From an uncultured Solirubrobacterales bacterium (GTDB lineage Bacteria; Actinomycetota; Thermoleophilia; Solirubrobacterales; 70-9), in assembly GCA_963740845.1 (NCBI GenBank), contig CAVUFM010000018.1, positions 345,056 through 409,055 on the forward strand: a DNA stretch of 64,000 bases, given 5' to 3'. The position numbers were made by a program, and so were the translations under genes. Below the pieces are notes generated by a model that worked only from the letters and a program-made list of their open reading frames with translations, was not told where the DNA came from and searched no databases. Positions 1-64,000 of the stretch are shown one piece after another (within the stretch, counting starts at the first letter, position 1; every line of letters begins with the position of its first letter).

Positions 1-330
1 CGTCGTCCTGGTCGGCTTCATCCGCCGCGTGGCGACCGATTACATGATCACCACGCGCCGGCTCTACATCAAGCACGGGATCATCTCTCGCGACGTCCAG
101 GAGACGAAGATCGAGCGCGTTCAGGACGTCAACTACCGCCAGGGCCTCCTCCAGCGGATCCTGCAGATCGGCGACGTCGACTTCGACACCGCCGCCCGGG
201 ACTCCGAGGGCGACTTCGTCTTCGCGGGCGTCGCCCAGCCCGAGCAGGTCGTCGACAAGGTCCACCACGGAACCGAGCCGCAGGCGCTGCGGCACTCCGA
301 GGACACGACGTCCTCAGGCCTCGGCGACTA
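1..330 (+). CDS. C-terminal part of a bacterial PH-domain (bPH_2/YdbT-like) membrane protein; 5' end lies outside the window
   Basis: ORF 29..784 begins ...[72 protein letters not shown], a typical bPH_2 C-terminal signature. The real stop is unclear because high GC keeps the frame open; it converges on the metK 3' end. Confidence 0.4.
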
Positions 331-1671
331 CCGCAACGACGACCCGCCGCCTGCCGCCGCCGCGCTGCGCGCGGGCCGCGACGCCCGGAGGCCGCGGAAT
401 GCGCGTTCTCCGCGCGGCTCCCTCGAAGACCGCGGCGGCCTCGACCCCGGCGGCCTCGCGCAGCGCGTCGACGCGGTCGGTGCGCTCCCAGGTGAAGCCC
501 TCGCCGCCGTCCTCGCGGCCGAAGTGGCCGTAGGCGGCGGTGCGCTGGTAGATCGGCCGGTGCAGGTCGAGGTAGCGGCGGAACGCGCCCGGGCGGAGGT
601 CGAAGACCTCGCGGACCGCAGCGGTCAGCTTGACGTCGGAGACCTTGCCGGTGCCGAACGTCTCGACCATGATCGAGACGGGGTGGGAGACGCCGATCGC
701 GTAGGCGACCTGGACCTCGCAGCGGTCGGCGAGGCCGGCGGCGACGACGTTCTTGGCGACGTAGCGTGCGGCGTAGGCGGCTGAGCGGTCGACCTTCGAG
801 GGGTCCTTGCCGCTGAAGGCGCCGCCGCCGTGGCGGGCGGCTCCCCCGTAGGTGTCGACGATGATCTTGCGGCCGGTGAGGCCGGCGTCGCCGACGGGGC
901 CGCCGATGACGAACTTGCCGGTCGGGTTGATCAGCAGGGACTCGCGCAGCGACTCCGCGTCGTACATGTCGGCGTGATCGGCGTCGAGCACGGGCTTGAT
1001 CACGTGCTCCCAGAGGTCGTTCTCGATCTGGGAGTGCTCGGCCTCGGGGCCGTGCTGGGTGGAGATCAGGACGCGGACGATCTCGACCGGGACGCCGTCG
1101 CGATAGCGGATCGTCACCTGGGTCTTGCCGTCGGGACGGAGGTAGTCGAGGGTGCCGTCCTTGCGGACCGCGGCGAGGCGATGGGCGAGCTCGTGCGCGA
1201 TCTGGATCGGCATCGGCATCAGCGCCTTGGTCTCGTTCGTCGCGTAGCCGAACATCATTCCCTGATCGCCGGCGCCGGCCTTCTCGATCTCCTCCTCCTC
1301 GGAGCCCTCGCGGACCTCGAGGGCCTCGTCGACGCCCTGGGCGATGTCGGGGGACTGCTCGTCGATCGCGCTGAGGACGGCGCAGCTCTTGGCGTCGAAG
1401 CCGAACTCGCCCTGGTTGTAGCCGATGCGGTCGATCGTCTCGCGAGCGATCTTCTGGATGTCGACGTAGGCGGAGGTCGAGATCTCGCCGCTGACGACCA
1501 CGAGGCCCGTGTTCACGAGCGTCTCGCAGGCGACGCGGCCCGTCGGGATCCTCGGCGAGGATGGCGTCGAGGACGCCATCGGAGATCTGGTCGCACATCT
1601 TGTCGGGGTGACCCTCGGTCACCGACTCCGACGTGAACAGATGCTCGTTGTCGGCCAGCTCGATCTCGGTC
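314..1671 (-). CDS. metK: S-adenosylmethionine synthetase, interrupted by a 1-nt frameshift near 1540
   Basis: N-terminus [43 protein letters not shown] is in the frame of ORF 129..1868. The rest ([19 protein letters not shown]...[13 protein letters not shown]...) is in ORF 314..1579. Hand translation gives gaggatcccgacgggc cgc gtc gcc tgc gag, one extra nucleotide. The RBS GAGGAA lies upstream of the ATG at 1671. Confidence 0.85.
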
Positions 1672-1728
1672 ATCTCTTTTCGGTTCCTCGCTTCAGCGGT
1701 TTGATCCTGATTTCGTGAACGGGGAATG

Positions 1729-3361
1729 CTATTCGGACCCGAGCGCGGCGGCATCGGGGGCGACTTCCTGCGGATCCCCGAGGGTGAGGTTGATGTCGGT
1801 GCGGACGATGTCGCTGGAGTCGTCCACGGCGACCGCGGCCGCCTGCAGCGTCCGCAGATCGGGCGCAATGCGCGCGTAGGCGGGATCCGCCGCGAGGCCT
1901 GCCTGCTCGCCGAGCGCGAGCAGGTCGCGAAGGTCCAGGTAGGCGATCATCGAGACCTCGGAGGGCATTCCCTCCGTCACTCCGAGGAAGTCAGGGGACT
2001 CGGCGAGGCCGTCCCCTCCAGCGCGCGCCTGGGCGACGCCGAGCGGCTTCGTCGCGGCGACGAGGCGGTCGTCGTAGGTCGCGTAGGTGAGATCGACGTT
2101 CGAGCTGACGTTGAGCGACTGCGCCTCGATCCCGGCGATCTGCAGCGGCTCGAAGACCGCGACCTGCCCCGCCGCCTCGCCACCGCGCGGCGCGAGTGCC
2201 TCGGTCAGCGGCTTCTGCAGATCGGCGAGGTCCTGCGCGGCGGCCTTGCTGTCGACGCCCTTGGCGAGGACGCTGACGTACGGCACGCCCGCGGGCGCGA
2301 CGACTCCGGGCGTCTGCGTCGGTGCCTCCTCCGCCACCGGCTCGACCGACAGCGCCGCCTCGGTTCCCAGCAGCGGCAGCAGGTCGTCGGTGATGCTCAC
2401 CCCGCCGGACTTCCTGAGGTCCTGCTCGGCGTCGTTGAAGGCGCGGGCGAGCGCGGGCGCTTCGACCTGCGCCCGGGAGAGCAGCGACTCGACGCTGGTC
2501 GCCGGACCGCCGAGGCCGACGTAGGCGAGGGCGTCGGCGCCGACGTCGGAGGCGAGGGTCGGCTCGAACTGCGGCAGGGCGGAGAAGAAGCCCGGGTTGT
2601 CGCCGACGAGCTCGGGGTCCTGGTCGCTGCGGATCGTCAGCGAAGCGCGGCCCCCCTCGAAGCCGAGGGACGCGACGACCCCGCTGGTGCCCGCGGCGTT
2701 CACGAACGTGTTGAGGGGCGAGAGCGCGGGCTCCGAGGCGATGAGCGCACGGGCGCCGTCGCCGGAGAGGAAGGCGTAGGCGAAGCGATCGTCGGGAAGG
2801 TCGTCGATCCCCGACGCGACGGCGGCGGTGGCGAGGCTCCCGGCGTCCTCCTCGATCATCGCCGTGACGGCGTCCTCGCCGCCGATGATCAGGAACCCGT
2901 CCAGCAGCGCGTAGGCGCGTCCGTCCTCGCCGACGTTGACCTCGACACCACCGACCTCGAGATCGCTCCCCTCGCCGACCACGCCATCGGCGAAGTCGCG
3001 GGCGGCGTCGTCGTCCTCGGCCTCGATCAAGGTCACCGTCGGGTCCTCGAGCGCGGAGGGCAGCACCGCGATCGCCGCCTCGTCGCCGGCCCACGGCGAG
3101 ATCTGGGAGGCGAAGTTGACGGGGGTGCCGTCGACCTTCGAGACCGAGCCGAGGGCGAGGCTCCCGAGCAGCGGGCAGCTGCTCCGCGTAGGCCTTCGCC
3201 GCGGCGAGCTCGCCGCTCTCGGGGTCGATGTCCACGTGCGCGTAGGCGAGGGCATCGGCGGGGACGAGCTCGATCGCGCTGTCCTCGGCCGGGCAGGCAT
3301 CGCCGCCCGGCGCGCCACACGGAGCCGCGGGGATCAGGACCCAGATGACGATCGCGACCAC
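1729..3361 (-). CDS. secreted or lipoprotein of unknown function (DUF3352-like), frameshifted near 3180
   Basis: Signal peptide with Cys ([20 protein letters not shown]) starts ORF 1991..3361. The body continues in ORF 1729..3318 ([20 protein letters not shown]...). The junction EQLP|LLGS is one nucleotide out of frame. Confidence 0.55.
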
Positions 3362-3949
3362 CGGCCGCGACGATCGCGCCGGCGGCGATCCGCTGACGGG
3401 CGACCGTCGGCAGCCCCTGCCAGCGGTGGGTGACGGCAGCGCTGCCGGCGGCGACGCGAAGGCGGGCCGGCCTTGGCGAGGGCCGAGGCGCGATCGCCCA
3501 GCCCGGGCTCGGCGCCCGCCGGAGCGGCGGCCTTGCCGGGGTCGGCCGGCGCGTCCGGCTTCTTCGGCTCAGCCGCGGCATCGGGCCTTGCCGGGCGCTG
3601 GAGGCGCTGAGGCGAGCGTCCTCGGTCGGCTCGGCCGGCTCGGACGCCTGCGGCTTGCCCGGGGCCGTCGTGGCGGCGCTCGGCGCCGGCCGGGCGGCCC
3701 GCTCGCGGACCTCCTTGAGCCTCGTCATCAACGCCTCGCGACGGCCCGAGTTCAGATCTCCGAGGGAGAGCTGCTCACCCGTCGGTGGCTCGGGTTCGAC
3801 CTCCGGCGCTTCGGGCTCCGGGGATCCGGCTCCGGCCGGCTCCGGGCTTCCGGTGACTTCGGGGCCGGCTCGCCAGGGGTCGCCTCGGATCCGCCCCTAA
3901 AGCGCCGCAGGCGTTCAAGCGCCAGCCCGATCCGTCGCTCCCGCGCCAC
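3362..3949 (-). CDS. hypothetical Pro/Ala/Arg-rich low-complexity protein, frame-split
   Basis: ORF 3752..3949 (MARERRIGLALERLRRFRGG...) and ORF 3033..3731 (...MMTRLKEVRERAARPAPSAATTAPGKPQ...) cover the gap between der and the lipoprotein gene. The composition is low-complexity, so this is weak. Confidence 0.25.
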
Positions 3950-4006
3950 CGGGCCTTTATAGACCCATCGGGGGCGGCCCGGACCCGGTCAGGGTCCCGC
4001 CGGCGG

Positions 4007-5308
4007 CTATGTGCGCGCTCGCTTGCGCGGCACGAAGTCGATGATGAGCGGGATGCCGTCGAGGTTCAGCGCCGCGCGCAGGTGGTTCTCGAGGTAGAAG
4101 GACCAGTCCCGGTTGATCAGCTGCCGGTCGTTGACCTGGATCGCGATCCGCGGCGGCGCGTCCCCGACCTGCGCCGCGTAGTAGAGCCGCAGGCGACGGC
4201 CGCGCTTCGACGGCGGCGGCACCTTCGCGACCGCGTCGTCGACGATCCGGTTCAGCTCCGGCGTGCGGGCGCGCGAGTCGCGGCGGTCGGCGAGCTCGAG
4301 GGCCTTCGGCAGGACCTTCTGCAGGTTGCGGCCCTTGAGCGCCGACAGCGTGATCACCGGCGGGCGCAGGCGCAGGCGCCGCTCGATCCGGGCCTTCGCG
4401 TCGTCGAGGTCGAGCTCGACGATGTCCCACTTGTTGAGCGTGACGAGCGTCGCGCAGCCCGCCGACATCGCAAGCTCGCCGATCCGCAGGTCCTCGGAGG
4501 TGACCCCTTCGGAGGCGTCGACGACGAGGATCGCCACATCCGCCCGCTCCGCGGCTCGCTCGGCGCGCAGCTGGGCGTAGTAGTCGACCGAGTCGGGAAG
4601 CTTCGAACGACGGCGGATCCCGGCGGTGTCGACCAGCAGCGCCTCGCGCCCATCGAGCTCCACCCGGGTGTCGATCGAGTCGCGGGTCGTGCCGGCGACG
4701 TCGCTGACGATCGTCCGCTCCGATCCGAGCAGGGCGTTCAGGAGCGACGACTTGCCGACGTTCGGGCGCCCGAGGATCGCGATCCGCGGCAGGCCGGCGT
4801 TCCGGTCCGCGTCCCCCGGCTCGATGTCCAGGCCGACGATCCGGTCGAGGAGGTCGCCGGTGCCGAGGCCGTGCGTCGCTGAAACCGGGAGCGGCTCCCC
4901 GAGGCCGAGGCCGTGGAGATCGGCGAGGAGGTGGACGTCGCGGGGATCGTCGACCTTGTTGGCGACCAGGATCACCGGCTGCGGCGCGGCGCGGAGGAGC
5001 GCGGCGACCTCGGCGTCGCCGGGTCCGAGCCCGGCGCGCGCGTCGACGACATGCAGGATCGCGTCGGCGTCGGCGATCGCCTCGCGCGCCTGGTGCTGGA
5101 CCGACCGCGAGAGCGAGTCCTCGGCGGACATGTCGACCCCGCCCGTGTCGATCAGGGTGATCGGCAACCCGTTCCACTCCGTGTCGATCTCCTTGCGATC
5201 GCGGGTGACACCGGGTTCGGCCTGGGTGATCGCCTCGCGCCCTCCCGCCAGGCGATTCACGAGCGTGCTCTTGCCGGCGTTCGGGTAGCCGACGACCGCG
5301 ACCTTCAC
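4007..5308 (-). CDS. der: ribosome-associated GTPase Der/EngA (double GTPase)
   Basis: Two G domains ([14 protein letters not shown]...DTGG ; [14 protein letters not shown]...DTAG) plus a C-terminal KH-like domain; 433 aa. Confidence 0.95.
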
Positions 5309-5943
5309 GTCAGCCCCCGCTCGGAGGCGATCGCGGCGATGCGGTCGATCACCGCGTCGATCTCGAGGCCCGTCGTGTCGACCTCGACGGAGTCGGGCGC
5401 CGCTGCGAGGGCGCCGAGCTCACGCTCGGTGTCGCGCGCATCACGCTCGCGCTGGGCGACGAGGACCGCGCCGGCGTCCTCCCCGCTCTCGCCGGCTCGG
5501 CGGCGCGCGCGCTCCTCGTCGGAGGCGGTGAGGAAGACCTTCAGCGGGGCCTCCGGGTAGACGACCGTGCCGATGTCGCGACCCTCGGCGACCCAGGCGC
5601 CGTGCTCGAGGAGATGGCGCTGCCGCTCGACCATGGCCTCGCGAACACCGCGATGAACGGAGACGCGAGAGGCGACGGCGGTCACCTCGGGGGTGCGGAT
5701 GGCCGCGGTGACGTCCTCGTCGCCGACGGAGATGGTGCGGCCGTCCATGCCGATGTCGAGCTCCTGCGCCAGCGGCTCGATCTCAGCGGCGGAGTCCGGG
5801 TCGGCGCCGGCGCGGACGGCGAGCAGCGCGACGCTCCGGTACATGGCCCCGGAGTCGAGGTACGTGGCACCGAGGCGCTCGGCGAGCGCCCTGGCAACAG
5901 TGGATTTTCCGGCCCCGGCGGGACCGTCGATGGCGATGACCAT
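5305..5943 (-). CDS. cmk: cytidylate kinase
   Basis: [36 protein letters not shown]... is a Cmk signature. It overlaps the der start by 4 nt. Confidence 0.9.
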
Positions 5944-5949
5944 GGCGCG

Positions 5950-7340
5950 AGGAGGGTAGACGGCGGTTCGGTTTTCGTGGATGCGGGGCGCTTCCACGCA
6001 TACGGTGGACGAGGCAGCCTGCGAGGCTGCGCAGGTCCGCCTCGAACGCCGCGGGTCAGCTGGACCGACTCACCGGCCGCGCCGAAGTCCTCGACCACCA
6101 CTCCCTCCTGGGACGCCAAGCCCGCGACGGCTCCCAGCATCGCCAGGCGGTGATCCCCGCGCGAGTCGACCGCGCCACCCCTCAGCCCGCCCGTCCCGGT
6201 GACCACGAAGCCGTCCGGCAACGCCTCGGCCTCACCGCCCATCGCGCGGATCGCGTCGACGACGCCGGCGATCCGGTCCGACTCCTTGTGGCGCAGCTCC
6301 TCGGCTCCGGCGACGACCGTGTCTCCCTCGGCGAAGGCTCCGAGCAGGCCGACCAGCGGCAGCTCGTCGATCGTGAGCGCCACCTCGGCCGCCTGGACGC
6401 GCGTCGCCTTCAGCGAGCCCCACCGGGCGCGGATCGTCCCGACCGGCTCACCGGCCTCGTAGGAGTCCTCGGTGACCTCGACGATCGCGCCCATCCGGTT
6501 GAGGATCCCGAGGAGCCCGATGCGCGTCGGGTTGAGCCCGACGCCCGACACGCTGACGTCGCTTCCGCGGGTGATCAGCGCGGCGACGAGGTGGAAGGCG
6601 GCGGAGGACGGATCGCCGGGAACGCTCAGATCAGGGAGCTCGAAGCCCTCGACCGGCTCGACCGAGATCGTGCCCGGCGCGGGTGAGGTCGGCAGCCCGG
6701 GCCGGCGCTCCTCGGAGACGCGGACCCCCGCCGCGCGCAGCATGCGCTCGGTGTGGTCGCGGGTCAGGGCCGGCTCGATCACCGAGGTCGGCCCCTCGGT
6801 CGCCAGCATCCCCGCGAGGAGCAGGCAGGACTTGACCTGCGCGGATGCGACGGTCAGACGGTGCTCGGCGGGCTCGAGCGGCGTGCCGATGATCGTCAGC
6901 GGCGCGAAGTCCTCGTTCGGTCGCGAGGATCTTGGCTCCCATCCGCGCCAGCGGCCTGGTCACCCTCCCCATCGGCCGGCGGCGGATCGAGGCGTCGCCG
7001 TCGAGCAGGAACCGCTCGCCTTCCTGGCCGACGAGCAGCCCGCTGATGAGGCGGATCAGCGTGCCCGCGTTGCCGACGTCGATCGGCCCCGCGGGAGCGG
7101 ACGCGCCGCGGAGGCCGAAGCCGCCGATCTCGACCTCGAGCGCGCCGTCGGCTGCGTCGAGGATGTCCACCCGGGCTCCGAGCGCCTCGACGGCCGCAAG
7201 CGTGCTCCGCGTGTCGGCGGAGTCGAGGTAGCGGGAGACCCGGGTCCGGCCCGATCCGAAGCCCCCGAGCAGCGCGGCGCGATGTGAGATCGACTTGTCC
7301 GGCGGGGCGCGGAGCGAGCCCTCGAGCGGCCCGGCGGGAT
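5950..7340 (-). CDS. aroA: 3-phosphoshikimate 1-carboxyvinyltransferase (EPSP synthase), frameshifted near 6910-6930; the C-terminal boundary is uncertain
   Basis: N-terminal half in ORF 6631..7653 (KSISHRAALLGG...GNAGTLIRLISGLL...RPMGRVTRPLARMGAKI). C-terminal half in ORF 5682..6809 (MLATEGPTSVIEP...LRHKESDRIAGVVDAIRAMGGEAE...DHRLAMLGAVAGL). Confidence 0.8.
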
Positions 7341-7355
7341 CGAAGCGCACCCCGG

Positions 7356-8444
7356 TCACGATCCGCCCGCCGGCACCGAGCTGACGGAGAGACCGAGCCC
7401 GGAGACGATCCCGGCCGCGCGCTCGGCCGCCGCGGCGCCGTCGATCCAGAGCGAGATCGCGCCGGTGCGGCCGTCCGCCGCGGGGAAGAGCGACATGTCG
7501 GCGATGTTGACCCCGGCGTTGCCGAGGGCGAGGGCGATCTCGGCGACGATGCCGGGCTGGTTCTGGACCGCGACCCGCAGCTCGGTCAGCTCGCCGGTGC
7601 CGACGTGCTCGGCGAGCAGCCGCCGGCGCTCGTCGCGAACCGATCCCTGCCACTCCGCGAGCGCCTTCCGGTCGCCGCTGCGGATCAGCTCCCCCGCTTC
7701 GCGCAGGCGCTCTGCCGCGACGTCGATCTCCGCCGCGATCGCCTCGGAGTTCGAGCTGAAGATGTCGGCCCAGATCGCCGGGTTCGCGCCGGCGACGCGG
7801 ACGGAGTCGCGGAAGCTGCGGCCGACCTCGGCCCGGCGGTCGGTCTCGTCTCCCAGCGAGCCCGAGGCCACCGCGACCAGCACGTTGGCGAGGACGTGCG
7901 GAAGGTGGCTGACCATCGCCATCTCGCGATCGTGAACCGAGGCCTCGATCGCCTGCGGCCGAGCGCCGAGGTCGTCGAGCAGGCGGCGCAGGCGCTCGAA
8001 CAGGACGCCCTCCGAGCTCGGGCCGGGCGTCAGGTACCAGCGGGCACCGTCGAAGAGGTCCGCGCGGGAGCCCTCGACCCCCGCGGTCTCGGCGCCGGCG
8101 AGCGGGTGGCCGCCGATGAAGCGACCCTCCCCCGCCATCGCGTCGACCAGCGCCCGCTTGGTCGAGCCGACGTCGGTGACCACGGTGCCGTCGCCGGTGG
8201 CGGCCAGCGCCTCGGCGACGAGCGCCGGCAGGGCGACGACGGGCGCGGCGCAGAAGACGACGTCCGCTCCGTCGACGGCCTCGGCGACCGAGCCCGCGGC
8301 GCGGTCGAGCGCGCCGAGGTCGAGCGCACGCTCAGCGCCGCCGGCTCCGGGATCGAAGCCGACGACCTCGGCTTCGAGGCGGTTGCGTGCCGCAAGGCCG
8401 ATCGAGCCCCCGATCAGCCCCACGCCGAGGACAGCGATGCGCAT
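7356..8444 (-). CDS. tyrA: prephenate dehydrogenase with C-terminal ACT domain
   Basis: MRIAVLGVGLIGGSIGLAARN... Rossmann fold, PDH core (HPLAGAETAG), ACT-like tail; 362 aa. Confidence 0.9.
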   Translation of the reverse strand: MRIAVLGVGLIGGSIGLAARNRLEAEVVGFDPGAGGAERALDLGALDRAAGSVAEAVDGADVVFCAAPVVALPALVAEALAATGDGTVVTDVGSTKRALVDAMAGEGRFIGGHPLAGAETAGVEGSRADLFDGARWYLTPGPSSEGVLFERLRRLLDDLGARPQAIEASVHDREMAMVSHLPHVLANVLVAVASGSLGDETDRRAEVGRSFRDSVRVAGANPAIWADIFSSNSEAIAAEIDVAAERLREAGELIRSGDRKALAEWQGSVRDERRRLLAEHVGTGELTELRVAVQNQPGIVAEIALALGNAGVNIADMSLFPAADGRTGAISLWIDGAAAAERAAGIVSGLGLSVSSVPAGGS

Positions 8445-8487
8445 CGAGCCAGCCTAGATGGACCGGGGCCCGCGCCGGAGTCACCGC

Positions 8488-9288
8488 TCAGGCGGCGACC
8501 CCGGTCCCCTTCCCGGCCAGCTCAGCCGCGCGGCGGACGCGATCGGCGTACTCGGCGAAACCATCGGTGGGAAGCGACTGCGGTCCGTCGCAGATCGCGT
8601 TGTCGGGATCGTTGTGGACCTCGACGATCAGCCCATCGGCGCCGGCCGCTGCCGCGGCGAGCGACATCGACTCGACCCAATCGCGGCGGCCCGCCGCATG
8701 GCTCGGGTCGACGATCACCGGCAGGTGGGTCATCTCCTTCAGCGCCGGGATCGCCAGCAGGTCCAGCGTGAACCGGTAGGCCGTCTCGTGGGTGCGGATC
8801 CCGCGCTCGCAGAGCATCACCCGCTCGTTGCCCTCCTTGAGGATGTACTCGGCCGCGCTCAGCAGCTCGGCGAGCGTCGCCGAGAGCCCGCGCTTGAGCA
8901 GCACGGCGCAGTCGGTTCGGCCGATCTCGGTGAGCAGCGAGTAGTTCTGCATGTTGCGCGCGCCGACCTGGATCACGTCGGCGACCCCGACGACGTCCTC
9001 GACGTCACGGACATCGAGCAGCTCGGTGACGATCGGGAGACCCGTCTCCTCCTTCGCCTCGGCGAGCAGCCGCAGACCCTCCTGACCGAGCCCCTGGAAC
9101 GAGTAGGGCGAGGTCCGCGGCTTGTAGGCGCCCCCGCGGAGCATGTCGGCGCCGCCCGCGGCGACGGAGTCGGCGACCGCAAGCATCTGCTCGCGGCTCT
9201 CGACGGTGCATGGGCCGGCGATCAGCGTGAAGCCGTCGCCACCGACTCGTCGGCCGCCGACTTCGATCTCGTTCGTCTTGGTCTTCAT
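8488..9288 (-). CDS. 3-deoxy-7-phosphoheptulonate (DAHP) synthase, type I-beta (KDO8P-synthase-like)
   Basis: GPCTVESREQMLAVA...LRGGAYKPRTSPYSFQGLG...VIVDPSHAAGRRDWV are conserved AroF/KdsA-family motifs; 266 aa. Confidence 0.85.
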   Translation of the reverse strand: MKTKTNEIEVGGRRVGGDGFTLIAGPCTVESREQMLAVADSVAAGGADMLRGGAYKPRTSPYSFQGLGQEGLRLLAEAKEETGLPIVTELLDVRDVEDVVGVADVIQVGARNMQNYSLLTEIGRTDCAVLLKRGLSATLAELLSAAEYILKEGNERVMLCERGIRTHETAYRFTLDLLAIPALKEMTHLPVIVDPSHAAGRRDWVESMSLAAAAAGADGLIVEVHNDPDNAICDGPQSLPTDGFAEYADRVRRAAELAGKGTGVAA

Positions 9289-9586
9289 CTCAATGCCTTC
9301 CGGGAAGTGGTACTCGCGAGTCCTTGGTGACCCGCATGGGGTCCGGTGACGGCGTCCGGTGATGAGCTCGAGGGCTCAGAAATTCGGTTGGGCCGAGGCC
9401 CAGGCCGGACGCCTAGCTAAATCGCGGATACCAGAGCCAGGAATGCGCGCGCGACGAGAGGACCGGGGTCCCGGCGTCGGAGGTGATGCTGCACATGCGG
9501 CTCATCGGTCCGGCAGTTCTAGCAGGGGCGGGAGACGGGAGTCAACCCCGTGGGCGCTGACGCGGGCGCCCTCCCGCCATCTGGGC

Positions 9587-10683
9587 TCAGAGCAGATCAC
9601 GCAGCGCGCTCAGGAAGCGCTGGTTCTCGGCCGGGGTCCCGTAGGTCACGCGGATGTGACCGGGACCGCCGAGCAGCTCGCCCGAGCGGACGATCACGCC
9701 GGCGCGACCGAGGCCCTCGACGATCGCCGCCTCGTCGCGGTCGCCGAGGTTGATCCAGGAGAAGTTGGTCTGGGTCTCGGAGGTGGTCAGGCCCATCTCG
9801 TGGAGCGCCTCCTCCATCTCGACCCGCTCGATGATCGTCTTCTCGACCCGGTCGACGACGTCGTCGCCGTGCAGGAGCGCTTCGGCCCCGGCTGCCTGAG
9901 CGAGCAGGTTGATGCTGAAGGGCTGGCGGACGGCATCGATGCCGGCGCGGAAGCGGGCGGAGCCGAGTGCGTAGCCGCAGCGGAGGCCGGCCATGCCGTA
10001 GACCTTGCTGAAGGTGCGCAGCAGCACGAGGTTGTGGAACCTCCGCAGCAGATCGGTGCTCGCGTCGGGGTCGTCGAGGATCTGCATCTCGACGTAGGCC
10101 TCGTCGAGGATCACGGTGACGTGGCTCGGGACCCGCTCGAGGAACGCCTCGATCTGGGAGACCGGGAGCGCCGTTCCCGTGGGGTTGTTCGGGTTGCAGA
10201 CGATCACGAGCTGCGTGGCGACGGTGACCTCCGCCGCCATCGCGTCGAGGTCGTGCTCGTAGCGGTCGTTGAGCGGAACGGGGACCTCCCGCGCGCCCGA
10301 GAGCGGTCCCAGCTGCGGGTACATCGAGAACGACGGCCACGCGTAGACGATCTCGTCACCGGGCTCGCAGAGGGCGAGGGCGGCGGCGAGGAGGATCTCG
10401 CAGGAGCCGTTGGAGACGGCGATCCCTCCCGGATCGAGCCCGAAGCGGTCGGAGAGCCGGCTGCGGAGAAGGGCCGCGTGTTGGTCCGGGTAGCGGTTGG
10501 AGCTCGCCGCCGCGGCGCCGACCGCCTCGAGGACCTTCGGGTGCGGGCCCCACGGCGACTCGTTCGAGGCGAGCTTGATGATGTCGGAGGACTCGAAGGT
10601 GCGGCGAGCGCGCTCGAGGTCCATCCCGCCCTCGTAGTGGGGCAGGGCATCGACCCGCTTCGAGTATCGGATGCTGCTCATTG
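9587..10683 (-). CDS. hisC: histidinol-phosphate/aromatic aminotransferase (class II PLP aminotransferase)
   Basis: ...NPNNPTGTALP...TFSKVYGMAGLRCGYALG... is a HisC-family signature. The start MSSIRYSKR overlaps the aroH stop (ATGA). Its place in the aro cluster suggests a role in Phe/Tyr synthesis. Confidence 0.85.
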
Positions 10684-11056
10684 CGCCGCGGCGATGTCGG
10701 AGCGCAGGCCGGCCGCCGCTCCAAGGTAGGTGTGGGCGGGCTTGCTGTCGGCGGGCGCGTAGTAGTGGACCATCGTCCTGATCACGCGCGGCATCGAGCC
10801 GGGAACGTCGAGCTCGCGGGTGCAGAGGAGCGGGACGTCGTTCAGCCCCAGGGCCCGCGCCGCCACCGCGGGGAACTCGGCGTTGAGGTCCTCGGTGCAG
10901 GTCAGGATGCAGGAGATCATCTGCTCGGGCTCGAGCTCGTTGCGGGCGATCATCTCCCGCAGCAGGGAGTCGGTCGCAGCCAGGATCGACTCGCGGTCGT
11001 TCCGCGTCGGCCTGAACGGCGCCGCGCAACGCGAAGACGCGCTCGGTGGCGCTCAC
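10678..11056 (-). CDS. aroH: monofunctional chorismate mutase (AroH class), 1-nt frameshift near 11000
   Basis: N-terminus VSATERVFALRGAVQADAER (GTG start at 11056) then a frame jump into ESILAATDSLLREMIARNELEPEQMISCILTCTEDLNAEFPAVAARALGLNDVPLLC...VHYY. Hand translation shows one extra base at gaacgaccgc|gagtcg. Confidence 0.65.
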
Positions 11057-11071
11057 CGGTCCTCCCCCTCT

Positions 11072-11797
11072 TCAGGCTCCTTGGACTGTCTTCGGTTCCT
11101 GCATCGGACCGGCATCCTTCCAGAGCCGCCTCAGCTCCGACCGGGTGAGCTCCCGCGAAGCTCCCAGCTTGAGATCGCCGAGCTCGAGCGAGGCGAACCG
11201 GGTCCGCTGCAGGGAGGCCACCTCGTTGCCCACCTTCTGGATCATCCGCCTGACCTGGCGGTTGCGGCCCTCGCGGATCGTGATCTCGATCTCGCGCTCG
11301 CCGAGGCGCCGCGCCTCGGCGGGATGGGTCGGCCCGTCGTCCAGCTTCACGCCCTCGGCGAGGCGGCGCAGCTCCACCTCGCTGATCGGCCCGCGGAGCT
11401 CGGCCCGGTAGGTCTTCGGGACGCCGTAGCGCGGGTGGGTCAGCCGGTTGGCGAGCTCGCCGTCGTTGGTCAGCAGGATCAACCCGGTGGAGTCGGCATC
11501 GAGCCGGCCGACCGGATAGAGCCGGCGCTTGGACTCCACGAGCGCGGTGACCGGGCGGCGGCGACCCGGCTCGCGAGCGGTCGAGGTGACGTTCTCGGGC
11601 TTGTTGACCATCCAGACCTCGTGGGGCTCGGGGAGCACCGGGGTGCCGTTGACCTCGACGCCGCTCGAGGCGTCGACGTCGCGAGCGGGATCGGTCACGC
11701 GCTCGCCGCCGACCGTGACGACGCCGTGGGCGATCAGCTTCTCGGCGCCGCGACGCGAGTCGACGCCGCAGTGGGCTAGGTACTTGGCGAGGCGCAC
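11072..11797 (-). CDS. rluB: 23S rRNA pseudouridine synthase (RsuA/RluB family)
   Basis: S4 domain (MRLAKYLAHCGVDSRRGAEKLI) plus catalytic YPVGRLDADSTGLILLTNDGELANRL; GTG start at 11797. Confidence 0.9.
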   Translation of the reverse strand: MRLAKYLAHCGVDSRRGAEKLIAHGVVTVGGERVTDPARDVDASSGVEVNGTPVLPEPHEVWMVNKPENVTSTAREPGRRRPVTALVESKRRLYPVGRLDADSTGLILLTNDGELANRLTHPRYGVPKTYRAELRGPISEVELRRLAEGVKLDDGPTHPAEARRLGEREIEITIREGRNRQVRRMIQKVGNEVASLQRTRFASLELGDLKLGASRELTRSELRRLWKDAGPMQEPKTVQGA

Positions 11798-11821
11798 TCC
11801 AGTGACGCTAGATGGTCTGGC

Positions 11822-12192
11822 GACCCGTCACTTCATGGCCCGCGGCGACGAGCGCGGCGACGGCGTCATCGAGGCGCGCGCCCGGCACGAGCAGGTGGTC
11901 GGTGTCGAAGCTGGAGATGGCGAAGATCGGCACCTCGGCCTGAGCCAACGGCTGCAGGAGGGCGGCGAGCACCCCGGTCAGCGTGAGGTCCTGGGTGCCG
12001 GCGAGGCGAAGCAGCCGCCAGCCCCGGTCGGCCCGGACGTCGTCGGGGACCGCGTCGGCGGCGCAGACGATCGAGAGCTCCTCCTCGTTGCGCAGCGTCG
12101 CGACGGTCTCGCCGCGGGCCCACTCCGGGACCGCGATCGCCCGCGCCGAGCCGGCAGATCGCCAGCTCGCCCGGGCGGAGCTCCAGCCGCAT
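11822..12192 (-). CDS. small ACT-domain protein, frameshifted near 12115
   Basis: MRLELRPGELAICRLGAGD... continues in another frame as ...ETVATLRNEEELSIVCAADAVPDDV...GTQDLTLTGVLAALLQPLAQAEVPIFAISSFDTDHLLVPGARLDDAVAALVAAGHEV* (hand translation). Confidence 0.5.
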
Positions 12193-12194
12193 CC

Positions 12195-12797
12195 TCAGGT
12201 CGTGGCCCGCTGCTCGCCCGCCTTGAGGAGGCGCTCGCGCAGCGCCGCGGCGTCGTCGGGAGTCGGGTCGAACTTCGCGGGATCGGGGAGATCGTCGAGC
12301 CCGCTGAGGCCGAAGAGGCGCTCGAAGAGCTCGGTCGTCCGGTAGATGACGGCGCCGAAGCGGGAGCGGCCGGATTCCTCGATCAGGCCGCGCTCGGTCA
12401 GCGTCTGGACGGCGGACTCCGAGCTGACGCCGCGGATCCGCGCGATCTCGGGCCGCGAGACCGGCTGCAGGTAGGCGACGATCGCGAGCGTCTCGGCCTG
12501 AGCCGGCGTCAGCGGCGGCGTCTTCGGCCGCGCGAGCAGCCGCCGCGCGGCCATCTCCGCGCTCGGGTCGCTCGCAAGGAGGTAACCGCCGCCGACCTCG
12601 CGCAGGACGATGCCGCGACGACCGGGCGCGAGCTCCTCGGCGAGGAGGTCGAGCGCGTTCCGGACCTGGACCTCGCTCGCCTCGCAGGCTTCGATCAGCT
12701 CCCCGATCGGCACTGCGTCGGGCGAGAGGAACAGCAGCGCCTCGATGACGCGCGCCAGCGATGCCGCCGAGCCATCCTCCGCGACGTCCGGGCTCAT
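12195..12797 (-). CDS. scpB: segregation and condensation protein B
   Basis: ...LEALLFLS...GYLLAS...PLTPAQAETLAIVAYLQPVSRPEIARIRGV...; the start overlaps the scpA stop. Confidence 0.85.
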   Translation of the reverse strand: MSPDVAEDGSAASLARVIEALLFLSPDAVPIGELIEACEASEVQVRNALDLLAEELAPGRRGIVLREVGGGYLLASDPSAEMAARRLLARPKTPPLTPAQAETLAIVAYLQPVSRPEIARIRGVSSESAVQTLTERGLIEESGRSRFGAVIYRTTELFERLFGLSGLDDLPDPAKFDPTPDDAAALRERLLKAGEQRATT

Positions 12798-13549
12798 GCC
12801 GTCGCCTCCGCTCGCCTGCGGTCGCCCGGCACCTGGGCGATCTCGATCGATCCGAAGGTCTCCTTCTGAGTCCAAGTCGCCTCGCCCTTCTTGTACATCT
12901 CGAGCAGCGCGAAGATCGTCACCGCCTGGGTCAGCCGGTCCTCCTTGCCGAAGGCCTCGTCGAAGTCCACCCGGCCGCGGGTGAGCAGCTCCCGGAGCAC
13001 GCCGAGCCGGAGCTCGAGCGAGACGGTCGGGCGGATGTGGCTCGTGTCGGGCCTCGGGGGCGACGTGAGCAGGTCGCCGAGCGCGACGCCGAGGCGGTCG
13101 GGGTCATAGGCCTGACGCGACGCTTCGATCGACACCCGGCGCAGCTCGGCCGGCAGCGGCGCGGAGCGATAGAGGTAGGGACGCTCCGCCTCGAAGCGGC
13201 GGGAGAGCTCAGCGCCCGCGTCGCGGTAGCGGCGGTACTCGAGCATCCGCGCGAGCAGCTCGTCGGCGGCCTCCTCAGGCCCGAGGTCGAGCTCGGCCTC
13301 CTCGGGAGCCGGGAGCATCAGCCGCGACTTGAGCTCGAGCAGCGCCGCGATCAGGACGAGGAACTCGGTCGCCGCCTCCAGCTCGAGCTCGCCGGTCTCC
13401 TCGAGGCGGGCGATGTAGGCCACGACGACCTCGCCGAGCTCCACCTCGAGCAGGCTGATCTCCTCGCGGAGCACGATCGCCAGCAGCAGGTCGAAGGGTC
13501 CCGCGAAGACGTCGAGGTCGAGCTCGAGGTCGGCCGTACGCACGGGGAC
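12794..13549 (-). CDS. scpA: segregation and condensation protein A (kleisin)
   Basis: LELDLDVFAGPFDLLLAIVLREEISLLEVELGEVVVAYI...EFLVLIAALLELKSRLMLP are ScpA motifs; the start is probably GTG near 13549. Confidence 0.85.
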   Translation of the reverse strand, partial: VPVRTADLELDLDVFAGPFDLLLAIVLREEISLLEVELGEVVVAYIARLEETGELELEAATEFLVLIAALLELKSRLMLPAPEEAELDLGPEEAADELLARMLEYRRYRDAGAELSRRFEAERPYLYRSAPLPAELRRVSIEASRQAYDPDRLGVALGDLLTSPPRPDTSHIRPTVSLELRLGVLRELLTRGRVDFDEAFGKEDRLTQAVTIFALLEMYKKGEATWTQKETFGSIEIAQVPGDRRRAEATA

Positions 13550-13668
13550 AGAGTAGGTGCCGCGACGGTCGGCGAAGCGCGCGAAGGCCGCATTTTCGGG
13601 CTGATCTCGCGCATCCGACGCCGCGTCAATTCTGCGGGCCGCGCCGGAGGCGCGGCGCATTTATCTAT

Positions 13669-15919
13669 TTACCGTGGGCCGCCCGGCGGCATCGCCACCA
13701 GCATCCGCAGGCGACGCACCGGACCGCCGCCCGCGCTGAGCTCACGGCGGGCCGCCCGCCGCTCTCCGAGGGTGGGCGGGGCTCCCGGGGAGCGGGCGAA
13801 ACGACGCTGGGCGAGCCGCCCCGCGTAGGACGCCGCCGCGGGGAGGTTCAGCCGTTCGAAGTGGAGCTGCACCCGACGCAGCGTCGTCAGCTCCGGATCC
13901 CGGAGCCCGGCCGGGCCCAGCGCTCCCGCGAGCTCACGCAGCTCCCGCTCGGCGATCTCGTCCTCCCCGAGCCGCCGGTGGCGCAGCGTTCGGGCCAGCG
14001 TCAGGAGGGCCAGGAGCGCAGCCAGCACCGCGGGCACCGCAACGAGGGGCAGGAGCGACGAGCCGCCGTCATCCGCGGGGACCGGCTCGCCCCGGATGGA
14101 ACGGGGGCCGCTCCCCGCCGCCTCCGGCGTCGAGCTGCGGCTCGCGACCGCGCGACGCCGCGCGGTCGGCACCGCCGCCACGGCGACCCGGGCCCGCCGG
14201 CCCGGAATCCTCCTCGGCCACCGCCTGCGAGCGGTTCGGGGCTTCGGCGGGCGTCGGGTCGAAGGGCACCCAGCCGATCCCCTCGAAGTAGACCTCGACC
14301 CAAGCGTGGGCATCGAGGCCGGTGACCAAGTAGCTGTCCTGGCCCTGGCGCTCACCCGGGGTGAACCCCGAGGCGACGCGAGTCGGGATCCCGGCGAAGC
14401 GGAGCAGGAGCGCCATCGCGCCGGAGAAGTGCTGGCAGTAGCCCAGCCGATCGTCGAAGAGGAACGCGTTCAGCGGCACCGGACGCTCGGGAGGCGACTC
14501 GCTGTAGTTCGCGTTGTCGCGCACGTAGTCCTCGACGGCGAGGACGGCGTCGTAGGCCGAGGGCTGGTCCGCCGTGAGCCGCCGGGACAGCTCGGCGACC
14601 CGCAGGTAGGGGGAGCCCTCGATCTCCGTCTCCGCCACCGAGGTGAGCGGGATCCCGCTCCCCCAGAGGGGGATCGTGACGCGATGAACCGAGACCAGGC
14701 CGGTTTCGGGGATCGGGAGCGCTGTAGGGAAGCGCGATCTCGGCGTAGCGCCTCAGATCGACCCCGTAGCTCGTCGAACGCTTCCGCATCAGCTCGGGCG
14801 AGGGATCGGGTGCGTAGGCGGTGATCGCGTAGTCGCTGCCCTCCGACAGCGGGTCACCCTCGACGTTCAGCGTCCCGTCTTCGTCGCGGTCGACGCCCTC
14901 GACGCCCGAGAGATCCAGCTCGGTTCCGGGGCTGAGGACCAGCGGGCTCTCCAAGCCGGAGACGGAGACCCGCGAGCGGGTGACCCAGCGGTCGTTGCCG
15001 CGGACCGCGAGCGTCCCCTCGGTCGGGTCGACGTCCTCGGGAACCGCCCGGCCGCCGCTCTCGGAGCGTTGCCAGGCGTAGCCGTAGAACTCGTCGAGCA
15101 CCTCGGCGCGGAGGTAGCGCGGCTCCGCGGTGCGGACCTCCAGGAGCACGTCGCTGGTCCGCTCCCAGTCGATCGGGCCGTAGCTCTGGTCCCATTCGAA
15201 AGTGGAGCCGGGCTGCGGGCTCGGGCAGGCTCCAGTCGCGGTAGTCGAGCACGGGATCGCGGGTGTCGAGCCCCGAAGCGATCGGAACCGCGACCGCGCC
15301 GAAGCAGGCGACCGTCGCGCCGGCGACCACCCAGCGGCCCGGCCGCTGCCACAGCCACAGCGAGATCAGGACGAGCAGGACGGCTCCCCAGAGCAGCGGC
15401 GCCGCCGCCGGCCTGACCGTCGCCGGGACCGCGAACGCGGCGACCAGCACCACCAGCGCAACCGGCGCGGGAGCGGACCGGTCCCGGCGGCCGAACGCCA
15501 GCACCGCGGCGGCCATCAGCAGCACCGGCATCGCGGCGATCAGGAGCCAGCGAGAGCTCGGGTCACCTCCGGCGAAGGGGTAGTCGAAGCTGCCGCTGAG
15601 ACCTTCGAAGCCGTCGTCGACGTCGGCGGCGAGGCCGTCCCAGCCCCACGGCGTCAGCCCGCGTGCGGGGACGCCGAGCGCGACCAGGGCCGCCAGCAGG
15701 CCGAGGACGGCCACGAGGGTGATCGCACCGACCGCCCGCGGCCGCGACAGGCGCTCGAGCGGGAGCGAGCCGAGGGCGATGGCCGCGGCTCGCGATGAAC
15801 GCGACGGCGATCCCGAGGCGGACGAGCGGCGGGTCGGCGAGGAGCGACCCCCAAGCGCCGGCCGCCAGCGCGGCGAACGCGATGAACACCGCCAGTCGCT
15901 GTGCCGAGGGGCGATTCAC
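13669..15919 (-). CDS. transglutaminase-like membrane protein (DUF3488 N-terminal TM domain, TGase core, DUF4129 C-terminal region), at least three frameshifts
   Basis: Pieces sit in ORFs 14854..15714 (TM-rich), 14352..15149, 14069..14638 (TGase core ...GYCQHFSGAMALLLRFAGIPTRVASGF...DAHAWVEVYFEGIGWVPFDPTP) and 13669..14355 (C-terminal region). Confidence 0.7.
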
Positions 15920-15924
15920 GCCGC

Positions 15925-17060
15925 CGCCCCGGTCACTCGGCGAGCGGGCGCTCGCCGCGGCGAGGGGGTAGCCGAAGCAGCCCGCAACCGTGAGCAGCGC
16001 CTCGCGGCCCGGTCGCTCCTCCGGCGTGATCAGGACGCCGGAGGTCCGGCGACCGAACGGCGGGCGCGCACCGCCGGCGCTGACCCAGATCACCGTGCTT
16101 GCGGCGCCCAGATCCCCGGGTCGCGGGGAACCGCCGCGCGCGCTCGCAAGCGCGAGCGCCGAGCGTGCGGCGAGGAGGGTCTCCGGATCAGCCGTGATGC
16201 GGTGGCGACGATGGTCCCCGCCGATGGTCAGCTCGCAACCGCCGTGGCCACCGAGGTGGGCGACGAGGGACGCCGCGGCCCTGACCGCGCGGTCGAGCGC
16301 GTCGCCGTCATCGGCGTCGCGCGTGTCGAGCACCACGAGCGGGCCCGAATCGGCCGCCGGCGAGAGGTGGCGCTCGAGCAGCTCCTCACCGCGGGCGAGC
16401 GCCGGCCAGTAGATCCGCGAGGCGCGGCTCCCCGGGCGGTAGGGCCGGAGCCCCTCGATCTCGGGGTCGGCGGCCGATTCGCGCAGGCCCTGCTCGGCGA
16501 GCTCGCCGGCGGGCGCGCGGCGGCGACCCCCCGAGGGCCCGTCGTCGGCCGCGAACGAGACCGGCTCGACGCGGGGAAGAACCATGATCGGCGTCACTCC
16601 CCCGCTCTCGACCCGCCGCGAGACGATTCCCAGCGGATCGATGATCCGGACCGCGGGCGCGGGCAGGAGATGGCGGCCGCGGCGCAGCAGCCGGCCCTCG
16701 CTCCGCAGCGCGACGGATCCCGTGCGAGCGCCGGACGCCGAAGGACCGCGGCTCGGTCAGGAGCGGGTCGACCACCTCGCCGAGCAACGGGAGCCTTCCC
16801 GCCCTCACCTCATGGACGAGCTCGAAGCCCTCCCCCTCCCCGACGCGCGCGGGCATCCCGGTCCGGGAGACCTCGACCCCGATGCTCGCGAGCCTCACCC
16901 AGGCCGAGAGCACGCCGCCGATGAGCAGGAGCGCGATGCCGGGGACGAGGAGCGCGTAGGCGGCGAGGACGATCCCGGCGAGCAGCAGAAGGGCGCCGAG
17001 GGCGAGCGTTGTCCGCGCTCCCGCCACCGCCTCAGAAGGCTGGGACCGACGCGAGCGCAT
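15925..17060 (-). CDS. DUF58 family protein (MoxR-associated), frame-split
   Basis: ORFs 16386..17060 and 15563..16597 carry DUF58-like sequence (...ASRIYWPALARGEELLERHLS...PLVVLDTRDAD...). It lies between the MoxR ATPase and the TGase-like gene. Confidence 0.65.
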
Positions 17061-17979
17061 CGGCCACGGCGGCGGTGCGCTCCTCGTCGGGGGCGCCCGG
17101 CGCCAGCAGCAGGCGATGGGCGAAGACGGGTTGGGCGAGCGCCTGCACGTCGTCGGGGAGCACGTGGTCGCGGCCCTCGATGGCCGCGTTGGCCTTCGCC
17201 GCCCGGAAGAGCATCAGGGCGGCGCGCGGGCTCGCGCCGAGCTCCAGCCGCGGGTCCTCGCGGGTGGCCTGCGCGAGGGCGACGACGTAGCGCCGCAGCT
17301 GGGTGCTCGCGTGGACGGTCGCCACGGCCTCCTGGGCTCGCCGCAGATCGTCGAGGTCGGCGACCGGCTCGAGCTGCGCGACCAGGTCGGTGTCGGCGTG
17401 GTCCTCGAGCATCTCCGCCTCGTCGCGCGGGTTCGGATAGCCGAGCTCGAGCCGGACCATGAAGCGATCGAGCTGCGCCTCGGGGAGCGGGTAGGTCCCC
17501 GCGTACTCGAGCGGGTTCTGGGTCGCGATCAGCAGGAACGGGCGCGCGAGGTCGTGGGTGTGGCGGTCGACGGTGACGCTTCGCTCCTGCATCGACTCGA
17601 GCAGGCCCGACTGCGTCTTCGGCGAGGCGCGGTTGATCTCGTCGACGAGGACGACGTTCGCGAAGACGGGACCCGGATGGAACTCGAACTGGCTCTCGCG
17701 CTGGTTGAAGACCATCGTCCCGATGACGTCCGCCGGGAGCATGTCGGCGGTGCACTGGATGCGCGAGAAGTCGGCGCGGATCGACCGGGCCAGGGCGCGG
17801 GCGAGGGCGGTCTTGCCGACTCCCGGGTGATCCTCGATCAGGACGTGGCCCTCGGCGAAGAGGGCGACGAGGAGATCGCGGACGACGCCGTCGCTGACCT
17901 TGAGCGCGCGCAGCACGTTCCCCCGCAGCTCCTCCGCCAGCCTGCGGGTAGCGGTCAGATCGAACGAGGCCGATTCCAC
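17032..17979 (-). CDS. MoxR-like AAA+ ATPase
   Basis: HVLIEDHPGVGKTALARALARSI...VLVDEINRASPKTQSGLLESMQERSVTVD...; 315 aa. Confidence 0.9.
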   Translation of the reverse strand: MESASFDLTATRRLAEELRGNVLRALKVSDGVVRDLLVALFAEGHVLIEDHPGVGKTALARALARSIRADFSRIQCTADMLPADVIGTMVFNQRESQFEFHPGPVFANVVLVDEINRASPKTQSGLLESMQERSVTVDRHTHDLARPFLLIATQNPLEYAGTYPLPEAQLDRFMVRLELGYPNPRDEAEMLEDHADTDLVAQLEPVADLDDLRRAQEAVATVHASTQLRRYVVALAQATREDPRLELGASPRAALMLFRAAKANAAIEGRDHVLPDDVQALAQPVFAHRLLLAPGAPDEERTAAVADALASVPAF

Positions 17980-18036
17980 GCTGCGCTCATCGTAGGGCGC
18001 GGGCGAAGCCCTGGAGTGCGGTCGCGCGAGCCGGCG

Positions 18037-19068
18037 TCAGCGCGGCGGGCCGACGCCCATCGCGTCGCGCACGTCGGCGAGCACCGGAGCGGCGATCGCG
18101 CGGGCGGACTCGGCCCCCGCTCCCAGAGCCCGCTCGAGCTCGGCTTCGTCGGCGCGGAGCTCGGCGTAGCGCTCGCGGACCGGCGCGAGGTACTCGGCGA
18201 CCGCGTCGCCGACGGCGCCCTTGAAGTCGCCGTATCCGGCCCCCTCGAACTCCTCCTCGATCGACTCGGGGGTGCGATCGCCGACGACGGCGAGGATGTC
18301 GATGAGGTTCGCGATCCCCTCCTTGCCCTTGCCGCGCTTCACCTCGCGGCCGGAGTCGGTGACCGCGCTGCGGAACTTCTTGCGGATCGCCTCGGGCTCG
18401 TCGAGGACGTAGACCCGCCCGGCCTCGCCGCCGGCGGTGGTCGACATCTTCGAGAAGGGGTCCTGGAGGTCCATGATCCGGGCGCCGACCTCGGGGATCC
18501 GGTGCTCGGGCACGACGAGGACGTCGGGCGGGCCGAAGCGCTCGTTGAAGCGGCGCGCGACCTCCCGCATCAGCTCGATGTGCTGGCGCTGGTCGTCGCC
18601 GACCGGGACCTCGGTCGCCCGGTAGGCGAGCACGTCGGCGGCCTGGAGGACCGGATAGCTGAAGAGACCGGCAGAGAGGAAGCCCCCCGTGCCGCTCTCG
18701 ATCTGATCTCGCTTGGTCTTCCACTGGTGCATGCGGTTGAGGTCCCCCCAGGAGGTGACCCCGCTCAGCAGCCAGCAGAGCTCGGAGTGCTCGCGGACGT
18801 CGCTCTGGCGGAAGAGGACGCAACGCTCGGGATCGAGCCCGGCGGCGAGGAGGGTCGCGACCGTGTCGTGGACGCGCTCGCGCAGCTCCCGCGGGTCGTA
18901 GTCGACGGTGATCGCGTGCAGGTCGACGACGCAGTAGATCGCCGCCTCGGGCGACGCGGCGGCGTTCTGGCCCTCGACGTACTGGCGGATCGCGCCGATG
19001 AAGTTGCCGAGGTGCTTGCGGCCGGTCGGCTGGATGCCGCTGAAGATCCGTTGCTCAGGTGCGCTCAC
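18037..19068 (-). CDS. trpS: tryptophan--tRNA ligase
   Basis: IFSGIQPTGRKHLGNFIGA (HIGH-like) ... KMSTT (KMSKS-like); 343 aa. Confidence 0.9.
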   Translation of the reverse strand: MSAPEQRIFSGIQPTGRKHLGNFIGAIRQYVEGQNAAASPEAAIYCVVDLHAITVDYDPRELRERVHDTVATLLAAGLDPERCVLFRQSDVREHSELCWLLSGVTSWGDLNRMHQWKTKRDQIESGTGGFLSAGLFSYPVLQAADVLAYRATEVPVGDDQRQHIELMREVARRFNERFGPPDVLVVPEHRIPEVGARIMDLQDPFSKMSTTAGGEAGRVYVLDEPEAIRKKFRSAVTDSGREVKRGKGKEGIANLIDILAVVGDRTPESIEEEFEGAGYGDFKGAVGDAVAEYLAPVRERYAELRADEAELERALGAGAESARAIAAPVLADVRDAMGVGPPR

Positions 19069-19789
19069 GAGCGGGGGAATCTACCCGCCGCCCGTGAGCG
19101 CTCCCCGATGAGCTCGCTAGAGGGAGAGCGAATGCAGCTCCGCGGCCTTCTGCGTCCTCCTGCTCGAGGGCGGCCAGGACCAGCTCGACGAGCTCCGGCG
19201 GAGCCTTCTCGAGCGAGCCGGTGTCGTACGGCGGGTCCGGGTCGTACTCGATTCCCAGCTGGATGGCCTGAGCGATCATCTCGTGGCCGGTGATGCGCTC
19301 GACGAGCGTCAGCGACATGTCGATTCCGGAGGAGACCCCGGCGGCCATGATCACCTTGCCGCGCTCGACGACCCGCTCGGCGACCGGGTTGGCTCCCAGC
19401 TCGGCGAGCGCATCGCGAGCGGCCCAGTGGGTCGTCGCGTCGACGCCGTCGAGGATCCCCGCGGCAGCCAGCATCAGGGAACCGGTGCAGACCGACGCGC
19501 TCCACTGCGTGTGCGGATGAGCCTCGGCGATCCAGCGGACGTAGGCGCCGTCGGGATCGAGGTGCGCGCGGTTGCCGACCCCTCCCGGGATGACGAAGAC
19601 GTCGGGCCGCGGGATGTCGTCGAGCGCGGCGTCGGCGATGACGGCGACCATCCCGCTCTCGGTCCGCTTCGGCCCGGGCTCCTCAGCGCAGAAGACGACC
19701 TCCGCCCCGGGCATGCGGGACAGCACGTCGTAGGGACCGATCGCGTCGAGCGCGGTGAAGCCGTCGAAGATTGGGATGGCGATCTGCAT
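19055..19789 (-). CDS. DJ-1/PfpI family protein (class I glutamine amidotransferase-like fold); the 3' end is probably over-extended
   Basis: MQIAIPIFDGFTALDAIGPYDVL...VFVIPGG...ASVCTGSLMLAAAGILDG...TTHW; it overlaps the trpS start. Confidence 0.75.
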   Translation of the reverse strand: MQIAIPIFDGFTALDAIGPYDVLSRMPGAEVVFCAEEPGPKRTESGMVAVIADAALDDIPRPDVFVIPGGVGNRAHLDPDGAYVRWIAEAHPHTQWSASVCTGSLMLAAAGILDGVDATTHWAARDALAELGANPVAERVVERGKVIMAAGVSSGIDMSLTLVERITGHEMIAQAIQLGIEYDPDPPYDTGSLEKAPPELVELVLAALEQEDAEGRGAAFALPLASSSGSAHGRRVDSPARERT

Positions 19790-19828
19790 GGTGGTTCCTC
19801 CTGGTTGGTTTCTGGTTCGAGGTCCGGG

Positions 19829-20806
19829 TCAGGCCTGGAGCGGCGAGCGGAAGCGTTCGCGGTACTCGCGCGGGTTGGTGCCGAGCCGGCGACGGAACGC
19901 GCGTCGCATGACCTCGGCGCTCGGGAAGCCGCAGCGGGAGGCGACGTTCTCCAGCGAGCCGCCGTCGGTCTCGAGCAGGGAGCGCGCCCGCTCCACCCGG
20001 ACCCGCTCGACGTAGTCGGCCGGCGTCGTTCCCAGCTCCCGGGTGAAGACGCGGCTGAACTGCCGCTCGGAGAGGTGAAGGCGCCCGGCGAGGGCGCCGA
20101 CGCTCAGGTCCTCCTCGGGATGGTCGGCGATCCAGGCCTGCAGCTCGCGGAGCGGCGGATCCTCGGTCGCGCCGCTCTCCAGCTGGACGGAGAACTGCGA
20201 CTGCCCACCGGGCCGGCGTGCGTAGACGACGAGCATCCGCGCGGTCTTCAGCGCCACCTCGGCGCCGTGGTCCTCGTCGGCGAGCGCGAGCGCCAGGTCC
20301 ATCCCGGCGGTGACCCCGGCCGAGGTGAGCAGGTTGCCCTCGCGGATGAAGATGGGATCCGCGTCGACCTCGACCGCCGGGAACCGCCGCGCGAGCTCGG
20401 GGGCGTGCAGCCAGTGGGTCGTCGCGCGGACGCCGTCGAGGATGCCCGCCTCGGCGAGGAGGAAGGCGCCGCTGCAGACGGATGCGGTGCGGCGGGAGGT
20501 CCGCGACAGGCGGCGGATGCCGTCGATCAGGCGCCCGTCCTCGGCGACCGCCTGGACGCCGAGCCCCCCGGCGACGATCAGCGTGTCGAGCGACTCGACG
20601 TCGCCGATCGCGGCGTCGGCGCGGAAGGAGAGGCCGCTCGAGCTGCGGACGTCGCGGCCGTCGACGGTGATGCAGGTGAGCTCGGGGACGTCGCGGGCGA
20701 AGAGCCCCGCGGTGTGGAGCACCTCCCAGGGCCCGGTGACGTCGAGCGCCTCGACGCCCTCGAAGGCGACGATCCCGATGCGGCGTGGCGATGCGGCTGC
20801 GGTCAT
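19829..20806 (-). CDS. AraC-family transcriptional regulator with N-terminal DJ-1/PfpI-like domain (GlxA type)
   Basis: N-terminal IGIVAFEGVEALDVTGPWEVL...ASVCSGAFLLAEAGILDG...THW; C-terminal HTH_AraC (LSVGALAGRLHLSERQFSRVFTRELGTTPADYVERVRVERARSLL). Confidence 0.85.
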   Translation of the reverse strand: MTAAASPRRIGIVAFEGVEALDVTGPWEVLHTAGLFARDVPELTCITVDGRDVRSSSGLSFRADAAIGDVESLDTLIVAGGLGVQAVAEDGRLIDGIRRLSRTSRRTASVCSGAFLLAEAGILDGVRATTHWLHAPELARRFPAVEVDADPIFIREGNLLTSAGVTAGMDLALALADEDHGAEVALKTARMLVVYARRPGGQSQFSVQLESGATEDPPLRELQAWIADHPEEDLSVGALAGRLHLSERQFSRVFTRELGTTPADYVERVRVERARSLLETDGGSLENVASRCGFPSAEVMRRAFRRRLGTNPREYRERFRSPLQA

Positions 20807-20837
20807 GGCCCGATCATCGGCGGGCGGGCGGTGTCCG

Positions 20838-20945
20838 TCAAGTCACATACCCCACGATTTCCGCCACCCGAGTGCGACGCGCCGGCGGCCCACTCGCAAT
20901 CGGTGGTCCCTGGACCCCTCTTTTGCGAGTTGGTCGGCTACCTAA
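20838..20945. repeat. copy of the dispersed intergenic palindromic element (hairpin module CTCGCAATCGGTGGTC..GACCCCTCT.TTGCGAG plus a partial GATTYCCGCC module)
   Basis: 20893..20929 ctcgcaatcggtggtccctggacccctcttttgcgag is near-identical to 38672..38707. 20856..20873 gatttccgccacccgagtg resembles the gattccgcccggtgg units at 38623 and 47094. Confidence 0.55.
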
Positions 20946-22004
20946 GCGTTGACACGCGGCGCATCCGGCACCTCGGCGTCCGGCCGGCGCCTGCGAACGA
21001 CGAGCGCGACGCCCGCCGAGGGCGAGCGCCAGTGCCCCCGCACCCAGGGCGATCGCCGCCGCGTCCCCGCCTCCCCCATCGCCTTCCTCGCCGGCCGCCG
21101 CTCCAGTGGAGTCGTCTGAGCCATCGTCGTCGCCCTCGGCCTCGGCCTCTGCCGCCCCGACCGCGATCGTTCCCAGGACGCCGTCCCTGGGATCGGTGAC
21201 CTCGACGGCGCTCCCGTCCGCGCTCATCTGCAGGCGGGCCGCCGCGAGTCGGTTGACCGGGACGAACTCGAGGTCGATGCAGAGGGTGACGCCCGCGACG
21301 GTGTCGATCGCGTGGACGAACGGCTCCCCCGGCTTCCCGCCATAGCGGTAGATGTTGCCGCCGTCGTAGAGGGTGTATGCCCAGCGTCCGTCGGGGCTGC
21401 TCGTCCGCGAAAGCGGGAAGCCGCGCATCTCCTCGCCGGGCTCGTTCTCGGGGAGGATCGGATCGTCCTCGAGCTCGCCCGTCGTCAGGTCGAGTCTCCG
21501 CAGTTGGTAGTCCGTCGGGTCCTTCGGTGCCGGGTACTCGATCATGAAGGCGAATCGGCCATCCGGTGAGATCGCGTCGAAGCTGAAGTCCCCGTCGAGA
21601 TCGATCACACGCCGTGACTTCAAGGTCTCCGGATCGATCACGATCATCCTCGTCTCCTTCTGCGGAAAGCTGCGGCGAGGCTTGATCAGCACCAGCGTGC
21701 CGTCGTCATGGGCCAGCCCCGAGGTGCTGCCGTCGAGGGCCACCCCGGGCACCGCATACGCGCCATCGAGCCAGGTGCTCCTCTCGAGCGCGCCGCCGTC
21801 CGCGTTGATTCGCGCCAACAAGGTCTCCTCGCCCTGCGAAACGGCCAGGAAGCGCTGGGAACCGTCCGCGCTGAGCACTCCCTGCGGAGTCGTGTCGAGG
21901 CCACCCGGCACGGGCAGCCCGTCGGCCGTTGCGCCATCCGTCGCCGCCGCGAGGGCGGCTGCTCCCGCCGCGATCGCGATCGCCAGCCTGATTCGGTTCC
22001 TCAT
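20838..22004 (-). CDS. secreted hypothetical protein with signal peptide and a C-terminal Gly-rich/TM/Arg-rich anchor
   Basis: Starts MRNRIRLAIAIAAGAAALAAA. It ends ...GDGGGGDAAAIALGAGALALALGGRRARRS, which looks like a sorting-signal or anchor. The true stop is uncertain because the frame stays open to 20838. Confidence 0.5.
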   Translation of the reverse strand: MRNRIRLAIAIAAGAAALAAATDGATADGLPVPGGLDTTPQGVLSADGSQRFLAVSQGEETLLARINADGGALERSTWLDGAYAVPGVALDGSTSGLAHDDGTLVLIKPRRSFPQKETRMIVIDPETLKSRRVIDLDGDFSFDAISPDGRFAFMIEYPAPKDPTDYQLRRLDLTTGELEDDPILPENEPGEEMRGFPLSRTSSPDGRWAYTLYDGGNIYRYGGKPGEPFVHAIDTVAGVTLCIDLEFVPVNRLAAARLQMSADGSAVEVTDPRDGVLGTIAVGAAEAEAEGDDDGSDDSTGAAAGEEGDGGGGDAAAIALGAGALALALGGRRARRSQAPAGRRGAGCAACQRLGSRPTRKRGVQGPPIASGPPARRTRVAEIVGYVT

Positions 22005-22136
22005 CGTCGCTCCCCGGTTCGATTGCTCGACCTGGATACGGCGCAGCACCCTCGCGAGGTCCCCGCAACGCAAGATCGCGTTCCTGCTCGCGCTTGCGGG
22101 TGAGGAGTCCGGGGTAACCTCGCGAAGATCCCTTTC

Positions 22137-23064
22137 ATGGCTCGCGCGATCTGGACAGGCTCAATCTCCTTCGGACTCCTCAACGTGCCGGTGCGCCTGT
22201 ACTCGGCCGTCTCCAGCCGCTCGATCAGCTTCCGCGAGCTCCGTGAGAAGGACGGCTCCCGCGTCCGCCACAAGCGCGTTGCCGAGGAGGACGGCGAGGA
22301 GGTCTCCTACGACGAGATCGTCAAGGGCTACGAGATCGCCCCCGACCAGTACGTCGTGATGACGCGCGACGAGATCGGCGCGCTCGATCCGAAGAAGACC
22401 AAGACGATCGAGATCGAGGACTTCGTCGACCTCGACCAGATCGACCCCATCTACTTCAACCAGCCCTATTACATCGGCCCCGCCCAGGGTGCCGAGCGCG
22501 CATACGCGCTCCTCGCTCAGGCGATGGCCGAGCAGCACAAGGTCGCGGTCTCCCGCTTCGTCATGCGCAACAAGGAGAGCCTCGCGGCGATCCGGGCGAG
22601 CAGCGACGGCGAGGTCCTGACCCTCGCGACGATGCGCTTCGCCGACGAGGTCGTGCCGACGTCGGATCTCGAGGACGTCCTCGGCGGCACCGCGGACGTC
22701 GAGCCGAAGAAGCGCGAGATCGACATGGCCAAGGCGTCTGATCGACTCCCTCTCCACCGACTTCGATCCGAGCTCCTACAAGGACGAGTACCGCGAGGAG
22801 CTCATGTCCCTGATCGAGCGCAAGGCCGAGGGCAAGAGCATCGTCTCGACCGACTCCGAGGAGCCGACACCGACGAAGGCACCCGACCTGATGGCCGCAC
22901 TCGAGGAGTCCCTCGCCGCGATCAAGGGCGAGGAGCTGAGCGGCGGCGCGAAGAAGAAGCCACCCGCGTCGAAGTCGAAGTCCTCCTCAGGGTCCTCCTC
23001 CAAGTCGAAGTCCTCCTCGGGCTCGAAGGCGAAGAGCAAGTCGAAGGCCAAGGCCGCGAAGTAG
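22137..23064 (+). CDS. ku: Ku DNA end-binding protein (NHEJ) with Lys/Ser-rich C-terminal tail, 1-nt frameshift near 22735
   Basis: MARAIWTGSISFGLLNVPVRLYSA... Ku core. After EIDMAK the frame switches to LIDSLSTDFDPSSYKDEYREELMSLIERKAEGK...KKKPPASKSKSSSGSSSKSKSSSGSKAKSKSKAKAAK* (ORF 22804..23064). Confidence 0.85.
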
Positions 23065-23954
23065 AGGTCGACGGCCGCCGGCTGTCGCTGACGAACCTCG
23101 ACAAGGTCCTCTACCCCCAGTCGGGGTTCACCAAGGGCCAGGTCATCGACTACTACGCGCGGATCGCGCCGGTGCTCCTGCCGCACCTGCAGGGCCGCCC
23201 GGTGACGCTGATCCGCTATCCCAACGGGGTCGAGGGCAAGTACTTCTACGAGAAGAACTCACCCTCCCATCGCCCCGATTGGGTGCAGACCGCGCCGATC
23301 TTCTCGGGCGAGCGCGCCGGGATCATCGACTACACGCTCGTCGAGGATCTGCCGACGCTGACCTGGCTCGCGCAACTGGCGGCGCTGGAGCTCCACCCGT
23401 CCCTCTCGCTGGCCGCGGCGATCGAACGCCCCACCGTCCTCGCCTTCGACCTCGACCCCGGCCCGCCGGCGACGATCGTCGAGTGCTGCCGCGTCGCCAT
23501 CCTGCTGCGCAAGCTGTTCGCCGGCTTCGGCCTCGAGTGCTTCCCCAAGAGCTCCGGCTCGAAGGGGATGCAGGTCTACGTCCCGCTGAACCGGGAGCTG
23601 ACCTACGAGACGACCAAGCCCTACGCGCGCGCCGTCGCCCAGGCGCTCGAGGCAGCCGAGCCGGATCTGATCCTCTCGCGGATGACGAAGAGCCTGCGCG
23701 CGGGGAAGGTCTTCGTCGACTGGAGCCAGAACACGCAGTCGAAGACGACGGTCGCTCCCTACTCCCTCCGTGCCCGCGAGGCACCGACCGCCTCCACCCC
23801 GCTGACCTGGGAGGAGGTCGAGGACGCGCTGGAGGCCGGGGACCCCGACTGCCTGCGCTTCGAGGGAGGAGAGGTGCTGGAGCGCGTGGAGCGACACGGC
23901 GATCTCTTCGCGCCGGTGCTCGAACTCGAGCAGGATCTGCCGGCCGCACCCTGA
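23065..23954 (+). CDS. stand-alone LigD polymerase/primase (PolDom) domain protein; start codon not identifiable
   Basis: RLSLTNLDKVLYPQSGFTKGQVIDYYARIAPVLLPHLQGRPVTLIRYPNGVEGKYFYEKN... matches the LigD Pol domain. No ATG, GTG or TTG exists in frame between the Ku stop and LSLTN. No ligase or phosphoesterase domain is adjacent. Confidence 0.75.
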
Positions 23955-24005
23955 CTCCACCAGCCGGGTTGCGGATTCACCCGATCGGACTACGATGAAT
24001 TCATC

Positions 24006-25972
24006 TTGGGGAATCAGGCGACACGAAGCGCTCTGCTGGTTGCGCTCCTCGTCGTCCTGATCGCACCCGCCACGGCTTCGGCGGCATGGACCGGACCGGT
24101 CGAGGTCTCAGCGGCGGGAGTGGGTGCTTCCACGCCGCAGGTAGGGGTCGACTCGCTTTCCAACGCGACCGTCGTCTGGACGAGCGGCGGCTCTCCCAGT
24201 CGCCAGATCCGCTCGGCCTTCCGCCCCGCGGGCGGGCCCTGGGAGACGTCCTTCACGCGGATCCCCGCCGCCCAGGACTGCTTCGACCCCGAGCTCGAGG
24301 TCAACGCGGCCGGCGCCGCCGTCGTCCTCGCCGACTGCGGCGCCGGATCGGCCCAGATGTATGCCGCCTACCGCCCCGCGGGCGGCAGCTGGTCGGGAGC
24401 CGTTGCGGTCCCCGGCTCCGGCTCCGGGGTCAGACCGCGCATCGACATGGACGACGCCGGCAACGTCATCGCCGTCTGGGAGAGCGCGAGCAACATCCAG
24501 TCCGCTTACCGGCCGGCCGCCGGGCCTTGGGCCGCCGCCGGTCAGGTCAGCCCCGCCGGGAACGTCGCGGTGGATCCCGACGTGGCGGTGAGCCCGACAA
24601 CGGGCCGGGCGGTCGCGGTCTGGCTGCATCGCCTCGAGCGGTTCGCGGGCGACCCCGTCGTGACGGTCGAGAGCGCCGACCGCGTGAGCGGCACCTGGGC
24701 CGCGACGCCGACCAACCTGTCTCGGCCCGCGTCCACGTCGACGCGCCCGGTCAGCGTCGCTGCCCCGAGGATCGACATCAACGCGCTGGGCTTCCGGGTG
24801 GCGGTCTGGACAGAGGACCCGGACAACACGATCGGGGACATGGGTCCGATCAGGATCACAAGCGGCTACGGAGACGGAGACGGACATGGGCCGGCTACCT
24901 CAACACCGGGTCGGTGACCGACGGCGTCCGCAACGCCGAGGCGCCGGACATGGCGCTCGACGACCAGGGCCAGACGGTGGCCACATGGCGTGGGTACGAC
25001 AGCGGCACCGGAACGTTCCGGACCCAGGCGGGGCGGATGCCGAGCCTTGGACCGCTCTGGTTCGGGCCCTCCACCCTTGCGAACACCGAGATCGGTGGGT
25101 CCGGCACACCGCACGTGGCGATCGACCCCGACGGCAACGCGACGATCATCTGGCACAACCTCGACTCGACGGTCGTCGCGGTCTCGAGACCAGCGGATGG
25201 AGGATTCGAACCCGGCGTGAGACCCTCTCCGACGACGGCTTCGGAGTTCCCCGGCTGACGATGAGCGACACCGGCGACACGATCGCGACCTGGACTTCGC
25301 AGGCGACCTCACCGGTGCGGACCGTCGTCGACGTCGACGACGTCAACCCGCCGGTCCTGGCGGCGATCGGCGTTCCCTCCACCGCGCGCCCCGGCACCAC
25401 CGTGAACGTCTCGGCCGCGGCGAGCGACGTCTGGTCGGCACCGGTGACGCTCACCTGGGACTTCGGCGACGGGACCACGGCCACAGGCACCTCCGCGAGC
25501 CACATTTACGGGACGGCGGGCGCCAGGACCATCACCCTGACCGCCGTCGACGCAGTGGGCAACACCGCCGTCGAGACCCGCTCGATCGAGGTCTCGGCAC
25601 CGGCGGCGGCAGCGGAGCACTCACACCTCGGCGTGACCGTCCCCAAGCAGTCCTGGAAGAAGATCCGAAAGGCGCGCGGGCTGAAGGTCCGCTGCACGCT
25701 CGACGCGGCCGGCGCCTGCGCGTGAAGGCGACCGTCGCGACGAAGGTCGCCCGCCGGCTGGGCCTGAAGGGCGCGGCGCCCGTGTCGGCACCGGCACGGG
25801 CGCAGTCGAGGCGGCGAACGGCACCGCCACCTTCAAGGTGAAGCTCACCCGCAAGGCGCGGGCCGCGATCGGTCACTCCGGCAGGAGCGTGCCGCTGAAG
25901 CTCGGGGTCACCGGGACCGCCCCCGGTCGCGAATCGGCGACGCTGACGAAGAAGTTGAAGATCAAGCGCTGA
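24006..25972 (+). CDS. large secreted repeat protein (about 8 W-containing beta-strand repeats, then a PKD domain and a C-terminal tail), at least four frameshifts
   Basis: Signal peptide MGNQATRSALLVALLVVLIAPATASA. Repeats VVWTSGG...SAFRPAGGPW / AAYRPAGGSW / SAYRPAAGPW / VAVWLH / VAVWTED / VATWRGYDSG / IIWHNLD / IATWTSQ. PKD-like WDFGDGTTATGTSASHIYGTAGARTITLTAVDAVGNTAVETRSIEV. The tail continues in other frames to a stop near 25972. Confidence 0.55.
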
Positions 25973-25974
25973 GG

Positions 25975-28423
25975 CTAAGCCTGCTTCGACCCGTGGGGCG
26001 CCGGCACCGAGAACGGCGCGGGTCGGCCCAGGTGATACCCCTGCAGCAGGTCGACTCCGAGGCCGAGGAGACGCTCGGCGGTCGCCGCATCCTCAACGCC
26101 CTCCGCAACCGTCTGCATCTCGAAGGTCTGGGCGGTCATGACGATCGATCGGACCACCCGCTCATCCGACTCATCGCCACCGACCAAGCCCCTGATGAAC
26201 GACATGTCGATCTTGATCTGGGTCACCGGCAGGTGCTTGAGATAGGTGAAGGACCCATAGCCCGTGCCGAAGTCGTCGAGGGCGACGCCACAACCAAGCT
26301 CGGTCAGCTGTCTCACGAGGACCTGCGCCGCCGCGACGTTCTCGGCCGCGGCCGTCTCGGTGATCTCGAAGATGACGTCGCCGGGGTCCGCGCCGGCGGC
26401 ATCCAGCGCCTGGCGGACCTGGTCGATCAGCAGCGGATTCCCCAGGCTCTTCGCTGACAGGTTGATCGCGACCGGCATCGCGCGCCCGACTGCGATGCCC
26501 CGCTCGATCGCCCAGGCGTCGATCTCGGTGATCTGATCGGTGCGCTCCGCGTGCGGCAGGAAGTCATTCGGAGTGATCGTCTCTCCATCCAGCTCCATCC
26601 GGATCAGGAGCTCGTGGTGGTGGACTGCGCCGGTGCCGGCGTCCACGACGGGCTGCGCCCAGAAGACGAGCCGGTCGTGTGCCAGCGCCTCCGCGGTGCG
26701 ACGCCGCCAGAGCTTGCCCTCGCTGTCGCGCCTCAGCTTCTCCTCGCGCCGCCGGCGGTCCGTCATGTCGTGCGCGCTCACCGATCCGCCGATCACCTCC
26801 CCAGCCAGGTTGCGGATCGGGAACGACCGCAGCGAGACGTCGAGCAGCTCCCCTGACTTGGTCACCCGTTGCGTCTCGAAGGCGAGCGGGATGCCCTTCG
26901 AGAGCGCGTCCCTGATCATCTCCGCCTCGCCGACCCGTGTCGGGCGGGATCATCAGCTCCGTCACCCGGGACCCGATCACCTCCTCGGCGGTGAAGCCGT
27001 AGAGCTTCTCGGCGCCTTCGTTCCAGGCGGTGATGACGCCGTCGAGGTCCTTGGAGAGGATCGCGTCCTCGGAGGAGCGGACGATCGCCGCCAAGCGCTC
27101 GTTCTCCTCCTCACGACGGCGGCGCTCAGTGATGTCGCGCATGAACGCCGTGTACATCGGCGGTTCGGCCTGGACCCTGGTGATCGCCAGCTCGACCGGG
27201 AACGTGCCCCCGCGGGCGTGGCAGGCCATGACCTCGACGCGCCGCCCGAGCATCGGCCCGTCAGCTCCGCCTGCGAGCCAAACCAGTCCCTCCCGATGCG
27301 ACTGACGCAGCGCGGGCGGGATGATCAGATCCGCGACCTCACGACCGATCGCCTCATCGGGCGTGTAGCCGAACGTCCGGGTCGAGGCTTCGTTCCAATC
27401 GCGAACGAAGCCACGTTGGTCGATCGTGACGATGCAGTCGAGTGCGGCCTTCGCCGACGCCCCCTGCAGCGCCCTCGCGGCCGATGCGTTGACGAGCGTC
27501 CGTTCGCGATCGCGGAAGAGGAGGATCACCTGCGCGATCCCTGCCACCAGAGTGGCCAGGGCGAGGCCGAACGTCACCGAGCCCAGCGGATCGAAGTGAT
27601 CGTAGGAGAGGACGGCGATCGCGGCCAGCACCGCCGTGATCGAGATCGCACCCGCCAGTCCCTCACGGCGGACCCCCTCTCGTTCCGCCTCCATCGGCAG
27701 CCAGCTCGCAAGCCCGATCGCCACCGAAGCGGCAGGCCACGCCACGTCGAGCAGGGTGCCGCTCTCGTACGTTCCCTGAGCCACCTGCACCCCGTAGATC
27801 AGATCCCCGGTCGCCATGAGCACGAGGCCGGAGAGGAGCAGTGCGAAGGCGCGGTCGACCTGCCAGTCGCGAGCTGCGATGGCGATCAGCGCGGAGGCGA
27901 TGAGCATGAAGTCCAGGAGCGGATAGGCCGCGGTCGTCGCCGTTGCGGCAACACCCCCGCCCGAGCTGCTCAGCACGTCCTCGAACACGAGCAGGGACCA
28001 GATCGTCGCCATGCCGAGGATCGAGACGACCAGCGCAAGTGAGATCGGGCCGGAGATGCGCGCCTTCCCCCCCAACCCCCTGAGACCGACGAGCAGCGCG
28101 ATGTAGAGCAGCAGGTAGAGACCATCGGCGAGCGATGGGTAGGACGTCGGGCCGAGCAGCGCGAAGTAGACGTCCCCGAGCGTCCAGGCGAGCATCCCTC
28201 CAGCGATGAGGGCCCAGGCCAACCGGTGCGAGGGCACCAACACGGCCCGGGCGGCGACCATGGCGGCGGATCCGCCCATCAGCGTGTAGTAGGAGACCTC
28301 CCGAAGGATCCCGACGGCGGGCGCAGACGATCCCGACAGGCTCGTGACCACGAGCACGCTGAGGACAAGCCCCGCTGCGGCCGTGGTCCTCCCTACCGGC
28401 CATGAGCCCCCACTGCGGTTCAT
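25975..28423 (-). CDS. membrane sensor with PAS domains and a C-terminal EAL (c-di-GMP phosphodiesterase) domain, frameshifted near 26930
   Basis: ORF 26564..28423: N-terminal multi-TM region then PAS (...DWNEASTRTFGYTPDEAIGREVADLIIP... ; ...VITAWNEGAEKLYGFTAEEVIGSRVTELMIP). ORF 25975..26919: PAS tail plus EAL (HHHELLIRMEL...EITE...DDFGTGYGSFTYLKHLPVTQIKIDMSFI). No GGDEF domain was seen. Confidence 0.8.
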
Positions 28424-28480
28424 GCTCGGACTATCGGCGCCCCCCGTTTCGACCTTTACCCGCCGAATGTCCGATGGCGG

Positions 28481-28876
28481 TCAGGCAGATGGCAGTCGTC
28501 CGGCGGCCTCCTCCGCCTCGGCCCAGCTCACGTAGGCCCTTCCCTCGGTGATCAGGCCGTCGTGGACGGCGAAGTTCCAGCCCACCCGGGTCGTGAACTG
28601 CGAGCCCCGGGTGTCGAAGACGGTCCCGAGCGCCACGACCCACCCGTCCGCGGCCCGAAGCGAGTCGATCTTGACCCGCAGCAGCTCCAGCCCGGGACCG
28701 AACTGATCGAACCAGGTACCGACCTCCTCCTTGCCGTGAAGGCTGCTCGCCCCGCTCCAGACCGTTGGGTACCAGACGACGTCGGGGTGCAGGACATCCA
28801 AGGCCGCCTGGCGATCCTTCGCCGCTATGGCGTCGAAGAGCTTCCAGACGACGTCATCGTGCCCCTGCACCGCTCG
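28481..28876 (-). CDS. NTF2-like/SnoaL-like small protein
   Basis: The tail of ORF 28481..30451 (VQGHDDVVWKLFDAIAAKDRQAALDVLHPDVVWYPTVWSG...GWVVALGTVFDTRGSQFTTRVGWNFAVHDGLITEGRAYV) is a separate about 130-aa protein; probable GTG start near 28876. Confidence 0.5.
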   Translation of the reverse strand, partial: RAVQGHDDVVWKLFDAIAAKDRQAALDVLHPDVVWYPTVWSGASSLHGKEEVGTWFDQFGPGLELLRVKIDSLRAADGWVVALGTVFDTRGSQFTTRVGWNFAVHDGLITEGRAYVSWAEAEEAAGRLPSA

Positions 28877-28912
28877 ACCGTACCGAACCTGCGCCGGTCC
28901 GAACGACCGCCT

Positions 28913-30451
28913 CAGGCCAGCGGCAGCTGGACCCGCGCCGGCCGCTCGGTGGCCGACAGCTCGCGGATCGCACCGCCGAGCCGGCGGACTCCCTCGCGGA
29001 TCTGGTCCGGCTCGAGGTAGCTGAACGAGAGCCGCATCATCGTCGCGTCGGGGCGGCCCGGCCACGGTGGCGCCGCCGGGGACGAAGTTGACGCCGCGCT
29101 GCGTGGCCTCGCCGTAGAGCAGGCGCTCGTCGAGGTCGTCGAGGACGCGCATCCAGACGTGCCCGCCGCCGAGCGGGTGGTGGACGAGCTCGGCGACGCC
29201 GTCGAGGTGCTCGTCGATCGCCTCGAACATCGCGTCCCTGCGGACGCGATGGAGCTCGATCGAGCGGTCGACCTGCTCCCGCCAGAGGCCCCGGGAGAGG
29301 AACTCGGCGGCGATCAGCTGCGGGAGCGTCGCCGATGCCATGTCGTCGGTGCGCTTCTCCTGCGCGATCCGGTCGAGGACGGGGCCCGACGCGACGACCC
29401 ATCCGGCCCGGAGCCCGGGAGACAGCACCTTCGAGAGCGAATGGACGTAGATCGTGTGGTCGGGAGCCAGCGGGCGCATCGAGCCGTGGTCGGTCCCCTC
29501 GAGGCGCAGCGGCGAGTAGATCGCGTCCTCGATGATGAAGAAGCCGTGGCGGACCGCGAGCTCGGCGACGCGCTCGCGCCGCTCGGGCGAGAGGTCGCGG
29601 CCCGTGGGGTTGTGCATCCGCGGCTGCAGGGCGAGGGCGCGGATCTCGCGGCGGGAGAGCAGCTGCTCGAGCGCGTCGACGTCGAGGCCGTCGTCGTCGA
29701 CCGGGATCCCGACGACGTCCGCGCCGGAGCTCGAGATCGCGCGGAACACGCCGGCGAAGCTCGGGGTCTCGCAGGCGATCAGGTCGCCGGGGCGCGTGGT
29801 GGCGCGCGCGACGATCGTCAGCCCCTGCCGGGCACCCGTGGTGACGATGACGCGATCGGGGCCGTCGTCCATCCCGTCGTCGCGGCAGAGCTTCGCCAGC
29901 TCCTCGCGCAGGGCCCCGACGCCGTCGGCGGGCGCGTACTGCCAGGCGGCGCTGCCGTGCTGGCTGAGGACATCGTCGGTGATGCCCTGAAGGAGCTCGG
30001 CGGGGAAGGCCTCCTCCGTCGGGTAGCCGGTCATCAGCGGGATCAGGTCATCGGTCGCCTCGGCTGAGGCGAAGAGGTCGACGAGGATCGAGTCGACGTA
30101 GGCGCCCTGCGCTCGCGGCAGCGCGAAGTTCTGCCAGGACGCGGCGCCGCGGGGGCGACTCGGGGAGCTGCCTCGGACCGGCGCCGCCGCATCGCCCCCG
30201 GCGCCGCGAACGAACGTCCCGGCGCCGACGCGGGCGGTCACGCACCCGAGCTCGGCCAGCCGCCGGTAGGCGCGGGCGGCGGTCAGGTGGTTGACCCCCG
30301 CGAGCGAGGCCAGCTCGCGGGTCGGCGGAAGCTTGTCGCCGGGGTGCAGCTCCCCGGCGGAGATCGCGTCCCTGAAGACGGTCGCGATCTGATCGGTCAG
30401 GGACCGGTCGCCATCGCGTTCCAAGTCGGACAATTGATCTTTGTACGACAT
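28913..30451 (-). CDS. MocR/GabR-family regulator (GntR HTH plus class I aminotransferase-like domain), frameshifted near 29075
   Basis: N-terminal GntR HTH (SLTDQIATVFRDAISAGELHPGDKLPPTRELASLAGVNHLTAARAYRRL); AAT-like body (...SLSKVLSPGLRAGWVVASGPVLDRI...). The real C-terminus (...MMRLSFSYLEPDQIREGVRRLGGAIRELSATERPARVQLPLA*) is in a second frame by hand translation. Confidence 0.8.
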
Positions 30452-30494
30452 TGACCTCTCCTGTATGACCGCTTAGGTTGCCTTTTGTACGACA
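30438..30494. promoter_or_regulatory. candidate MocR operator: direct repeat TTTGTACGACA x2 (period 44 bp) followed by TTGACC boxes, in the divergent region
   Basis: 30438..30450 tctttgtacgaca (also the first codons of the MocR ORF) and 30482..30494 cttttgtacgaca; ttgacc at 30451 and 30505. Confidence 0.3.
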
Positions 30495-30540
30495 GATCGG
30501 GCGCTTGACCCGGCCGCAACTGTCCCACAGAGAGGGCGCT

Positions 30541-30900
30541 ATGTCAAACAATCACCCTCAAACGCACCAGCACAATGGGATCGACGGCCCGGTCACGATC
30601 CGCCGCGCGGGCTCGGATGAGGACGCGACGCTCGCACGCCTCGCCCAACTGGATTCAGCGCCCGCGCTCACCGGGCCGTGCCTGATCGCGGAGCGCGACC
30701 TCCGGCCGCTCGCGGCCATCGAGATCGGCTCGGGTCGCGTGATCGCCGATCCGTTCGAGCGGACCGCGGACGTCGTCGAGCTCCTCGAGGCGCGCGCCCG
30801 GGTGCTGCGGCACGAGGGCGGCGGCCGGCCGCGCCGGTTCTCCCTCGCCCGCATGCTCAGCGCGCCCGCCCCGGGCGCCGCGCGCGGGCCTACCGCTTGA
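30541..30900 (+). CDS. hypothetical small protein (about 119 aa), divergent from the MocR regulator
   Basis: MSNNHPQTHQHNGIDGPVTIRRAGSDEDATLARLAQLDSAPALTGPCLIAERDLRPLAAIEIGSGRVIADPFERTADVVELLEARARVLR...; no family recognised. Confidence 0.4.
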   Translation: MSNNHPQTHQHNGIDGPVTIRRAGSDEDATLARLAQLDSAPALTGPCLIAERDLRPLAAIEIGSGRVIADPFERTADVVELLEARARVLRHEGGGRPRRFSLARMLSAPAPGAARGPTA

Positions 30901-31219
30901 GGGCGGACTCCCGGTAGGAGCGGAGGAAGCGCTCGGCGATCTCGCGCTTCGCGCCGGTCAGCGGCAGCTCCTGGAGCGCCTGGTCGAATGCCGTGTCGTC
31001 CTTGGCGACCTCGTGCAGCGCCCCCCGGAGCTCCGGGTCCTCGTTCAGCGCCTCGAGCCCCTCGCGCACGGCCTTCGAGTTGCCGCCCTCGAGCTCGTCG
31101 AAGTGGCCCTTGACCTTGTCGAGCGCCGGGAAGTCGCCCTGCTTGTACGCGGTGACCTGCTCGCGGCCCTCGTCGAGTCCCTGGGCCGGGTCGGCGGAGG
31201 GCTTGTAGCCCTCGCCCAT
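30890..31219 (-). CDS. hypothetical small acidic protein (about 109 aa) downstream of the flotillin gene
   Basis: MGEGYKPSADPAQGLDEGREQVTAYKQGDFPALDKVKGHFDELEGGNSKAVREGLEALNEDPELRGALHEVAKDDTAFDQALQELPLTGAKREIAERFLRSYRESALKR (internal M of ORF 30890..31351). Confidence 0.4.
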   Translation of the reverse strand: MGEGYKPSADPAQGLDEGREQVTAYKQGDFPALDKVKGHFDELEGGNSKAVREGLEALNEDPELRGALHEVAKDDTAFDQALQELPLTGAKREIAERFLRSYRESALKR

Positions 31220-31274
31220 GATCTTGCTGAGCTCGGGGGCCGCGGCACCGCTCGAGCGCGCCCGCTTCGGAGCA

Positions 31275-32780
31275 TCACCTCCGGCGTCGGGTGCGGCGGG
31301 AGTCGGCGTGGCGGTTCCGCCGCCGCTCGACCGCCTTGCCCTCTCCCCCATGCGCGCCCTCGCCCGTGACGAGCCCGCGGATCTGCTCGGCCGCCGTGCC
31401 GGCCGCGGCGATGCCGCCGGTGACGGCCTTCGTCAGCCCCTCCGGCCCGTCGAGGACCACGAGGTTGTCGACGCTGGCCAGCGGCCCCGCGACCGCAGCG
31501 GCGATCTCGGGCATCAGGTCGGTGATCGTCTGCTGGATCACGAGCTCACCGTTCACCCCGAGCGCCTCGCCCTTCTTCTGGATGGCGGTCGCCTCGGCGA
31601 CGCCGCGGAGCTCGACCGCGTTCGCCTCGGCCTCGCCCTGCGCTTTCACCGCGGCGGCTCGCGCCTCGCCGATCTGACGCTCACGCGCCGCCTCGGCCTC
31701 GACGGCCGCAAGCTCACTCGCCTTGTTGGCCTGGGCCTCCTCCTCGACCCGGAAGCGGTCGGCGGAGGCGCGCTCGCGGACCTCAGCGTCGTAGCGCTTG
31801 GCGGCGAGGGCGACCTGGCTCTCGGCGACCTTCGTCTGCTCGGCGACGACCGCGGACTCAGCCTCGGCCCGCGCGAGCGGACCTGACTGGGCGGCGGTCT
31901 CCCGCGCCCGGTCCTGCTCGGCCTGGTACTCGGCGGCCCTGACCTCGGTGTCCCTGCGGACCCTGGCGATCTCGACGTCCGCCGCCTGCTTGGCCTCCTC
32001 CATCGCCTGCCGCGCCTGATCGGCGGCGATCGAGGCCTGCCGAGCGACCGTCTCCGCCTGCGGGCGGCCCAGGTTCTCGATGTAGCCCTGGTTGTCGGCG
32101 ACCTCCTGGATGGTCAGCGAGTCGATCTTCAGTCCGAGGACCGCCATGTCCTGGGCCGTCGCCTCGCGGACCCGGTCCATCAGCGTCTGCCGGTCGGTGA
32201 TGAGCTGCTCGACGCTCATCGCGCCGACCAGAGCGCGCACCTGTCCCGTGATCAGCTGCTCGATGTAGGTGTTCATCGACTTGTCGTCGACGTCGAGGAA
32301 CCGGCGGGCGGCGCGGGCGATCGCGTCGTAGTTGTCGGCGACCTTGTAGAGGAGGACACCGCGAACGGCGACCGCGACCTTGTCGCGATCGTGGCCGTCG
32401 GCCGTGAAGGTGGTCGATCGCGAGTTGAGCCCGAGCGGGAACGTCCTGCTCGTCAGTGGGTTGACCCAGGTCGCGCTCGTGGCGATCCGGAAATCCAGGC
32501 CCTCGAGGCGGTCCTCCTCGATCGCCTCTGCGGCGGTCTGGTCGCTGCCGTCGATCCGATCCTGTGCGACGACCGCGCCGGCGTTGCTTCCCCGCGACTT
32601 GCCGACGATGATCAGCGCCTGGTTCGGCGGCGGGATCCTCCACGCCCGCCGGTAGGCGATGAACATGACCAGCGCGAAGAACGCGCCGATGCCGAAGATG
32701 ACTGGGATCAGAAGAAGGAACTTCAAGGGTGACTCCCCGCGGGTCGCTCGTTTCGAAGACGCCGTTCGGCGTCCGGGCAA
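31275..32780 (-). CDS. SPFH/band-7 flotillin-like protein (YqiK/FloA family)
   Basis: N-terminal TM (KFLLLIPVIFGIGAFFALVMFIAY), SPFH core, long Ala/Glu/Arg coiled-coil (AEYQAEQDRARETAAQ...AEAARERQIGEARAAAVKAQGEAEANAVELRG). The ORF start is only 10 bp below the gcvPB stop. Confidence 0.85.
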   Translation of the reverse strand: MPGRRTASSKRATRGESPLKFLLLIPVIFGIGAFFALVMFIAYRRAWRIPPPNQALIIVGKSRGSNAGAVVAQDRIDGSDQTAAEAIEEDRLEGLDFRIATSATWVNPLTSRTFPLGLNSRSTTFTADGHDRDKVAVAVRGVLLYKVADNYDAIARAARRFLDVDDKSMNTYIEQLITGQVRALVGAMSVEQLITDRQTLMDRVREATAQDMAVLGLKIDSLTIQEVADNQGYIENLGRPQAETVARQASIAADQARQAMEEAKQAADVEIARVRRDTEVRAAEYQAEQDRARETAAQSGPLARAEAESAVVAEQTKVAESQVALAAKRYDAEVRERASADRFRVEEEAQANKASELAAVEAEAARERQIGEARAAAVKAQGEAEANAVELRGVAEATAIQKKGEALGVNGELVIQQTITDLMPEIAAAVAGPLASVDNLVVLDGPEGLTKAVTGGIAAAGTAAEQIRGLVTGEGAHGGEGKAVERRRNRHADSRRTRRRR

Positions 32781-32789
32781 CCTATTGGG

Positions 32790-34298
32790 TCAGCCGAGGG
32801 GCTGGCGCAGAACGGGGTTACGGGTAGCCGCGACCTCGTCGAGGCGGCGCACCGGCGTCGTGTAGGGAGCCTGGCGGGCGATCTCGGGGTCCTCCTCGGC
32901 CTCGGCGAGGATCGACTCGAAGGCGTCGGCGAGCCGGTCGAGCGACTCCTTGGCCTCGGTCTCGGTCGGCTCCACCATCAGCGCCTCGTCGACGAGCAGC
33001 GGGAAGTAGACCGTCGGCGGGTGCATGCCGTGGTCGAGCAGCCGCTTGGCGATGTCGAGCGTCTTCACGCCGAGCTCCTTCTTCGCGCCGCGGCCGGAGA
33101 GGACGAACTCGTGCATCGGGCGGCGCTCGAAGGCGAGCGGCAGGTACTTGCCGCAGCGCCCCTCGCGCATCCGCGCCAGCAGGTAGTTCGCGTTCAGCAC
33201 CGCGGTCTCGGACGCTTCGGCGAGGCCGTTCCCGCCGAGGCTGAGGATGTAGGCGTAGGAGCGGACGAAGACGCCGAAGTTCCCCTGGAACCCGCGCAGC
33301 CGGCCGATCGACTCCGGGTGGCCGTCCGCGCCGCGGAGCTCGAAGGACGGGCCGCCGCCGTTGCGAGCTCTCGACGCGCTCGATCCGCGGCACCGGCAGG
33401 AACGGTGCGATCCGCTCGGACACCGCGATCGGCCCGGAGCCGGGACCGCCGCCGCCGTGCGGCTGGCTGAAGGACTTGTGGAGGTTGACGTGGACGATGT
33501 CGAAGCCCATGTCGCCCGGCCGCGAGTGGCCCATGATCGCGTTCAGGTTCGCGCCGTCGTAGTAGAGCGTCCCGCCCGCCTCGCGGACGATCCCGGTGAT
33601 CTCGGCGATGTTCTCGTCGAAGAGCCCGAGCGTGTTCGGGTTCGTGAGCATCAGGCAGGCGACCGTGTCGTCGGCCTTCGAGCGCAGGTCGTCGAGGTCC
33701 ACCCCGCCCTCGTCGTTCGTCGCGACCTTCACGACCTCGTAGCCCGCCATCGTCACCGACGCCGGGTTGGTCCCGTGCGCGGTGTCGGGCGTGAGCACGC
33801 GCGTGCGCTGCTCCTCCTCGCCGTTGGCGGCGTGGAAGGCGCGGGTCAGCAGCAGGCCGGCGAGCTCGCCGTGGGAGCCGGCCGAGGGCTGGAGGCTGAC
33901 GTGCGGCAGGCCGCAGATCTCCTCGAGCGACCGCTCGAGCGACCACATCAGCTCGAGCGCTCCCTGCGCCCGCTTCGGGCTCTGCGCCGGATGGAGGCGG
34001 GCGTGGCCGGGAAGCGCCGCGACGCGCTCGTTGAGGCGCGGGTTGTGCTTCATCGTGCAGGAGCCGAGCGGGTAGATGCCCGAGTCGAGGTCGAAGTTGC
34101 GGCGCGAGATCCGGTTGTAGTGGCGGACGATCTCGGGCTCGGAGACCTCGGGGAGCCGCGCGGGCTCGGAGCGGAGGAGCGACGCGGGGATCAGCTCCTC
34201 GATCGGCGTCTCGTCCTCGGGGACGCCTGCGGCCGGGATCGCGGCGGCGCGGCGGCCGGGGACGGAGCGCTCGTAGATCGTCACCGCGCGGTCGCGCT

Positions 34299-34302
<4 letters not shown>
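32790..34302 (-). CDS. gcvPB: glycine dehydrogenase (decarboxylating) subunit 2, at least two frameshifts
   Basis: ...[29 protein letters not shown]... and ...[27 protein letters not shown]... in ORF 32818..34302. The C-terminus ...[35 protein letters not shown]... is in ORF 32790..33200. Confidence 0.85.
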
Positions 34303-35741
<1,439 letters not shown>

Positions 35742-35790
35742 CGGGGCGATGGTAGAGAGCCGCCCGGCTGGGCCGTCGGCTGACGCGTCG

Positions 35791-36177
35791 TCAGTCCGAG
35801 AGCTCGCGGTAGGCCGCAGCGTCCAGCAGAGCCTCGAGCTCGCTCGGGTCGGAGAGCTTGACCTTGACCATCCAGCCCTCGCCGTAGGAGTCCGTGTTGA
35901 TCAGCTCCGGATTGGAGCCGGCGGCCGCGTTGACCTCGAGGATCTCCCCGCTCAGCGGCGCGATCACGTCGGAGACCGCCTTGACCGACTCGACCTCCGC
36001 GTACGGCTCGTCCTTGGTCGTGGTCGAGCCCACCTCGGGCGGATCGAAGAAGACGACGTCGCCGAGCGAGTCCTGGGCGTACCAGGTGATCCCGAACACG
36101 GCCTCCTCCCCGTCGACCCTCGCCCAGTCGTGCTCGGGGTGGTAGCGCAGCTCCTCGGGGTAGCTCTCCTCGGCCAT
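35791..36177 (-). CDS. gcvH: glycine cleavage system H protein (lipoyl carrier)
   Basis: ...[24 protein letters not shown]... lipoyl-Lys motif; 128 aa; RBS GAAAGGA upstream. Confidence 0.95.
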
Positions 36178-36180
36178 TGG

Positions 36181-37298
36181 GCGATCGGTCCTTTCTCAGC
36201 TCTTCTGGTCGGGTCGTACAGGGGCTTGCTTCTGATCTCGGCGTCGCGCACTCTGCCGCGGACATCGATCTCGATCTCCTTGCCGGGCTCGGCGAGCTCA
36301 GCGCGAACGTATCCCATCCCGATCCCGATGCCGAGCGTCGGGGAGAAGGTGCCGCTCGTCACGGTGCCCGCGGGCTCGCCGCCGGAGAGGATCCCGTTGC
36401 CGGCGCGGGCGATCCCGCGACCCTCGATGACGAAGGCGACGAGCTTCTCGGCGGTGCCGTCGGCACGGGCCTTCGCAACCGCCTCGGAGCCGGCGAACCC
36501 CGTCTCCTCCTTGCAGCACCAGCCGAGTCCGGCCTCGATCGGGTTGCGGTCGGGGCCCATGTCGTTGCCGTGGAGGTGGAAGCACACCTCGAGCCGGAGC
36601 GTGTCGCGCGCGCCGAGGCCGCATGGGGTGACGCCGGCGCCGAGAAGGGCCCGCCAGACCTCCGGGGCCCGGTCGGCGGCGAAGATGATCTCGACGCCGT
36701 CCTCGCCGGTGTAGCCCGTCCCGCAGACGAGGCTGTGAACTCCGGCGACCTCGAGTTGCGCGGTGTGCATCCGCGGCGGCAGCTCGGCGGAGGCGAGCGA
36801 GGCGACGGCGGCGCGAGCCTCCGGCCCCTGGACCGCGAGCATCCCGTGCGTCGGTGCGAGGTCCTCGATCTCGACGTCGAAGCCCGCCGCGAGCTCACGG
36901 AAGCGGGCGAGATCGGCCTCGTGGTTGGCGGCGTTGGAGACCGTGAAGTAGGAGCCGTCCTCGAGCAGGTAGGTGAAGAGGTCGTCGAGGACGCCGCCGT
37001 CGTCGGCGCAGAGGCAGGAGTACTGGGCGCCCCCGGCTCCCAGCTTGGCGACGTCGTTGGAGACCGCGCGCTGGAGGAAGGCGAGCGCGTCGGGGCCGGA
37101 GGTCTTGATCTCGCCCATGTGGGAGACGTCGAACATGCCGGCGCGCTCGCGCACGGCCTGGTGCTCGGCGGCGACGCCCTCGTACTGGACGGGCATCTCC
37201 CAGCCGGCGAAGGGGACCAGCTTGGCGCCGGCCGCGACGTGCTCGTCGAACAGCGTCGTGCGCCGCAGGTCAGTCCTGTCAGCTGTCTCGGCCTCCAC
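36181..37298 (-). CDS. gcvT: aminomethyltransferase (glycine cleavage T protein); GTG start; a C-terminal frameshift is likely
   Basis: VEAETADRTDLRRTTLFDEHVAAGAKLVPFAGWEMPVQYEGVAAEHQAVRERAGMFDVSHMGEI... By hand the start codon is GTG at 37296-37298. Confidence 0.9.
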
Positions 37299-37334
37299 CC
37301 GGAGGAGGCTAGTGGCTCATCTAGGCTCAACGGC

Positions 37335-38408
37335 ATGCGGTTGGTCCACGAGAGCGCCGAGCCCGTCGGGGCGGCCCTGGGAGCGCCCTGGGCCCGACCG
37401 CTCGCGGGGACGCTCGACCGGCTCGTGGTGGAGTCCGACCTGCTCGCCGGCAACCCGCTCGGCGACTCCGCCCGCCGCCCGCTCTGGGTCCTGCGTCCGC
37501 CCGGGGTCGATCTCGATCACCCGCGCCCCCTGCCGGTCATCTACGTGATCCAGGGCTTCACGGGCCAGCTCGACTCCTGGGGGAACCGCAGCTTCTTCGA
37601 GCCCACCTACATCGAGCGGATGGACGCGATGCTCGCCTCCGAGGAGTGCCCCGACGCCCTCGTGGTGATGGTCGACTGCTGGACCGCCTACGGCGGCTCC
37701 CAGTTCCTCGACAGCATCGGCACCGGGATGTACCAGTCCTATCTCTGCGACGAGATCGTTCCGTTCGTCGACGAGCGCTACCCGACGATCGCGAGCCGCG
37801 ACGGGCGCGGGCTCGCGGGGAAGTCGTCCGGCGGCTACGGCGCGATGGTCGTGCCGATGATGCGCCCCGACGTCTTCTCGGCGCTGGCCTCCCACGCCGG
37901 CGACGCGCTGTTCGAGCTGACCCTGCCGCCGGGCATGGCGCAGGCCACCCGGGTGCTCCGCGACAACTTCGACTCCTCCTGGGACGTCTTCTTCGAGGCC
38001 CTGAACGCGGGCCCGGACCCGTTCGACTTCGGCCGCTTCGGCGTCCCACTGGAGATGTACGCCTACGGGGCCGCCTACTCCCCCGACCCCGAACGTCCGG
38101 GGCGGGCGCTGCTGCCGTTCCGGCCGGACGGCGGGCTCGTTCCCGAGGTCTGGGAGGTCTGGCTCGCTCACGATCCGGTGCGGATGGCCGCCGAGCACGC
38201 CGACGCCCTGAGGTCGATGCGGCGGATCTACCTGGACGCGGGACGCAGCGACGAGTACTTCCTGGACCTGGGAGCCCAGGCGTTCTCCCGCGAGCTGGCG
38301 CAGCTCGGGGTTGACCACACGCTGGAGCTGTTCGAGGGTCGCCACGGCGGGATCACCTGGCGCTACCCGTTGGCCGTGAAGGAGCTGGCGGTTGCGCTGA
38401 GCGCGTAG
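37335..38408 (+). CDS. putative esterase (alpha/beta hydrolase, esterase D / enterochelin-esterase-like fold)
   Basis: ...PVIYVIQGFTGQLDSWGNRSFF...GRGLAGKSSGGYGAMVV... (GxSxG). ATG at 37335; the GGAGGAGG upstream is 26 nt away. Confidence 0.8.
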   Translation: MRLVHESAEPVGAALGAPWARPLAGTLDRLVVESDLLAGNPLGDSARRPLWVLRPPGVDLDHPRPLPVIYVIQGFTGQLDSWGNRSFFEPTYIERMDAMLASEECPDALVVMVDCWTAYGGSQFLDSIGTGMYQSYLCDEIVPFVDERYPTIASRDGRGLAGKSSGGYGAMVVPMMRPDVFSALASHAGDALFELTLPPGMAQATRVLRDNFDSSWDVFFEALNAGPDPFDFGRFGVPLEMYAYGAAYSPDPERPGRALLPFRPDGGLVPEVWEVWLAHDPVRMAAEHADALRSMRRIYLDAGRSDEYFLDLGAQAFSRELAQLGVDHTLELFEGRHGGITWRYPLAVKELAVALSA

Positions 38409-38529
38409 GGAGGCGAGCGAGAGGCGTTCGTGCCCCTTGCTGCCTGCGGTTGTGCGGGGCTTACGCTCGGCCGGGGGTGTGGTGCGGCCGGTTGGGGCTG
38501 GGGAAAGGGGAGGTGGGACCCGCGGTAGT

Positions 38530-38710
38530 GGTCAGTTGGCGGAATTGCTGCCGCATGCGGTTGTGATTCCGCCCGGTGGCCTCAGGCGCAGGCAGTTGGC
38601 GTGAATTGCTGCCGGCATACGGAGGGATTCCGCCCGGTGGAGCCGACGGCCGACCCGGACCTCTTCACCAATCGCAATCGGTGGTCTATAGACCCCTCTA
38701 TTGCGAGCGG
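38530..38710. repeat. intergenic repeat cluster: two about 30-bp imperfect palindromic units 62 bp apart plus the hairpin module CTCGCAAT..ATTGCGAG
   Basis: 38541..38570 ggaattgctgccgcatgcggttgtgattcc; 38603..38632 tgaattgctgccggcatacggagggattcc, each followed by gcccggtgg. 38672..38707 tcgcaatcggtggtctatagacccctctattgcgag. It sits in the 450-bp convergent spacer between the esterase gene and ftsZ. Confidence 0.6.
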
Positions 38711-38858
38711 TGGGCCTGGGTCGAACCGCCGCGACCTGCCGCAGCGGCGGCGGGTGCCGGGGGTGCCGACCGGCCGCCCTCCCAATGCGAGCGGCAGCGA
38801 GCGAGCGCTAAGGCCGGGCGGCACCCCCGGTGCCCGGCGCCGCGTGAGGGTCCGGCCG

Positions 38859-39941
38859 CTAGTCCCTGAGGAAGGGCGGGATGTCGATCTCGTCGTCGCT
38901 CACCTCGAGCTGCCGGATCTCCCGGTCGCTCGGCGGCTTGACGCCGCGACGGCGGCTGCGGCGGCGGATGGCCTCGGGGCGGCGGGCGAGGAGCTCGAAG
39001 CCCTCGAAGCCGGTGGCGATGGCGGTGACGCGGAGTGCGTCGCCCATCGTGTTGTCGACGACCGCGCCGAAGATGATGTTGGCGCCCTTGTCGGCTGTGG
39101 AGGCCACGACCTCGGCGGCCTCGTTGACCTCGAAGAGGCCCATGTCCTCGCCACCGGTGATGTTGAGGAGCATGCCGGTCGCGCCGTCGATGGCGGACTC
39201 GAGGAGCGGCGAGGAGATGGCCTCGCGGGCGGCGTCCCCCGCGCGGCTCTCGCCGGCGGCGGTGCCGATGCCCATGAGGGCGGAGCCGGCGTCGGACATG
39301 ATCGCCCGGACGTCGGCGAAGTCGAGGTTGATCAGGCCGGGGACGGTGATCAGGTCGGTGATGCCCTGGACGCCCTGGCGAAGGATGTCGTCGGCCTTGC
39401 GGAAGGCCTCGCTGATCGGCTCGCGGCGCTCGACGATGTTGAGCAGCTTCTCGTTGGGAACGATGATCAGCGTGTCGACCTCGGCGCGGAGCTTCTCGAT
39501 GCCGTCGAGGGCCTGCTGCATCCGGCGGCTGCCCTCGAACTCGAAGGGCTTGGTGACGACGCCGACGGTGAGGGCGCCGATCTCCTGCTTGGCGATCTCG
39601 GCGATCACGGGGGCGGAACCGGTACCGGTGCCGCCGCCCTCGCCGGCGGTGACGAAGACCATGTCGGCCCCCTTCAGGGCCTCCTTGATGTCATCGCGGC
39701 TCTCGGCCGCGGCTCCCGCTCCGACCTCGGGCTGACCGCCGGCACCGAGGCCGCGGGTCAGCTCCTGACCGATTGCGAGCTTGACGTCGGCATCGCTTGC
39801 CCGGAGCGCCTGCGCGTCCGTGTTGACGGCGATGAACTCGACCCCTTTGAGACCGGCATCGACCATGCGGGAGACCGCGTTGGTGCCGCCGCCGCCAGCG
39901 CCGACGACCTTGATCACCGCGAGGTAACTGGAAGCCTCCAT
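38859..39941 (-). CDS. ftsZ: cell division GTPase FtsZ
   Basis: [23 protein letters not shown]...[17 protein letters not shown]... tubulin signature; last gene of the dcw cluster; no ftsA upstream. Confidence 0.95.
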
Positions 39942-40154
39942 GTGAGCTTCACTTGCCTTTCTAGTTCCGTCCGGGGGTTGAGTGATAGTTGAGAGTTTGC
40001 AGGAGAACTCCTGCCAAACCGCAGGAAACGTAAGGGAACCCCTGATGGGTGTCAACGCAGGGTAGAGGTCGCTGCAAGATCGCTGTCTCAAGGAGGGCTT
40101 GAGACTTCACTCGGGTTGAAGGCCGGATCGAGGGTTGGTCAGGACGCTCGGCTC

Positions 40155-40859
40155 CTACCCGGCGACCGGTCGGGAGGGCACCGACACGTCGAGGTAGTTG
40201 GCGCTGGTGAAGCTCGACTCGGCCAGCACCGCGGCCACCGCCATCCACTTCGTCTCGGACCGGGTCGCGTCCCCGAAGCGGATCTCGACGCCCCCGTTGA
40301 GCGTCACGATCGGGCCCAGCTCCTTGTCGATGGCAACCGACTCGACCTGGGGGGCGAGCACCGGGGGCAGGCCCGCGAGGACCTGCGCTCCGGCGAGGGC
40401 GTCGCCCTCGACCCGGTCGCCGATGCCTCCCGCCTCCGCGTCGATCACCGGCAGACCTTCGGGCGCATCGACGCCCGACTGCAGCACGGTGCCGTCGCCG
40501 GCGACGATGGATCCGCCGTCCCCGTCGAGGTAGCCGGCGGGCGCTCGCAGGTCGACCTCGATGGTCAGGCCATGGGGGAAGTCCGCCTGGGCGGTGAGGC
40601 CGGCGACCGAGGGTTCGTCGGCGACGGCGGCGCGGAGCGCGTCCACGTCGAGATTCAGCGTGCTCTGCTCCTCGCCGGCCGCCTGGAGCGCGGCGGCGAC
40701 CGCGGCGTCGTTCTCGGCACCGACCACCTCGACGTCGCTGACCCCGACGAGCGAGGAGTCGCGGAACCAGAACATGTAGAAGGCCACGAGAAGCGCGAGG
40801 AGGATCGCCGCGAAGATCAGGCGGCGGCGGACGACGTGCCAGCGCGGGGCGCTCGGCAT
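40155..40859 (-). CDS. ftsQ: cell division protein FtsQ/DivIB (POTRA domain)
   Basis: Single TM (LIFAAILLALLVAFYMFWF) followed by a POTRA-like region; position between murB and ftsZ. Confidence 0.8.
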   Translation of the reverse strand: MPSAPRWHVVRRRLIFAAILLALLVAFYMFWFRDSSLVGVSDVEVVGAENDAAVAAALQAAGEEQSTLNLDVDALRAAVADEPSVAGLTAQADFPHGLTIEVDLRAPAGYLDGDGGSIVAGDGTVLQSGVDAPEGLPVIDAEAGGIGDRVEGDALAGAQVLAGLPPVLAPQVESVAIDKELGPIVTLNGGVEIRFGDATRSETKWMAVAAVLAESSFTSANYLDVSVPSRPVAG

Positions 40860-41834
40860 GCTGATCGCCGGGAAGCCGCGAGAGGACGCGGCCGCTCACG
40901 CGGGCGAGCTCCCAGCCGGCCGGCCACTCGACGTCGCCGAGCACCTGGACCTCGGGCTCGAGGACGACGCCGCAGAGATCGAAGACGCGCCGGCGACCCT
41001 GAGCCATGAGCTCGAGGATGTCGGCGGTGGTCGCCTCCCCCATGTTCTCGACGAAGTTCGCGTGCTTCTCGGAGAACCGCGCGCCGCCGACCCGCAGACC
41101 GCGGCAGCCGGCGGCATCGAGCAGCATCCCGGCGGAGCGGCCTTCCGCGCGCGGGTCGTCGGGGTTCTTGAAGGTCGACCCGAAGGTCTTGATGCCGGAG
41201 GGCTGCGCCTCCTTGCGGCGCGTCCTCATCCCGGCGAGCGTCGCCTTGACCGTCGTCCGGCTCGGCGGGCGTGAGCTCGAAGGACGCCGCGGCGACGACC
41301 TCCCCCTCCCCGAGGTTCGAGCGCCGGTAGGTGAAGTCGAGGTCGGCGGGGACGCGGCGATCGGCGCCCTCGGCGGTGCAGACGTCGATCCACTCGAGCG
41401 TTCGCGCGAGCTCGCCGCCGTAGGCGTTCGCGTTCATCCGCACGGCGCCGCCGACGCTGCCGGGGATGTTCACCCCGAACTCGAGGCCGGAGAGGCCCCA
41501 GCCGGCCGACTTGGCGGCGGCCGAGGGCAGGCGGGCGCCGCCACCGCAGCGCACGCGGTCGCCATGGCGTTCGATCTGCGCAAGTTCACGGTCCAGCTTC
41601 AGCACGAGTCCTCGAAATCCGTCGTCCGATACGAGGAGATTCGATCCCGAGCCCACCACTCCTACCGCGGCTCCCAGATCCGCTGCGAAGCCGAGCAGCT
41701 CGAGGAGCTGCTCCTGGGAGCCCGCGCGGGCGAACATGTCGGCGTGTGCCGCCGGCCCGGACCGTCGTCAGCCGCGCCAGCGGGAAGTCGCGCTCGAGGC
41801 CCTCGGGGTCGCTCGACCTCTCCACCGTGCGCAC
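40856..41834 (-). CDS. murB: UDP-N-acetylenolpyruvoylglucosamine reductase, frame-split
   Basis: N-terminus MRTVERSSDPEGLERDFPLARLTTVRAGG (ORF 41586..41834); FAD-binding and core in ORF 40817..41737 (...VGSGSNLLVSDDGFRGLVL...NAYGGEL...); C-terminal KTFGSTFKNP... in ORF 39961..41229. Confidence 0.75.
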
Positions 41835-41859
41835 AGCCTCGGCGGTGATCGCGACTCCG

Positions 41860-43285
41860 GCTGACTAACCGGTCGGCGACCCGGAAGACGTCGCCGGCGC
41901 CGATCGTCACCAGGATGTCGCCGGCGCGGAGGTCCTCTCCGGCCAGTGCCTCGGTCGCGGCGTCGAGCCCGCCGAGCCAGCGGACGCGCTTGCCGGGAGC
42001 TGCGTCGGCGGCCGCCTCGGCGACCAGCAATCCGCTCACGCCCTCGAGTCGGCTCCTCGCGGGCGGCGTAGATGTCGAGCACCGCGACCTCGTCGGCGAG
42101 TGCCAGCGCTCGGCCGAACCGGCCCGCCAGCGCCTTCGTCCGCGAGTAGAGGTGCGGCTGGAAGACGGCGATCAGGCGCCCGCCCCGTGGCCTGGGCAGC
42201 TCGCGCAGCGCCCGCAGCGAGGCCTCCACCTCGGTCGGGTGATGGGCGTAGTCGTCGTAGATCAGCGCGCCGTTCCGCTCGCCCTTGCGCTCCAGCCGCC
42301 GGGCCATCCCGGGGAAGCTGGCCAGCGCCTCGATCAGCGCCTCGATCGCCGGCAGGTCCGGGTCGAGCTCACGCGCGGCGATCAGCGCGCCGAGCGCGCA
42401 GGTCGCATCGACGACGTTGTGCAGGCCGGGAACCCCGAGGCGGACGCGCCGCTCGCCGATCGCCTCCGAGATCAGCGTGAAGGTGGCGCCGCCCTCGGCG
42501 GGCTCGATGTCGGTCGCCAGCAGGCTCGCCGCGAGCGGTGGCGGGGAGCCGGGCTCGGTCACCGAGAAGGTCGAGATCACCCCGGCGCCGTCGAGCGCCG
42601 CGAGATCGGTGCCGGCGGGCCGGACCACGGCCGCCGCGCCGGCCGGTGAACCCGGCGAACGCCGCGAGCGAGCTCGCGCTCCCCTCCCCAGTGGGAGTGA
42701 TGGTCGAGCTCGACGTTGGTCACCGCCGCAACCTCCGGGTCGAGCCGGAGGAAGCTGCCGTCGCTCTCGTCGGCCTCGGCGACGACCCAGCCTCCGCCGC
42801 CCCAGGCCGCGTTGGCCGGCGCGCCCTCCGGGCCCGCCTCCCGGCAGCTCGCCGCCGAGCAGGAAGGCGGGATCGGCGCCCGCGGCCGCGAGGCAGTGGG
42901 CGAGCATCCCCGAAGTCGTCGTCTTGCCGTGGGCGCCGGCGACCGCGATCAGGCGCTTCGTCGCGCACAGCTCGGCCAGGAGCTCGCTCCGGTGGAGCTC
43001 GCGCTGACCGCGCTCGCGGGCGCGGACGAGCTCGGGGTTGTCGTCGGGGATCGCCGTGGAGACGACCACGTCGGCGCCCGCGGGCACGAGGTCGGCGTCG
43101 TGGCCGATTCGCGGCTCGATCCCCGCCGCGCGCAGCCGCTCGAGGTAGGCGGATTCGGAGCGGTCGGAGCCCGTGACCTCAGCTCCGAGCGCGTGGCAGG
43201 CGAGCGCGAGCGCGCTCATCCCGGCACCGCCGATCGCGATGAAGTGGAGCTCGCGCCCGGCGAAATCGGCCTCGGTCGGGCTCAT
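41860..43285 (-). CDS. murC: UDP-N-acetylmuramate--L-alanine ligase, frame-split; 3' boundary approximate
   Basis: [27 protein letters not shown]...[19 protein letters not shown]... inside ORF 41768..44371; C-terminal ...[20 protein letters not shown] in ORF 41662..42039. The ATG at 43285 overlaps the murG stop (ATGA). Confidence 0.8.
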
Positions 43286-44371
43286 CCTTCGATCGCCCCC
43301 ATGATCTGATCGGCGATCCGCTCGGCCGCGTCGGGCTTGGCGAGGGAGCGGGACGCGACCGCCATCCGCTCGAGCTCGCTCGGGTCGCCGAGCAGCTCCG
43401 TCAGCTCGGCGGCGAGCCGCTCCGGCGTCAGGTCGGCGTCCTCGATGACGCGAGCGGCGCCCGCGCGCTCCATCCACCGCGCGTTGGCGTGCTGGTGCAT
43501 GGCCGAGGCGTAGGGATAGGGAACGAGGACGGCCGGCTTGCCCGCGGCGGTGAGCTCGAAGACCGAGCCGCCCGAGCGCGCCAGGACCAGATCGACCGCG
43601 GCGAGGGCGTCGCCGAGGTCGGGCTCGTACTCGAGGAGCGTGTAGCGCTCGACGCCCTCCAGCTTCCCGGCGAGCTCCGCGTAGTCGCGCGAGCCGGCGA
43701 TGTGGAGCACGTGGAACGAGCGGTCGGCCGCCGCGCCTCCCGCGCCGAAGGCCTCCGCGGCTGCGGTGTTGATCGTCAGCGCGCCGAGGCTGCCGCCGAA
43801 GATCAGGACGGCGGGGTCGTCGGGGCCGATGCCGAACCGCTCGCGCGCGGCCTCGCGGTCCGCCTCGAGGATCGCCGCGGGCACCGGTCTCCCGGTCACG
43901 AGATAGCGGTCGCCCTCGCGGCCCTCGATCGGGAAGGCGAGGCAGACGCGCCGGGCGCGCGGTGCGAGCAGGCGGTTGGCGAGGCCGAGGTGGCTGTCGG
44001 CCTCGGTCAGCACGATCGGCAGCCCGCGGGAGATCGCGGCCGCCCCGACCGGCGCGGCGACGTAGCCGCCGCCACCCATCACGGCGTCGGCCCCGCGATC
44101 CCGGAGGAGCTTGCGCGCCACCCGCACGGCCCCGACTGCCCTGGCGACCGCGCCGGCGGCACGAATCGGGTTCTTGCGGTCGATGCCCGCGGACGTTGAG
44201 GAAGTCGATCTCGTAGCCGGCCTCGGGCACGAGCTTCGCCTCGGCGCGCTCGCGCGTCCCGGCGAAGGAGACCTCGGCGCCGCGCTCAGTGAGCGCGTCG
44301 GCGACGGCCAGCGCTGGAACCACGTGCCCGGCTGTCCCGCCGGCTGCGATCACCACTCGCGGCACGGGCAC
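43282..44371 (-). CDS. murG: UDP-GlcNAc:undecaprenyl-PP-MurNAc-pentapeptide GlcNAc transferase, frameshifted near 44130-44200
   Basis: N-terminus MPVPRVVIAAGGTAGHVVPALAVADAL (ORF 41768..44371); the rest is in ORF 43282..44127 (...GGGYVAAPVGAAAI...LVTGRPV...). Confidence 0.85.
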
Positions 44372-44374
44372 CTC

Positions 44375-45627
44375 CCGCGCGCGGACCGGTCCGGCCTCCG
44401 TCGATGACCGCGAACGGCTCCCGCGGGCGTCGCCTCGGCACGGCGGCGCTCGATGCTGAGCCGCCGTTGGCGATGTTGAGCAGCAGGCCGACGGCCGCGA
44501 GGGTGACGATGAGGCTGCTGTTGCCGTAGGAGACGAATGGGAGCGTGACTCCGGTCAGCGGCGCGAGGCCGAGAACCGCGAAGAGGTTGATCGAGGCCTG
44601 GACCAGGATCATCGCCGTCAGGGCGGCGGCGAGCAGGCGACCGTAGCGATCCTTCGCGTGCTGAGCGGTGCGGAAGCCCGCGTACCCGAACATCATGTAG
44701 AGGCCGCAGAGGAAGGTGATCCCGAGCAGGCCGAGCTCCTCGCCGATGACCGCGGCGATCATGTCGGTGTGGGCCTCGGGCAGGTAGAAGGCCTTCTGGA
44801 CGCTCTCGCCGATCCCGGTGCCGAAGATCCCGCCGGAGCCGAGCGCGATCGACGCCTGCATTCCCTGGAAGCCGGCCCCCGAGGCGTCCGCGCTCGGGTT
44901 GACGAAGCTGGTCAGGCGCGCCATCCGGTACGGCTCCATCAGCACGGCGAGGAAGACGATGAAGAGCAGCGCGCCGCCGAGCATCGCGAGATGCCGCAGC
45001 TTCGCGCCCGCCGCGATCAGGAGCGCCGTGACCGAGACCGCGGTGACCATGCCGGTTCCGAGATCGGGCTCGACGACGATCAGCATGCAGACCGCGCCCG
45101 CGACGAGCAGGAAGGGCGAGAGCCCGCGGAGGTCCCGGGTCATCTGTCGGGCGCTCGGCGAGCAGGTGCGCGCCGTAGAGCATCAGCGTGACCTTGGCGA
45201 TCTCGGACGCCTGGATCTGGACCGGCCCGAGGACGATCCAGCGCTGGGCGCCGTTGACCTCGGCCCCGATCACCTTCGTCGCGAGCAGCAGGAGGACGGC
45301 TCCGGCGAGCAGGAGCGGCGTCAGCTTGCGGACGGCGCCGAGCCCGTAGCGCGCCAGGAAGTGGAGGGCGAACAGGCCGAACGCGCCGAACATCAGCGTG
45401 CGCTTGAGGAAGAACGCGCCGTCGCCGTTCTCACCGAGGAGCGCTGCGCTCGAGCTTGCGCTGAAGACCATGACGACGCCGAACGCGAGCAGGCACATCG
45501 TCGCGGTCAGCAGGAGCTGGTACTCGAGGGGATGAGACGACGTCTTCGGCTTGGCCTTCGCCTTCTTCCCGCCCTTGGCGCGGCGACGGCCGAAGCCGCC
45601 GCGGAGGGAGCCGACGGCGCCGCTCAC
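44375..45627 (-). CDS. ftsW: SEDS-family peptidoglycan glycosyltransferase FtsW, frameshifted near 45150
   Basis: ORF 44350..45627 (TM-rich N-terminus, QLLLTATMCLLAFGVVMVFSASS) and ORF 44286..45143 (...GTGIGESVQKAFYLPEAHTDMIAAVIGEELGLLG...). Confidence 0.85.
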
Positions 45628-46989
45628 GATGCGGCTCCCAGATCAGCGACCAGGTCGCGGAAGCTGTCGCCGCGCTCCTCGTAGTCGCGGAAGGCGTCGA
45701 AGCTGGCGCAGGCCGGTGCGAGCAGCACGGTCTCGCCGGGCACGGCGGCGTCAGCGGCGGCGCGGACGGCGGCGTCGAGGTCGCCGACCTCGAGGAGCGG
45801 GACGCCGGCCGGACCGAGGTCCTCGCGCAGGCGCTCGGTGGCGTCGCCGATCAGGTAGCAGGCGGTGCAGTGGGCGGCGACCGCCGGGCGGAGCTCCTCG
45901 AAGCCCCCGCCCTTCAGGCTGCCGCCGAGGATCGCGTGGACGCCGGTGCCGAACGCCTCGAGCGCGGCGGCCGCGGCGGCGACGTTGGTCGCCTTGGAGT
46001 CGTTGACGAAGACGACGCCGTCGAGCTCGCGGACGCGCTCGAGCCGGTGCGGGACACCGGCGAAGGTGCGCAGGCCGCGGGCGACGAGCTCGCGGTCGGT
46101 CCCGGCGGCGAGCGCCGCCGCGGCGACCGCCATCGCGTTGCGGACGTTGTGCTCGCCGGCGAGCGGCAGCTCCTCGCGGCGGACCAGGACTCCCGCCGGA
46201 GTCGCGGATCTCGCCGTCGGCGTAGGAGATGAAGCAGCGCTGCTCGTCGACGCAGGCGTCGATCCCGTAGGGCTCGCGGATCGCCTCGCCGGGAAGGGCG
46301 ACCTGGCCGACGATCTCGTCGTCGGCGTCGACGATCGCCGTGTCGTCGGGGCTCTGGTTGGCGAAGATGCGGAGCTTCGCCTCGGCGTAGGCGGCGAGGG
46401 TGCCGTGGCGGTCGAGGTGGTCGGGGGTCACGTTGAGCAGCACCGCGACGTCGGGCGCGAACGCAACCGAGTCCTCGAGCTGGAAGGACGAGCACTCGCA
46501 GACCACCGTCGCCTCGGGGTCGAGCGCGCCGTCGAGGGAGGCGAGCGGGGTGCCGACGTTGCCGGCGACGGCGACCTCGTGGCCGGCCTCGCGAAGGGTG
46601 TGGCCGAGCCACTCGGTGACGGTGGTCTTGCCGTTCGTCCCGGTCACCGCGAGGAAGCGATTGGGGAGCAGGCGCCAGCCGAGCTCGAGCTCGCCGATCA
46701 CATCGAGGCCGCGCTCGCGCGCTGCGGCGATCACCGGCGCATCGGCCGGAACCCCCGGGCTCTTCACCACGGTCCTCACGTCGTCGAGCAGCCCTGTCCC
46801 GTCACCATCCAGTTGGAGTTCGACGCCGAGGTCCGCAAGCCTCCCCGCATCGGGAGGATTTCCGGTGTCGGTGCCGATGACGCGCTCGCCGCGCGCGCGC
46901 AGCGTCACGGCGGCCGCGACGCCCGATCGAGCCAGCCCGACGACGAGGTAGGGACCGGGTGGCAGAGGTGGGCGCGGGCTGGTGGACAT
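45624..46989 (-). CDS. murD: UDP-N-acetylmuramoylalanine--D-glutamate ligase, frameshifted near 46150
   Basis: MSTSPRPPLPPGPYLVVGLARSGVAAA...AVTGTNGKTTVTEWLGH (ORF 45751..47097) and a C-terminal domain in ORF 45624..46133. Confidence 0.85.
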
Positions 46990-47064
46990 AACTGCGATCC
47001 CTTTCGCCGGGAAGGCGCGGGCTCCCCCCTGTCGAGGCGGAACTCCGGGGCGCCGGTGGGGCCG

Positions 47065-47165
47065 GGTCGGCGGATTTACTCCGGCATATCGGAGCAATTC
47101 CGCCCAGTGGGGCCGGCCGCACGCAGTGAGTGGAATCGCTACCGCATGCGGTAGCGATCCCGCAG
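47065..47165. repeat. intergenic repeat inside the dcw operon (between mraY and murD): two about 30-bp palindromic units 61 bp apart, the second containing a perfect 24-bp palindrome
   Basis: 47071..47100 ggatttactccggcatatcggagcaattcc then cgcccagtgg. 47132..47161 ggaatcgctaccgcatgcggtagcgatccc, with atcgctaccgcatgcggtagcgat a perfect palindrome. Same architecture as 38541..38632. Confidence 0.6.
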
Positions 47166-47179
47166 ACTGCGGCCGCCCG

Positions 47180-48205
47180 TTAGATGCCGATGTTGTTCTG
47201 GAAGAGCGTGTATCCGATCCCCGCGAACACGGCCGCGACGATCCAGAAGCGGAGCATGATCTTCGTCTCCGACCAGGCGAGCATCTCGAAGTGGTGATGG
47301 ATCGGGGCCATCAGGAAGACGCGCCGGCGGAAGCTCTTGAACCAGAGGACCTGGATCGCGACCGAGAGCGCCTCGATCACGAAGATGCCGCCGAGGATGA
47401 TCAGGAGCACCTCGGTCTGGGTCATGATCGCGAACGCGCCGACCGCTCCTCCCAGGCCCAGTGAGCCCGTGTCCCCCATGAATATCTGGGCGGGGAACGC
47501 GTTGAACCAGAGGAAGCCGACCGAGGCGCCGACGAAGCAGGCCGAGAGCAGTGCGAGGTCCTCCTGGCCGGTCGTGATCGTGATCGCCAGATAGGCGAGG
47601 AAGACGATCGCGCAGCAGCCCGCGGCGAGGCCGTCGAGCCCGTCGGTGAGGTTGACGCCGTTGCTGGCGCCGGCGAGCACCAGGAACGTCAGCACCATGT
47701 AGACGACCGGGCCGAAGTAGATGTCGGCGTCGAAGACGCGGATCTGCAGGCGCGCGTCGAGGCCGACCTGCTCGAAGGCGAGCCACCAGAGGGCGACCGC
47801 GAGCAGGATCTGGACGGTCAGCTTCCAGCGCGCCGAGAGGCCGAGCGAGCGCCGCTTGATGATCTTGATGTAGTCGTCGGCGAACCCGAGGGCGGCGCTG
47901 CCCATCGCGATGCCGAAGACCGCGAGGCTCTCGGTGTCGCGGTCGGAGAGCACGAGATAGGGCACTGCGATCGCGGCGAAGATGATCAGCCCGCCCATCG
48001 TCGGCGTGCCCGCCTTGGAGTGGTGCCCCTCGGGCCCCTCCTCCCGGATCTGCTGGCCGAACTCGCGCTCGCGGAGCTTCTCGATGAACTTCGGCCCGAG
48101 GAAGATCGTGATGAGCATCGCGGCCATCCCCGCGATCAGGATCGCCCCGCGGTCCACCGGGACGGTGCTCAGGCCGTCGGTCTGAGCGAGCAGCAGGGCG
48201 GTCAT
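47180..48205 (-). CDS. mraY: phospho-N-acetylmuramoyl-pentapeptide transferase
   Basis: 341 aa polytopic membrane protein with MraY motifs (...DDYIKIIKRRSLGL...NAFPAQIFMGDTGSL...HHHFE). Confidence 0.95.
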   Translation of the reverse strand: MTALLLAQTDGLSTVPVDRGAILIAGMAAMLITIFLGPKFIEKLREREFGQQIREEGPEGHHSKAGTPTMGGLIIFAAIAVPYLVLSDRDTESLAVFGIAMGSAALGFADDYIKIIKRRSLGLSARWKLTVQILLAVALWWLAFEQVGLDARLQIRVFDADIYFGPVVYMVLTFLVLAGASNGVNLTDGLDGLAAGCCAIVFLAYLAITITTGQEDLALLSACFVGASVGFLWFNAFPAQIFMGDTGSLGLGGAVGAFAIMTQTEVLLIILGGIFVIEALSVAIQVLWFKSFRRRVFLMAPIHHHFEMLAWSETKIMLRFWIVAAVFAGIGYTLFQNNIGI

Positions 48206-49565
48206 CCGTCCGCCTCCCCGATCCTGGCGCGCAGGGCGTCGGTGAGCGCCTCGAGGCCGACCGAGCGCGAGCCCTTGATCAGCGCGACGTCGCCGGGGCC
48301 GAGGATCCGCTCGGCCAGCTCAGCTCCGGCCAAGCGGGTCGGGCGCCCACTCGTCGGGCGAGTAGTCGCGGGCGAGGTCGCCGACGCCGATCAGCGGCGA
48401 GATCGCCCAGCTCCCGCGCCCGGGCGGCGATCTCGGCGTGGAAGCGCGGTCCGTCGGGGCCGAGCTCAGCCATCCCGCCGAGGATGCCGACGCGGCGCCG
48501 TGGCGCCGGGACCGACGCGAGGTGCTCGATCGCGGCTCGCATCGAGATCGGGTTGGCGTTGTAGCAGTCGTTCAGCAGGAGGATCTCCCGTGCAAGCTCC
48601 ACCCGCTCGCCGCGCAGGCGCGAGAACTGTATCCGTGACGTCAGCGGCGCCATCTCCCCCGGCTCGATTCCCAGCGCGGTGCCGATCGCGATCGCGCAGA
48701 GGGCGTTGGTGAGGTTGTGCGCCTCCTCGAAGGGGAACGAGAAGTCCGCCTCGCCGAGCGGCGTCGAGATCCGGGCCTCGATCGACCCGCCGACCACCCG
48801 CGCGGAGATCGCGTGGACGTCGCCCCCGGTCCCGAACGTGGTCGTGTCGAGATCCGCTCGCAGGTGCGGCTCGAGCGTCTCCGCCTCGGCCGGGACGACC
48901 GCGCGCCCGTCCGGTCCGAGGCCGCGAAGGATCTCGGCCTTCGCCTCGGCGATCGCCTCGACCGTGCCGAGGAGCTCCAGGTGCACGGGGCCGACGTTCG
49001 TGATCGCGGCGACATCCGGCTCGGCGATCTCGCAGAGCTCGGCGATCTGGCCCATCCCCCGCATCGCCATCTCCATCACGAGGACCTCGGTCTCGGGCGG
49101 CGCGGCCAGCAGCGCGAGCGGCATCCCGATCTCGGTGTTGAAGTTCTCCGGGCTCGCGTGGACCCGCCGCGGCAGGATCGAGCGGGTGATGTCCTTGACG
49201 GATGTCTTGCCGGTCGAGCCGGTGACTCCGACGAGCGGGCAGCCGATCTGCCGCCGCCAGGCGCGGGCGAGGCCCTGAAGCGCCATCAGCGGGTCCTCGG
49301 CCGCGAAGATCCATCCGTCGGTGTCTCCCGGCGCAGCCAGCTCGGCCGCCCGGCCCGCCCCGACGACGACTCCCCAGACGCCGCGCTTGAGCGCCGCCTC
49401 GGCGAAGCGCCCACCGTCGACGCGCTCCCCGATCAGGCCGAAGAAGAGGTCGCCCGGCGCCAGCCTCACGGGAGTCGATCGTCGCCCGCTCGGGCCTGCC
49501 GCCCGTCGCCGCGCTGAAGGATCGTCGCGCCGGCTTCGGCTGCGATCCGATCGGGGTCGAGCTCG
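48202..49565 (-). CDS. murF: UDP-MurNAc-tripeptide--D-alanyl-D-alanine ligase, frame-split
   Basis: ORF 48279..49628 body (...VGVTGSTGKTSVKDI...NFNTEIGMPLALLA...LLNDCYNANPISMRAAIE...); the N-terminus lies in other frames next to the murE stop. Confidence 0.8.
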
Positions 49566-49566
49566 A

Positions 49567-51107
49567 TCACGCGCCTCCCCCCAGTCTGCCCGCCCCGAGC
49601 CGCGCGAGCTCCTCGCGGGCGACGTCACGGTCGTCGAAGGGCTCCTTGCGCCCGCCCTCGAACTCCTGGCCCTGCTCGTGGCCCTTCCCGGCGATCACGA
49701 CGAGGTCACCCGAGCGCGCCTGACCCAGCGCGGTGGCGATCGCTCGCCGGCGGTCGGCGTCGACGACGATCGCCTCGCGGCGTTCCGCCGGGAGTCCATC
49801 GAGCCCTTCGAGCATCTGGGCGATGATCGCCTCGGGATCCTCGGAGCGCGGGTTGTCGGAGGTGACCACGGGGACGTCGGAGAGCTCGGCGCCGGCACGG
49901 CCCATGAGGGGCCGCTTGGTGGCATCCCGGTCGCCGCCGCACCCGTAGACGCAGATCAGGCGCCCTTCGGTGAGTCGCCGGGCCGCGGTGAGCACGTTCT
50001 CGAGCGAGTCGGGAGTGTGCGCGTAGTCGACGATCACCCCGAAGTCCTGCCCTTCGTCGACCGGCTCCATCCGGCCCGGGACGGGCTCGGCGCCGGCGAG
50101 CGCCGCGGTGGCGACGTCGAGGTCGACTCCCAGCGCGCTCGAGCAGCCCAGCGCGGCGAGCGCGTTCTCGACGTTGAAGTGGCCCGGGAGGCCGAGCGTC
50201 GACGTCGCGGACCGACCCATCCGAGGTGCGCAGCTCGAACCGGGAGCCGGTCGCGTCGAAGGAGACGTGGTGGGCGCTCAGGTCGGCGTCGGCCCCCGCC
50301 GCCGAGAACGAGGTCGAGGGCGGCTCGCCCGGCGGCGCGCAGCTCGGCGAGCAGCCCGGCGCCATAGGGGTCGTCGACGTTGATCGCCGCCGCCTCCGGC
50401 GCGATCCCCGCTCCCCCGGGGTCGGGCTCGAACAGGAGCCGCTTCGCCGCGAAGTAGTCCTCCATGTCGGCGTGGAAGTCGAGGTGGTCCTGGGTCAGGT
50501 TGGTGAAGGCCGCGACGTCGAAGGCGATCGCATCGGCGCGGCCGAGGACGAGCGCGTGAGAGGAGACCTCGATCACGCAGGCGCGGTCCCCGGCGTCGAG
50601 CATGCGGCGGAACGTCCGCTGGAGGTCGATGGCCTCCGGCGTGGTGCGGACGACCGGCTCCTCCACCCCGCCGACGACCTGCTTCACCGTCCCGAGGAGA
50701 CCGCAGGACATCCCGGCGGCTTCGAGGATCGTCCGGGTCAGGAAGGCCGTCGTCGTCTTCCCGTTCGTCCCGGTCACGCCGACCATCCGCAGCTCGCGGC
50801 TCGGCTCGCCGAAGAACGCGGCGGCCAGCGGAGCCATCGCGCGGCGGGTGTCGGCGACCAGGACCTGCGGGACGTCGAGGTCGAGCTCGTGGTCGACGAC
50901 CAGCGCCGCCGCCCCGGCCTCGACGGCCGCAGGGGCGAAATCGTGGCCGTCGGCGGTGTGGCCGCGGACGCAGAAGAACAGCGTTCCCGGCTCCACCAGC
51001 CGGTTGTCGAAGGCCAGGTCCGCGATCTCGACCGCGCTCGCGGTCCCCTCGCCGCGCAGCACGCGCGCGGGCAGGCCGGAGCCGTCGAGGAGCTGATCGA
51101 GCCTCAT
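49567..51107 (-). CDS. murE: UDP-MurNAc-L-Ala-D-Glu--2,6-diaminopimelate (or L-Lys) ligase, frameshifted near 50225
   Basis: ORF 50034..51107 (MRLDQLLDGS...VGVTGTNGKTTTAFL...) plus ORF 49567..50220 (...DYAHTPDSLENVL...GCGGDRDATKRPLMG...VVIAGKGHEQGQEF...). Confidence 0.85.
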
Positions 51108-51149
51108 CCAGCCCGATTCTAGGTTCGGAGGTGGCGGCTCTTAGATAAC

Positions 51150-51222
51150 CGCGGATCCTCGGCTTCGCGTCCGGTCCGGGTGACCCCGGATCCTCGGCTT
51201 CGCGTCCGGTCCGGGTGGAGGC
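51150..51222. repeat. perfect 2 x 35 bp tandem direct repeat in the ftsI-murE spacer
   Basis: 51153..51187 ggatcctcggcttcgcgtccggtccgggtgacccc and 51188..51222 ggatcctcggcttcgcgtccggtccgggtggaggc; the first 30 nt are identical. Confidence 0.7.
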
Positions 51223-51227
51223 CGGGT

Positions 51228-52929
51228 TCAGCTCGTCGGGGCGATTCCCAGGTAGGGAAGCGCGAAGCTCGCGATCTCGCCGAAGGCGGGCGCCGCGACG
51301 GTGCCGCCGTAGTAGTCGCCGCCCTTGGGATCGTCGACGATCACGGAGACGAGCAGCTTCGGATCGCTCGGCCGGCGCGAAGCCGACGAACGAGGCGACG
51401 AACTGGGTGTCGGAGTAGGTGCCGTCGATGACCTTCTGCGCGGTTCCGGTCTTGCCGGCGAGCACGTATCCGGGAACCTCGACCTCGGGCGCGGTGCCGA
51501 ACGGCCCGAGCACCCCCTCGAGCATCGTCCGCAGCTCGGCCGAGGTGCTCTCGCTGATCACGCGCGTTCCCTCGGGCTCCTCGACGGGGTCGCCATCGAC
51601 CGACTCGATCAGCCGCGGCGGGCGGAGGGTGCCGCCGTTGGCGATGGCCGCATACCCCTCCATCATCTGCATCGGGGTGACCGAGAGGCCCTGGCCGATG
51701 GGAAGGTTGCCGATCGAGGAGCCGGAGTAGTCCTCGAGCGCCGGGACGATGCCCTGCTCGTCGGGGGAGTACTGGATGCCGGTCGGGTGGCCGAAGCCGA
51801 AGGTGTCGACCCACTGGCTGAAGCGCTCGGATCCCAGCTCGAGGCCGATCGTGACCGCGCCGACGTTCGAGGACTGGGCGAGGATGTCGGAGGTGGTCAG
51901 CGTCCGGTAGCCGAGGCCCTCGTGCGCCTCCTCGATCGTCCGGTCGGCGACCTTGATGGAGGGGCCGACCTCGAACTCGGTGTTGGGCTTGACGGTGCCG
52001 TCCTCGAGCGCGCCGGCGACGGTGAAGGCCTTGAACGTCGAGCCGGGCTCGTAGGTGTAGCCGGTGGGCATGTTCACGGTCTGCTCCGCCGTGGCCTCGC
52101 TGAGGTCCGCCGGGTCGATCTGCGGCCAGCTCGCCATCGCGAGGACGTCGCCGCTCTGCGGGTTCATCACGACCGCCGTCGCGCCCTCGGGGTCGTAGGT
52201 GTCGCCGAGGTCGCTGAGGACCTTCTCGGTGTAGGCCTGGATGCGGCCGTCGATCGTCAGCTGGACGTCGTGGCCGGCGGCGGCGCCGGTGACGACGTCG
52301 CGGCCGATCTCCTGGCCGAGCGCGTCCCTGGTGATCGAGACCTCGCCGTCGGTGCCGCTCAGCTCGTCGTCCTCGTTCGCCTCGATCCCGAAGAGACCCT
52401 GGCCCTCGTCGCCGATCGCGCCGATCATGCGGCCGCCGTCCGTCGCCTGCGGGTACACGCGCCGGGAGTCGGGCAGCTCGCCGATCCCGTCGAGCTCGAG
52501 CTTCCGGACCCGCTTGGCGGTGACGAGGTCGACCTTCTTGGCGAGGTACTCGAAGCCGGTCTGGGCGGTGAGGCTGCGCAGGAGCTCGTCCTCGGGGACG
52601 TCGAGGACCTCGGCGAGCTTCCCTGCGGCCTTCGGGGGATCGACCACCTGGTAGGGGGTCGCGAAGATCGTGGCCGCCTCCTCGGAGACGGCGAGGGCGC
52701 TGCCGTTGCGGTCGAGGATGGAGCCGCGGATACCGGGGACGGTCACCGTCGCGACCTGCTGGTTGCGCGCGTCCGTGGCCAGCTCGTCGCCCTTGACCGC
52801 CTGCAGGTAGGCGGCGCGGGCGAAGACGACGAGGAACGCGACGGCGAAGACCGCGAACAGGAGGCCGGAACGCCTCTCGATCAGCTTCATCGCGAGCGCT
52901 CCCTCACGCGACTCGCGGCCGCTGCTCAC
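51228..52929 (-). CDS. ftsI: penicillin-binding protein (class B transpeptidase, FtsI type), frameshifted near 51370
   Basis: N-terminal TM (LLFAVFAVAFLVVFARAAY), dimerisation domain, transpeptidase motifs STFK (...EPGSTFKAF...), SSN (...AQSSNVGA...), KTG (...AGKTGTAQK...). The true C-terminus ...DPKLLVSVIVDDPKGGDYYGGTVAAPAFGEIASFALPYLGIAPTS* was found by hand translation. Confidence 0.85.
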
Positions 52930-53797
52930 GGCGCGACGACTCCTTCGCCGGTGACCGGATCGACCGCCGTGATCGGGGCGCCGGTGGCGGGGTCGACCGC
53001 GGGAAGCCCGGTGTTGGGATCGATGATCGGCTCGGCGGAGACCGTGGTGGCCGCGGGATCGGTCGTGACGGCGGGATCCGTCGTCTCGGTGGTGGCCGCG
53101 GTCGGGTCGGCGGCGACGTCATCGGTCGCGCTGCCCTCGAGCGCGGGAGCGCCGAGGGTGATCTCACCGGCCGCGAGTCGCTTGGCGGCCTTCGCGAAAT
53201 CGGCGTCGTTGTGGTCGACGTAATGGATCGCGTCGGGAGGCGGGATCGCAAGCCCGTCGTTCGCCGCGTTCTCCTGGATCACCTCGGTCGAGAGCAGCTG
53301 CGCGATCCGGGAGCGCAGGATGCCGTTGTCGCTCTGGAAGCCGTCGATGCGCGACTCGGTGGCGCTCGAGGAGGCGCTGAGACCGAGGCCGACGACGTTG
53401 ATCGCCACGATGCCGCCGAGCAGGATCGCGAGCAGGAAGATCCAGACGCGACCGCGGGTCATCCGCGTCACCAGGCCGCTGTCGGCGAGACCGCTGACCG
53501 CCGCGACCGGGAAGAGGGCGACGTTGCCGGCGGTGGCCGTGCGCGGTCGGGGCGCGGTGCGAGCGCGCTGAGGCGCGGCGGCGCGGGCCGTCGTCGGCTT
53601 GCGCTTGGTCGCGGTTGCGCGCGGCTTTGCGGCGGTGCCGGCGCGGGCGCGCGGCTTGCGGCGGCGCGGTCGCGAGCGCGCGGCTTCGCTGCGGCGCCGG
53701 ACCGCGGCTTGGCGGCGGGGCGCGGCTTGGTCGCCCGACGCGGCTTCGCCGTCGTCTTCGCGCGGCGAGGAGCGGTGCTGATCGCCGGGGCGCCCAT
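52926..53797 (-). CDS. ftsL: FtsL-like cell division protein with long Lys/Arg/Ala/Pro-rich N-terminal region, frame-split
   Basis: Basic N-terminus MGAPAISTAPRRAKTTAKPRRATKPRPAAKPRS... (ORF 53468..53797, starting at the rsmH stop). Then TM plus coiled coil (RVWIFLLAILLGGIVAINVVGLGLSASSSATESRIDGFQSDNGILRSRIAQL) in ORF 52926..53867. Confidence 0.6.
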
Positions 53798-54747
53798 CAG
53801 AGGCCCTGAACCTTGCGGGCGACGCGCAGATGGGCGGAGGCGGAGCGCGGGTTCTGCTCGACCTCACCGGCGCTGGGAGCTACGCCCTTGCGGGTGACGA
53901 GCTCGGCCTCGGGCTCGAGGCCGCACTGACACACGGGGAACTCCGGCGGGCAGATGCAGCCGCGGGCGCGCTCGACGAGGAACCGCTTCACCCTGCGGTC
54001 CTCGAGCGAGTGGAAGGAGATCGCGGCGAGCCGGCCACCGGGCGCGAGCAGGTCCCAGGCCTGGGGCAGCGCGGCGTCGAGCTGGCCCAGCTCCTCGTTG
54101 ACGGCGATGCGAATGGCTTGGAACGTGCGCTTGGCGGGGTTGCCGCGGCCGAAACGGACCTTCGGGGGAACGCCGGCGCGAACCGCGTCGACCAGCTCGG
54201 AAGTCGTCTCGAGGGGCCTGGCGGCGACGATCTGACGCGCGATCGAGCGCGCGTGGCGCTCGTCGGAGTAGTTGCGGAGGATCTCGGCGATCCGGCTCTC
54301 GGGCCACTCGTTGACGACCTCGGCGGCCGTCAGCTCGGAATCCGGGTCCATCCGCATGTCGAGCGGAGCGTCGAAGGAGTAGGAGAAGCCCCGCTCCCAG
54401 GCGTCGATCTGCATCGACGAGACGCCGAGGTCGAAGAGGATCACGTCCGGGTGGACGCCCTCGGAGGCGAGCTCGGCGAGCGCCTCGGCGAAGTCGAGCC
54501 CGATGAAGCGCATCTCACACGGCGCCTCGTTGGCGATCTGCTCGAAGCGGTCGCGCGCGGCGGGATCGCGATCGATGCAGATCAGCGTGCCCTCGGAGCC
54601 GATCCGATCGGCGATCAGGCGCGAGTGGCCGCCGCCGCCGAACGTGCAGTCGACGACCGTGTCGCCCGGCTGCGGGTCCGCGTCGCGGATGACCTCCGCG
54701 GCCAGAACTGGGACGTGTTCGATGGGCATGTAGCTCAGGGTCACCAT
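53797..54747 (-). CDS. rsmH: 16S rRNA (cytosine1402-N4)-methyltransferase
   Basis: MVTLSYMPIEHVPVLAAEV...VDCTFGGGGHS...ILFDLGVSSMQID...; 316 aa. Confidence 0.95.
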   Translation of the reverse strand: MVTLSYMPIEHVPVLAAEVIRDADPQPGDTVVDCTFGGGGHSRLIADRIGSEGTLICIDRDPAARDRFEQIANEAPCEMRFIGLDFAEALAELASEGVHPDVILFDLGVSSMQIDAWERGFSYSFDAPLDMRMDPDSELTAAEVVNEWPESRIAEILRNYSDERHARSIARQIVAARPLETTSELVDAVRAGVPPKVRFGRGNPAKRTFQAIRIAVNEELGQLDAALPQAWDLLAPGGRLAAISFHSLEDRRVKRFLVERARGCICPPEFPVCQCGLEPEAELVTRKGVAPSAGEVEQNPRSASAHLRVARKVQGL

Positions 54748-54748
54748 G

Positions 54749-55219
54749 TCAGGACCCCTCCCTCGGCACCGCGCCTCGAGCGGCGTCGTGCTTGGCGGCG
54801 AGGTCCTCGTTCATCTCGGCTGCCTTGGACTCGTTCTCCGCCGACTCCGAGTCCCATTCCTCCGGCGCCCAGATCTCGAGATGGGTTCCGGCCCCGATCA
54901 GGACGCACTTCCCCTCCAGGCCGGCCATCTCGATCAGCGGCTTGCTGAGGAGAACGCGGCCCGCGGAGTCCAGCTTCCCGCTGGAGGACATCGAGAAGAT
55001 CCGGCGCTGCATCTTGCGCGCGTCGCGGCTGAAGGGGTTCAGCTCCGCCATCGTGCTGGCCTCCATCTTCTCCGCGTCCTTCTCGGACCAGATCTCGATG
55101 CAGTTGTCGGGGGCGGGCCGCAGCACGATGCCCTCGGCGAGCCCCGGCCTGAGGGCGGCGGGGATGTTGACCCGGTTCTTCGGATCGAGGGAGAGTTGGT
55201 GAAGGCCGCGGAAGGTCAT
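54749..55219 (-). CDS. mraZ: transcriptional regulator MraZ
   Basis: MTFRGLHQLSLDPKNRVNIPAALR... two DXXXR-containing MraZ halves; first gene of the dcw cluster. Confidence 0.95.
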   Translation of the reverse strand: MTFRGLHQLSLDPKNRVNIPAALRPGLAEGIVLRPAPDNCIEIWSEKDAEKMEASTMAELNPFSRDARKMQRRIFSMSSSGKLDSAGRVLLSKPLIEMAGLEGKCVLIGAGTHLEIWAPEEWDSESAENESKAAEMNEDLAAKHDAARGAVPREGS

Positions 55220-55487
55220 GCAGGTTGTGAGCCGGTTGCTTCGAAACTTGTCCCTGTGGGTGTTTCGAAGGCGACGCTGAGAGAGCTGGCCGGAGAGGTG
55301 AGGTGGGAGGAGCCTCGCCCCTCCGGCCTGCTGATCTCAACTGGCGCGGCACAGTAACCCACGTGGACCCACTGCGCAACACACCAACACACCGCGTATT
55401 GGATCGGGTCCGTCGGACGGCATTGCTAGCCGGCTCGCGGAACACCTCCTATCCCGCATGAACTGAGCGCTCTCGGGCGCTTCTGAG

Positions 55488-55512
55488 CGGTGGTGGGGCG
55501 AGGTGGGGCGCT
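55488..55512. promoter_or_regulatory. possible MraZ-box-like direct repeats (GTGGG N5 GTGGG) in the mraZ upstream region
   Basis: ggtggtggggcgaggtggggcgc about 275 bp upstream of mraZ; also gtgaggtgggaggag at 55288..55302. The strand is opposite to mraZ and the match to MraZ boxes is speculative. Confidence 0.15.
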
Positions 55513-55724
55513 TCCTCTGCTGCAACGGCCCTTGCATCGCTCGATAGCCTGCTCGCCGATGGAAGCCGGATCGCAGCCCCCGCCCCCTTCCCCCGAGAGC
55601 GCGGAGTCCCAGGCACCGCCCGGGGAGATCGACCCCGCCGGCGTGGCTCCCTCCATCACCGCCGGCGCCGCTTGACGCCGACGACACCCGCGGGCTCCAC
55701 TTCGGCCGCCTCGCCAAGCACCCG

Positions 55725-56489
55725 GTGACGCTGAGCCTCGGCGCCGTCCTCGTGATCGGCGCGTTCGTCGGCGGCACGATCGGCGCGGGCGCCGCAGTCG
55801 GCGGCGGCGCCGCGTTCGCCGCGGTCCTGCTGGTGCTGCTGATCGTCTTCGTTCTCGCCTCGGGCGCGGCGAAGGAGGACTTCTTCTCCCACTACGCCAG
55901 TGCGCGCGGGCTCAACCGCGCCTCGGGCAAGTCGAGCCTGCCCCCGAGCACCCCGCTTCTGCGCAAGGGAGACCGCCGCTACGGCGAGCAGGTGATGAAC
56001 GGGACGCTGCCGGGCGGAGCCGCCGGCGCACTCGCCCTCTTCACCTACGAGGTGGACACGACCGACAGCGACGGCGATCGCGACACCGACTACTACCGCT
56101 ACACGGTCGTCATGCACGACGTCCCGGCCGTCGCCGCCAAGGTCTCCGACATCAACTGCCAGCGCCGCTCGGGCTTCCGCTTCATGGACGGCGCCGAGGA
56201 CGTCTTCCGCAAGATGCAGCGCCTCGAGCTCGAGAGCACCGTGCTCGACAAGGACTACGAGATCTTCTACGGCGCCCAGGACGACGAGGTCTGGATGAAG
56301 CGCCTCTTCTCCCCCAGCTTCATCGTCTGGATGACCGAGAAGGTTCCCGACGGCTTCGCCTGGGAGCTCTCCGCCGGGAGCCTCTGCGTCTACCGCCGCG
56401 GCCACTACGACAACGCCGCCGACCTCGACACGATCTGCGAGGCCGCCGGCCAGGTCGCCGCCCGGCTCGTCAAGGAAGCCGGCGAGTAG
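55725..56489 (+). CDS. hypothetical membrane-anchored protein
   Basis: N-terminal TM (LSLGAVLVIGAFVGGTIGAGAAVGGGAAFAAVLLVLLIVFVLA) then a soluble domain (...YEVDTTDSDGDRDTDYYRYTVVMHDVP...); no family recognised. Convergent with tadC. Confidence 0.5.
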   Translation: MTLSLGAVLVIGAFVGGTIGAGAAVGGGAAFAAVLLVLLIVFVLASGAAKEDFFSHYASARGLNRASGKSSLPPSTPLLRKGDRRYGEQVMNGTLPGGAAGALALFTYEVDTTDSDGDRDTDYYRYTVVMHDVPAVAAKVSDINCQRRSGFRFMDGAEDVFRKMQRLELESTVLDKDYEIFYGAQDDEVWMKRLFSPSFIVWMTEKVPDGFAWELSAGSLCVYRRGHYDNAADLDTICEAAGQVAARLVKEAGE

Positions 56490-56510
56490 CCCGAGGGACG
56501 CTCGCCCTCT

Positions 56511-57347
56511 CTAGAACGAGGGCAGGATCGAGCCGGAGTTGGCGAGGATCGCCGCCGCGACGATCAGCAGGACCGACGGGACGAGGAGCAGCGCGACGAC
56601 CAGCTGCATCTTCGGCGCGGCGCGGGCGGCGCTCTCGCCGATCGCCCGCCGCTGATCGTCCCGGAGCGACCCCGCCTGCTCGTGCAGCGCGCGGGACAAC
56701 GGTGCGCCATGGCGTCGCGAGCGCTCCAGGGCGGCGGCGACGGCGCCGAGGCTGTCGCCGCGCGAGCGTTCCCGGAGACCGCGCAGCGCCCGCTCCTGGG
56801 AATCGCCGCACTCGATCGCAGCCACGGTTCGCGCAAGCTCCTCGCGCAACGGCCCTCCGGCTCCCCGCATCGCGTCGCCGAGCAGGGTGCCGGGCCCGCG
56901 CCCAGACGAAGCTCCGGTGGCCATCAGGTCGAGTGCGTCCGGGAGGGCGGCCGCAACCCGAGCGCGGCGAATGCGCGCGGCACGCTCCAGCAGCAGGTCG
57001 GGGGCGAGGAACGCGGCCGCGGGCACGGCGACCACGACCAGGGTGCCCAGCCGCCCCGGCGCCACCGGCGCCGCCGCGAGGGCGAAGGGGAGCGAGAGGA
57101 GAACGGAGGCGAGCTTGGCGGCGAGGACGGCGGCGGGGCTGATGCGCGCCTCGAGCGCGGCGGCATCGATCCGGCCCTGAAGCGAGCCGAGCAGCGTCCC
57201 GGGATCGAGCGGGCCGCCGGTCCGCGCGGCGCCGCGACGCAGCTGCCGGCGCAGCTTCCGCCCGATGTCCTCACCCCGCTCCCCCGCGATCTGCCAGAGC
57301 GCAGCGGCGAGCAGGAGCGAGCAGACCGCGGCGAGGAGCGCGCTCAT
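56511..57347 (-). CDS. tadC: Tad/Flp pilus assembly inner-membrane protein (T2SS-F domain, TadC-like)
   Basis: T2SSF-type: ...ALRGLRERSRGDSLGAVAAALERSRRHGAPLSRALHEQAGSLRDDQRRAIGESAARAAPKMQLVVALLLVPSVLL. Confidence 0.65.
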   Translation of the reverse strand: MSALLAAVCSLLLAAALWQIAGERGEDIGRKLRRQLRRGAARTGGPLDPGTLLGSLQGRIDAAALEARISPAAVLAAKLASVLLSLPFALAAAPVAPGRLGTLVVVAVPAAAFLAPDLLLERAARIRRARVAAALPDALDLMATGASSGRGPGTLLGDAMRGAGGPLREELARTVAAIECGDSQERALRGLRERSRGDSLGAVAAALERSRRHGAPLSRALHEQAGSLRDDQRRAIGESAARAAPKMQLVVALLLVPSVLLIVAAAILANSGSILPSF

Positions 57348-58192
57348 GACCGGACCCGGCCGAGCCTGCGGATTGCGAGGAAGCCGCCGAGCTGAAGCGC
57401 TCCGGCCGTCGCGAGCAGGACGACGGCGACCGGGTTCGCGAGCATCCCGGCGACGAAGCCCGGCGAGATCAGCTCGACCATCAGCCCCATGAAGAGCGGC
57501 ATGGCGACGACCATGCCGCCGGTGAGCCTCGCCTGCGCCGTCGCGGATCGCGCCTCTCGCTCGGCGCGCTGACGCTGAGCGGCGGCCACGGCGTGACGAC
57601 GGAGAAGCGCGGCCAGGTCCCCGCCGGAGCGCTCCTGGGAGAGGATCGCGACGACCAGCGCCTCGACCCGATCCGACGGCACGCGGCGGGTCAGCCCGGC
57701 GAGCGCCTCCCGCGCGGGCATCCCGAGCTCGAGGTCAGCGCCGACCCGGGCGAGCTCGACCGCGGTCGGGCCGTCCGTCGCCGTCCCGGCGCCGAGGAGC
57801 GCCATGCGCAGGGAACCTCCGCCGGCAACGGCGTCGGCGATGCCCGCTGCGATCGCCGGTACGTCCCGCTCGACCCGGAGGCGATAGCGCCGCTGCCGGT
57901 GGGCGACCGCCCAGCCCGCAACCGCGGGGCCGGCGACCGCGATGCCGGCCATCGGCCCGATCCCGGCGACCATGATCGCCACGAGGCCGAGGCCGATCCC
58001 GGCGACGACGCCGAGCCGCTGCCGCTCGGGCTCGGTCGGCACCCGGTTCTCGCGCCCGGCAAGCGCAAGGGTCCGGGCCGCCGCCTCGACCTGGCGCAGG
58101 ATGAACGGCATCGTCGCCACCGCCTCCCGCAGCGCGATCGCGACGGCGCCGCCGCCGATCGCCGCGAGCAGGATCGGGAGGGCGGCGCTCAC
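57344..58192 (-). CDS. tadB: Tad/Flp pilus assembly inner-membrane protein (T2SS-F domain, TadB-like)
   Basis: ...ALAGLTRRVPSDRVEALVVAILSQERSGGDLAALLRRHAVAAAQRQRAEREARSATAQARLTGGMVVAMPLFMGLMV. Confidence 0.65.
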   Translation of the reverse strand: MSAALPILLAAIGGGAVAIALREAVATMPFILRQVEAAARTLALAGRENRVPTEPERQRLGVVAGIGLGLVAIMVAGIGPMAGIAVAGPAVAGWAVAHRQRRYRLRVERDVPAIAAGIADAVAGGGSLRMALLGAGTATDGPTAVELARVGADLELGMPAREALAGLTRRVPSDRVEALVVAILSQERSGGDLAALLRRHAVAAAQRQRAEREARSATAQARLTGGMVVAMPLFMGLMVELISPGFVAGMLANPVAVVLLATAGALQLGGFLAIRRLGRVRS

Positions 58193-59334
58193 CCGGCCTC
58201 CGCCGGGCGGACCCAGAGCTCTCGCACGGCCGGCATCCCCGCCACCCGCACCACCTCCGAAAGCGCGACGGCGTGGCGGGCGCCCCGGGGCCCGCGCTCG
58301 AGATGGAGGACGAGGTCGATGGCGCCGGCGAGCTGGTCGCGAACGACCTCGTGGGGAACGCCGAGGCCGGCCATCATCGCCAGGGTCTCGATTCGCCGCA
58401 GCGCATCCTCCGGTCCGTTCGCGTGAACCGTCGAGAGGGCGCCGCGATGGCCGGTGTTGAGCGCCACGAGCAGGTCCATGGCCTCGCCTCCCCTGACCTC
58501 GCCGATGACGATGCGGTCCGGTCGCATCCGCAGCGAGTTCCGCACGAGATCCCGGATCGAGACCTCACCGGAGCCCTCGATCCCCGGCGGGCGGCTCTCG
58601 AGCCGGACGACGTGCGGCTGGCGCAGGCTGAGCTCGGCTGCGTCCTCGATCGTGATGATCCGCTCGCCCGGCTCGATGAAGGACGAGAGCGCGTTGAGGA
58701 CGGTCGTCTTCCCCGAGCCCGTGCCGCCGCTGACGATCAGGTTGCGGTGCTCGCCGACCGCCTCGCGGAGGCGCTCGAGGAGCTCGGCGTCGAAGGTGCC
58801 GCGCCGGAGCAGCTCGGCGGGGTCGGGCCGCAGGCCCGCGAAGCGCCGGATGGAGAGGGCCGGGCCCTCGACCGCGAGCGGCGGGATCACGACGTTGACC
58901 CGGGAGCCGTCGGCAAGGCGGCCGTCGGCCATCGGGCTGAGCTCGTCGACGCGACGACCGATCGGCCCGAGGACCCGTTCGATCACGTCGCGGAGCTGCG
59001 ACTCGTCGGCGAACGCGACGTCGGTGCGCACGAGCCGGCCGCGCCGCTCGATCCAGACCTCCTCGTGACCGTTGACCATCACCTCCTCGACCTCGGGATC
59101 GCGAAGCAGCTCCTCGAGCGGGCCGAGCCCGACCGTGTCGCGCAGCACGCGGTCGGCGAGCTCATCGCGTCGCTCGGGCGACAGGAGCGCGGCATGCTCG
59201 TCGACGATGCCGCGAACGGCCTCGGGCAGCTCGGTCCGCTCGCGCGTGCCCGCGACTGCGGCGGCGCGGCGCTGCTCGACCAGCCGCCCACGCAAATCGC
59301 CCGAGAGGATCTCGACGTGATCGATGGGACTCAC
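58189..59334 (-). CDS. cpaF: CpaF/TadA-type secretion ATPase (type II/IV secretion NTPase)
   Basis: ...HRNLIVSGGTGSGKTTVLNALSSFIEPGERIITIEDAAELSL... Walker A and B, ...GHRGALSTVHANGPEDAL...; 381 aa. Confidence 0.9.
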   Translation of the reverse strand: MSPIDHVEILSGDLRGRLVEQRRAAAVAGTRERTELPEAVRGIVDEHAALLSPERRDELADRVLRDTVGLGPLEELLRDPEVEEVMVNGHEEVWIERRGRLVRTDVAFADESQLRDVIERVLGPIGRRVDELSPMADGRLADGSRVNVVIPPLAVEGPALSIRRFAGLRPDPAELLRRGTFDAELLERLREAVGEHRNLIVSGGTGSGKTTVLNALSSFIEPGERIITIEDAAELSLRQPHVVRLESRPPGIEGSGEVSIRDLVRNSLRMRPDRIVIGEVRGGEAMDLLVALNTGHRGALSTVHANGPEDALRRIETLAMMAGLGVPHEVVRDQLAGAIDLVLHLERGPRGARHAVALSEVVRVAGMPAVRELWVRPAEAG

Positions 59335-59399
59335 GCCTCCCAGAACCCCGGCGGATGCCGAGGCGCCCCCCGCAACTCGAGGCGCCTATCCTCGAGAGC

Positions 59400-59919
59400 G
59401 ATGGCTCAGGTCGAAGTCCTCGACACCGACATCACGACGCTGGAGGTCGATGCGATCGCCAACGCGGCGAACACGCAGCTCATCCACGGCGGCGGCGTCG
59501 CCGGAGCGATCTCACGCGCCGCGGGGCCTGAGCTCGACCGCGAGAGCGAAGCGAAGGCGCCGATCGGCCTCGGGGAGGCGGTCGAGACGACCGCCGGCGA
59601 GATGCCGTGCCGATGGGTCATCCATGCGGCGACCATGGAGCTCGGAGGCCCGACCTCGGCGGAGATCATCGGCCGCGCGACGGCATCGACCCTCGTCCGC
59701 GCCGACGCGATCGGCGCGACGTCCCTCGCGCTCGTCGCCTTCGGCACCGGCGTCGGCGGCTTCCCGCTCGGCGAGGCGGCGCGGATCGAAGCCGCCGAGC
59801 TGGCTCGTCATCTCGCCGCAGGATCGGGGCTCGAGCGCGTCGTCTTCGCCGTCCGCGGCGACGAGGCGCGGGAGGCGTTCGAGCGCGCCGTCGCGGACGC
59901 CGGTCTCGCGGCCGGCTGA
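59400..59919 (+). CDS. macro domain protein (O-acetyl-ADP-ribose deacetylase / ADP-ribose-binding)
   Basis: MAQVEVLDTDITTLEVDAIANAANTQLIHGGGVAGAISRAAGPEL...WVIHAATME... macro motifs. It is the only plus-strand gene inside the Tad-like locus. Confidence 0.85.
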
Positions 59920-59928
59920 CTCTCATCG

Positions 59929-60590
59929 CTAACCCGCCGGGATCAACCGCACCTCGCGGGCGAAGTTCTCCGCCTCGATCAGCTCGAGCGCCTGCTCCCT
60001 GCTCAGCGCGAGCGTCGCGCTCCAGCTGTCACCCCCGACGGCGGCCTCCTCCGGATCGGCGGGCTCGAGCGCGATCAGCCGGACGCCCTCGGCGGCGACC
60101 CTGACCCGGGCGCGGCCGCCGGTAACCGGCTCCCCCGCGACGACCACGTCGACCCGTGCGCCAGGCGCGCCCGCGACCGAGGTGAGCGCTCCGGCGCCGG
60201 TGACGACGATCTCGACCGGGCTGAGGTCGCCGCCGAGCTCCGGTCCCGCGGGCTCGGGGCCACCGGGTAGCCGCAGGTGCGATGCGAGCAGGTAGGAGCC
60301 GGCGGGGATCGGCGCGAGAACCTTGCGGCCCAGCGCCTCGCCGGGATCGATCAGCGCATCGGGCGGTGCGAAGCGGACGGGTACCTCGCGAAGCTCCAGC
60401 GAGCGATCGAGCCGTCCGCTTGCTCAGCGGCCGCCCCGGCTCGAGCGTCTCGGCGACGACGACCACCGTCCGCAGCTCCCCGAGCTGGGCGTCGACGCTG
60501 TCGCGGTAGCCGGAGGCGATGCTCGCCGAGGCGACCGCGCAGAGAACGGCGAGGGTCGCGAAGCCGATCGCCTTCCCGCGTCTGCTCACC
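59929..60590 (-). CDS. cpaB: Flp pilus assembly protein CpaB/RcpC-like (SAF domain), frame-split
   Basis: N-terminus ...RRGKAIGFATLAVLCAVASASIASGYRDSVDAQLGELRTVVVVAETLEPGRP (ORF 60029..61036 frame). C-terminus ...RVRVAAEGVRLIALEPADPEEAAVGGDSWSATLALSREQALELIEAENFAREVRLIPAG* (ORF 59929..60147). Confidence 0.55.
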
Positions 60591-60639
60591 GCGGCGCTGG
60601 TTCCTCGGGCGCCGGGAGCGACAGCGCCGCGACCGTGCC

Positions 60640-61262
60640 CCCGCCCGCGAGGCGGCGCGGGAGCGAGCAGCGTGCCGCCGTGCTCGGCCGCCGTCATCGC
60701 CGCCACCGCGAGGCCGTGCCCGCGGCGAGGGTCGCGCGGCTCGGCGGGTGAGAGCCGGCCGCGAGCCACCGTCGCGAACCTCGAAGCGGACCGCTCCCGA
60801 CGAGGACATCGCCCTGACGCTGACGTCCCCCTCCCCGTGCTCGACCGCGTTCGCGACGAGGTTGTCGAGGGCGGCTCCCAGGGTGGCCGGATCCGCGTCG
60901 AGGCAACGCCCGGCGACGGGCGCGGAGACGTGCACGCCGGCGAAGCGCCAGCGGTCCTCGAGCGCCTCGGTGATCTGACCGATCGCCGTTCGCACCGGCG
61001 TCCGCGCGAGCACGCGGCGGTTGATGGCGGCGTCAAGCTCCTCGAGCGCGCCGCGCGCCTGCTCCAGGCAGGCGCCGGCGCAGACGAGATCAGGGTGCTC
61101 GCCCTCGATCGAGAGCGAGATGGATTGCAGGGGCCGGCGCAGCTCGTGCATCGCCCGGTTCAGCCGGACGGCGCGGCGCAGGGCGACGACGACGCGTGCG
61201 ATCTCGATCGCGGCAACCGCGAGCACGAGCAGCGGCACGATCACCTGAGCTCCGGCGCTCAA
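60640..61262 (-). CDS. small membrane-anchored histidine kinase (single TM + HisKA + HATPase_c); TTG start overlaps the regulator stop; 3' boundary approximate
   Basis: ...LSAGAQVIVPLLVLAVAAIEIARVVVALRRAVRLNRAMHELRRPLQSISLSIEG...LDNLVANAVEHGEGDVSVRAMSSSGAVRFEVRDGG... inside ORF 60351..62315. Confidence 0.65.
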
Positions 61263-61975
61263 GGCGATCCCTCCACGAGGCGGTACCCCACCCCCCAGCA
61301 GTTGACGACGAAGCGCCCGCCCGGATCGAGCTTGCGGCGCAGGCGGCTTGCGTGCGAGTCCAGCGTCCGGGTGCGTCCCAGCGTCTGGTAGCCCCAGACC
61401 TCGTGCAGGAGCTCGGACTTGGTGAAGACCGTCTGCGGCTCGCGAGCCAGCGCGCGCAGGAGCTCGAACTCCTTGTTGGCGAGCTCCACCCTCCGGCCCG
61501 CCACCTCCACCGCGCGCGAGGCGAAGTCGATGCTGAGCTCGCCGATCCGCGTCGGGCCGGTGCGCGCGCGGCCCCGGCCCTCGATGAGGTTGCGGAGCCT
61601 GATCAGGAGCTCCCCGTACGCGTAGGGCTTCGCCAGGTAGTCGTCGGCGCCCTCGCTGAGGCCGCGGATTCGCTCGTTCTCCCCGCTGCGGCCCGAGAGG
61701 ATCAGGATCGGCAGGCCCGCGTCGAAGAGCGGCGCGACGTCGTCGCTGCCGCGGATCTCCCGCATCACGTCGAGGCCGGAGGCGTCGGGAAGCCCGAGGT
61801 CGAGGAGGAGCGCGTCGGGAGCGTGGTAGCGGCAGAGCCGCAGCGCCTCCTCCGCGGTCGCCGCCGGGATCGCCGTGAACCGGTCCTCGGCGAGGTTGCG
61901 GCAGAGCTGGGAGCGGGTGTCCTCGTCGTCCTCGCAGACGACGACCGCGGCGAGCTTGGGGACGTTGGGGAGCAT
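61259..61975 (-). CDS. OmpR-family response regulator
   Basis: Receiver domain (VVVCEDDEDTRSQLCRNL...ALLLDLGLPDASGLDV...ILSGRSGENERIRGLSEGADDYLAKP) plus winged HTH (...LANKEFELLRALAREPQTVFTKSELLHEVWGY...). Confidence 0.9.
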   Translation of the reverse strand: MLPNVPKLAAVVVCEDDEDTRSQLCRNLAEDRFTAIPAATAEEALRLCRYHAPDALLLDLGLPDASGLDVMREIRGSDDVAPLFDAGLPILILSGRSGENERIRGLSEGADDYLAKPYAYGELLIRLRNLIEGRGRARTGPTRIGELSIDFASRAVEVAGRRVELANKEFELLRALAREPQTVFTKSELLHEVWGYQTLGRTRTLDSHASRLRRKLDPGGRFVVNCWGVGYRLVEGSP

Positions 61976-61981
61976 GTCCCT

Positions 61982-62315
61982 CTAGACCCCGCGGCCGGTC
62001 GTGGCGCCCCCCGCGGGCAGCTCCAGGACCGACGACGGCGGCAGCTTCGCGCGCGAAGCGCAGCGGCCGCAGCCTGACGCGGCGGATCTCCAGCCCCTCC
62101 CGGTCGAGGAACACGACGTCGATCGGGAATCGCATCCCGAACGTGTGGACGGATCGGCATCGCGGCAGGAGCAGCCCGGGCCCGGCGCGGTCGCGGCGCA
62201 GGAGCGCCAGACCGAGCAGGCGCGTGCGGAACGTGGTCGCCAGCGGGACGGCGACACCGAGCGCCCAGCCCCTCGGTGAGGAGGCGAAGCGGCGGGGCAT
62301 CGGCGGTAGGCTCAC
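61982..62315 (-). CDS. DUF192 family protein (common in Tad loci), frame-split
   Basis: VSLPPMPRRFASSPRGWALGVAVPLATTFRTRLLGLALLRRDRAGPGLLLPRCRSVHTFGMRFPIDVVFLDREGLEIRRVRLRPLRFA... then ...SSVLELPAGGATTGRGV* in ORF 61982..62257. GTG start with GAGGAGG upstream. Confidence 0.5.
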
Positions 62316-62509
62316 ACCTCCTCAATCCCGGCGAGCGTTTCCAAGCCCCGGCCCGACCGCCTAGCCGTCGACGCCGACCTCCGCTTTCCTCCCCGGGCTT
62401 TTTGGGTGCAAGCCTGCGTTCACCGAGGGGGTCTCGGCCCTCCCCGCGACGGGGCTTCGGACAACATGGTCCGCCCGCCCGCTGAACCAGCCCGGCGGCG
62501 TTTCGTCCC

Positions 62510-62974
62510 ATGGAAAGAGCTACACGCAGAGGCAACTACGAGTCGGGCTCCGACTACGTCCTCGAGTACGGGGAGCTTCGCTTTGCCTTCAACGAGAACG
62601 ACTTCAGCCAGCGGGTCGAGCAGGCCGCGGTGAAGCTCGACTTCACCCACCCGGGCCTCGGCACCGAGGAGCTGCACGACCTCGTCGAGCTCGCCGTGAA
62701 CGGTGAGATCCGCGAGCCGGCCTCCTCCCTCGGCGAGCACGTCAACGAGAACTGGGGCGAGCTCGTGGACGGCTCCCAGCGCAGCCTCGTCCACTGGATC
62801 CGCCGTCTCGTCTTCCGCGGCGCCTGGCTCGACCAGCGGGTCAAGGAAGGCGAGCTGGACATCGTCTTCGACGACAGCACCAACACCTTCGGCTACGTGC
62901 AGCCGGACCGCGACTGCGAGCCGATCGAGCTCTCACGCGAGCCCTCCTGGGGCACCCTCGCCTACCGCCGTTAG
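62510..62974 (+). CDS. hypothetical acidic protein (154 aa)
   Basis: MERATRRGNYESGSDYVLEYGELRFAFNENDFSQRVEQAAVKLDFTHPGLGTEELHDLVELAVNGEIREP...; no family recognised; terminator hairpin downstream. Confidence 0.45.
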   Translation: MERATRRGNYESGSDYVLEYGELRFAFNENDFSQRVEQAAVKLDFTHPGLGTEELHDLVELAVNGEIREPASSLGEHVNENWGELVDGSQRSLVHWIRRLVFRGAWLDQRVKEGELDIVFDDSTNTFGYVQPDRDCEPIELSREPSWGTLAYRR

Positions 62975-63013
62975 CTGACGGGTCAGCGCGGCCCTGCCGA
63001 GCGGCCTGGACTA

Positions 63014-63040
63014 CGTCCCGTGGTCCACATGGGACCACAG
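63014..63040. terminator. bidirectional terminator hairpin between the convergent 62510..62974 gene and the nfeD-like gene
   Basis: cgtggtcc-acat-gggaccacagg; perfect 7-bp stem GTGGTCC/GGACCAC with a 4-5 nt loop. Confidence 0.5.
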
Positions 63041-63075
63041 GACGTCGCGCAGGTCCCCTGCGACGCCCTTCGTCC

Positions 63076-63411
63076 CTAGCGCGGCTCGGCCTCCGGCATC
63101 GGCTCGACCGTCAGCGTCAGGCCGTCCACCTTCGCCACCTCGACCGCCTCCCCCACGGCGGCGCCCTCGGCGCAGATCGCCGTCCAGATCTCGCCCATCA
63201 GCTTGACCCGGCCGTTCGGCTCGCACGCCTCGATCACCTGCGCTCGCTGGCCGACCAGGCCCTCGGCGCCCGTGGTGACGCGGATCCGCTTCAGGTAGCG
63301 GGTCCAGAAGACCGCCTCGCCGATCTCGAGGACCGCGCCCACGGCCAGGGCGATCACCCCGAGCGGGGGATCGATCAGTGCGAAGGCGACGAACCCGGCG
63401 ACGAGCGCCAT
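63076..63411 (-). CDS. NfeD-like membrane protein (C-terminal OB-fold)
   Basis: MALVAGFVAFALIDPPLGVIALAVGAVLEIGEAVFWTRYL... then an OB-like ...GQRAQVIEACEPNGRVKLMGEIWTAICAEGAAVGEAVEVAKVDGLTLTVEP. Confidence 0.55.
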   Translation of the reverse strand: MALVAGFVAFALIDPPLGVIALAVGAVLEIGEAVFWTRYLKRIRVTTGAEGLVGQRAQVIEACEPNGRVKLMGEIWTAICAEGAAVGEAVEVAKVDGLTLTVEPMPEAEPR

Positions 63412-63429
63412 ACGTTCACCCCGAGCAGA

Positions 63430-64000
63430 TCAGCCCAGGGAAGAAAGCAGCGCCGCGTTGTCGGGTGCCGAGTCGAGCCGCTCCCGCAGCTTCGCAACGG
63501 CCTCGGCCGGCGGCAGGCCCGCCAGCTCGGCGCGCAGCGCCCGCGCGGCGGCCAGCTCGGCCTCCTCGCGCACGTGCTCCTCGCCGGCGACCCGGCTCGC
63601 GGCCGGGTTGATCGCCGGGAACGTGCCGGCGGCGGCGAGCTCGCGATCGAGCGTGATCCGAGAGCTCTCGGTGGTGTCGAGCGCCCGCAGGACGCCGCCC
63701 TCGTCGTCGCCGTCGGCGAGCGCCGTGGCGATGACCGTCAGCGAACCGACGCCCTCCTCCTCGGTGTCGCGGCCGGCGCCGAAGATCGGCTTGACGCGAT
63801 CGGGGTCGTCGGCGGCGGCGGCGATCCGCGAGAGCGAGTCGACCAGCAGGACGACGTCGCCGCCGCGCTCCGCCTGGCGGCTCGCCCGGCCGAAGGCCAG
63901 CTCCACCAGCCGCAGCTGCTCGCCGGATCGCATGTCGGCGGTCGCGATCGCAAGCGCCTCCTCGGGCACGCGTTCCTTCCACTCGGCGACCTCCTCGGGC
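63430..64000 (-). CDS. rho: transcription termination factor Rho, C-terminal part (5' end beyond window)
   Basis: ...GGDVVLLVDSLSRIAAA (Walker B, matches KDVIILLDSITRLARA), FGAGRDTEEEGVGSLTVIATALADGDDEGG (matches [25 protein letters not shown]), ...TFPAINPAASRV..., tail ...AEAVAKLRERLDSAPDNAALLSSLG*. Confidence 0.75.
   Translation of the reverse strand, partial: PEEVAEWKERVPEEALAIATADMRSGEQLRLVELAFGRASRQAERGGDVVLLVDSLSRIAAAADDPDRVKPIFGAGRDTEEEGVGSLTVIATALADGDDEGGVLRALDTTESSRITLDRELAAAGTFPAINPAASRVAGEEHVREEAELAAARALRAELAGLPPAEAVAKLRERLDSAPDNAALLSSLG

Follow-up and report, generated by a model that had tools for sequence, protein, structure and literature searches.

The window analysed here, that is, the whole stretch of 64,000 nt, has a high GC content and comes from a bacterium of the order Solirubrobacterales (class Thermoleophilia). 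The FtsZ encoded in it is 94–97% identical to proteins of metagenome bins labelled Solirubrobacterales. The minus strand carries a dcw cluster that comprises a penicillin-binding protein gene, murE, murF, mraY, murD, ftsW, murG, murC, murB, ftsQ and ftsZ. At its ftsZ end the cluster meets a convergent esterase-family gene, and the spacer between the two stop codons measures 450 nt, as delimited in the initial annotation. Two copies of one hairpin repeat (family A), one copy of another (family B) and a large hairpin beside ftsZ lie within this spacer, and further copies of both families occur elsewhere in the window. The features are as follows.

38859–39941, minus strand: ftsZ, with its stop codon at 38859–38861
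Stop codon TAG at 38406–38408, plus strand: esterase-family gene, convergent with ftsZ
38409–38858: ftsZ/esterase convergent spacer, 450 nt between both stop codons
38409–38532: left part of the spacer, G-rich on the plus strand (esterase sense), GC skew +0.3 to +0.48
About 38413–38431: small hairpin directly after the esterase stop, from fold prediction
38494–38517, plus strand: G-quadruplex-type motif, one of four on that strand in 64 kb
38533–38580, plus strand: family A unit c1, a hairpin, first of the tandem pair
38593–38641, plus strand: family A unit c2, a hairpin, second of the tandem pair
38664–38714 (core 38670–38707), plus strand: family B hairpin B1, from fold prediction, blastn and covariance model R2
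38738–38850: large GC-rich branched hairpin of about 100 nt, with arms at 38744–38775 and 38812–38843
47064–47111, plus strand (same orientation as c1 and c2): family A unit c3, from profile, covariance model and fold
47123–47170, plus strand: family A unit c4, from profile, covariance model and fold
20886–20936, plus strand: family B hairpin B2, from blastn and covariance model R2 (fold -26.8 kcal/mol, z -4.9)

The ftsZ/esterase spacer is non-coding DNA. GC content by codon phase is flat across it (0.71, 0.71 and 0.74, against GC3 values of 0.94–0.95 in both flanking genes) and a Pfam search of the three ORFs inside it returned no match; a coding role was rejected on these two grounds. The asymmetry of the left part is also visible on the ftsZ-sense strand, which is 51% C and 23% G over 38432–38532. 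The large hairpin, which starts 15 nt past the ftsZ stop codon, has two arms of 32 nt with 88% complementarity. Its folding energy is -89.8 kcal/mol on the plus strand (z -6.2) and -81.4 kcal/mol on the minus strand (z -4.4), and it is probably the 3′-end or terminator hairpin of ftsZ. A 19-nt inverted match that would join 38471–38489 to 38812–38830 (79%) is weak and at chance level.

Fold prediction on the two strands, proposed in the initial annotation, gave a divided answer. Relative to dinucleotide shuffles, the whole spacer is more stable than expected on both strands (z -5.0 on the plus strand, -5.8 on the minus strand). When the reference is instead a set of 212 further windows, each of 450 nt and from this sequence, with adjustment for GC content, the spacer is the most structured on the plus strand (z -3.2, equalled only by windows that overlap it) but ordinary on the minus strand, the ftsZ sense (z -0.6). 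A scan for the canonical terminator consensus over 38000–39300 on both strands found 0 sites, and no promoter-like consensus site was found in the spacer region. None of the spacer hairpins is followed by a U-tract, the bases after each being GC-rich. The locus does consist of stacked hairpins, and the stacked terminators first suggested for it are a reasonable putative function, but no stem is followed directly by a U-tract, and canonical intrinsic terminators were rejected for that reason.

The two family A units of the spacer repeat with a period of 60 nt, close to the 58 bp or so originally given for this tandem imperfect direct repeat, and their cores agree in 43 of 49 aligned columns (88% identity), the alignment containing two single-base indels. 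The assembly has frameshifts in murD and ftsW, so single-base indels between units, among them the additional T and G of c2, could be errors as well. The palindrome GGAAT-N20-ATTCC, exact or nearly so, is present in each core, in agreement with the palindrome reported for each unit. Both cores form a hairpin of 15–16 bp whose base is GGCGGAAT/ATTCCGCC, with the tail CCGGTGG on the 3′ side. The tips read CCG-CATG-CGG in c1 and CCGG-CATA-CGG in c2. Measured against dinucleotide shuffles, c1 folds at -25.8 kcal/mol on the plus strand (z -3.4) and -16.9 kcal/mol on the minus strand (z -1.9), and c2 at -21.8 kcal/mol (z -2.3) and -14.7 kcal/mol (z -1.6), respectively. Tandem Repeats Finder at score 30 did not report the pair because it consists of just two imperfect copies with indels. 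Given its 88% identity, the pair may be a recent tandem duplication.

Family A, whose unit is about 60 nt long including a hairpin of 47 nt, has a second head-to-tail pair between mraY and murD (47064–47170), 8.5 kb upstream of the ftsZ spacer within the same dcw operon. The initial annotation's account did not include this pair. The mraY–murD spacer is 190 nt long (mraY stop 47180–47182, murD start 46987–46989), and the pair within it repeats both the 60-nt period and the orientation of c1 and c2. Unit c4 is a near-perfect palindrome of 38 nt with the tip CCG-CATG-CGG, ends 9 nt from the mraY stop codon and folds at -31.2 kcal/mol on the minus strand (z -7.6) and -31.5 kcal/mol on the plus strand (z -6.4). 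For c3 the best fold is on the minus strand, the operon sense (-25.2 kcal/mol, z -5.7).

The family A repeat is not a product of chance, as cross-validated profiles demonstrate. A profile built from c1 and c2 only recovered c3 and c4 at E values of 1e-4 and 1.5e-3 in a search space of 128 kb, and a profile built from c3 and c4 only recovered c1 and c2 at about 1e-5 and 3e-3. Apart from weaker reverse-strand matches to the four palindromic units themselves, no other profile match in the 64 kb fell below an E value of 0.3. Covariance model R1, built from the four units and run with all filters off, likewise found just these four in the window; a weak match at 35707–35780 (20.6 bits) was dropped, as it lacks family A sequence. 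The base and the tip of the hairpin are conserved among the units and changes in the mid-stem are compensatory (between c1 and c3, G.U becomes C-G and C-G becomes G-C), with four pairs changed on both sides according to RNAalifold. Unit c3 is 78% identical to c2 and 61% identical to c4; because c3 is nearer to c2 than to its own neighbour, the second pair is not a simple recent tandem duplication.

Family B was recognized from the hairpin that the initial annotation had placed after the repeat pair. That hairpin, tcgcaatcggtggtctatagacccctctattgcgag, is indeed found at 38672–38707, within B1, with a fold of -23.9 kcal/mol (z -5.0). B1 is built from the stem TCGCAAT/ATTGCGA, an asymmetric internal loop and the inner palindrome GGTCTATAGACC. 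A blastn search with B1 retrieved B2 (89% over 36 nt, E 2e-5), which is situated in a non-coding gap, on the upstream side of the gene for an AraC/DJ-1-type regulator (19829–20806, minus strand). The two cores are identical at 33 of 37 positions. Of the four differences, three are confined to the central four bases of the inner palindrome, where a double change from T-A to C-G preserves the symmetry; by our own calculation, at least three differences would fall in those four bases at random with a probability of about 0.002. Covariance model R2 detected no copies beyond B1 and B2 in the window or in the loci of nine syntenic relatives. A hairpin of one relative that resembled family B by eye (L017, 14018–14062) did not match this model and was dropped.

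Neither family was traced beyond the window. At gathering score, Rfam gave no match in the whole window or in the loci of seven relatives (L007–L011, L016 and L017). Around the spacer (38300–38950) there was no match even at E <= 10, while 46950–47200 gave only generic hairpin (miRNA-precursor) matches far below threshold and 20750–21050 only matches at chance level. A known RNA family was rejected for the spacer, as it has no Rfam match. Exact-pattern scans for family A in GTDB species representatives and JGI metagenomes returned only unrelated perfect palindromes or half-matches without the 5′ arm, and none of the viral contigs scanned matched family A or family B. Comparison of the spacer with plasmids and phages by blastn produced one short, unrelated match to a Streptomyces plasmid (E 3e-3) and no phage match. 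A palindrome from Microthrixaceae (L006) scored 29.6 bits with R1 but was not counted as a member of family A, because the search pattern itself had selected it.

Comparison with relatives shows how variable the two junctions are. The nearest available contigs share 79–87% DNA identity with the window across syntenic genes, and at both the ftsZ/esterase and the mraY/murD spacers homology breaks off on either side precisely where the flanking genes end. In L016, the closest relative (FtsZ 97% identical), the orthologous ftsZ/esterase spacer measures 22 nt; the corresponding lengths are 105–127 nt in four others (L007, L009, L010 and L017) and 330 nt in L008; with relatives spanning 22–330 nt, the impression that the 450-nt spacer is unusually long and structured for its locus is borne out. 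Every such spacer except the 22-nt one contains one or more GC-rich hairpins. Profile and covariance-model searches of the nine syntenic relatives' loci (about 165 kb) recovered no copy of family A or B. The same junctions contain other material in several relatives. In L011 an IS630-like element follows directly after the ftsZ stop; it encodes a DDE_3 transposase and has TGTCCTGAGTC terminal repeats as well as a TA duplication. The ftsZ spacer of L008 has gained an 83-nt hairpin-bearing segment that is found elsewhere just downstream of gcvH in L017 and L008. In L018 and L019 the esterase gene is missing and a DUF2510 gene stands between mraY and murD.

Both junctions thus vary across the clade, and the spacer content of the window is private to its lineage. 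The comparison with relatives that had been proposed for the repeat block accordingly establishes that the block is absent from them and lineage-specific; it does not demonstrate a recent insertion, since relatives at 79–87% identity are too distant for absence to indicate more than lineage specificity. From the sequences compared, the ftsZ/esterase junction is a permissive site, the gains in L008 and L011 being independent. A landing pad for a repeat family, the third possibility raised at the outset, fits with these gains, and the families in the spacer do have additional copies in the window, at 47.1 kb (family A) and 20.9 kb (family B).

Taken together, these results make it on balance, if only by a little, probable that the spacer arose by a lineage-specific build-up of REP-, SPRITE- or MIRU-like interspersed hairpin repeats in a permissive convergent spacer, where they would act as bidirectional terminator or 3′-end-protecting structures. 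The spacer would have grown by collecting short hairpin repeats beside the native ftsZ 3′ hairpin. Such repeats, most likely selfish or duplicative elements, would have spread by transposition or templated copying and been extended locally by tandem duplication, for which the 88% identity of c1 and c2 provides a candidate example. Once in place, units may have been retained as stable stem-loops because hairpins just past a stop codon can be expected to stop or pause transcription and to block 3′-to-5′ exonucleases. The spacer would then present a two-sided barrier, in which ftsZ transcripts reach the large hairpin first and esterase transcripts reach c1 and c2 first, and the mraY–murD pair would punctuate the operon transcript.

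The geometry of the hairpins is compatible with this build-up reading. The distance from the stop codon is 9 nt for c4 (after mraY) and 15 nt for the large hairpin (after ftsZ), while c1 and c2 lie nearer to the esterase stop and, as seen from ftsZ, behind two stronger hairpins. At two independent loci the better-folding strand is the one expected to be transcribed, namely the operon sense for c3 and c4 and the esterase sense for c1 and c2. Predicted folding thus fits hairpins that would act at the RNA level, stopping or pausing transcription and protecting 3′ ends from both sides. Termination is conjecture, however, as no hairpin has a U-tract, and genome-wide dispersal is assumed, given that the window holds just two loci per family and that both family A loci belong to one operon. 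Further points against this reading are that the pairs are in direct orientation, where REPIN doublets and BIMEs are typically inverted, and that in the ftsZ sense the structure of the spacer as a whole does not exceed the average for this genome.

The confinement of family A to one operon could instead mean that this repeat is not mobile but a cis-regulatory RNA module dedicated to the dcw operon, with tandem hairpins after mraY and ftsZ serving as sites of processing, stability or attenuation, possibly through an RNA-binding protein or RNase. All four copies are located in or at the end of this operon and in one orientation, the 60-nt spacing is equal at both loci, c3 and c4 fold best in the operon sense, and the conservation of base (GGCGGAAT/ATTCCGCC) and tip (CCG-CAT-CGG) alongside a covarying mid-stem is what such a module would display. 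We nevertheless consider it unlikely. In every relative examined the same junctions lack the hairpins, the spacers being unrelated or holding other inserts, and c1 and c2 fold poorly in the operon sense (z -1.9 and -1.6), where they come after two stronger hairpins. The shared orientation carries little weight because most genes of the window are on the minus strand.

Local copying only would require neither a dispersed family nor mobility; here the units would go back to a terminator hairpin that underwent tandem duplication and was carried from spacer to nearby spacer through recombination or templated repair. The adjacency and 88% identity of c1 and c2 agree with this, as does the lack of copies in GTDB representatives, JGI metagenomes and viral contigs; the L008 segment, moreover, takes in the gcvH stop codon and the last bases of that gene, as segmental copying would, unlike an element with ends of its own. 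The second locus is harder to accommodate, since identities of just 61% between c3 and c4 and 78% between c3 and c2 do not fit a simple tandem duplication, and a family B copy lies 17.8 kb away in an unrelated context. We regard purely local copying as rather improbable. A similarly low probability attaches to family A being something new in kind, either an undescribed dcw-specific element of operon punctuation in this Solirubrobacterales lineage or a new class of head-to-tail mobile hairpins in Thermoleophilia (moved by a single-strand, HUH-type transposase). If it were a punctuation element, a dedicated protein or RNase could recognize the hairpin pair by its fixed spacing and its conserved base and tip, and set the relative transcript levels of mraY, of murD to ftsZ and of the ftsZ 3′ end.

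That the palindromes are double-stranded DNA sites for a regulator, a nucleoid protein or gyrase, with the pairs 60 bp apart bound cooperatively, seems very unlikely. The GGAAT-N20-ATTCC symmetry with its conserved outer half-sites and the fixed spacing of about 60 bp would suit such sites, and clusters of BIME and REP sequences are known to bind IHF and gyrase (PMC3184786). However, palindromes of 36–47 nt with a variable, covarying centre and asymmetries of the G.U type are better explained by a single-stranded hairpin than by an operator, and they occur at gene 3′ ends, not at promoters, and are absent in relatives. Least probable of all is that the spacer holds small RNA genes of its own, a possibility raised in the initial annotation; such an RNA might derive, for instance, from the 3′ UTR of either convergent gene. 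The length of the non-coding region and the strong local structure on both strands speak in favour. Against it, Rfam gave no match up to E = 10, neither a promoter-like nor a terminator-like consensus site was found, no relative shows conservation, and the content of the spacer is repeat copies.

Interspersed hairpin repeats of small size have been studied in detail in Proteobacteria, pneumococci and mycobacteria. The Thermoleophilia and Solirubrobacterales are abundant, mostly uncultured soil actinobacteria, and we found no report of such repeats in them in the literature searched. If the units are both mobile and structures of transcript ends, they would show that spacers of an essential, conserved operon, that of dcw and ftsZ, are remodelled within a lineage. 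In practical terms, variation in the copy number of 60-nt and 35-nt units might furnish strain markers, and repeats of this kind pose a risk to assembly and annotation. The value of the observation is descriptive and it opens no new mechanism.

Among known element types, REP and BIME sequences are the closest in general character. These are extragenic palindromes that occur in clusters, are biased towards convergent gene ends and are also found inside operons; REPs stabilize upstream mRNA and attenuate transcription (PMC3184786). The units described here are similarly GC-rich imperfect palindromes (35–47 nt) that lie outside genes and side by side. All four family A units form stem-loops of 15–16 bp with -21 to -31 kcal/mol on the better strand (z -2.3 to -7.6), and they follow the ftsZ and mraY stops, in spacer sequence without coding periodicity. 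REP and BIME copies number tens to hundreds genome-wide, in genomes with an associated RAYT (REP-associated tyrosine transposase) flanked by REPs; in the 64 kb of the window family A has four copies at two loci. The differences concern arrangement and host. Neighbours in BIMEs and REPINs alternate or are inverted, whereas family A pairs are arranged head-to-tail with the four best profile hits all on the plus strand. The 5′ flanks of the family A units (CAGTTGG, CAGTTGG, GGGTCGG and CAGTGAG) show no consistent GTAG, the head of a REP being of the GTAG/GTGG type; a GGTGG tail is present on the 3′ side of three of the four. REP and BIME sequences belong to Proteobacteria, and the host here is an actinobacterium of the Thermoleophilia. 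SPRITEs share with the present units their position and a presumed role at the RNA level, but they are about 105 nt long with a terminator-like tail, in contrast to hairpins without a U-tract, and there is no sequence relationship.

MIRUs are units of 40–100 bp that form short head-to-tail arrays in operon spacers, are transcribed with the operon and are missing from homologous sites of related species (PMC3184786). Family A resembles them in its 60-nt period, its two units per locus, its place in an operon spacer and its actinobacterial host. In contrast to family A, MIRUs are not primarily long hairpins, and their short ORFs overlap the flanking stop and start codons. In the 190-nt mraY–murD spacer the operon sense offers only ATG-CGG-TAG and ATG-CCG-GAG-TAA, neither of which joins the two genes, and a bridging ORF of the MIRU type was rejected accordingly. 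For the units, neither a transposase nor a target-site duplication nor a terminal signature was identified, and no duplication is evident at the boundaries of the pairs. Two further candidates were set aside: a CRISPR mini-array, as the 47-nt units are just 88% identical, 12–13 nt apart and two per locus, and an integron attC site, whose core sites do not agree with the sequence.

The efficiency of terminators without U-tracts is disputed. Such I-shaped or bidirectional terminators have a stable GC-rich hairpin right after the stop codon that can serve either strand, and the hairpin at 38738–38850 matches this description. For a terminator between convergent genes one hairpin would suffice, whereas this spacer has four, three of which are copies of repeat families. 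Because the pairs run head-to-tail and lack a clear GTAG head, a bridging ORF and a U-tract, the units are not filed as members of the REP, SPRITE or MIRU types. By the literature found they are undescribed in Solirubrobacterales, and in kind they are ordinary small hairpin repeats.

In the window, family A (the ~60-nt hairpin unit that occurs as tandem pairs) occupies two dcw junctions, the ftsZ/esterase and mraY-murD spacers, and both are variable sites throughout the clade. The relatives' contigs compared at the syntenic loci hold the following features at these junctions:
L011, 11080-12165: IS630-like element, directly after the ftsZ stop codon.
L018, 3012-3503, and L019, 2297-2933: DUF2510-family gene between mraY and murD.
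L009, 3580-3660, and L011, 3590-3665: imperfect palindrome of ~75 nt in the mraY-murD spacer, GCTGACTCACGGTCAACGCG...CGCGTTGACGCGGAGTCAGC.

The IS630-like element encodes a DDE_3 transposase, has terminal inverted repeats TGTCCTGAGTC and a TA target duplication, and is absent from L009, which is otherwise near-identical to L011. In the more distant relatives L018 and L019, no esterase gene lies 3' of ftsZ and gcvT follows directly. The mraY-murD palindrome of L009 and L011 differs in sequence from family A of the window and is unrelated to it; a strong hairpin is recurrent at this junction, but its sequence is not conserved.

Besides families A and B, the window contains a third hairpin repeat family, designated C, whose tandem pair sits within the dcw operon at the junction of the penicillin-binding-protein gene and murE. 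The pair and the related hairpins of other species are located as follows:
Window, 51148-51217: 35-nt unit, tandem duplicate, copies 97% identical.
L010, 14434-14484: related hairpin.
L017, 13822-13873: related hairpin.
L008, 14086-14134: related hairpin.
L008, 11358-11411: related hairpin.

In the relatives these hairpins are found 3' of gcvH or 5' of gcvP and, in one instance (L008), in the ftsZ/esterase spacer. Among the related hairpins of three other species a 16-nt loop, CGGACGCGAAGC(C/G)GAG, is conserved, and the stems differ between species yet stay complementary. No Rfam family matched family C. Such constancy of the loop, combined with stem covariation between species, may point to an RNA with a function or to a hairpin bound by a protein.

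One further palindrome, retrieved solely through its fit to the family A search pattern, comes from a contig of an unrelated actinobacterium:
L006 (Microthrixaceae MAG), 4900-4990: intergenic nested palindrome of ~95 nt with GGGAATGCGCCCCGCATGCGGGGCGCATTCCC.
This pattern-selected match is probably unrelated to family A. ARAGORN also calls a tRNA-Leu(GAG) at 42725-42811 on the minus strand, within murC coding sequence that aligns with murC of relatives over 41848-43250; this call is probably spurious.

Because the essential genes murD (~46140-46200; ORFs 45751-47097 and 45624-46133) and ftsW (~45120-45180; ORFs 44350-45627 and 44286-45143) switch frame part-way, single-base indel errors in the assembly are suggested, of the kind found in L007 and L008, which are long-read contigs; gcvP and murG-murC likewise appear as ORF fragments or fusions. 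Where repeat units differ by a single base, the difference calls for caution.

The left part of the ftsZ/esterase spacer is G-rich on the esterase-sense strand:
38494-38517, plus strand: G-quadruplex-type motif, GGGG-CT-GGGG-AAA-GGGG-AGGT-GGG.
On the minus strand (ftsZ sense), 38432-38532 is 51% C and G-poor, and in base composition the predicted ftsZ-sense RNA of this segment would resemble a Rho-loading tract.

Follow-up and report, generated by a model that had tools for sequence, protein, structure and literature searches.

Results

The dcw cluster of the window

The window, by which we mean the whole 64-kb stretch of DNA analysed here, has a G+C content of 72% and carries its dcw cluster on the minus strand, with murB between murC and ftsQ. 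It belongs to an uncultured soil actinobacterium, and the proteins that match its own best come from MAGs labelled Solirubrobacterales or Thermoleophilia. Two non-coding sites are the subject of this report: site A, the spacer between mraY and murD, and site B, the 450-bp convergent intergenic region between ftsZ and an esterase gene. The flanking genes and the conserved part of the site A spacer are as follows.

mraY: 47180-48205, minus strand; stop codon at 47180-47182
murD: 45624-46989, minus strand; ATG at 46989; in two frames, with an assembly indel near 46192
conserved murD leader: 46990..47050, minus strand; CAGGGGGGAGC...CCGGCGAAAGG...ATG, ribosome-binding site included; the orthologous, non-repeat part of the spacer
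ftsZ: 38859-39941, minus strand
esterase gene: ends at 38408, plus strand; convergent with ftsZ

The quality of the assembly limits what can be read from this region. A tblastn comparison with the dcw proteins of a relative revealed frame changes in the PBP gene, murE (two), murF (two), murD, ftsW, murG, murC (three) and murB. About 12 frameshifts were placed in the interval 41800-51400 (near 51367, 50329, 50190, 48404, 48320, 46192, 45144, 44186, 42850, 42650, 42060 and 41100-41250), and the indel rate in the essential dcw genes is about 1 per kb; no frameshift interrupts mraY or ftsZ. This suggests an error-prone, indel-prone long-read assembly rather than pseudogenes. Because of these frameshifts, single-base details of the repeats, such as a spacing of 60 versus 61 nt or an extra T in unit B2, are not to be trusted. 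Genes are likewise fragmented in the long-read MAG locus of one relative, L123.

Two gene calls in the window deserve comment. Ku and the LigD primase-polymerase domain form a single 605-aa ORF (22137-23954, plus strand) and are two adjacent genes in the related loci L121, L122 and L123; the single ORF may be a genuine fusion or may stem from one more assembly indel. ARAGORN called a tRNA-Leu(GAG) at 42725-42811 on the minus strand, within the coding region of murC. Such a call in high-G+C coding sequence is almost certainly false, and no other tRNA was found in the window.

Four palindromic units in two tandem pairs

Sites A and B hold four homologous palindromic units arranged as two tandem pairs, A1/A2 at site A and B1/B2 at site B.

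Unit A2: 47114..47179; a 66-nt near-perfect hairpin that begins 1 nt past the mraY stop; core palindrome 47132-47161, apex GCATGC
Unit A1: 47063..47108; palindromic; core 47069-47104, apex GCATAT; closest to B2 and in the same (+) orientation
Unit B1: 38533..38578; core 38541-38570, apex GCATGC
Unit B2: 38593..38640; a direct tandem copy of B1, apex GCATA

All of the units, which range from 46 to 66 nt, are hairpins with one plan. The outer arms (CAGTnnGCGGRAT / ATYCCGCnnnCTG) and the apex (GCATGC or GCATA) are conserved, and the inner stem is variable and self-complementary. A2 is the top-scoring hairpin of the entire 64 kb. The sequences quoted in an earlier note on this DNA are all there, and the note measured the spacer from the mraY stop to the murD ATG, at 190 bp, as we do. 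Its dimensions for the repeats need adjustment: the part of A1 given as 47071-47100 lies at 47072-47101, the spacings of 61 and 62 bp are periods of 60 nt (site A) and 61 nt (site B), and the supposed unit size of about 30 bp falls short of the 46 nt over which homology and pairing extend in each unit (CAGT..GGCGGAAT....ATTCCGCC..CTG) and of the still longer A2 hairpin. The 13-nt linkers of the two pairs, read directly, agree at only 7/13 positions.

The likeness among the units is not due to chance. Within the window, BLAST aligned B1 with B2 at 88% over 49 nt (E 1e-6), A2 with B1 at 80% over 40 nt (E 4e-6) and B2 with A1 at 82.5% over 40 nt (E 3e-5), with E-values among the units ranging from 1e-6 to 7e-4. 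The pattern proposed in the earlier note, searched with up to 3 mismatches, matched only 38541-38570 and 47132-47161, where 100 shuffles gave an expectation of 0.00. An HMM of the four units detected no additional copy anywhere in the 64-kb window.

B1, B2, A1 and a fifth unit from a relative (L121, below) share one orientation. The B1/B2 alignment scores 27 in the direct sense and 6 when inverted; the two members thus lie in the same orientation and the B pair is a direct tandem repeat. The relative orientation of A1 and A2 is ambiguous because A2 is nearly symmetric. With respect to dcw transcription, unit orientation is inconsistent. The units carry stops in all frames (for example ATG CGG TAG).

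A separate hairpin module

A different hairpin module, M, lies beyond the B pair at site B and recurs once in the window.

Module M, copy 1: 38666..38715; a TCGCAAT-CGGTGGTC-TATA-GACCCCTCT-ATTGCGA hairpin, 25 nt beyond B2
Module M, copy 2: 20886..20935; flanked on one side by a secreted-protein gene specific to the lineage and on the other by the conserved stretch next to the promoter of a GlxA/AraC-DJ-1 regulator gene

The two CTCGCAAT modules are 87.5% identical over 40 nt (BLAST in the window, E 6e-9) and differ at the centre, TATA in one and CCTG in the other. The left arm of the site B copy, quoted previously as CTCGCAAT, reads ATCGCAAT. M was considered as a diverged unit, its CGCAAT/ATTGCG stem being set against the CGGAAT/ATTCCG stem of the units, and was rejected when neither HMM nor BLAST gave significant similarity. 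Since the unit HMM misses the CTCGCAAT module, there are two families and not one, and the single family that the earlier note counted in "3 of about 10 intergenic regions" merges the units with M. The CTCGCAAT module appears to be a second, unrelated small hairpin repeat with habits like those of the units. The M pattern had 0 matches on viral contigs.

Module M bears on the idea, also raised in the earlier note, that these elements are operators. Under this reading the units, or M with its GGTC..GACC core of a GntR/HutC-type-like kind, would bind a dimeric regulator. The dyad symmetry and the conserved outer half-sites at a fixed distance would suit such a role, as would the position of M copy 2 about 90 nt upstream of the GlxA/AraC-type gene, and the M core TGGTCTATAGACC may resemble the DasR dre consensus. 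Yet M copy 1 has no downstream gene, the centre of M varies between TATA and CCTG and is one base longer than the dre spacing, and the orthologous GlxA/AraC genes of L121, L122 and L123 have no M in front of them, although the promoter-proximal GGCGGAAATCGTGGGGTATGTGACTTGACGGAC is conserved there. The units themselves fit no better. Their inner 12-14 nt differ among copies and are nevertheless self-complementary, so that the inner stem covaries instead of being conserved; a hairpin needs this and an operator does not. Each unit site lies 3' of a gene or in a convergent intergenic region. We consider an operator set highly improbable.

Several other features near M or similar to it were seen. 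A predicted secreted or anchored protein of 411 aa, with no Pfam match, is encoded at 20838-22073 (minus strand) between Ku and the GlxA/AraC gene and adjoins M; its position holds no gene in L121 and an unaligned 341-aa gene in L123. The open frame of this gene through M to 20838 probably reflects an assembly indel. Other strong intergenic hairpins lie at 63005-63053, 19058-19104, 8460-8507 and 55284-55332 (scores 11-12.5; not unit-like by HMM). One of these four, GTGGTCC-ACATG-GGACCAC, has a core that recalls module M.

A fifth unit and empty sites in relatives

Related loci were fetched via homologues of MraY, FtsZ and AraC. Such a search of related genomes, which the earlier note had suggested, turned up a further copy, intergenic like the others. 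This fifth unit, CAGTGTGCGGGATAGGGCCAGCATGCTGGCCATATTCCGCCCATTG, lies at 7920-7965 of L121, the locus of the nearest relative; the covariance model R1 gives it 62.5 bits (E 3e-12). L121 comes from the Logan assembly of run SRR21620494, and the same contig encodes the best MraY match, 95% identical. As this is an independent assembly, it argues against the unit being an artefact. In its outer arms and GCATGC apex the fifth unit agrees with A2 and B1. It departs from them in the inner stem, GGCCAG/CTGGCC where theirs are CTACCG/CGGTAG and CTGCCG/CGGTTG, and this stem is nevertheless complementary.

The fifth unit occupies a convergent intergenic region between a GntR-aminotransferase gene and ligD. 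It is orthologous to neither site in the window and has no link to the dcw cluster. The interval between these two genes was compared in three loci:

window, 23955-28480: about 4.5 kb of extra genes from ligD to the GntR-aminotransferase gene, including an EAL-domain protein (25978-26949)
L121, 7560-8082: a 523-bp intergenic region holding a hydrolase-like gene remnant and the fifth unit
L123, 16862-16872: the corresponding interval

L123, a more distant relative than L121, also aligns with the window on both flanks of sites A and B, with the inserts missing. In this comparison its mraY-murD spacer is 82 bp and that of the window 209 bp, and its ftsZ-esterase region is 143 bp and that of the window 488 bp. 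The presence of a unit at a non-orthologous site, together with the empty sites in L123, therefore identifies a lineage-restricted dispersed repeat, not an operator set. None of the five units overlaps coding sequence; they stand at gene 3' ends or in convergent intergenic regions, and every unit site is a place where gene content or order differs among relatives.

There are 4 units in the 64-kb window, 1 in 34 kb of the nearest relative and 0 in about 240 kb from eight other related loci, mraY-murD spacers included. Model R1 recovers exactly the five units in 222 kb plus L123, and its sole other matches are weak (12-16 bits), to hairpins in the mraY-murD spacer of L042. These are possible distant relatives of the units and were not counted. 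Searched across 185,579 species genomes, GGAATYGCTNCCGCATGCGG matched 33 times, each time as a single chance match in unrelated phyla and never as a full unit. In JGI metagenome contigs, CCACYGGGCGGAATN{4,5}CCGN{4,6}CGG had 77 matches, all of them by chance. Each pattern specified exactly either the inner stem, which varies, or one flank and is too strict for a unit like that of L121. A looser pattern, GCGGRAT-N7-GCATGC-N7-ATYCCGC, had 0 matches on viral contigs. Plasmid BLAST with site A returned just one 38-nt chance match, and a literature search on Solirubrobacter repeats gave nothing relevant.

As the 64 kb contain just two unit loci and the public scans found none, one could doubt that a family exists. 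Two similar pairs would also arise from one local tandem duplication combined with one ectopic gene conversion across the 8.5 kb that separate the two intergenic regions, or from an assembly artefact, and the dcw genes do carry roughly one indel per kb. However, a homologous unit occurs at a different locus in an independent short-read assembly of another organism. The units also differ by 12-30% (BLAST), so they are not recent assembly duplicates, and fold-back errors do not yield diverged 46-nt palindromes in the middle of a contig. A purely local event or artefact is therefore very doubtful.

Covariation and RNA folding

Covariation-supported structure, on which the earlier note had made the general significance of the repeats depend, is suggested by the five units together. 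In the five-unit alignment 85% of cells are paired, compared with 24-48% when the partner is slid, and 6 pairs are changed on both sides. The covariation score and the count of pair types were exceeded by 0/500 shuffles. With the four window units alone, covariation is not significant. These statistics come from five related sequences and are only suggestive, and homogenisation of palindromes at the DNA level could mimic selection for pairing.

Folded as RNA, the site A region has a predicted energy of -111 kcal/mol (z = -4.8), and 0/200 shuffles fold as well. The predicted energies of individual units on the two strands are as follows.

B1: plus strand -33.0 kcal/mol, with five G-U pairs; minus strand -20.0 kcal/mol
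L121 unit: plus strand -34.6 kcal/mol; minus strand -25.3 kcal/mol
A2: plus strand -44.1 kcal/mol; minus strand -46.2 kcal/mol
A1: plus strand -26.1 kcal/mol; minus strand -29.1 kcal/mol

At site A, and on the plus strand of site B, each unit folds alone. On the minus strand of site B the units cross-pair into one long stem. A scan for canonical U-tract terminators found 0 terminator-like sites at either locus; the U-less type reported in Actinobacteria was outside that scan. The stems continue into CCGCC.. and not into T runs. No sigma-70-like promoter was found at site A or B.

These properties raise the question of whether the units are a dedicated cis-regulatory RNA. They would then be selected modules for 3'-end formation or processing, acted on by RNase III, another double-strand cleavage activity or a hairpin-binding protein. 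How strongly the two dcw halves are expressed relative to each other would depend on the hairpins, and the likeness between the sites by mraY and ftsZ would reflect co-regulation and not selfish spread. In the window both dcw sub-clusters do have members of the unit family at their 3' ends. Conservation of the apex and outer arms goes together with a covarying inner stem, and the roughly 25 uninterrupted pairs of A2 are long enough for RNase III. The G-U pairs are biased by strand, 5 vs 0 in B1 and 3 vs 0 in the L121 unit, which hints that they work as RNA read in the same direction as the esterase and GntR genes; strand-biased C-to-T mutation is an equally possible cause.

Other observations run against a dedicated RNA. 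The favoured strand at site B is the plus strand, in the esterase sense and antisense to ftsZ, and ftsZ already has a conserved terminator-like hairpin of its own (about 38812-38838), closer to the gene than B2, B1 or M. The inconsistent orientation of the units relative to dcw transcription is not expected of such a device, the fifth unit is unconnected with dcw, and relatives at about 80% nucleotide identity lack units at both sites. Rfam, which the earlier note had proposed to consult, recognises no family here. The whole window gave 0 matches at gathering thresholds, and in E-value mode site A drew only generic miRNA-hairpin matches of at most 22 bits, against thresholds of 57-97, and site B none. 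Overall we regard a dedicated cis-regulatory RNA as unlikely, and return to one further point in its favour below.

The mraY-murD junction and an unrelated repeat in relatives

The earlier note described the site A element as inserted inside the dcw operon. The related loci do not bear this out: mraY and murD are separated by a non-overlapping, hypervariable junction in 9/9 of them, ranging from 82 bp to 5.3 kb with unrelated content, and in two it holds a gene on the opposite strand.

L123: about 80% nucleotide identity to the window; junction 82 bp
L004: MraY 88% identical; junction 138 bp
L002: MraY 89%; junction 250 bp, with a duplicated element of about 100 nt
L041: MraY 92%; junction 363 bp
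L042: MraY 90%; junction 616 bp, internally repetitive
L039 and L040: MraY 93%; an opposite-strand DUF559 gene in the junction (L039 11026-12312)
L001: MraY 95%; junction 5.3 kb (5390-10732) with three genes, namely SnoaL/cupin, an AAA-TPR-GerE/LuxR-type regulator and a hypothetical gene

Conservation in the junction is confined to the last 50 nt or so before the murD ATG, a stretch that contains GGCGAAA and the ribosome-binding site. As opposite-strand genes can sit there, the spacer is probably the boundary between two transcription units, judging from gene arrangement. Thus mraY is probably the last gene of an upstream dcw unit (mraZ to mraY), and murD probably the first gene of a downstream unit (murD to ftsZ). 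At site B the ftsZ-proximal 110 nt or so, with the terminator-like hairpin, occur in L041 as well, and the distal part, which is lineage-specific, contains B2, B1 and M.

Another dcw spacer expanded by a hairpin repeat was noticed between the PBP (ftsI-like) gene and murE. This spacer is 124 bp long, compared with about 47 bp in relatives, and contains the strongest tandem repeat of the window, 51148-51217 (2.0 copies of 35 nt, 97% identity), each copy of which can form a hairpin.

Relatives carry a different repeat, which we call E-type, near the same genes. It is a hairpin element of about 100 nt with a closing stem CTGACGG...CCGTCAG and a central hairpin showing compensatory changes, is unrelated to the units and is absent from the window.

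E-type copies after mraY: L001 5390-5498; L038 2953-3043; L039 11056-11158; L002 11017-11119 and 11122-11225 (tandem); L004 11017-11118
E-type copy after ftsZ: L123 11073-11174 (83% over 100 nt, E 2e-24)

An unrelated element at the same two kinds of flank makes the 3' flanks of mraY and ftsZ recurrent landing places for hairpin repeats. Either these flanks are merely permissive landing sites or a stem-loop is useful there. That the E-type family occupies the same two kinds of site in relatives is the further point in favour of a cis-regulatory RNA. It also allows a bolder proposal, namely that the 3' ends of both dcw halves may need a strong U-less stem-loop, a need met repeatedly by recruiting mobile hairpin families such as the units and E-type. 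The repeats would then be domesticated, interchangeable cassettes that coordinate cell-wall and division expression and not neutral passengers. We think this quite unlikely.

Discussion

The units are a new sequence family of a known kind: homologous, dispersed, intergenic, hairpin-preserving and restricted to one lineage. The suggestion of a short dispersed MITE/REP-like family in the earlier note was well placed, given the fifth unit at a non-orthologous L121 site, the empty state of both sites in L123 and a hairpin kept through two-sided changes. On balance we favour, with some reserve, the reading of the units as lineage-restricted non-coding palindromic repeats of the REP/BIME/MITE-like kind.

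REP sequences are among the known systems that come nearest. RAYT transposases mobilise REPs and REPINs, which are short, imperfect, lineage-specific palindromes confined to extragenic DNA, often at gene 3' ends or between convergent genes and often in closely spaced pairs; as ssDNA or mRNA they are expected to fold into hairpins (Bertels & Rainey 2011, PMC3116915; PMC3337134). The units are likewise imperfect, extragenic, paired and lineage-specific palindromes at gene 3' ends or in convergent regions. However, a REPIN is an inverted doublet that forms one long hairpin, whereas the B pair is a direct tandem, and a REP has about 20-25 nt, whereas a single unit is already a long hairpin of 46-66 nt. 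The host also differs, being a Thermoleophilia actinobacterium where the described systems are mostly from Proteobacteria. A Pfam scan of about 40 reading frames of the window found no transposase, RAYT, IS or cas domains, and all were housekeeping genes. To our knowledge, REP-like repeats are hardly documented in Thermoleophilia.

The BIMEs of enterobacteria, mosaics of palindromic units, offer a second parallel, as arrays of related, non-identical palindromic units with fixed spacing in intercistronic or 3' positions. The units come in two apex types, GCATGC and GCATA(T), and beyond the array at site B comes a hairpin module of another kind. BIMEs act as 3' stabilisers of mRNA, which matches the function that we propose below for the units. 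In contrast to the units, BIMEs alternate in orientation and have defined linker motifs, some of which bind IHF or gyrase; there is also no sequence similarity. Compared with a MITE, the entire unit is the inverted repeat; the empty sites of L123 are too diverged to define a target-site duplication and the window has no IS.

The MIRUs of Mycobacterium tuberculosis resemble the units in their actinobacterial host, in being tandem direct repeats of about 50-100 bp with variable copy number and in their intergenic positions, which include gene-cluster spacers. MIRUs are not long palindromes, whereas the units are defined by their hairpin. MIRUs, as Supply and colleagues reportedly described in 1997, carry small ORFs that overlap the stop and start codons of flanking genes. 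The 60-61 nt tandem period would fit a MIRU, but this reading was rejected: the sense strand of the spacer has early stops, so ORF coupling is absent. The Correia (NEMIS) repeats of Neisseria and the enterobacterial ERIC repeats are hairpin repeats co-transcribed with their neighbours, and their cleavage by RNase III or RNase E alters the stability of flanking mRNA. As small hairpin-forming repeats they serve as a model for the cis-regulatory RNA reading. They differ from the units in being 100-150 bp long, with distinct terminal inverted repeats, in duplicating a TA target and in numbering hundreds of copies. A CRISPR array would also fit the 60-61 nt period and was rejected, as the members of a pair are only about 60-88% identical and homology fills 46-49 of 61 nt, with about 13 nt between. 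Readings as attC sites, tRNA-derived elements or small ORFs were rejected on anatomy.

Taking the units as mobile palindromic repeats, they would have spread as DNA, by one of two routes. They may have moved through a hairpin-recognising enzyme encoded elsewhere in the genome, of the RAYT/IS200 type or similar. Alternatively, template switching or gene conversion between copies may have spread them, and local tandem duplication could have followed either route. Where transcribed, the units would fold into very stable stem-loops of about -23 to -46 kcal/mol, by the folding models, with no U-tract. Such stems could act as U-less terminators, as barriers to 3' exonucleases, or both. At site A the hairpins would mark the 3' end of the mraZ-mraY unit, before a separately expressed murD-ftsZ unit, and at site B they could act likewise in the convergent ftsZ/esterase region. 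Any effect at site A is probably incidental or weakly beneficial and not that of a dedicated regulatory device.

These results add to the Thermoleophilia a defined repeat family, with a covariance model and a search pattern (GCGGRAT-N7-GCATGC-N7-ATYCCGC). In this clade, moreover, a hypervariable spacer that gathers hairpin repeats and even whole genes divides the "conserved" dcw cluster between mraY and murD, a split that matters for inferring operon structure from gene order. Annotators should read the spacer neither as a regulatory RNA nor as a CRISPR remnant. Canonical terminators are scarce in a high-G+C organism. Should the units indeed terminate transcription without a U-tract, or stabilise RNA, they would illustrate how mobile DNA can supply 3'-end signals in nature to a high-G+C host.

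Follow-up and report, generated by a model that had tools for sequence, protein, structure and literature searches.

What can a Tad (type IVc pilus) motor do in a locus without a pilin gene, and what part is played there by a two-component system and a macro-domain gene? The question is raised by a 64,000-nt stretch of DNA (hereafter the window) from a soil-dwelling member of the actinobacterial order Solirubrobacterales, in which cell-division (dcw) genes adjoin a Tad motor locus. This locus is a lineage-specific variant of a known Tad system. The explanation favoured for it as a whole, to which roughly even odds are given, is a functional, vertically inherited, cut-down Tad core, specific to the Solirubrobacterales, regulated by its two-component system and supplied with pilins from elsewhere.

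Gene content and organization

The gene set, order and orientation proposed in an earlier note on this sequence are borne out, with Pfam support for each named gene: DUF192, an OmpR-type regulator, a mini histidine kinase, CpaB, the macro-domain gene (on the opposite strand), CpaF/TadA, TadB and TadC (Table 1). In profile searches of the kind that the note had recommended, T2SSF, T2SSE, Macro, SAF, HATPase_c, Response_reg with Trans_reg_C, and DUF192 were all matched, with RcpC remaining below threshold. Packing is tight, and start and stop codons overlap between regulator and kinase, kinase and cpaB, cpaF and tadB, and tadB and tadC. The kinase does begin, as had been suggested, with a TTG (61262) overlapping the regulator stop (61259-61261), and cpaB with a GTG that overlaps the kinase stop.

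Table 1. Features of the Tad motor locus, in window coordinates
Feature	Position	Strand	Remarks
unk254, membrane protein	55559..56489	+	convergent on tadC; frame broken ~55600-55665
TadC platform protein	56511..57347	-	278 aa; one T2SSF domain, 53.4 bits; start overlaps tadB stop
TadB platform protein	57344..58192	-	282 aa; one T2SSF domain, 51.8 bits; start overlaps cpaF stop
TadA/CpaF-type secretion ATPase	58189..59334	-	381 aa, intact; Pfam T2SSE 193 bits
Divergent spacer macro/cpaF	59335..59400		66 nt
Macro-domain gene	59401..59919	+	172 aa; Pfam Macro 92.3 bits, cut-off 22
CpaB-like protein	59929..60589	-	~218 aa; TM helix, SAF, divergent RcpC domain; break ~60400
Mini histidine kinase	60586..61262	-	~223 aa; HATPase_c (Pfam); breaks ~60757, ~60667
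OmpR/PhoB-type response regulator	61259..61975	-	238 aa, intact; Pfam Response_reg + Trans_reg_C
DUF192 gene	61982..62315	-	start GTG 62315 or ATG 62300; break ~62031-62035 displaces conserved C-terminal ...VLELPAGG
Divergent spacer DUF192/unk154	62316..62509		presumed operon promoter; no Rfam match

With regard to the motor, the ATPase has its Walker A, Asp box, Walker B and His box all intact, and falls short of the canonical TadA length in this order by approximately 70-80 aa. Amongst the NCBIfam models TIGR03819 fits it best, but the score of 327.5 bits does not reach the cut-off (373); the canonical TadA proteins of L048 and L059 likewise fall slightly under this cut-off. Separate TadB and TadC platform proteins with a single T2SSF domain each are a hallmark of Tad/Epd systems (PMC6668835), and the locus harbours two adjacent, overlapping genes of exactly this kind, displaying 85 % (TadB) and 79 % (TadC) identity to their counterparts in the related locus L081. 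For CpaB, the SAF domain scores above its cut-off (38.5 bits), whilst RcpC (24.4 bits, cut-off 28.8) and TIGR03177 (53.6 bits, cut-off 71) both score below, which counts against the favoured explanation; the canonical CpaB of L059 reaches 66 bits on RcpC. Judged by its sequence, the CpaB of this locus is a divergent one.

The two-component genes are of the OmpR/PhoB type. The corrected kinase possesses the expected boxes (HELRRPL, DNLVANAVEH, RDGG and GHGL), and the regulator a winged-helix output and a receiver with acidic pocket, phospho-Asp (LLLDL) and Lys (AKP) motifs; no NCBIfam equivalog reaches its cut-off for either protein. One N-terminal hydrophobic helix of the kinase (residues 1-32) passes directly into the H-box (His 39); the frameshift-corrected sequence shows no sensor domain. 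The best 120 kinase homologues measure 139-290 aa, mostly 217-230 aa, with identity of up to 76 % and coverage of 99 %. The macro protein contains the NAAN..GGGV (NAANTQLIHGGGV) and GxGVGGFP (GTGVGGFP) motifs, as expected for ADP-ribose binding, and scores below cut-off on all O-acetyl-ADP-ribose deacetylase equivalogs of NCBIfam (best 108.6 bits, cut-off 200). Its gene is convergent with cpaB and divergent from cpaF.

Upstream of the operon, the spacer between DUF192 and unk154 carries a conserved element, TGAACG-N5-TTGCA (~62422, minus strand), which goes along with unk154 and not with the tad genes. The gene unk154, itself conserved, lies across this divergent spacer from DUF192. Neither a promoter nor an operator for the regulator could be recognized, and this too counts against the favoured explanation.

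Four of the gene models are not intact ORFs in the window, the frame breaks in DUF192, the kinase (two), CpaB and unk254 having earlier been missed. The DUF192 break was placed by comparison with L001, L002 and L081. Domain calls for DUF192, kinase and CpaB were made on frameshift-corrected reconstructions, which align over their full length with intact orthologues; corrected DUF192 scores 34.2 bits on PF02643 (cut-off 27). In L081 all genes of the locus are intact, and in L001 and L002 the kinase, DUF192 and cpaF to tadC are single ORFs, as is CpaB in L002.

A conserved block with facultative neighbours

Seventeen further loci of the Solirubrobacterales have the same genes, as a rule flanked by rho and mraZ. 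Of the 14 loci whose flank is long enough, 12 have mraZ directly downstream; dcw adjacency is missing in L008 and L009. Synteny comparison demonstrates that the regulator-kinase-CpaB-CpaF-TadB-TadC block is kept in every related locus long enough to show it (16/16), with regulator identities of 48-76 % (16 loci). The earlier note had made conservation of the two-component and macro genes at this position part of what would set the locus apart from an ordinary tad fragment: the former are conserved in all 16, the latter occurs in only 10 of 18 loci. Its reading as a regulated, atypical Tad variant is upheld in part: the conserved block is no random fragment, but some of the supposed oddities are overstated, DUF192 being ordinary, the macro gene facultative and the two-component system not without precedent.

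A neighbour-joining tree that took in 12 syntenic loci (L001-L012) and the window renders their ATPases monophyletic (100/100 bootstraps). Identities of CpaF and RsmH to those of the window co-vary (r = 0.95, n = 12), indicating vertical descent. Against L081, dN/dS is 0.15 for CpaF, 0.13 for TadB and 0.16 for TadC (RsmH, 0.20), and by this measure the three motor genes are under purifying selection.

DUF192, once viewed as an unusual addition, proves to be a common companion: the same subtype, recognizable by the motif RLxGLLGR...PCxSxHTxGMxFPIDVxFxD...ELPAG, occurs inside or beside 16 of 67 other Tad loci from several phyla, directly after tadC in about a dozen of those 16. Amongst the relatives of the present locus, the orthologue is annotated with a full DUF192 hit in L082 and L084 and with a weak one in L081, and in several relatives inserted transporter genes part it from the operon.

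The position and strand of the macro gene, wedged between cpaB and cpaF, are as first described, although its presence is facultative. Other insertions, of 0.8-6.4 kb, are also found at this junction, and cpaB and cpaF abut or overlap in loci devoid of the macro gene. Being facultative, and located at a junction that takes other insertions, it is probably a lineage-specific passenger that splits the operon. Wherever it does so, the spacer between macro and cpaF must hold the promoter for cpaF-tadB-tadC; no match to the sigma-70 consensus is present within it.

At the other end of the locus, the membrane-anchored gene originally delimited as 55725..56489 does converge on tadC, but its start probably lies near the ATG at 55559, and the frame is broken once. 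The product, unk254, has a Pro-rich N-terminus, a PLDADDTRGxHF motif, two hydrophobic segments and a C-terminal domain of ~200 aa, and matches no Pfam or NCBIfam family. Using tblastn it is detected in six related loci (L001, L002, L005, L081, L082 and L083); L084 contains an unannotated 309-aa gene at its position, and there is no match in L007, L010, L011, L012 or L021, where the tadC-mraZ junction is covered. As this neighbourhood is only semi-conserved, unk254 is probably not part of the machine.

Missing pilins and the possible role of the motor

Tad systems encode their key parts in one locus, and even for a generic type IV filament system the minimum is an ATPase, a platform protein and a pilin (PMC6668835). 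Here, ATPase and platform are present, with no pilin in the locus. Stop-to-stop six-frame translations, scanned for the Flp motif (G/XXXXEY), as earlier advised, and for the TadE motif (G....E[YFW]), returned neither in the 64 kb, and the reported lack of TadZ and peptidase also holds, with no TadZ homologue, A24 peptidase motif or ParA-type P-loop (KGGxGK[ST]) in the window. Flp/TadE pilins were found in 0/15 syntenic loci versus 40/67 control Tad loci (Fisher p = 1.4e-5), and TadZ, using tblastn with two Solirubrobacterales TadZ queries, in 0/15 versus 45/67 (p = 9e-7). The TadV motif GxGDxK is absent from the window and from all 15 syntenic loci, compared with 25/67 controls that possess it (p = 0.004), and tblastn with the TadE of L059 gives no significant match in the window or these 15 loci. 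The missing TadV and TadZ are less atypical than had been thought, as actinobacterial TadV is usually remote and Micrococcus luteus has no TadZ (PMC4322843).

Could a pilin gene, either non-canonical or masked by sequence errors, simply have been overlooked? In favour of this, at least 11 frame breaks occur in the window, and Flp genes are tiny and readily lost. However, the motif scan is independent of start codons, intergenic space in the locus is no more than 340 nt, and the gaps able to hold a small ORF (55220-55558 and 62316-62509) contain none that is pilin-like or hydrophobic. Independent gene calls show no small gene inside the operon either, and the intact short-read relatives L001, L002, L081, L082 and L083 are equally negative, such that an overlooked pilin is very improbable. 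The frame breaks themselves are, on comparison of the sequences, errors rather than marks of pseudogenes, because ftsI, murE and murF in the window are broken alike and orthologues are intact. That the indels in DUF192, kinase and CpaB are real, and the strain is losing a decaying remnant, might be read from the concentration of breaks (5 in 7 kb) in the regulatory half of the locus, but the chance of this is close to negligible: essential ftsI, murE and murF display the same type of break, long-read MAG loci L005 and L021 the same artefact, cpaF, tadB and tadC are unbroken (dN/dS ~0.15), and the broken genes are still conserved in sequence away from the break points.

It is also unlikely that the macro protein is a working part, for example one that reverses ADP-ribosylation of a Tad component or of the regulator. 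Such a role would fit its use of the exact same junction in all 10 loci that have it, at 65-75 % identity and a dN/dS of 0.31, and the 66-nt spacer that it shares with cpaF; yet 8 of the 18 loci lack it, identical as they are in other respects and with close relatives (L001, L005 and L082-L084) among them, as do 67/67 other Tad loci; it lies on the opposite strand, and its junction accepts unrelated insertions. Somewhat less doubtful, though still unlikely, is a pilin-independent, repurposed machine, in which CpaB-TadA-TadB-TadC would act on another membrane or envelope substrate under the control of its own two-component system. Pilins, pseudopilins, TadZ and TadV are consistently missing (15 scanned loci and the 64-kb window), the short ATPases form a clade of their own, and core-genome-like vertical inheritance beside dcw is unlike the usual mobile Tad islands (PMC6668835). 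Furthermore, no contig amongst those of the best 120 kinase matches, to which this observation is confined, has both the kinase and a canonical TadZ. Conversely, the locus offers no conserved candidate substrate gene (unk254 and macro being facultative), dcw adjacency is merely positional and is not universal, and all retained parts are standard pilus-assembly parts. At a similarly modest likelihood, the sensor-less kinase might read the state of a core-genome, pilin-free envelope machine that moves its substrate in step with cell-wall growth or division, a link proposed because of the fixed position upstream of mraZ. If so, the Solirubrobacterales would have converted a Tad pilus motor into an envelope machine moving a non-pilin substrate.

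From the analysis as it stands, the locus most likely represents a regulated Tad core for which other loci supply the pilins, in the way known from M. luteus. As one helix is fused directly to its catalytic core, the kinase would sense only intramembrane signals or a partner protein; by phosphorylating the regulator it would turn on the operon, in the manner of PprAB and the Pectobacterium system with their respective tad genes. A TadA hexamer would then drive TadB/TadC, leading to polymerization of Flp-type pilins that other parts of the genome would encode and process, as with the two-locus pilus of M. luteus, and the macro gene would merely split the operon. Against this stands that in no genome looked at could the locus be tied to a pilin, a pseudopilin or a peptidase, and that even M. 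luteus tad-1 retains pseudopilins, of which there are none here. Of little weight, but pointing the same way, is that in neither of two comparisons did a canonical Tad locus turn up in the same genome as this one.

Comparison with known Tad systems

Canonical loci with a pilin occur in the same order of bacteria (L048 and L059), arranged flp - tadE - cpaB - tadZ - tadA - VWA::tadB - tadC. They share with the present locus the kinds of ATPase, platform proteins and CpaB, but own Flp_Fap and TadE genes, a ParA-type TadZ, a TadA of 451-463 aa and a VWA-TadB fusion, and have no two-component system. Their ATPases, at 53-54 % identity to that of the window, fall outside its clade.

That a Tad-derived machine can serve a purpose beyond adhesion is exemplified by Kil of Myxococcus xanthus, a Tad-like apparatus for contact-dependent prey killing, some parts of which are encoded apart. 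Kil belongs to a diderm, with a secretin and identified pilins, and its gene order and regulation are unrelated to those described herein.

The Tad operon of Bulleidia extructa (PMC12786226), as well as the 16 loci noted above, resembles the present one in linking the same cytoplasmic DUF192 subtype to tadA/B/C; in Bulleidia-type operons it follows tadC, whereas here it precedes the regulator. A dedicated two-component system beside tad genes, which had been deemed atypical, has precedents in Pseudomonas aeruginosa PprAB (PMC3510237) and the flp/tad locus of Pectobacterium (PMC3767616), and both control transcription of their tad genes. Each of the two is a full diderm Tad system in which pilin, peptidase, secretin and TadZ are all present; sensor domains are found in the kinases, and the regulators are members of other subfamilies, whilst the kinase here is sensor-less, of ~223 aa, and predicted to be co-transcribed with cpaB.

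The tad-1/tad-2 competence pilus of M. luteus (Angelov et al. 2015, PMC4322843; PMC6916266) is likewise actinobacterial (monoderm), without TadZ and with a remote TadV. Two distant loci jointly make this one pilus (PMC4322843, PMC6916266), and tad-1, which has no major Flp pilin, still contributes the tadA/B/C required for the pilus built from the other locus's pilin (PMC4322843). TadE/F-like pseudopilins and TadG are still encoded by M. luteus tad-1, in contrast to a locus here without any pilin-like gene; conversely, CpaB, DUF192, a linked two-component system and dcw adjacency, all four absent from M. luteus, are features of the Solirubrobacterales locus.

Gene content and reading frames of the locus

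The locus lies in a region of about 72–77 % G+C and, apart from one interposed macro gene, forms a minus-strand series of genes with overlapping start and stop codons throughout. Pfam matches support the gene list, order and orientation given in the earlier note, and the kinase does begin with a TTG codon placed over the stop of the regulator, as had been claimed; the GTG start of the CpaB-like gene in turn overlaps the kinase stop. In a motif check, the ATPase, kinase, regulator and macro protein each proved to have all their catalytic motifs.

Features of the pilin-less Tad locus and of the two genes flanking it (positions in the window)
Feature	Position	Strand	Matches and remarks	Frame change at
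unk254	55559-56489	plus	no known family	
TadC	56511-57347	minus	Pfam T2SSF	
TadB	57344-58192	minus	Pfam T2SSF	
CpaF/TadA	58189-59334	minus	Pfam T2SSE, 193 bits; 381 aa	
Macro gene	59401-59919	plus	Pfam Macro, 92 bits	
CpaB-like gene	GTG start 60589	minus	Pfam SAF, sub-threshold RcpC	about 60400
Kinase	TTG start 61262	minus	Pfam HATPase_c	about 60757 and about 60667
Regulator	61259-61975	minus	Pfam Response_reg and Trans_reg_C	
DUF192 gene		minus	Pfam DUF192; first gene of the operon	about 62031-62035
unk154	62510-62974	plus	orphan, 154 aa	

Frame breaks were located by three-frame translation, a GC3 frame plot and tblastn with intact orthologues. Besides the changes listed in the table, unk254, the gene converging on tadC, has a conserved N-terminal part (MEAGSQPPPP..., then PLDADDTRGLHFG) upstream of 55725 and in another frame, so that the gene probably starts ahead of the position given earlier. 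Breaks of the same type occur in ftsI (about 51367), murE (about 50200-50337) and, twice, murF (about 48405 and about 48320), and a gene at 14225-15669 reads in three frames; between 48 and 64 kb the breaks number nine, those of the locus and of unk254 included. Essential cell-wall genes cannot all be pseudogenes; moreover, all locus genes are intact in the closest relative found (L081), and split genes are likewise an artefact of loci from long-read metagenome-assembled genomes (MAGs), such as L005 and L021. The breaks are therefore read as indel errors of assembly. Overall, the window resembles an unpolished assembly of long reads, and its gene models consequently need checking against orthologues, a practical warning given how such errors corrupt them. 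For the kinase, the corrected reading (223 aa) is supported by its match, over 99 % of its length, to a family of mostly 217–230 aa proteins.

Conservation and descent

When one genome per species was scanned, no identical locus came up, and 13 loci shared the gene order; almost all of these carry a Solirubrobacterales or Conexibacteraceae label. Four more came from the gene contexts of kinase homologues. The common order runs rho, nfeD, unk154 (opposite strand), DUF192, regulator, kinase, cpaB, a macro gene in some (opposite strand), cpaF, tadB, tadC and, in some, unk254 (opposite strand), followed by mraZ, rsmH, ftsL, ftsI and murE. All 16 loci that extend far enough contain the regulator–kinase pair, and mraZ lies downstream in 12 of the 14 with enough flank. 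In L008 and L009, mraZ and rsmH are not seen despite 8 kb of flank beyond tadC, so that in at least one sub-lineage the locus is not tied to the dcw cluster.

In a neighbour-joining tree of the ATPases from 12 syntenic loci (L001-L012), the window and 67 other Tad loci, the syntenic proteins and that of the window group into a single clade in 100 of 100 bootstraps, apart from the 67 other TadA/CpaF proteins, those of other Solirubrobacterales included. Identity to the window co-varies between CpaF and RsmH (r = 0.95, n = 12), as expected of a locus that descended vertically along with the core genome. Against L081, dN/dS is 0.15 for CpaF, 0.13 for TadB, 0.16 for TadC, 0.32 for the regulator and 0.31 for the macro gene, compared with 0.20 and 0.40 for the dcw genes RsmH and MraZ. 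The relatives thus carry a selected, intact operon of a two-component pair, CpaB, TadA, TadB and TadC. Taken together, the ATPase clade, the co-variation with RsmH, the dN/dS values and the complete catalytic motifs are several lines of sequence evidence indicating that the locus is functional and vertically inherited.

One relative, L002 (JAQBGG010000017.1), comes from a MAG labelled Acidobacteriota, yet displays full Solirubrobacterales synteny (DUF192 to tadC, unk254, mraZ and rsmH) at 50–76 % identity to the window; this contig is probably misbinned.

Accessory and flanking genes

The earlier note had counted DUF192 among the atypical additions, a view that does not survive comparison with the 67 non-syntenic control loci. 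By tblastn, the same cytoplasmic subtype (RLxGLLGR...PCxSxHTxGMxFPIDVxFxD...ELPAG) lies in or adjoining 16 of them (L016, L019, L022, L023, L026, L030, L044, L048, L051, L052, L058, L061, L063, L069, L074 and L076), directly after tadC in about a dozen, with hosts among Clostridia, Eremiobacterota, Terriglobia, Omnitrophota, Thauera and Bacillales. A DUF192 gene also ends the tad operon of Bulleidia (PMC12786226, from 2025). DUF192 is thus a recurrent Tad partner across phyla, and looks like an under-described accessory gene of these systems; a PDB sequence search with it gave chance-level matches only.

Two-component systems are likewise known beside tad loci, in Pseudomonas (PprAB; PMC3510237) and Pectobacterium (PMC3767616), and what is particular to this locus is its sensor-less kinase. 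The corrected protein has neither an extracytoplasmic nor a cytoplasmic sensor domain; its single hydrophobic helix (residues 1-32) leads straight into the H-box (His 39), an architecture that would answer only membrane-internal or partner-protein signals.

The macro gene does sit, as described earlier, exactly between cpaB and cpaF on the opposite strand. It is, however, facultative, being found in 10 of 18 loci (the window included); cpaB and cpaF abut or overlap where it is lacking, several macro-bearing loci hold an extra 0.8–6.4 kb at the same point, and no control locus (0/67) has the gene. We read it as a putative long-resident passenger at an insertion-prone junction, a functional link to the Tad system being unlikely. 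Insertions recur at the cpaB/cpaF junction (L004:3546-10001, L006, L008 and L010) and at the flanks of DUF192 (L001, L005, L007-L010 and L082-L084), with cargo that varies by lineage: macro genes, membrane proteins, MFS transporters, TetR regulators and a cupredoxin.

Within the neighbourhood, conservation is highest in unk154, with 78–95 % identity in 12 loci and a dN/dS of 0.10. It has no match in Pfam or NCBIfam and chance-level matches only in a PDB sequence search, and its single-sequence AlphaFold model (pLDDT 60.6) was too poor for a fold search. About 90 nt 5′ of its start (62360-62440) lies a conserved element, TGAACG-N5-TTGCA ... GGAGGAA(A/T)GCG ... GCGTCGACGG.TAG, the core of which (TGAACG-N5-TTGCA) occurs in the window and in 11 of the 12 loci with unk154. 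As the only conserved intergenic element, this core was considered as an operator for the regulator and rejected, since it travels with unk154 rather than with the tad operon, staying beside the former where DUF192 is displaced. An Rfam scan of 54.5–63.5 kb gave no match, this element included, and scans for sigma-70 promoters and terminators yielded nothing useful.

On the other side, unk254 belongs to a family that combines a proline-rich N-terminus and a PLDADDTRGxHF motif with two hydrophobic segments and, at the C-terminus, a domain of some 200 aa. By tblastn it is present in seven of 18 loci (the window included), at the tadC/mraZ junction in six relatives. An unannotated 309-aa gene occupies its position in L084, and two tandem paralogues, 42 % identical, lie at L081:15163-17171.

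Missing pilin genes and comparison with other Tad systems

Searches backed by the control loci bear out the reported absence of pilin, peptidase and TadZ, both for the window and for 15 syntenic loci. Scanning all six frames for G-x4-E-[YFW] with a hydrophobic stretch after it gave no match in either, whilst it recovered Flp or TadE-like genes in 40 of 67 controls (Fisher p = 1.4e-5). Two Solirubrobacterales TadZ queries (tblastn) found nothing in the window or the syntenic loci (0/15), compared with 45/67 controls (p = 9e-7), and the A24 peptidase motif GxGDxK in hydrophobic context occurred in 0/15 syntenic loci and 25/67 controls (p = 0.004). Neither a ParA-type P-loop nor a second secretion ATPase was found within the 64 kb window, nor a pilin-like small ORF in the spacers of the locus (≤ 340 nt), and independent gene calls for L081-L084 list no small genes within the operon.

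The order does possess canonical, pilin-bearing Tad loci. Two of these, L048 and L059, are ordinary monoderm loci with flp (Flp_Fap), tadE, cpaB (RcpC score 66 bits), a ParA-like tadZ, tadA (451–463 aa), a VWA-fused tadB and tadC. Beside them, the present locus is a smaller and distinct paralogue, with an ATPase of 381 aa. The best NCBIfam model of its ATPase, TIGR03819 ('helicase/secretion neighbourhood' TadA), does not signal a special affinity, as canonical TadA proteins also have it as their top model and score slightly higher on it. The TadB of both canonical loci carries a von Willebrand A domain fused to its N-terminus (Pfam VWA_2 and T2SSF; L048:11236-13116, 626 aa, and L059:11133-13454, 773 aa).

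The locus is therefore a conserved, order-specific Tad core that lacks pilin and TadZ and has a minimal two-component system. To this extent the proposal of an atypical regulated Tad variant, made from error-laden sequence, holds; DUF192 and two-component genes have precedents, however, and the macro gene is facultative. Full-text literature searches on DUF192 and Solirubrobacterales pili returned nothing on this locus. Tad pili are commonly regarded as self-contained 'colonisation islands' that move horizontally, whereas here a cut-down core has long been kept at one site of the core genome in a soil actinobacterial order that is abundant but little studied.

As to how such a core might work, the regulator would control the operon and a TadA hexamer would power the TadB/TadC platform, with pilins, pseudopilins and peptidase presumably supplied from elsewhere in the genome. 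Against supply in trans stand the lack of any pseudopilin in the locus itself and the reports that Tad systems are almost always single-locus and that even 'generic' type IV filament systems need a pilin (PMC6668835). Among the best 120 matches listed, no contig was common to the kinase and the two TadZ queries. The alternative, a domesticated motor that acts independently of pilins, appears unlikely.

The closest precedent for the preferred reading, supply in trans, is Micrococcus luteus, which has no TadZ and encodes TadV far from its two tad loci, themselves well apart; tad-1 likewise lacks a major Flp pilin, and a single pilus requires both loci (PMC4322843). Should the core share pilins with a canonical locus, it would extend this two-locus model and offer a natural case for asking what a second ATPase–platform set is for; should it not, it would represent a repurposed type IV filament motor.
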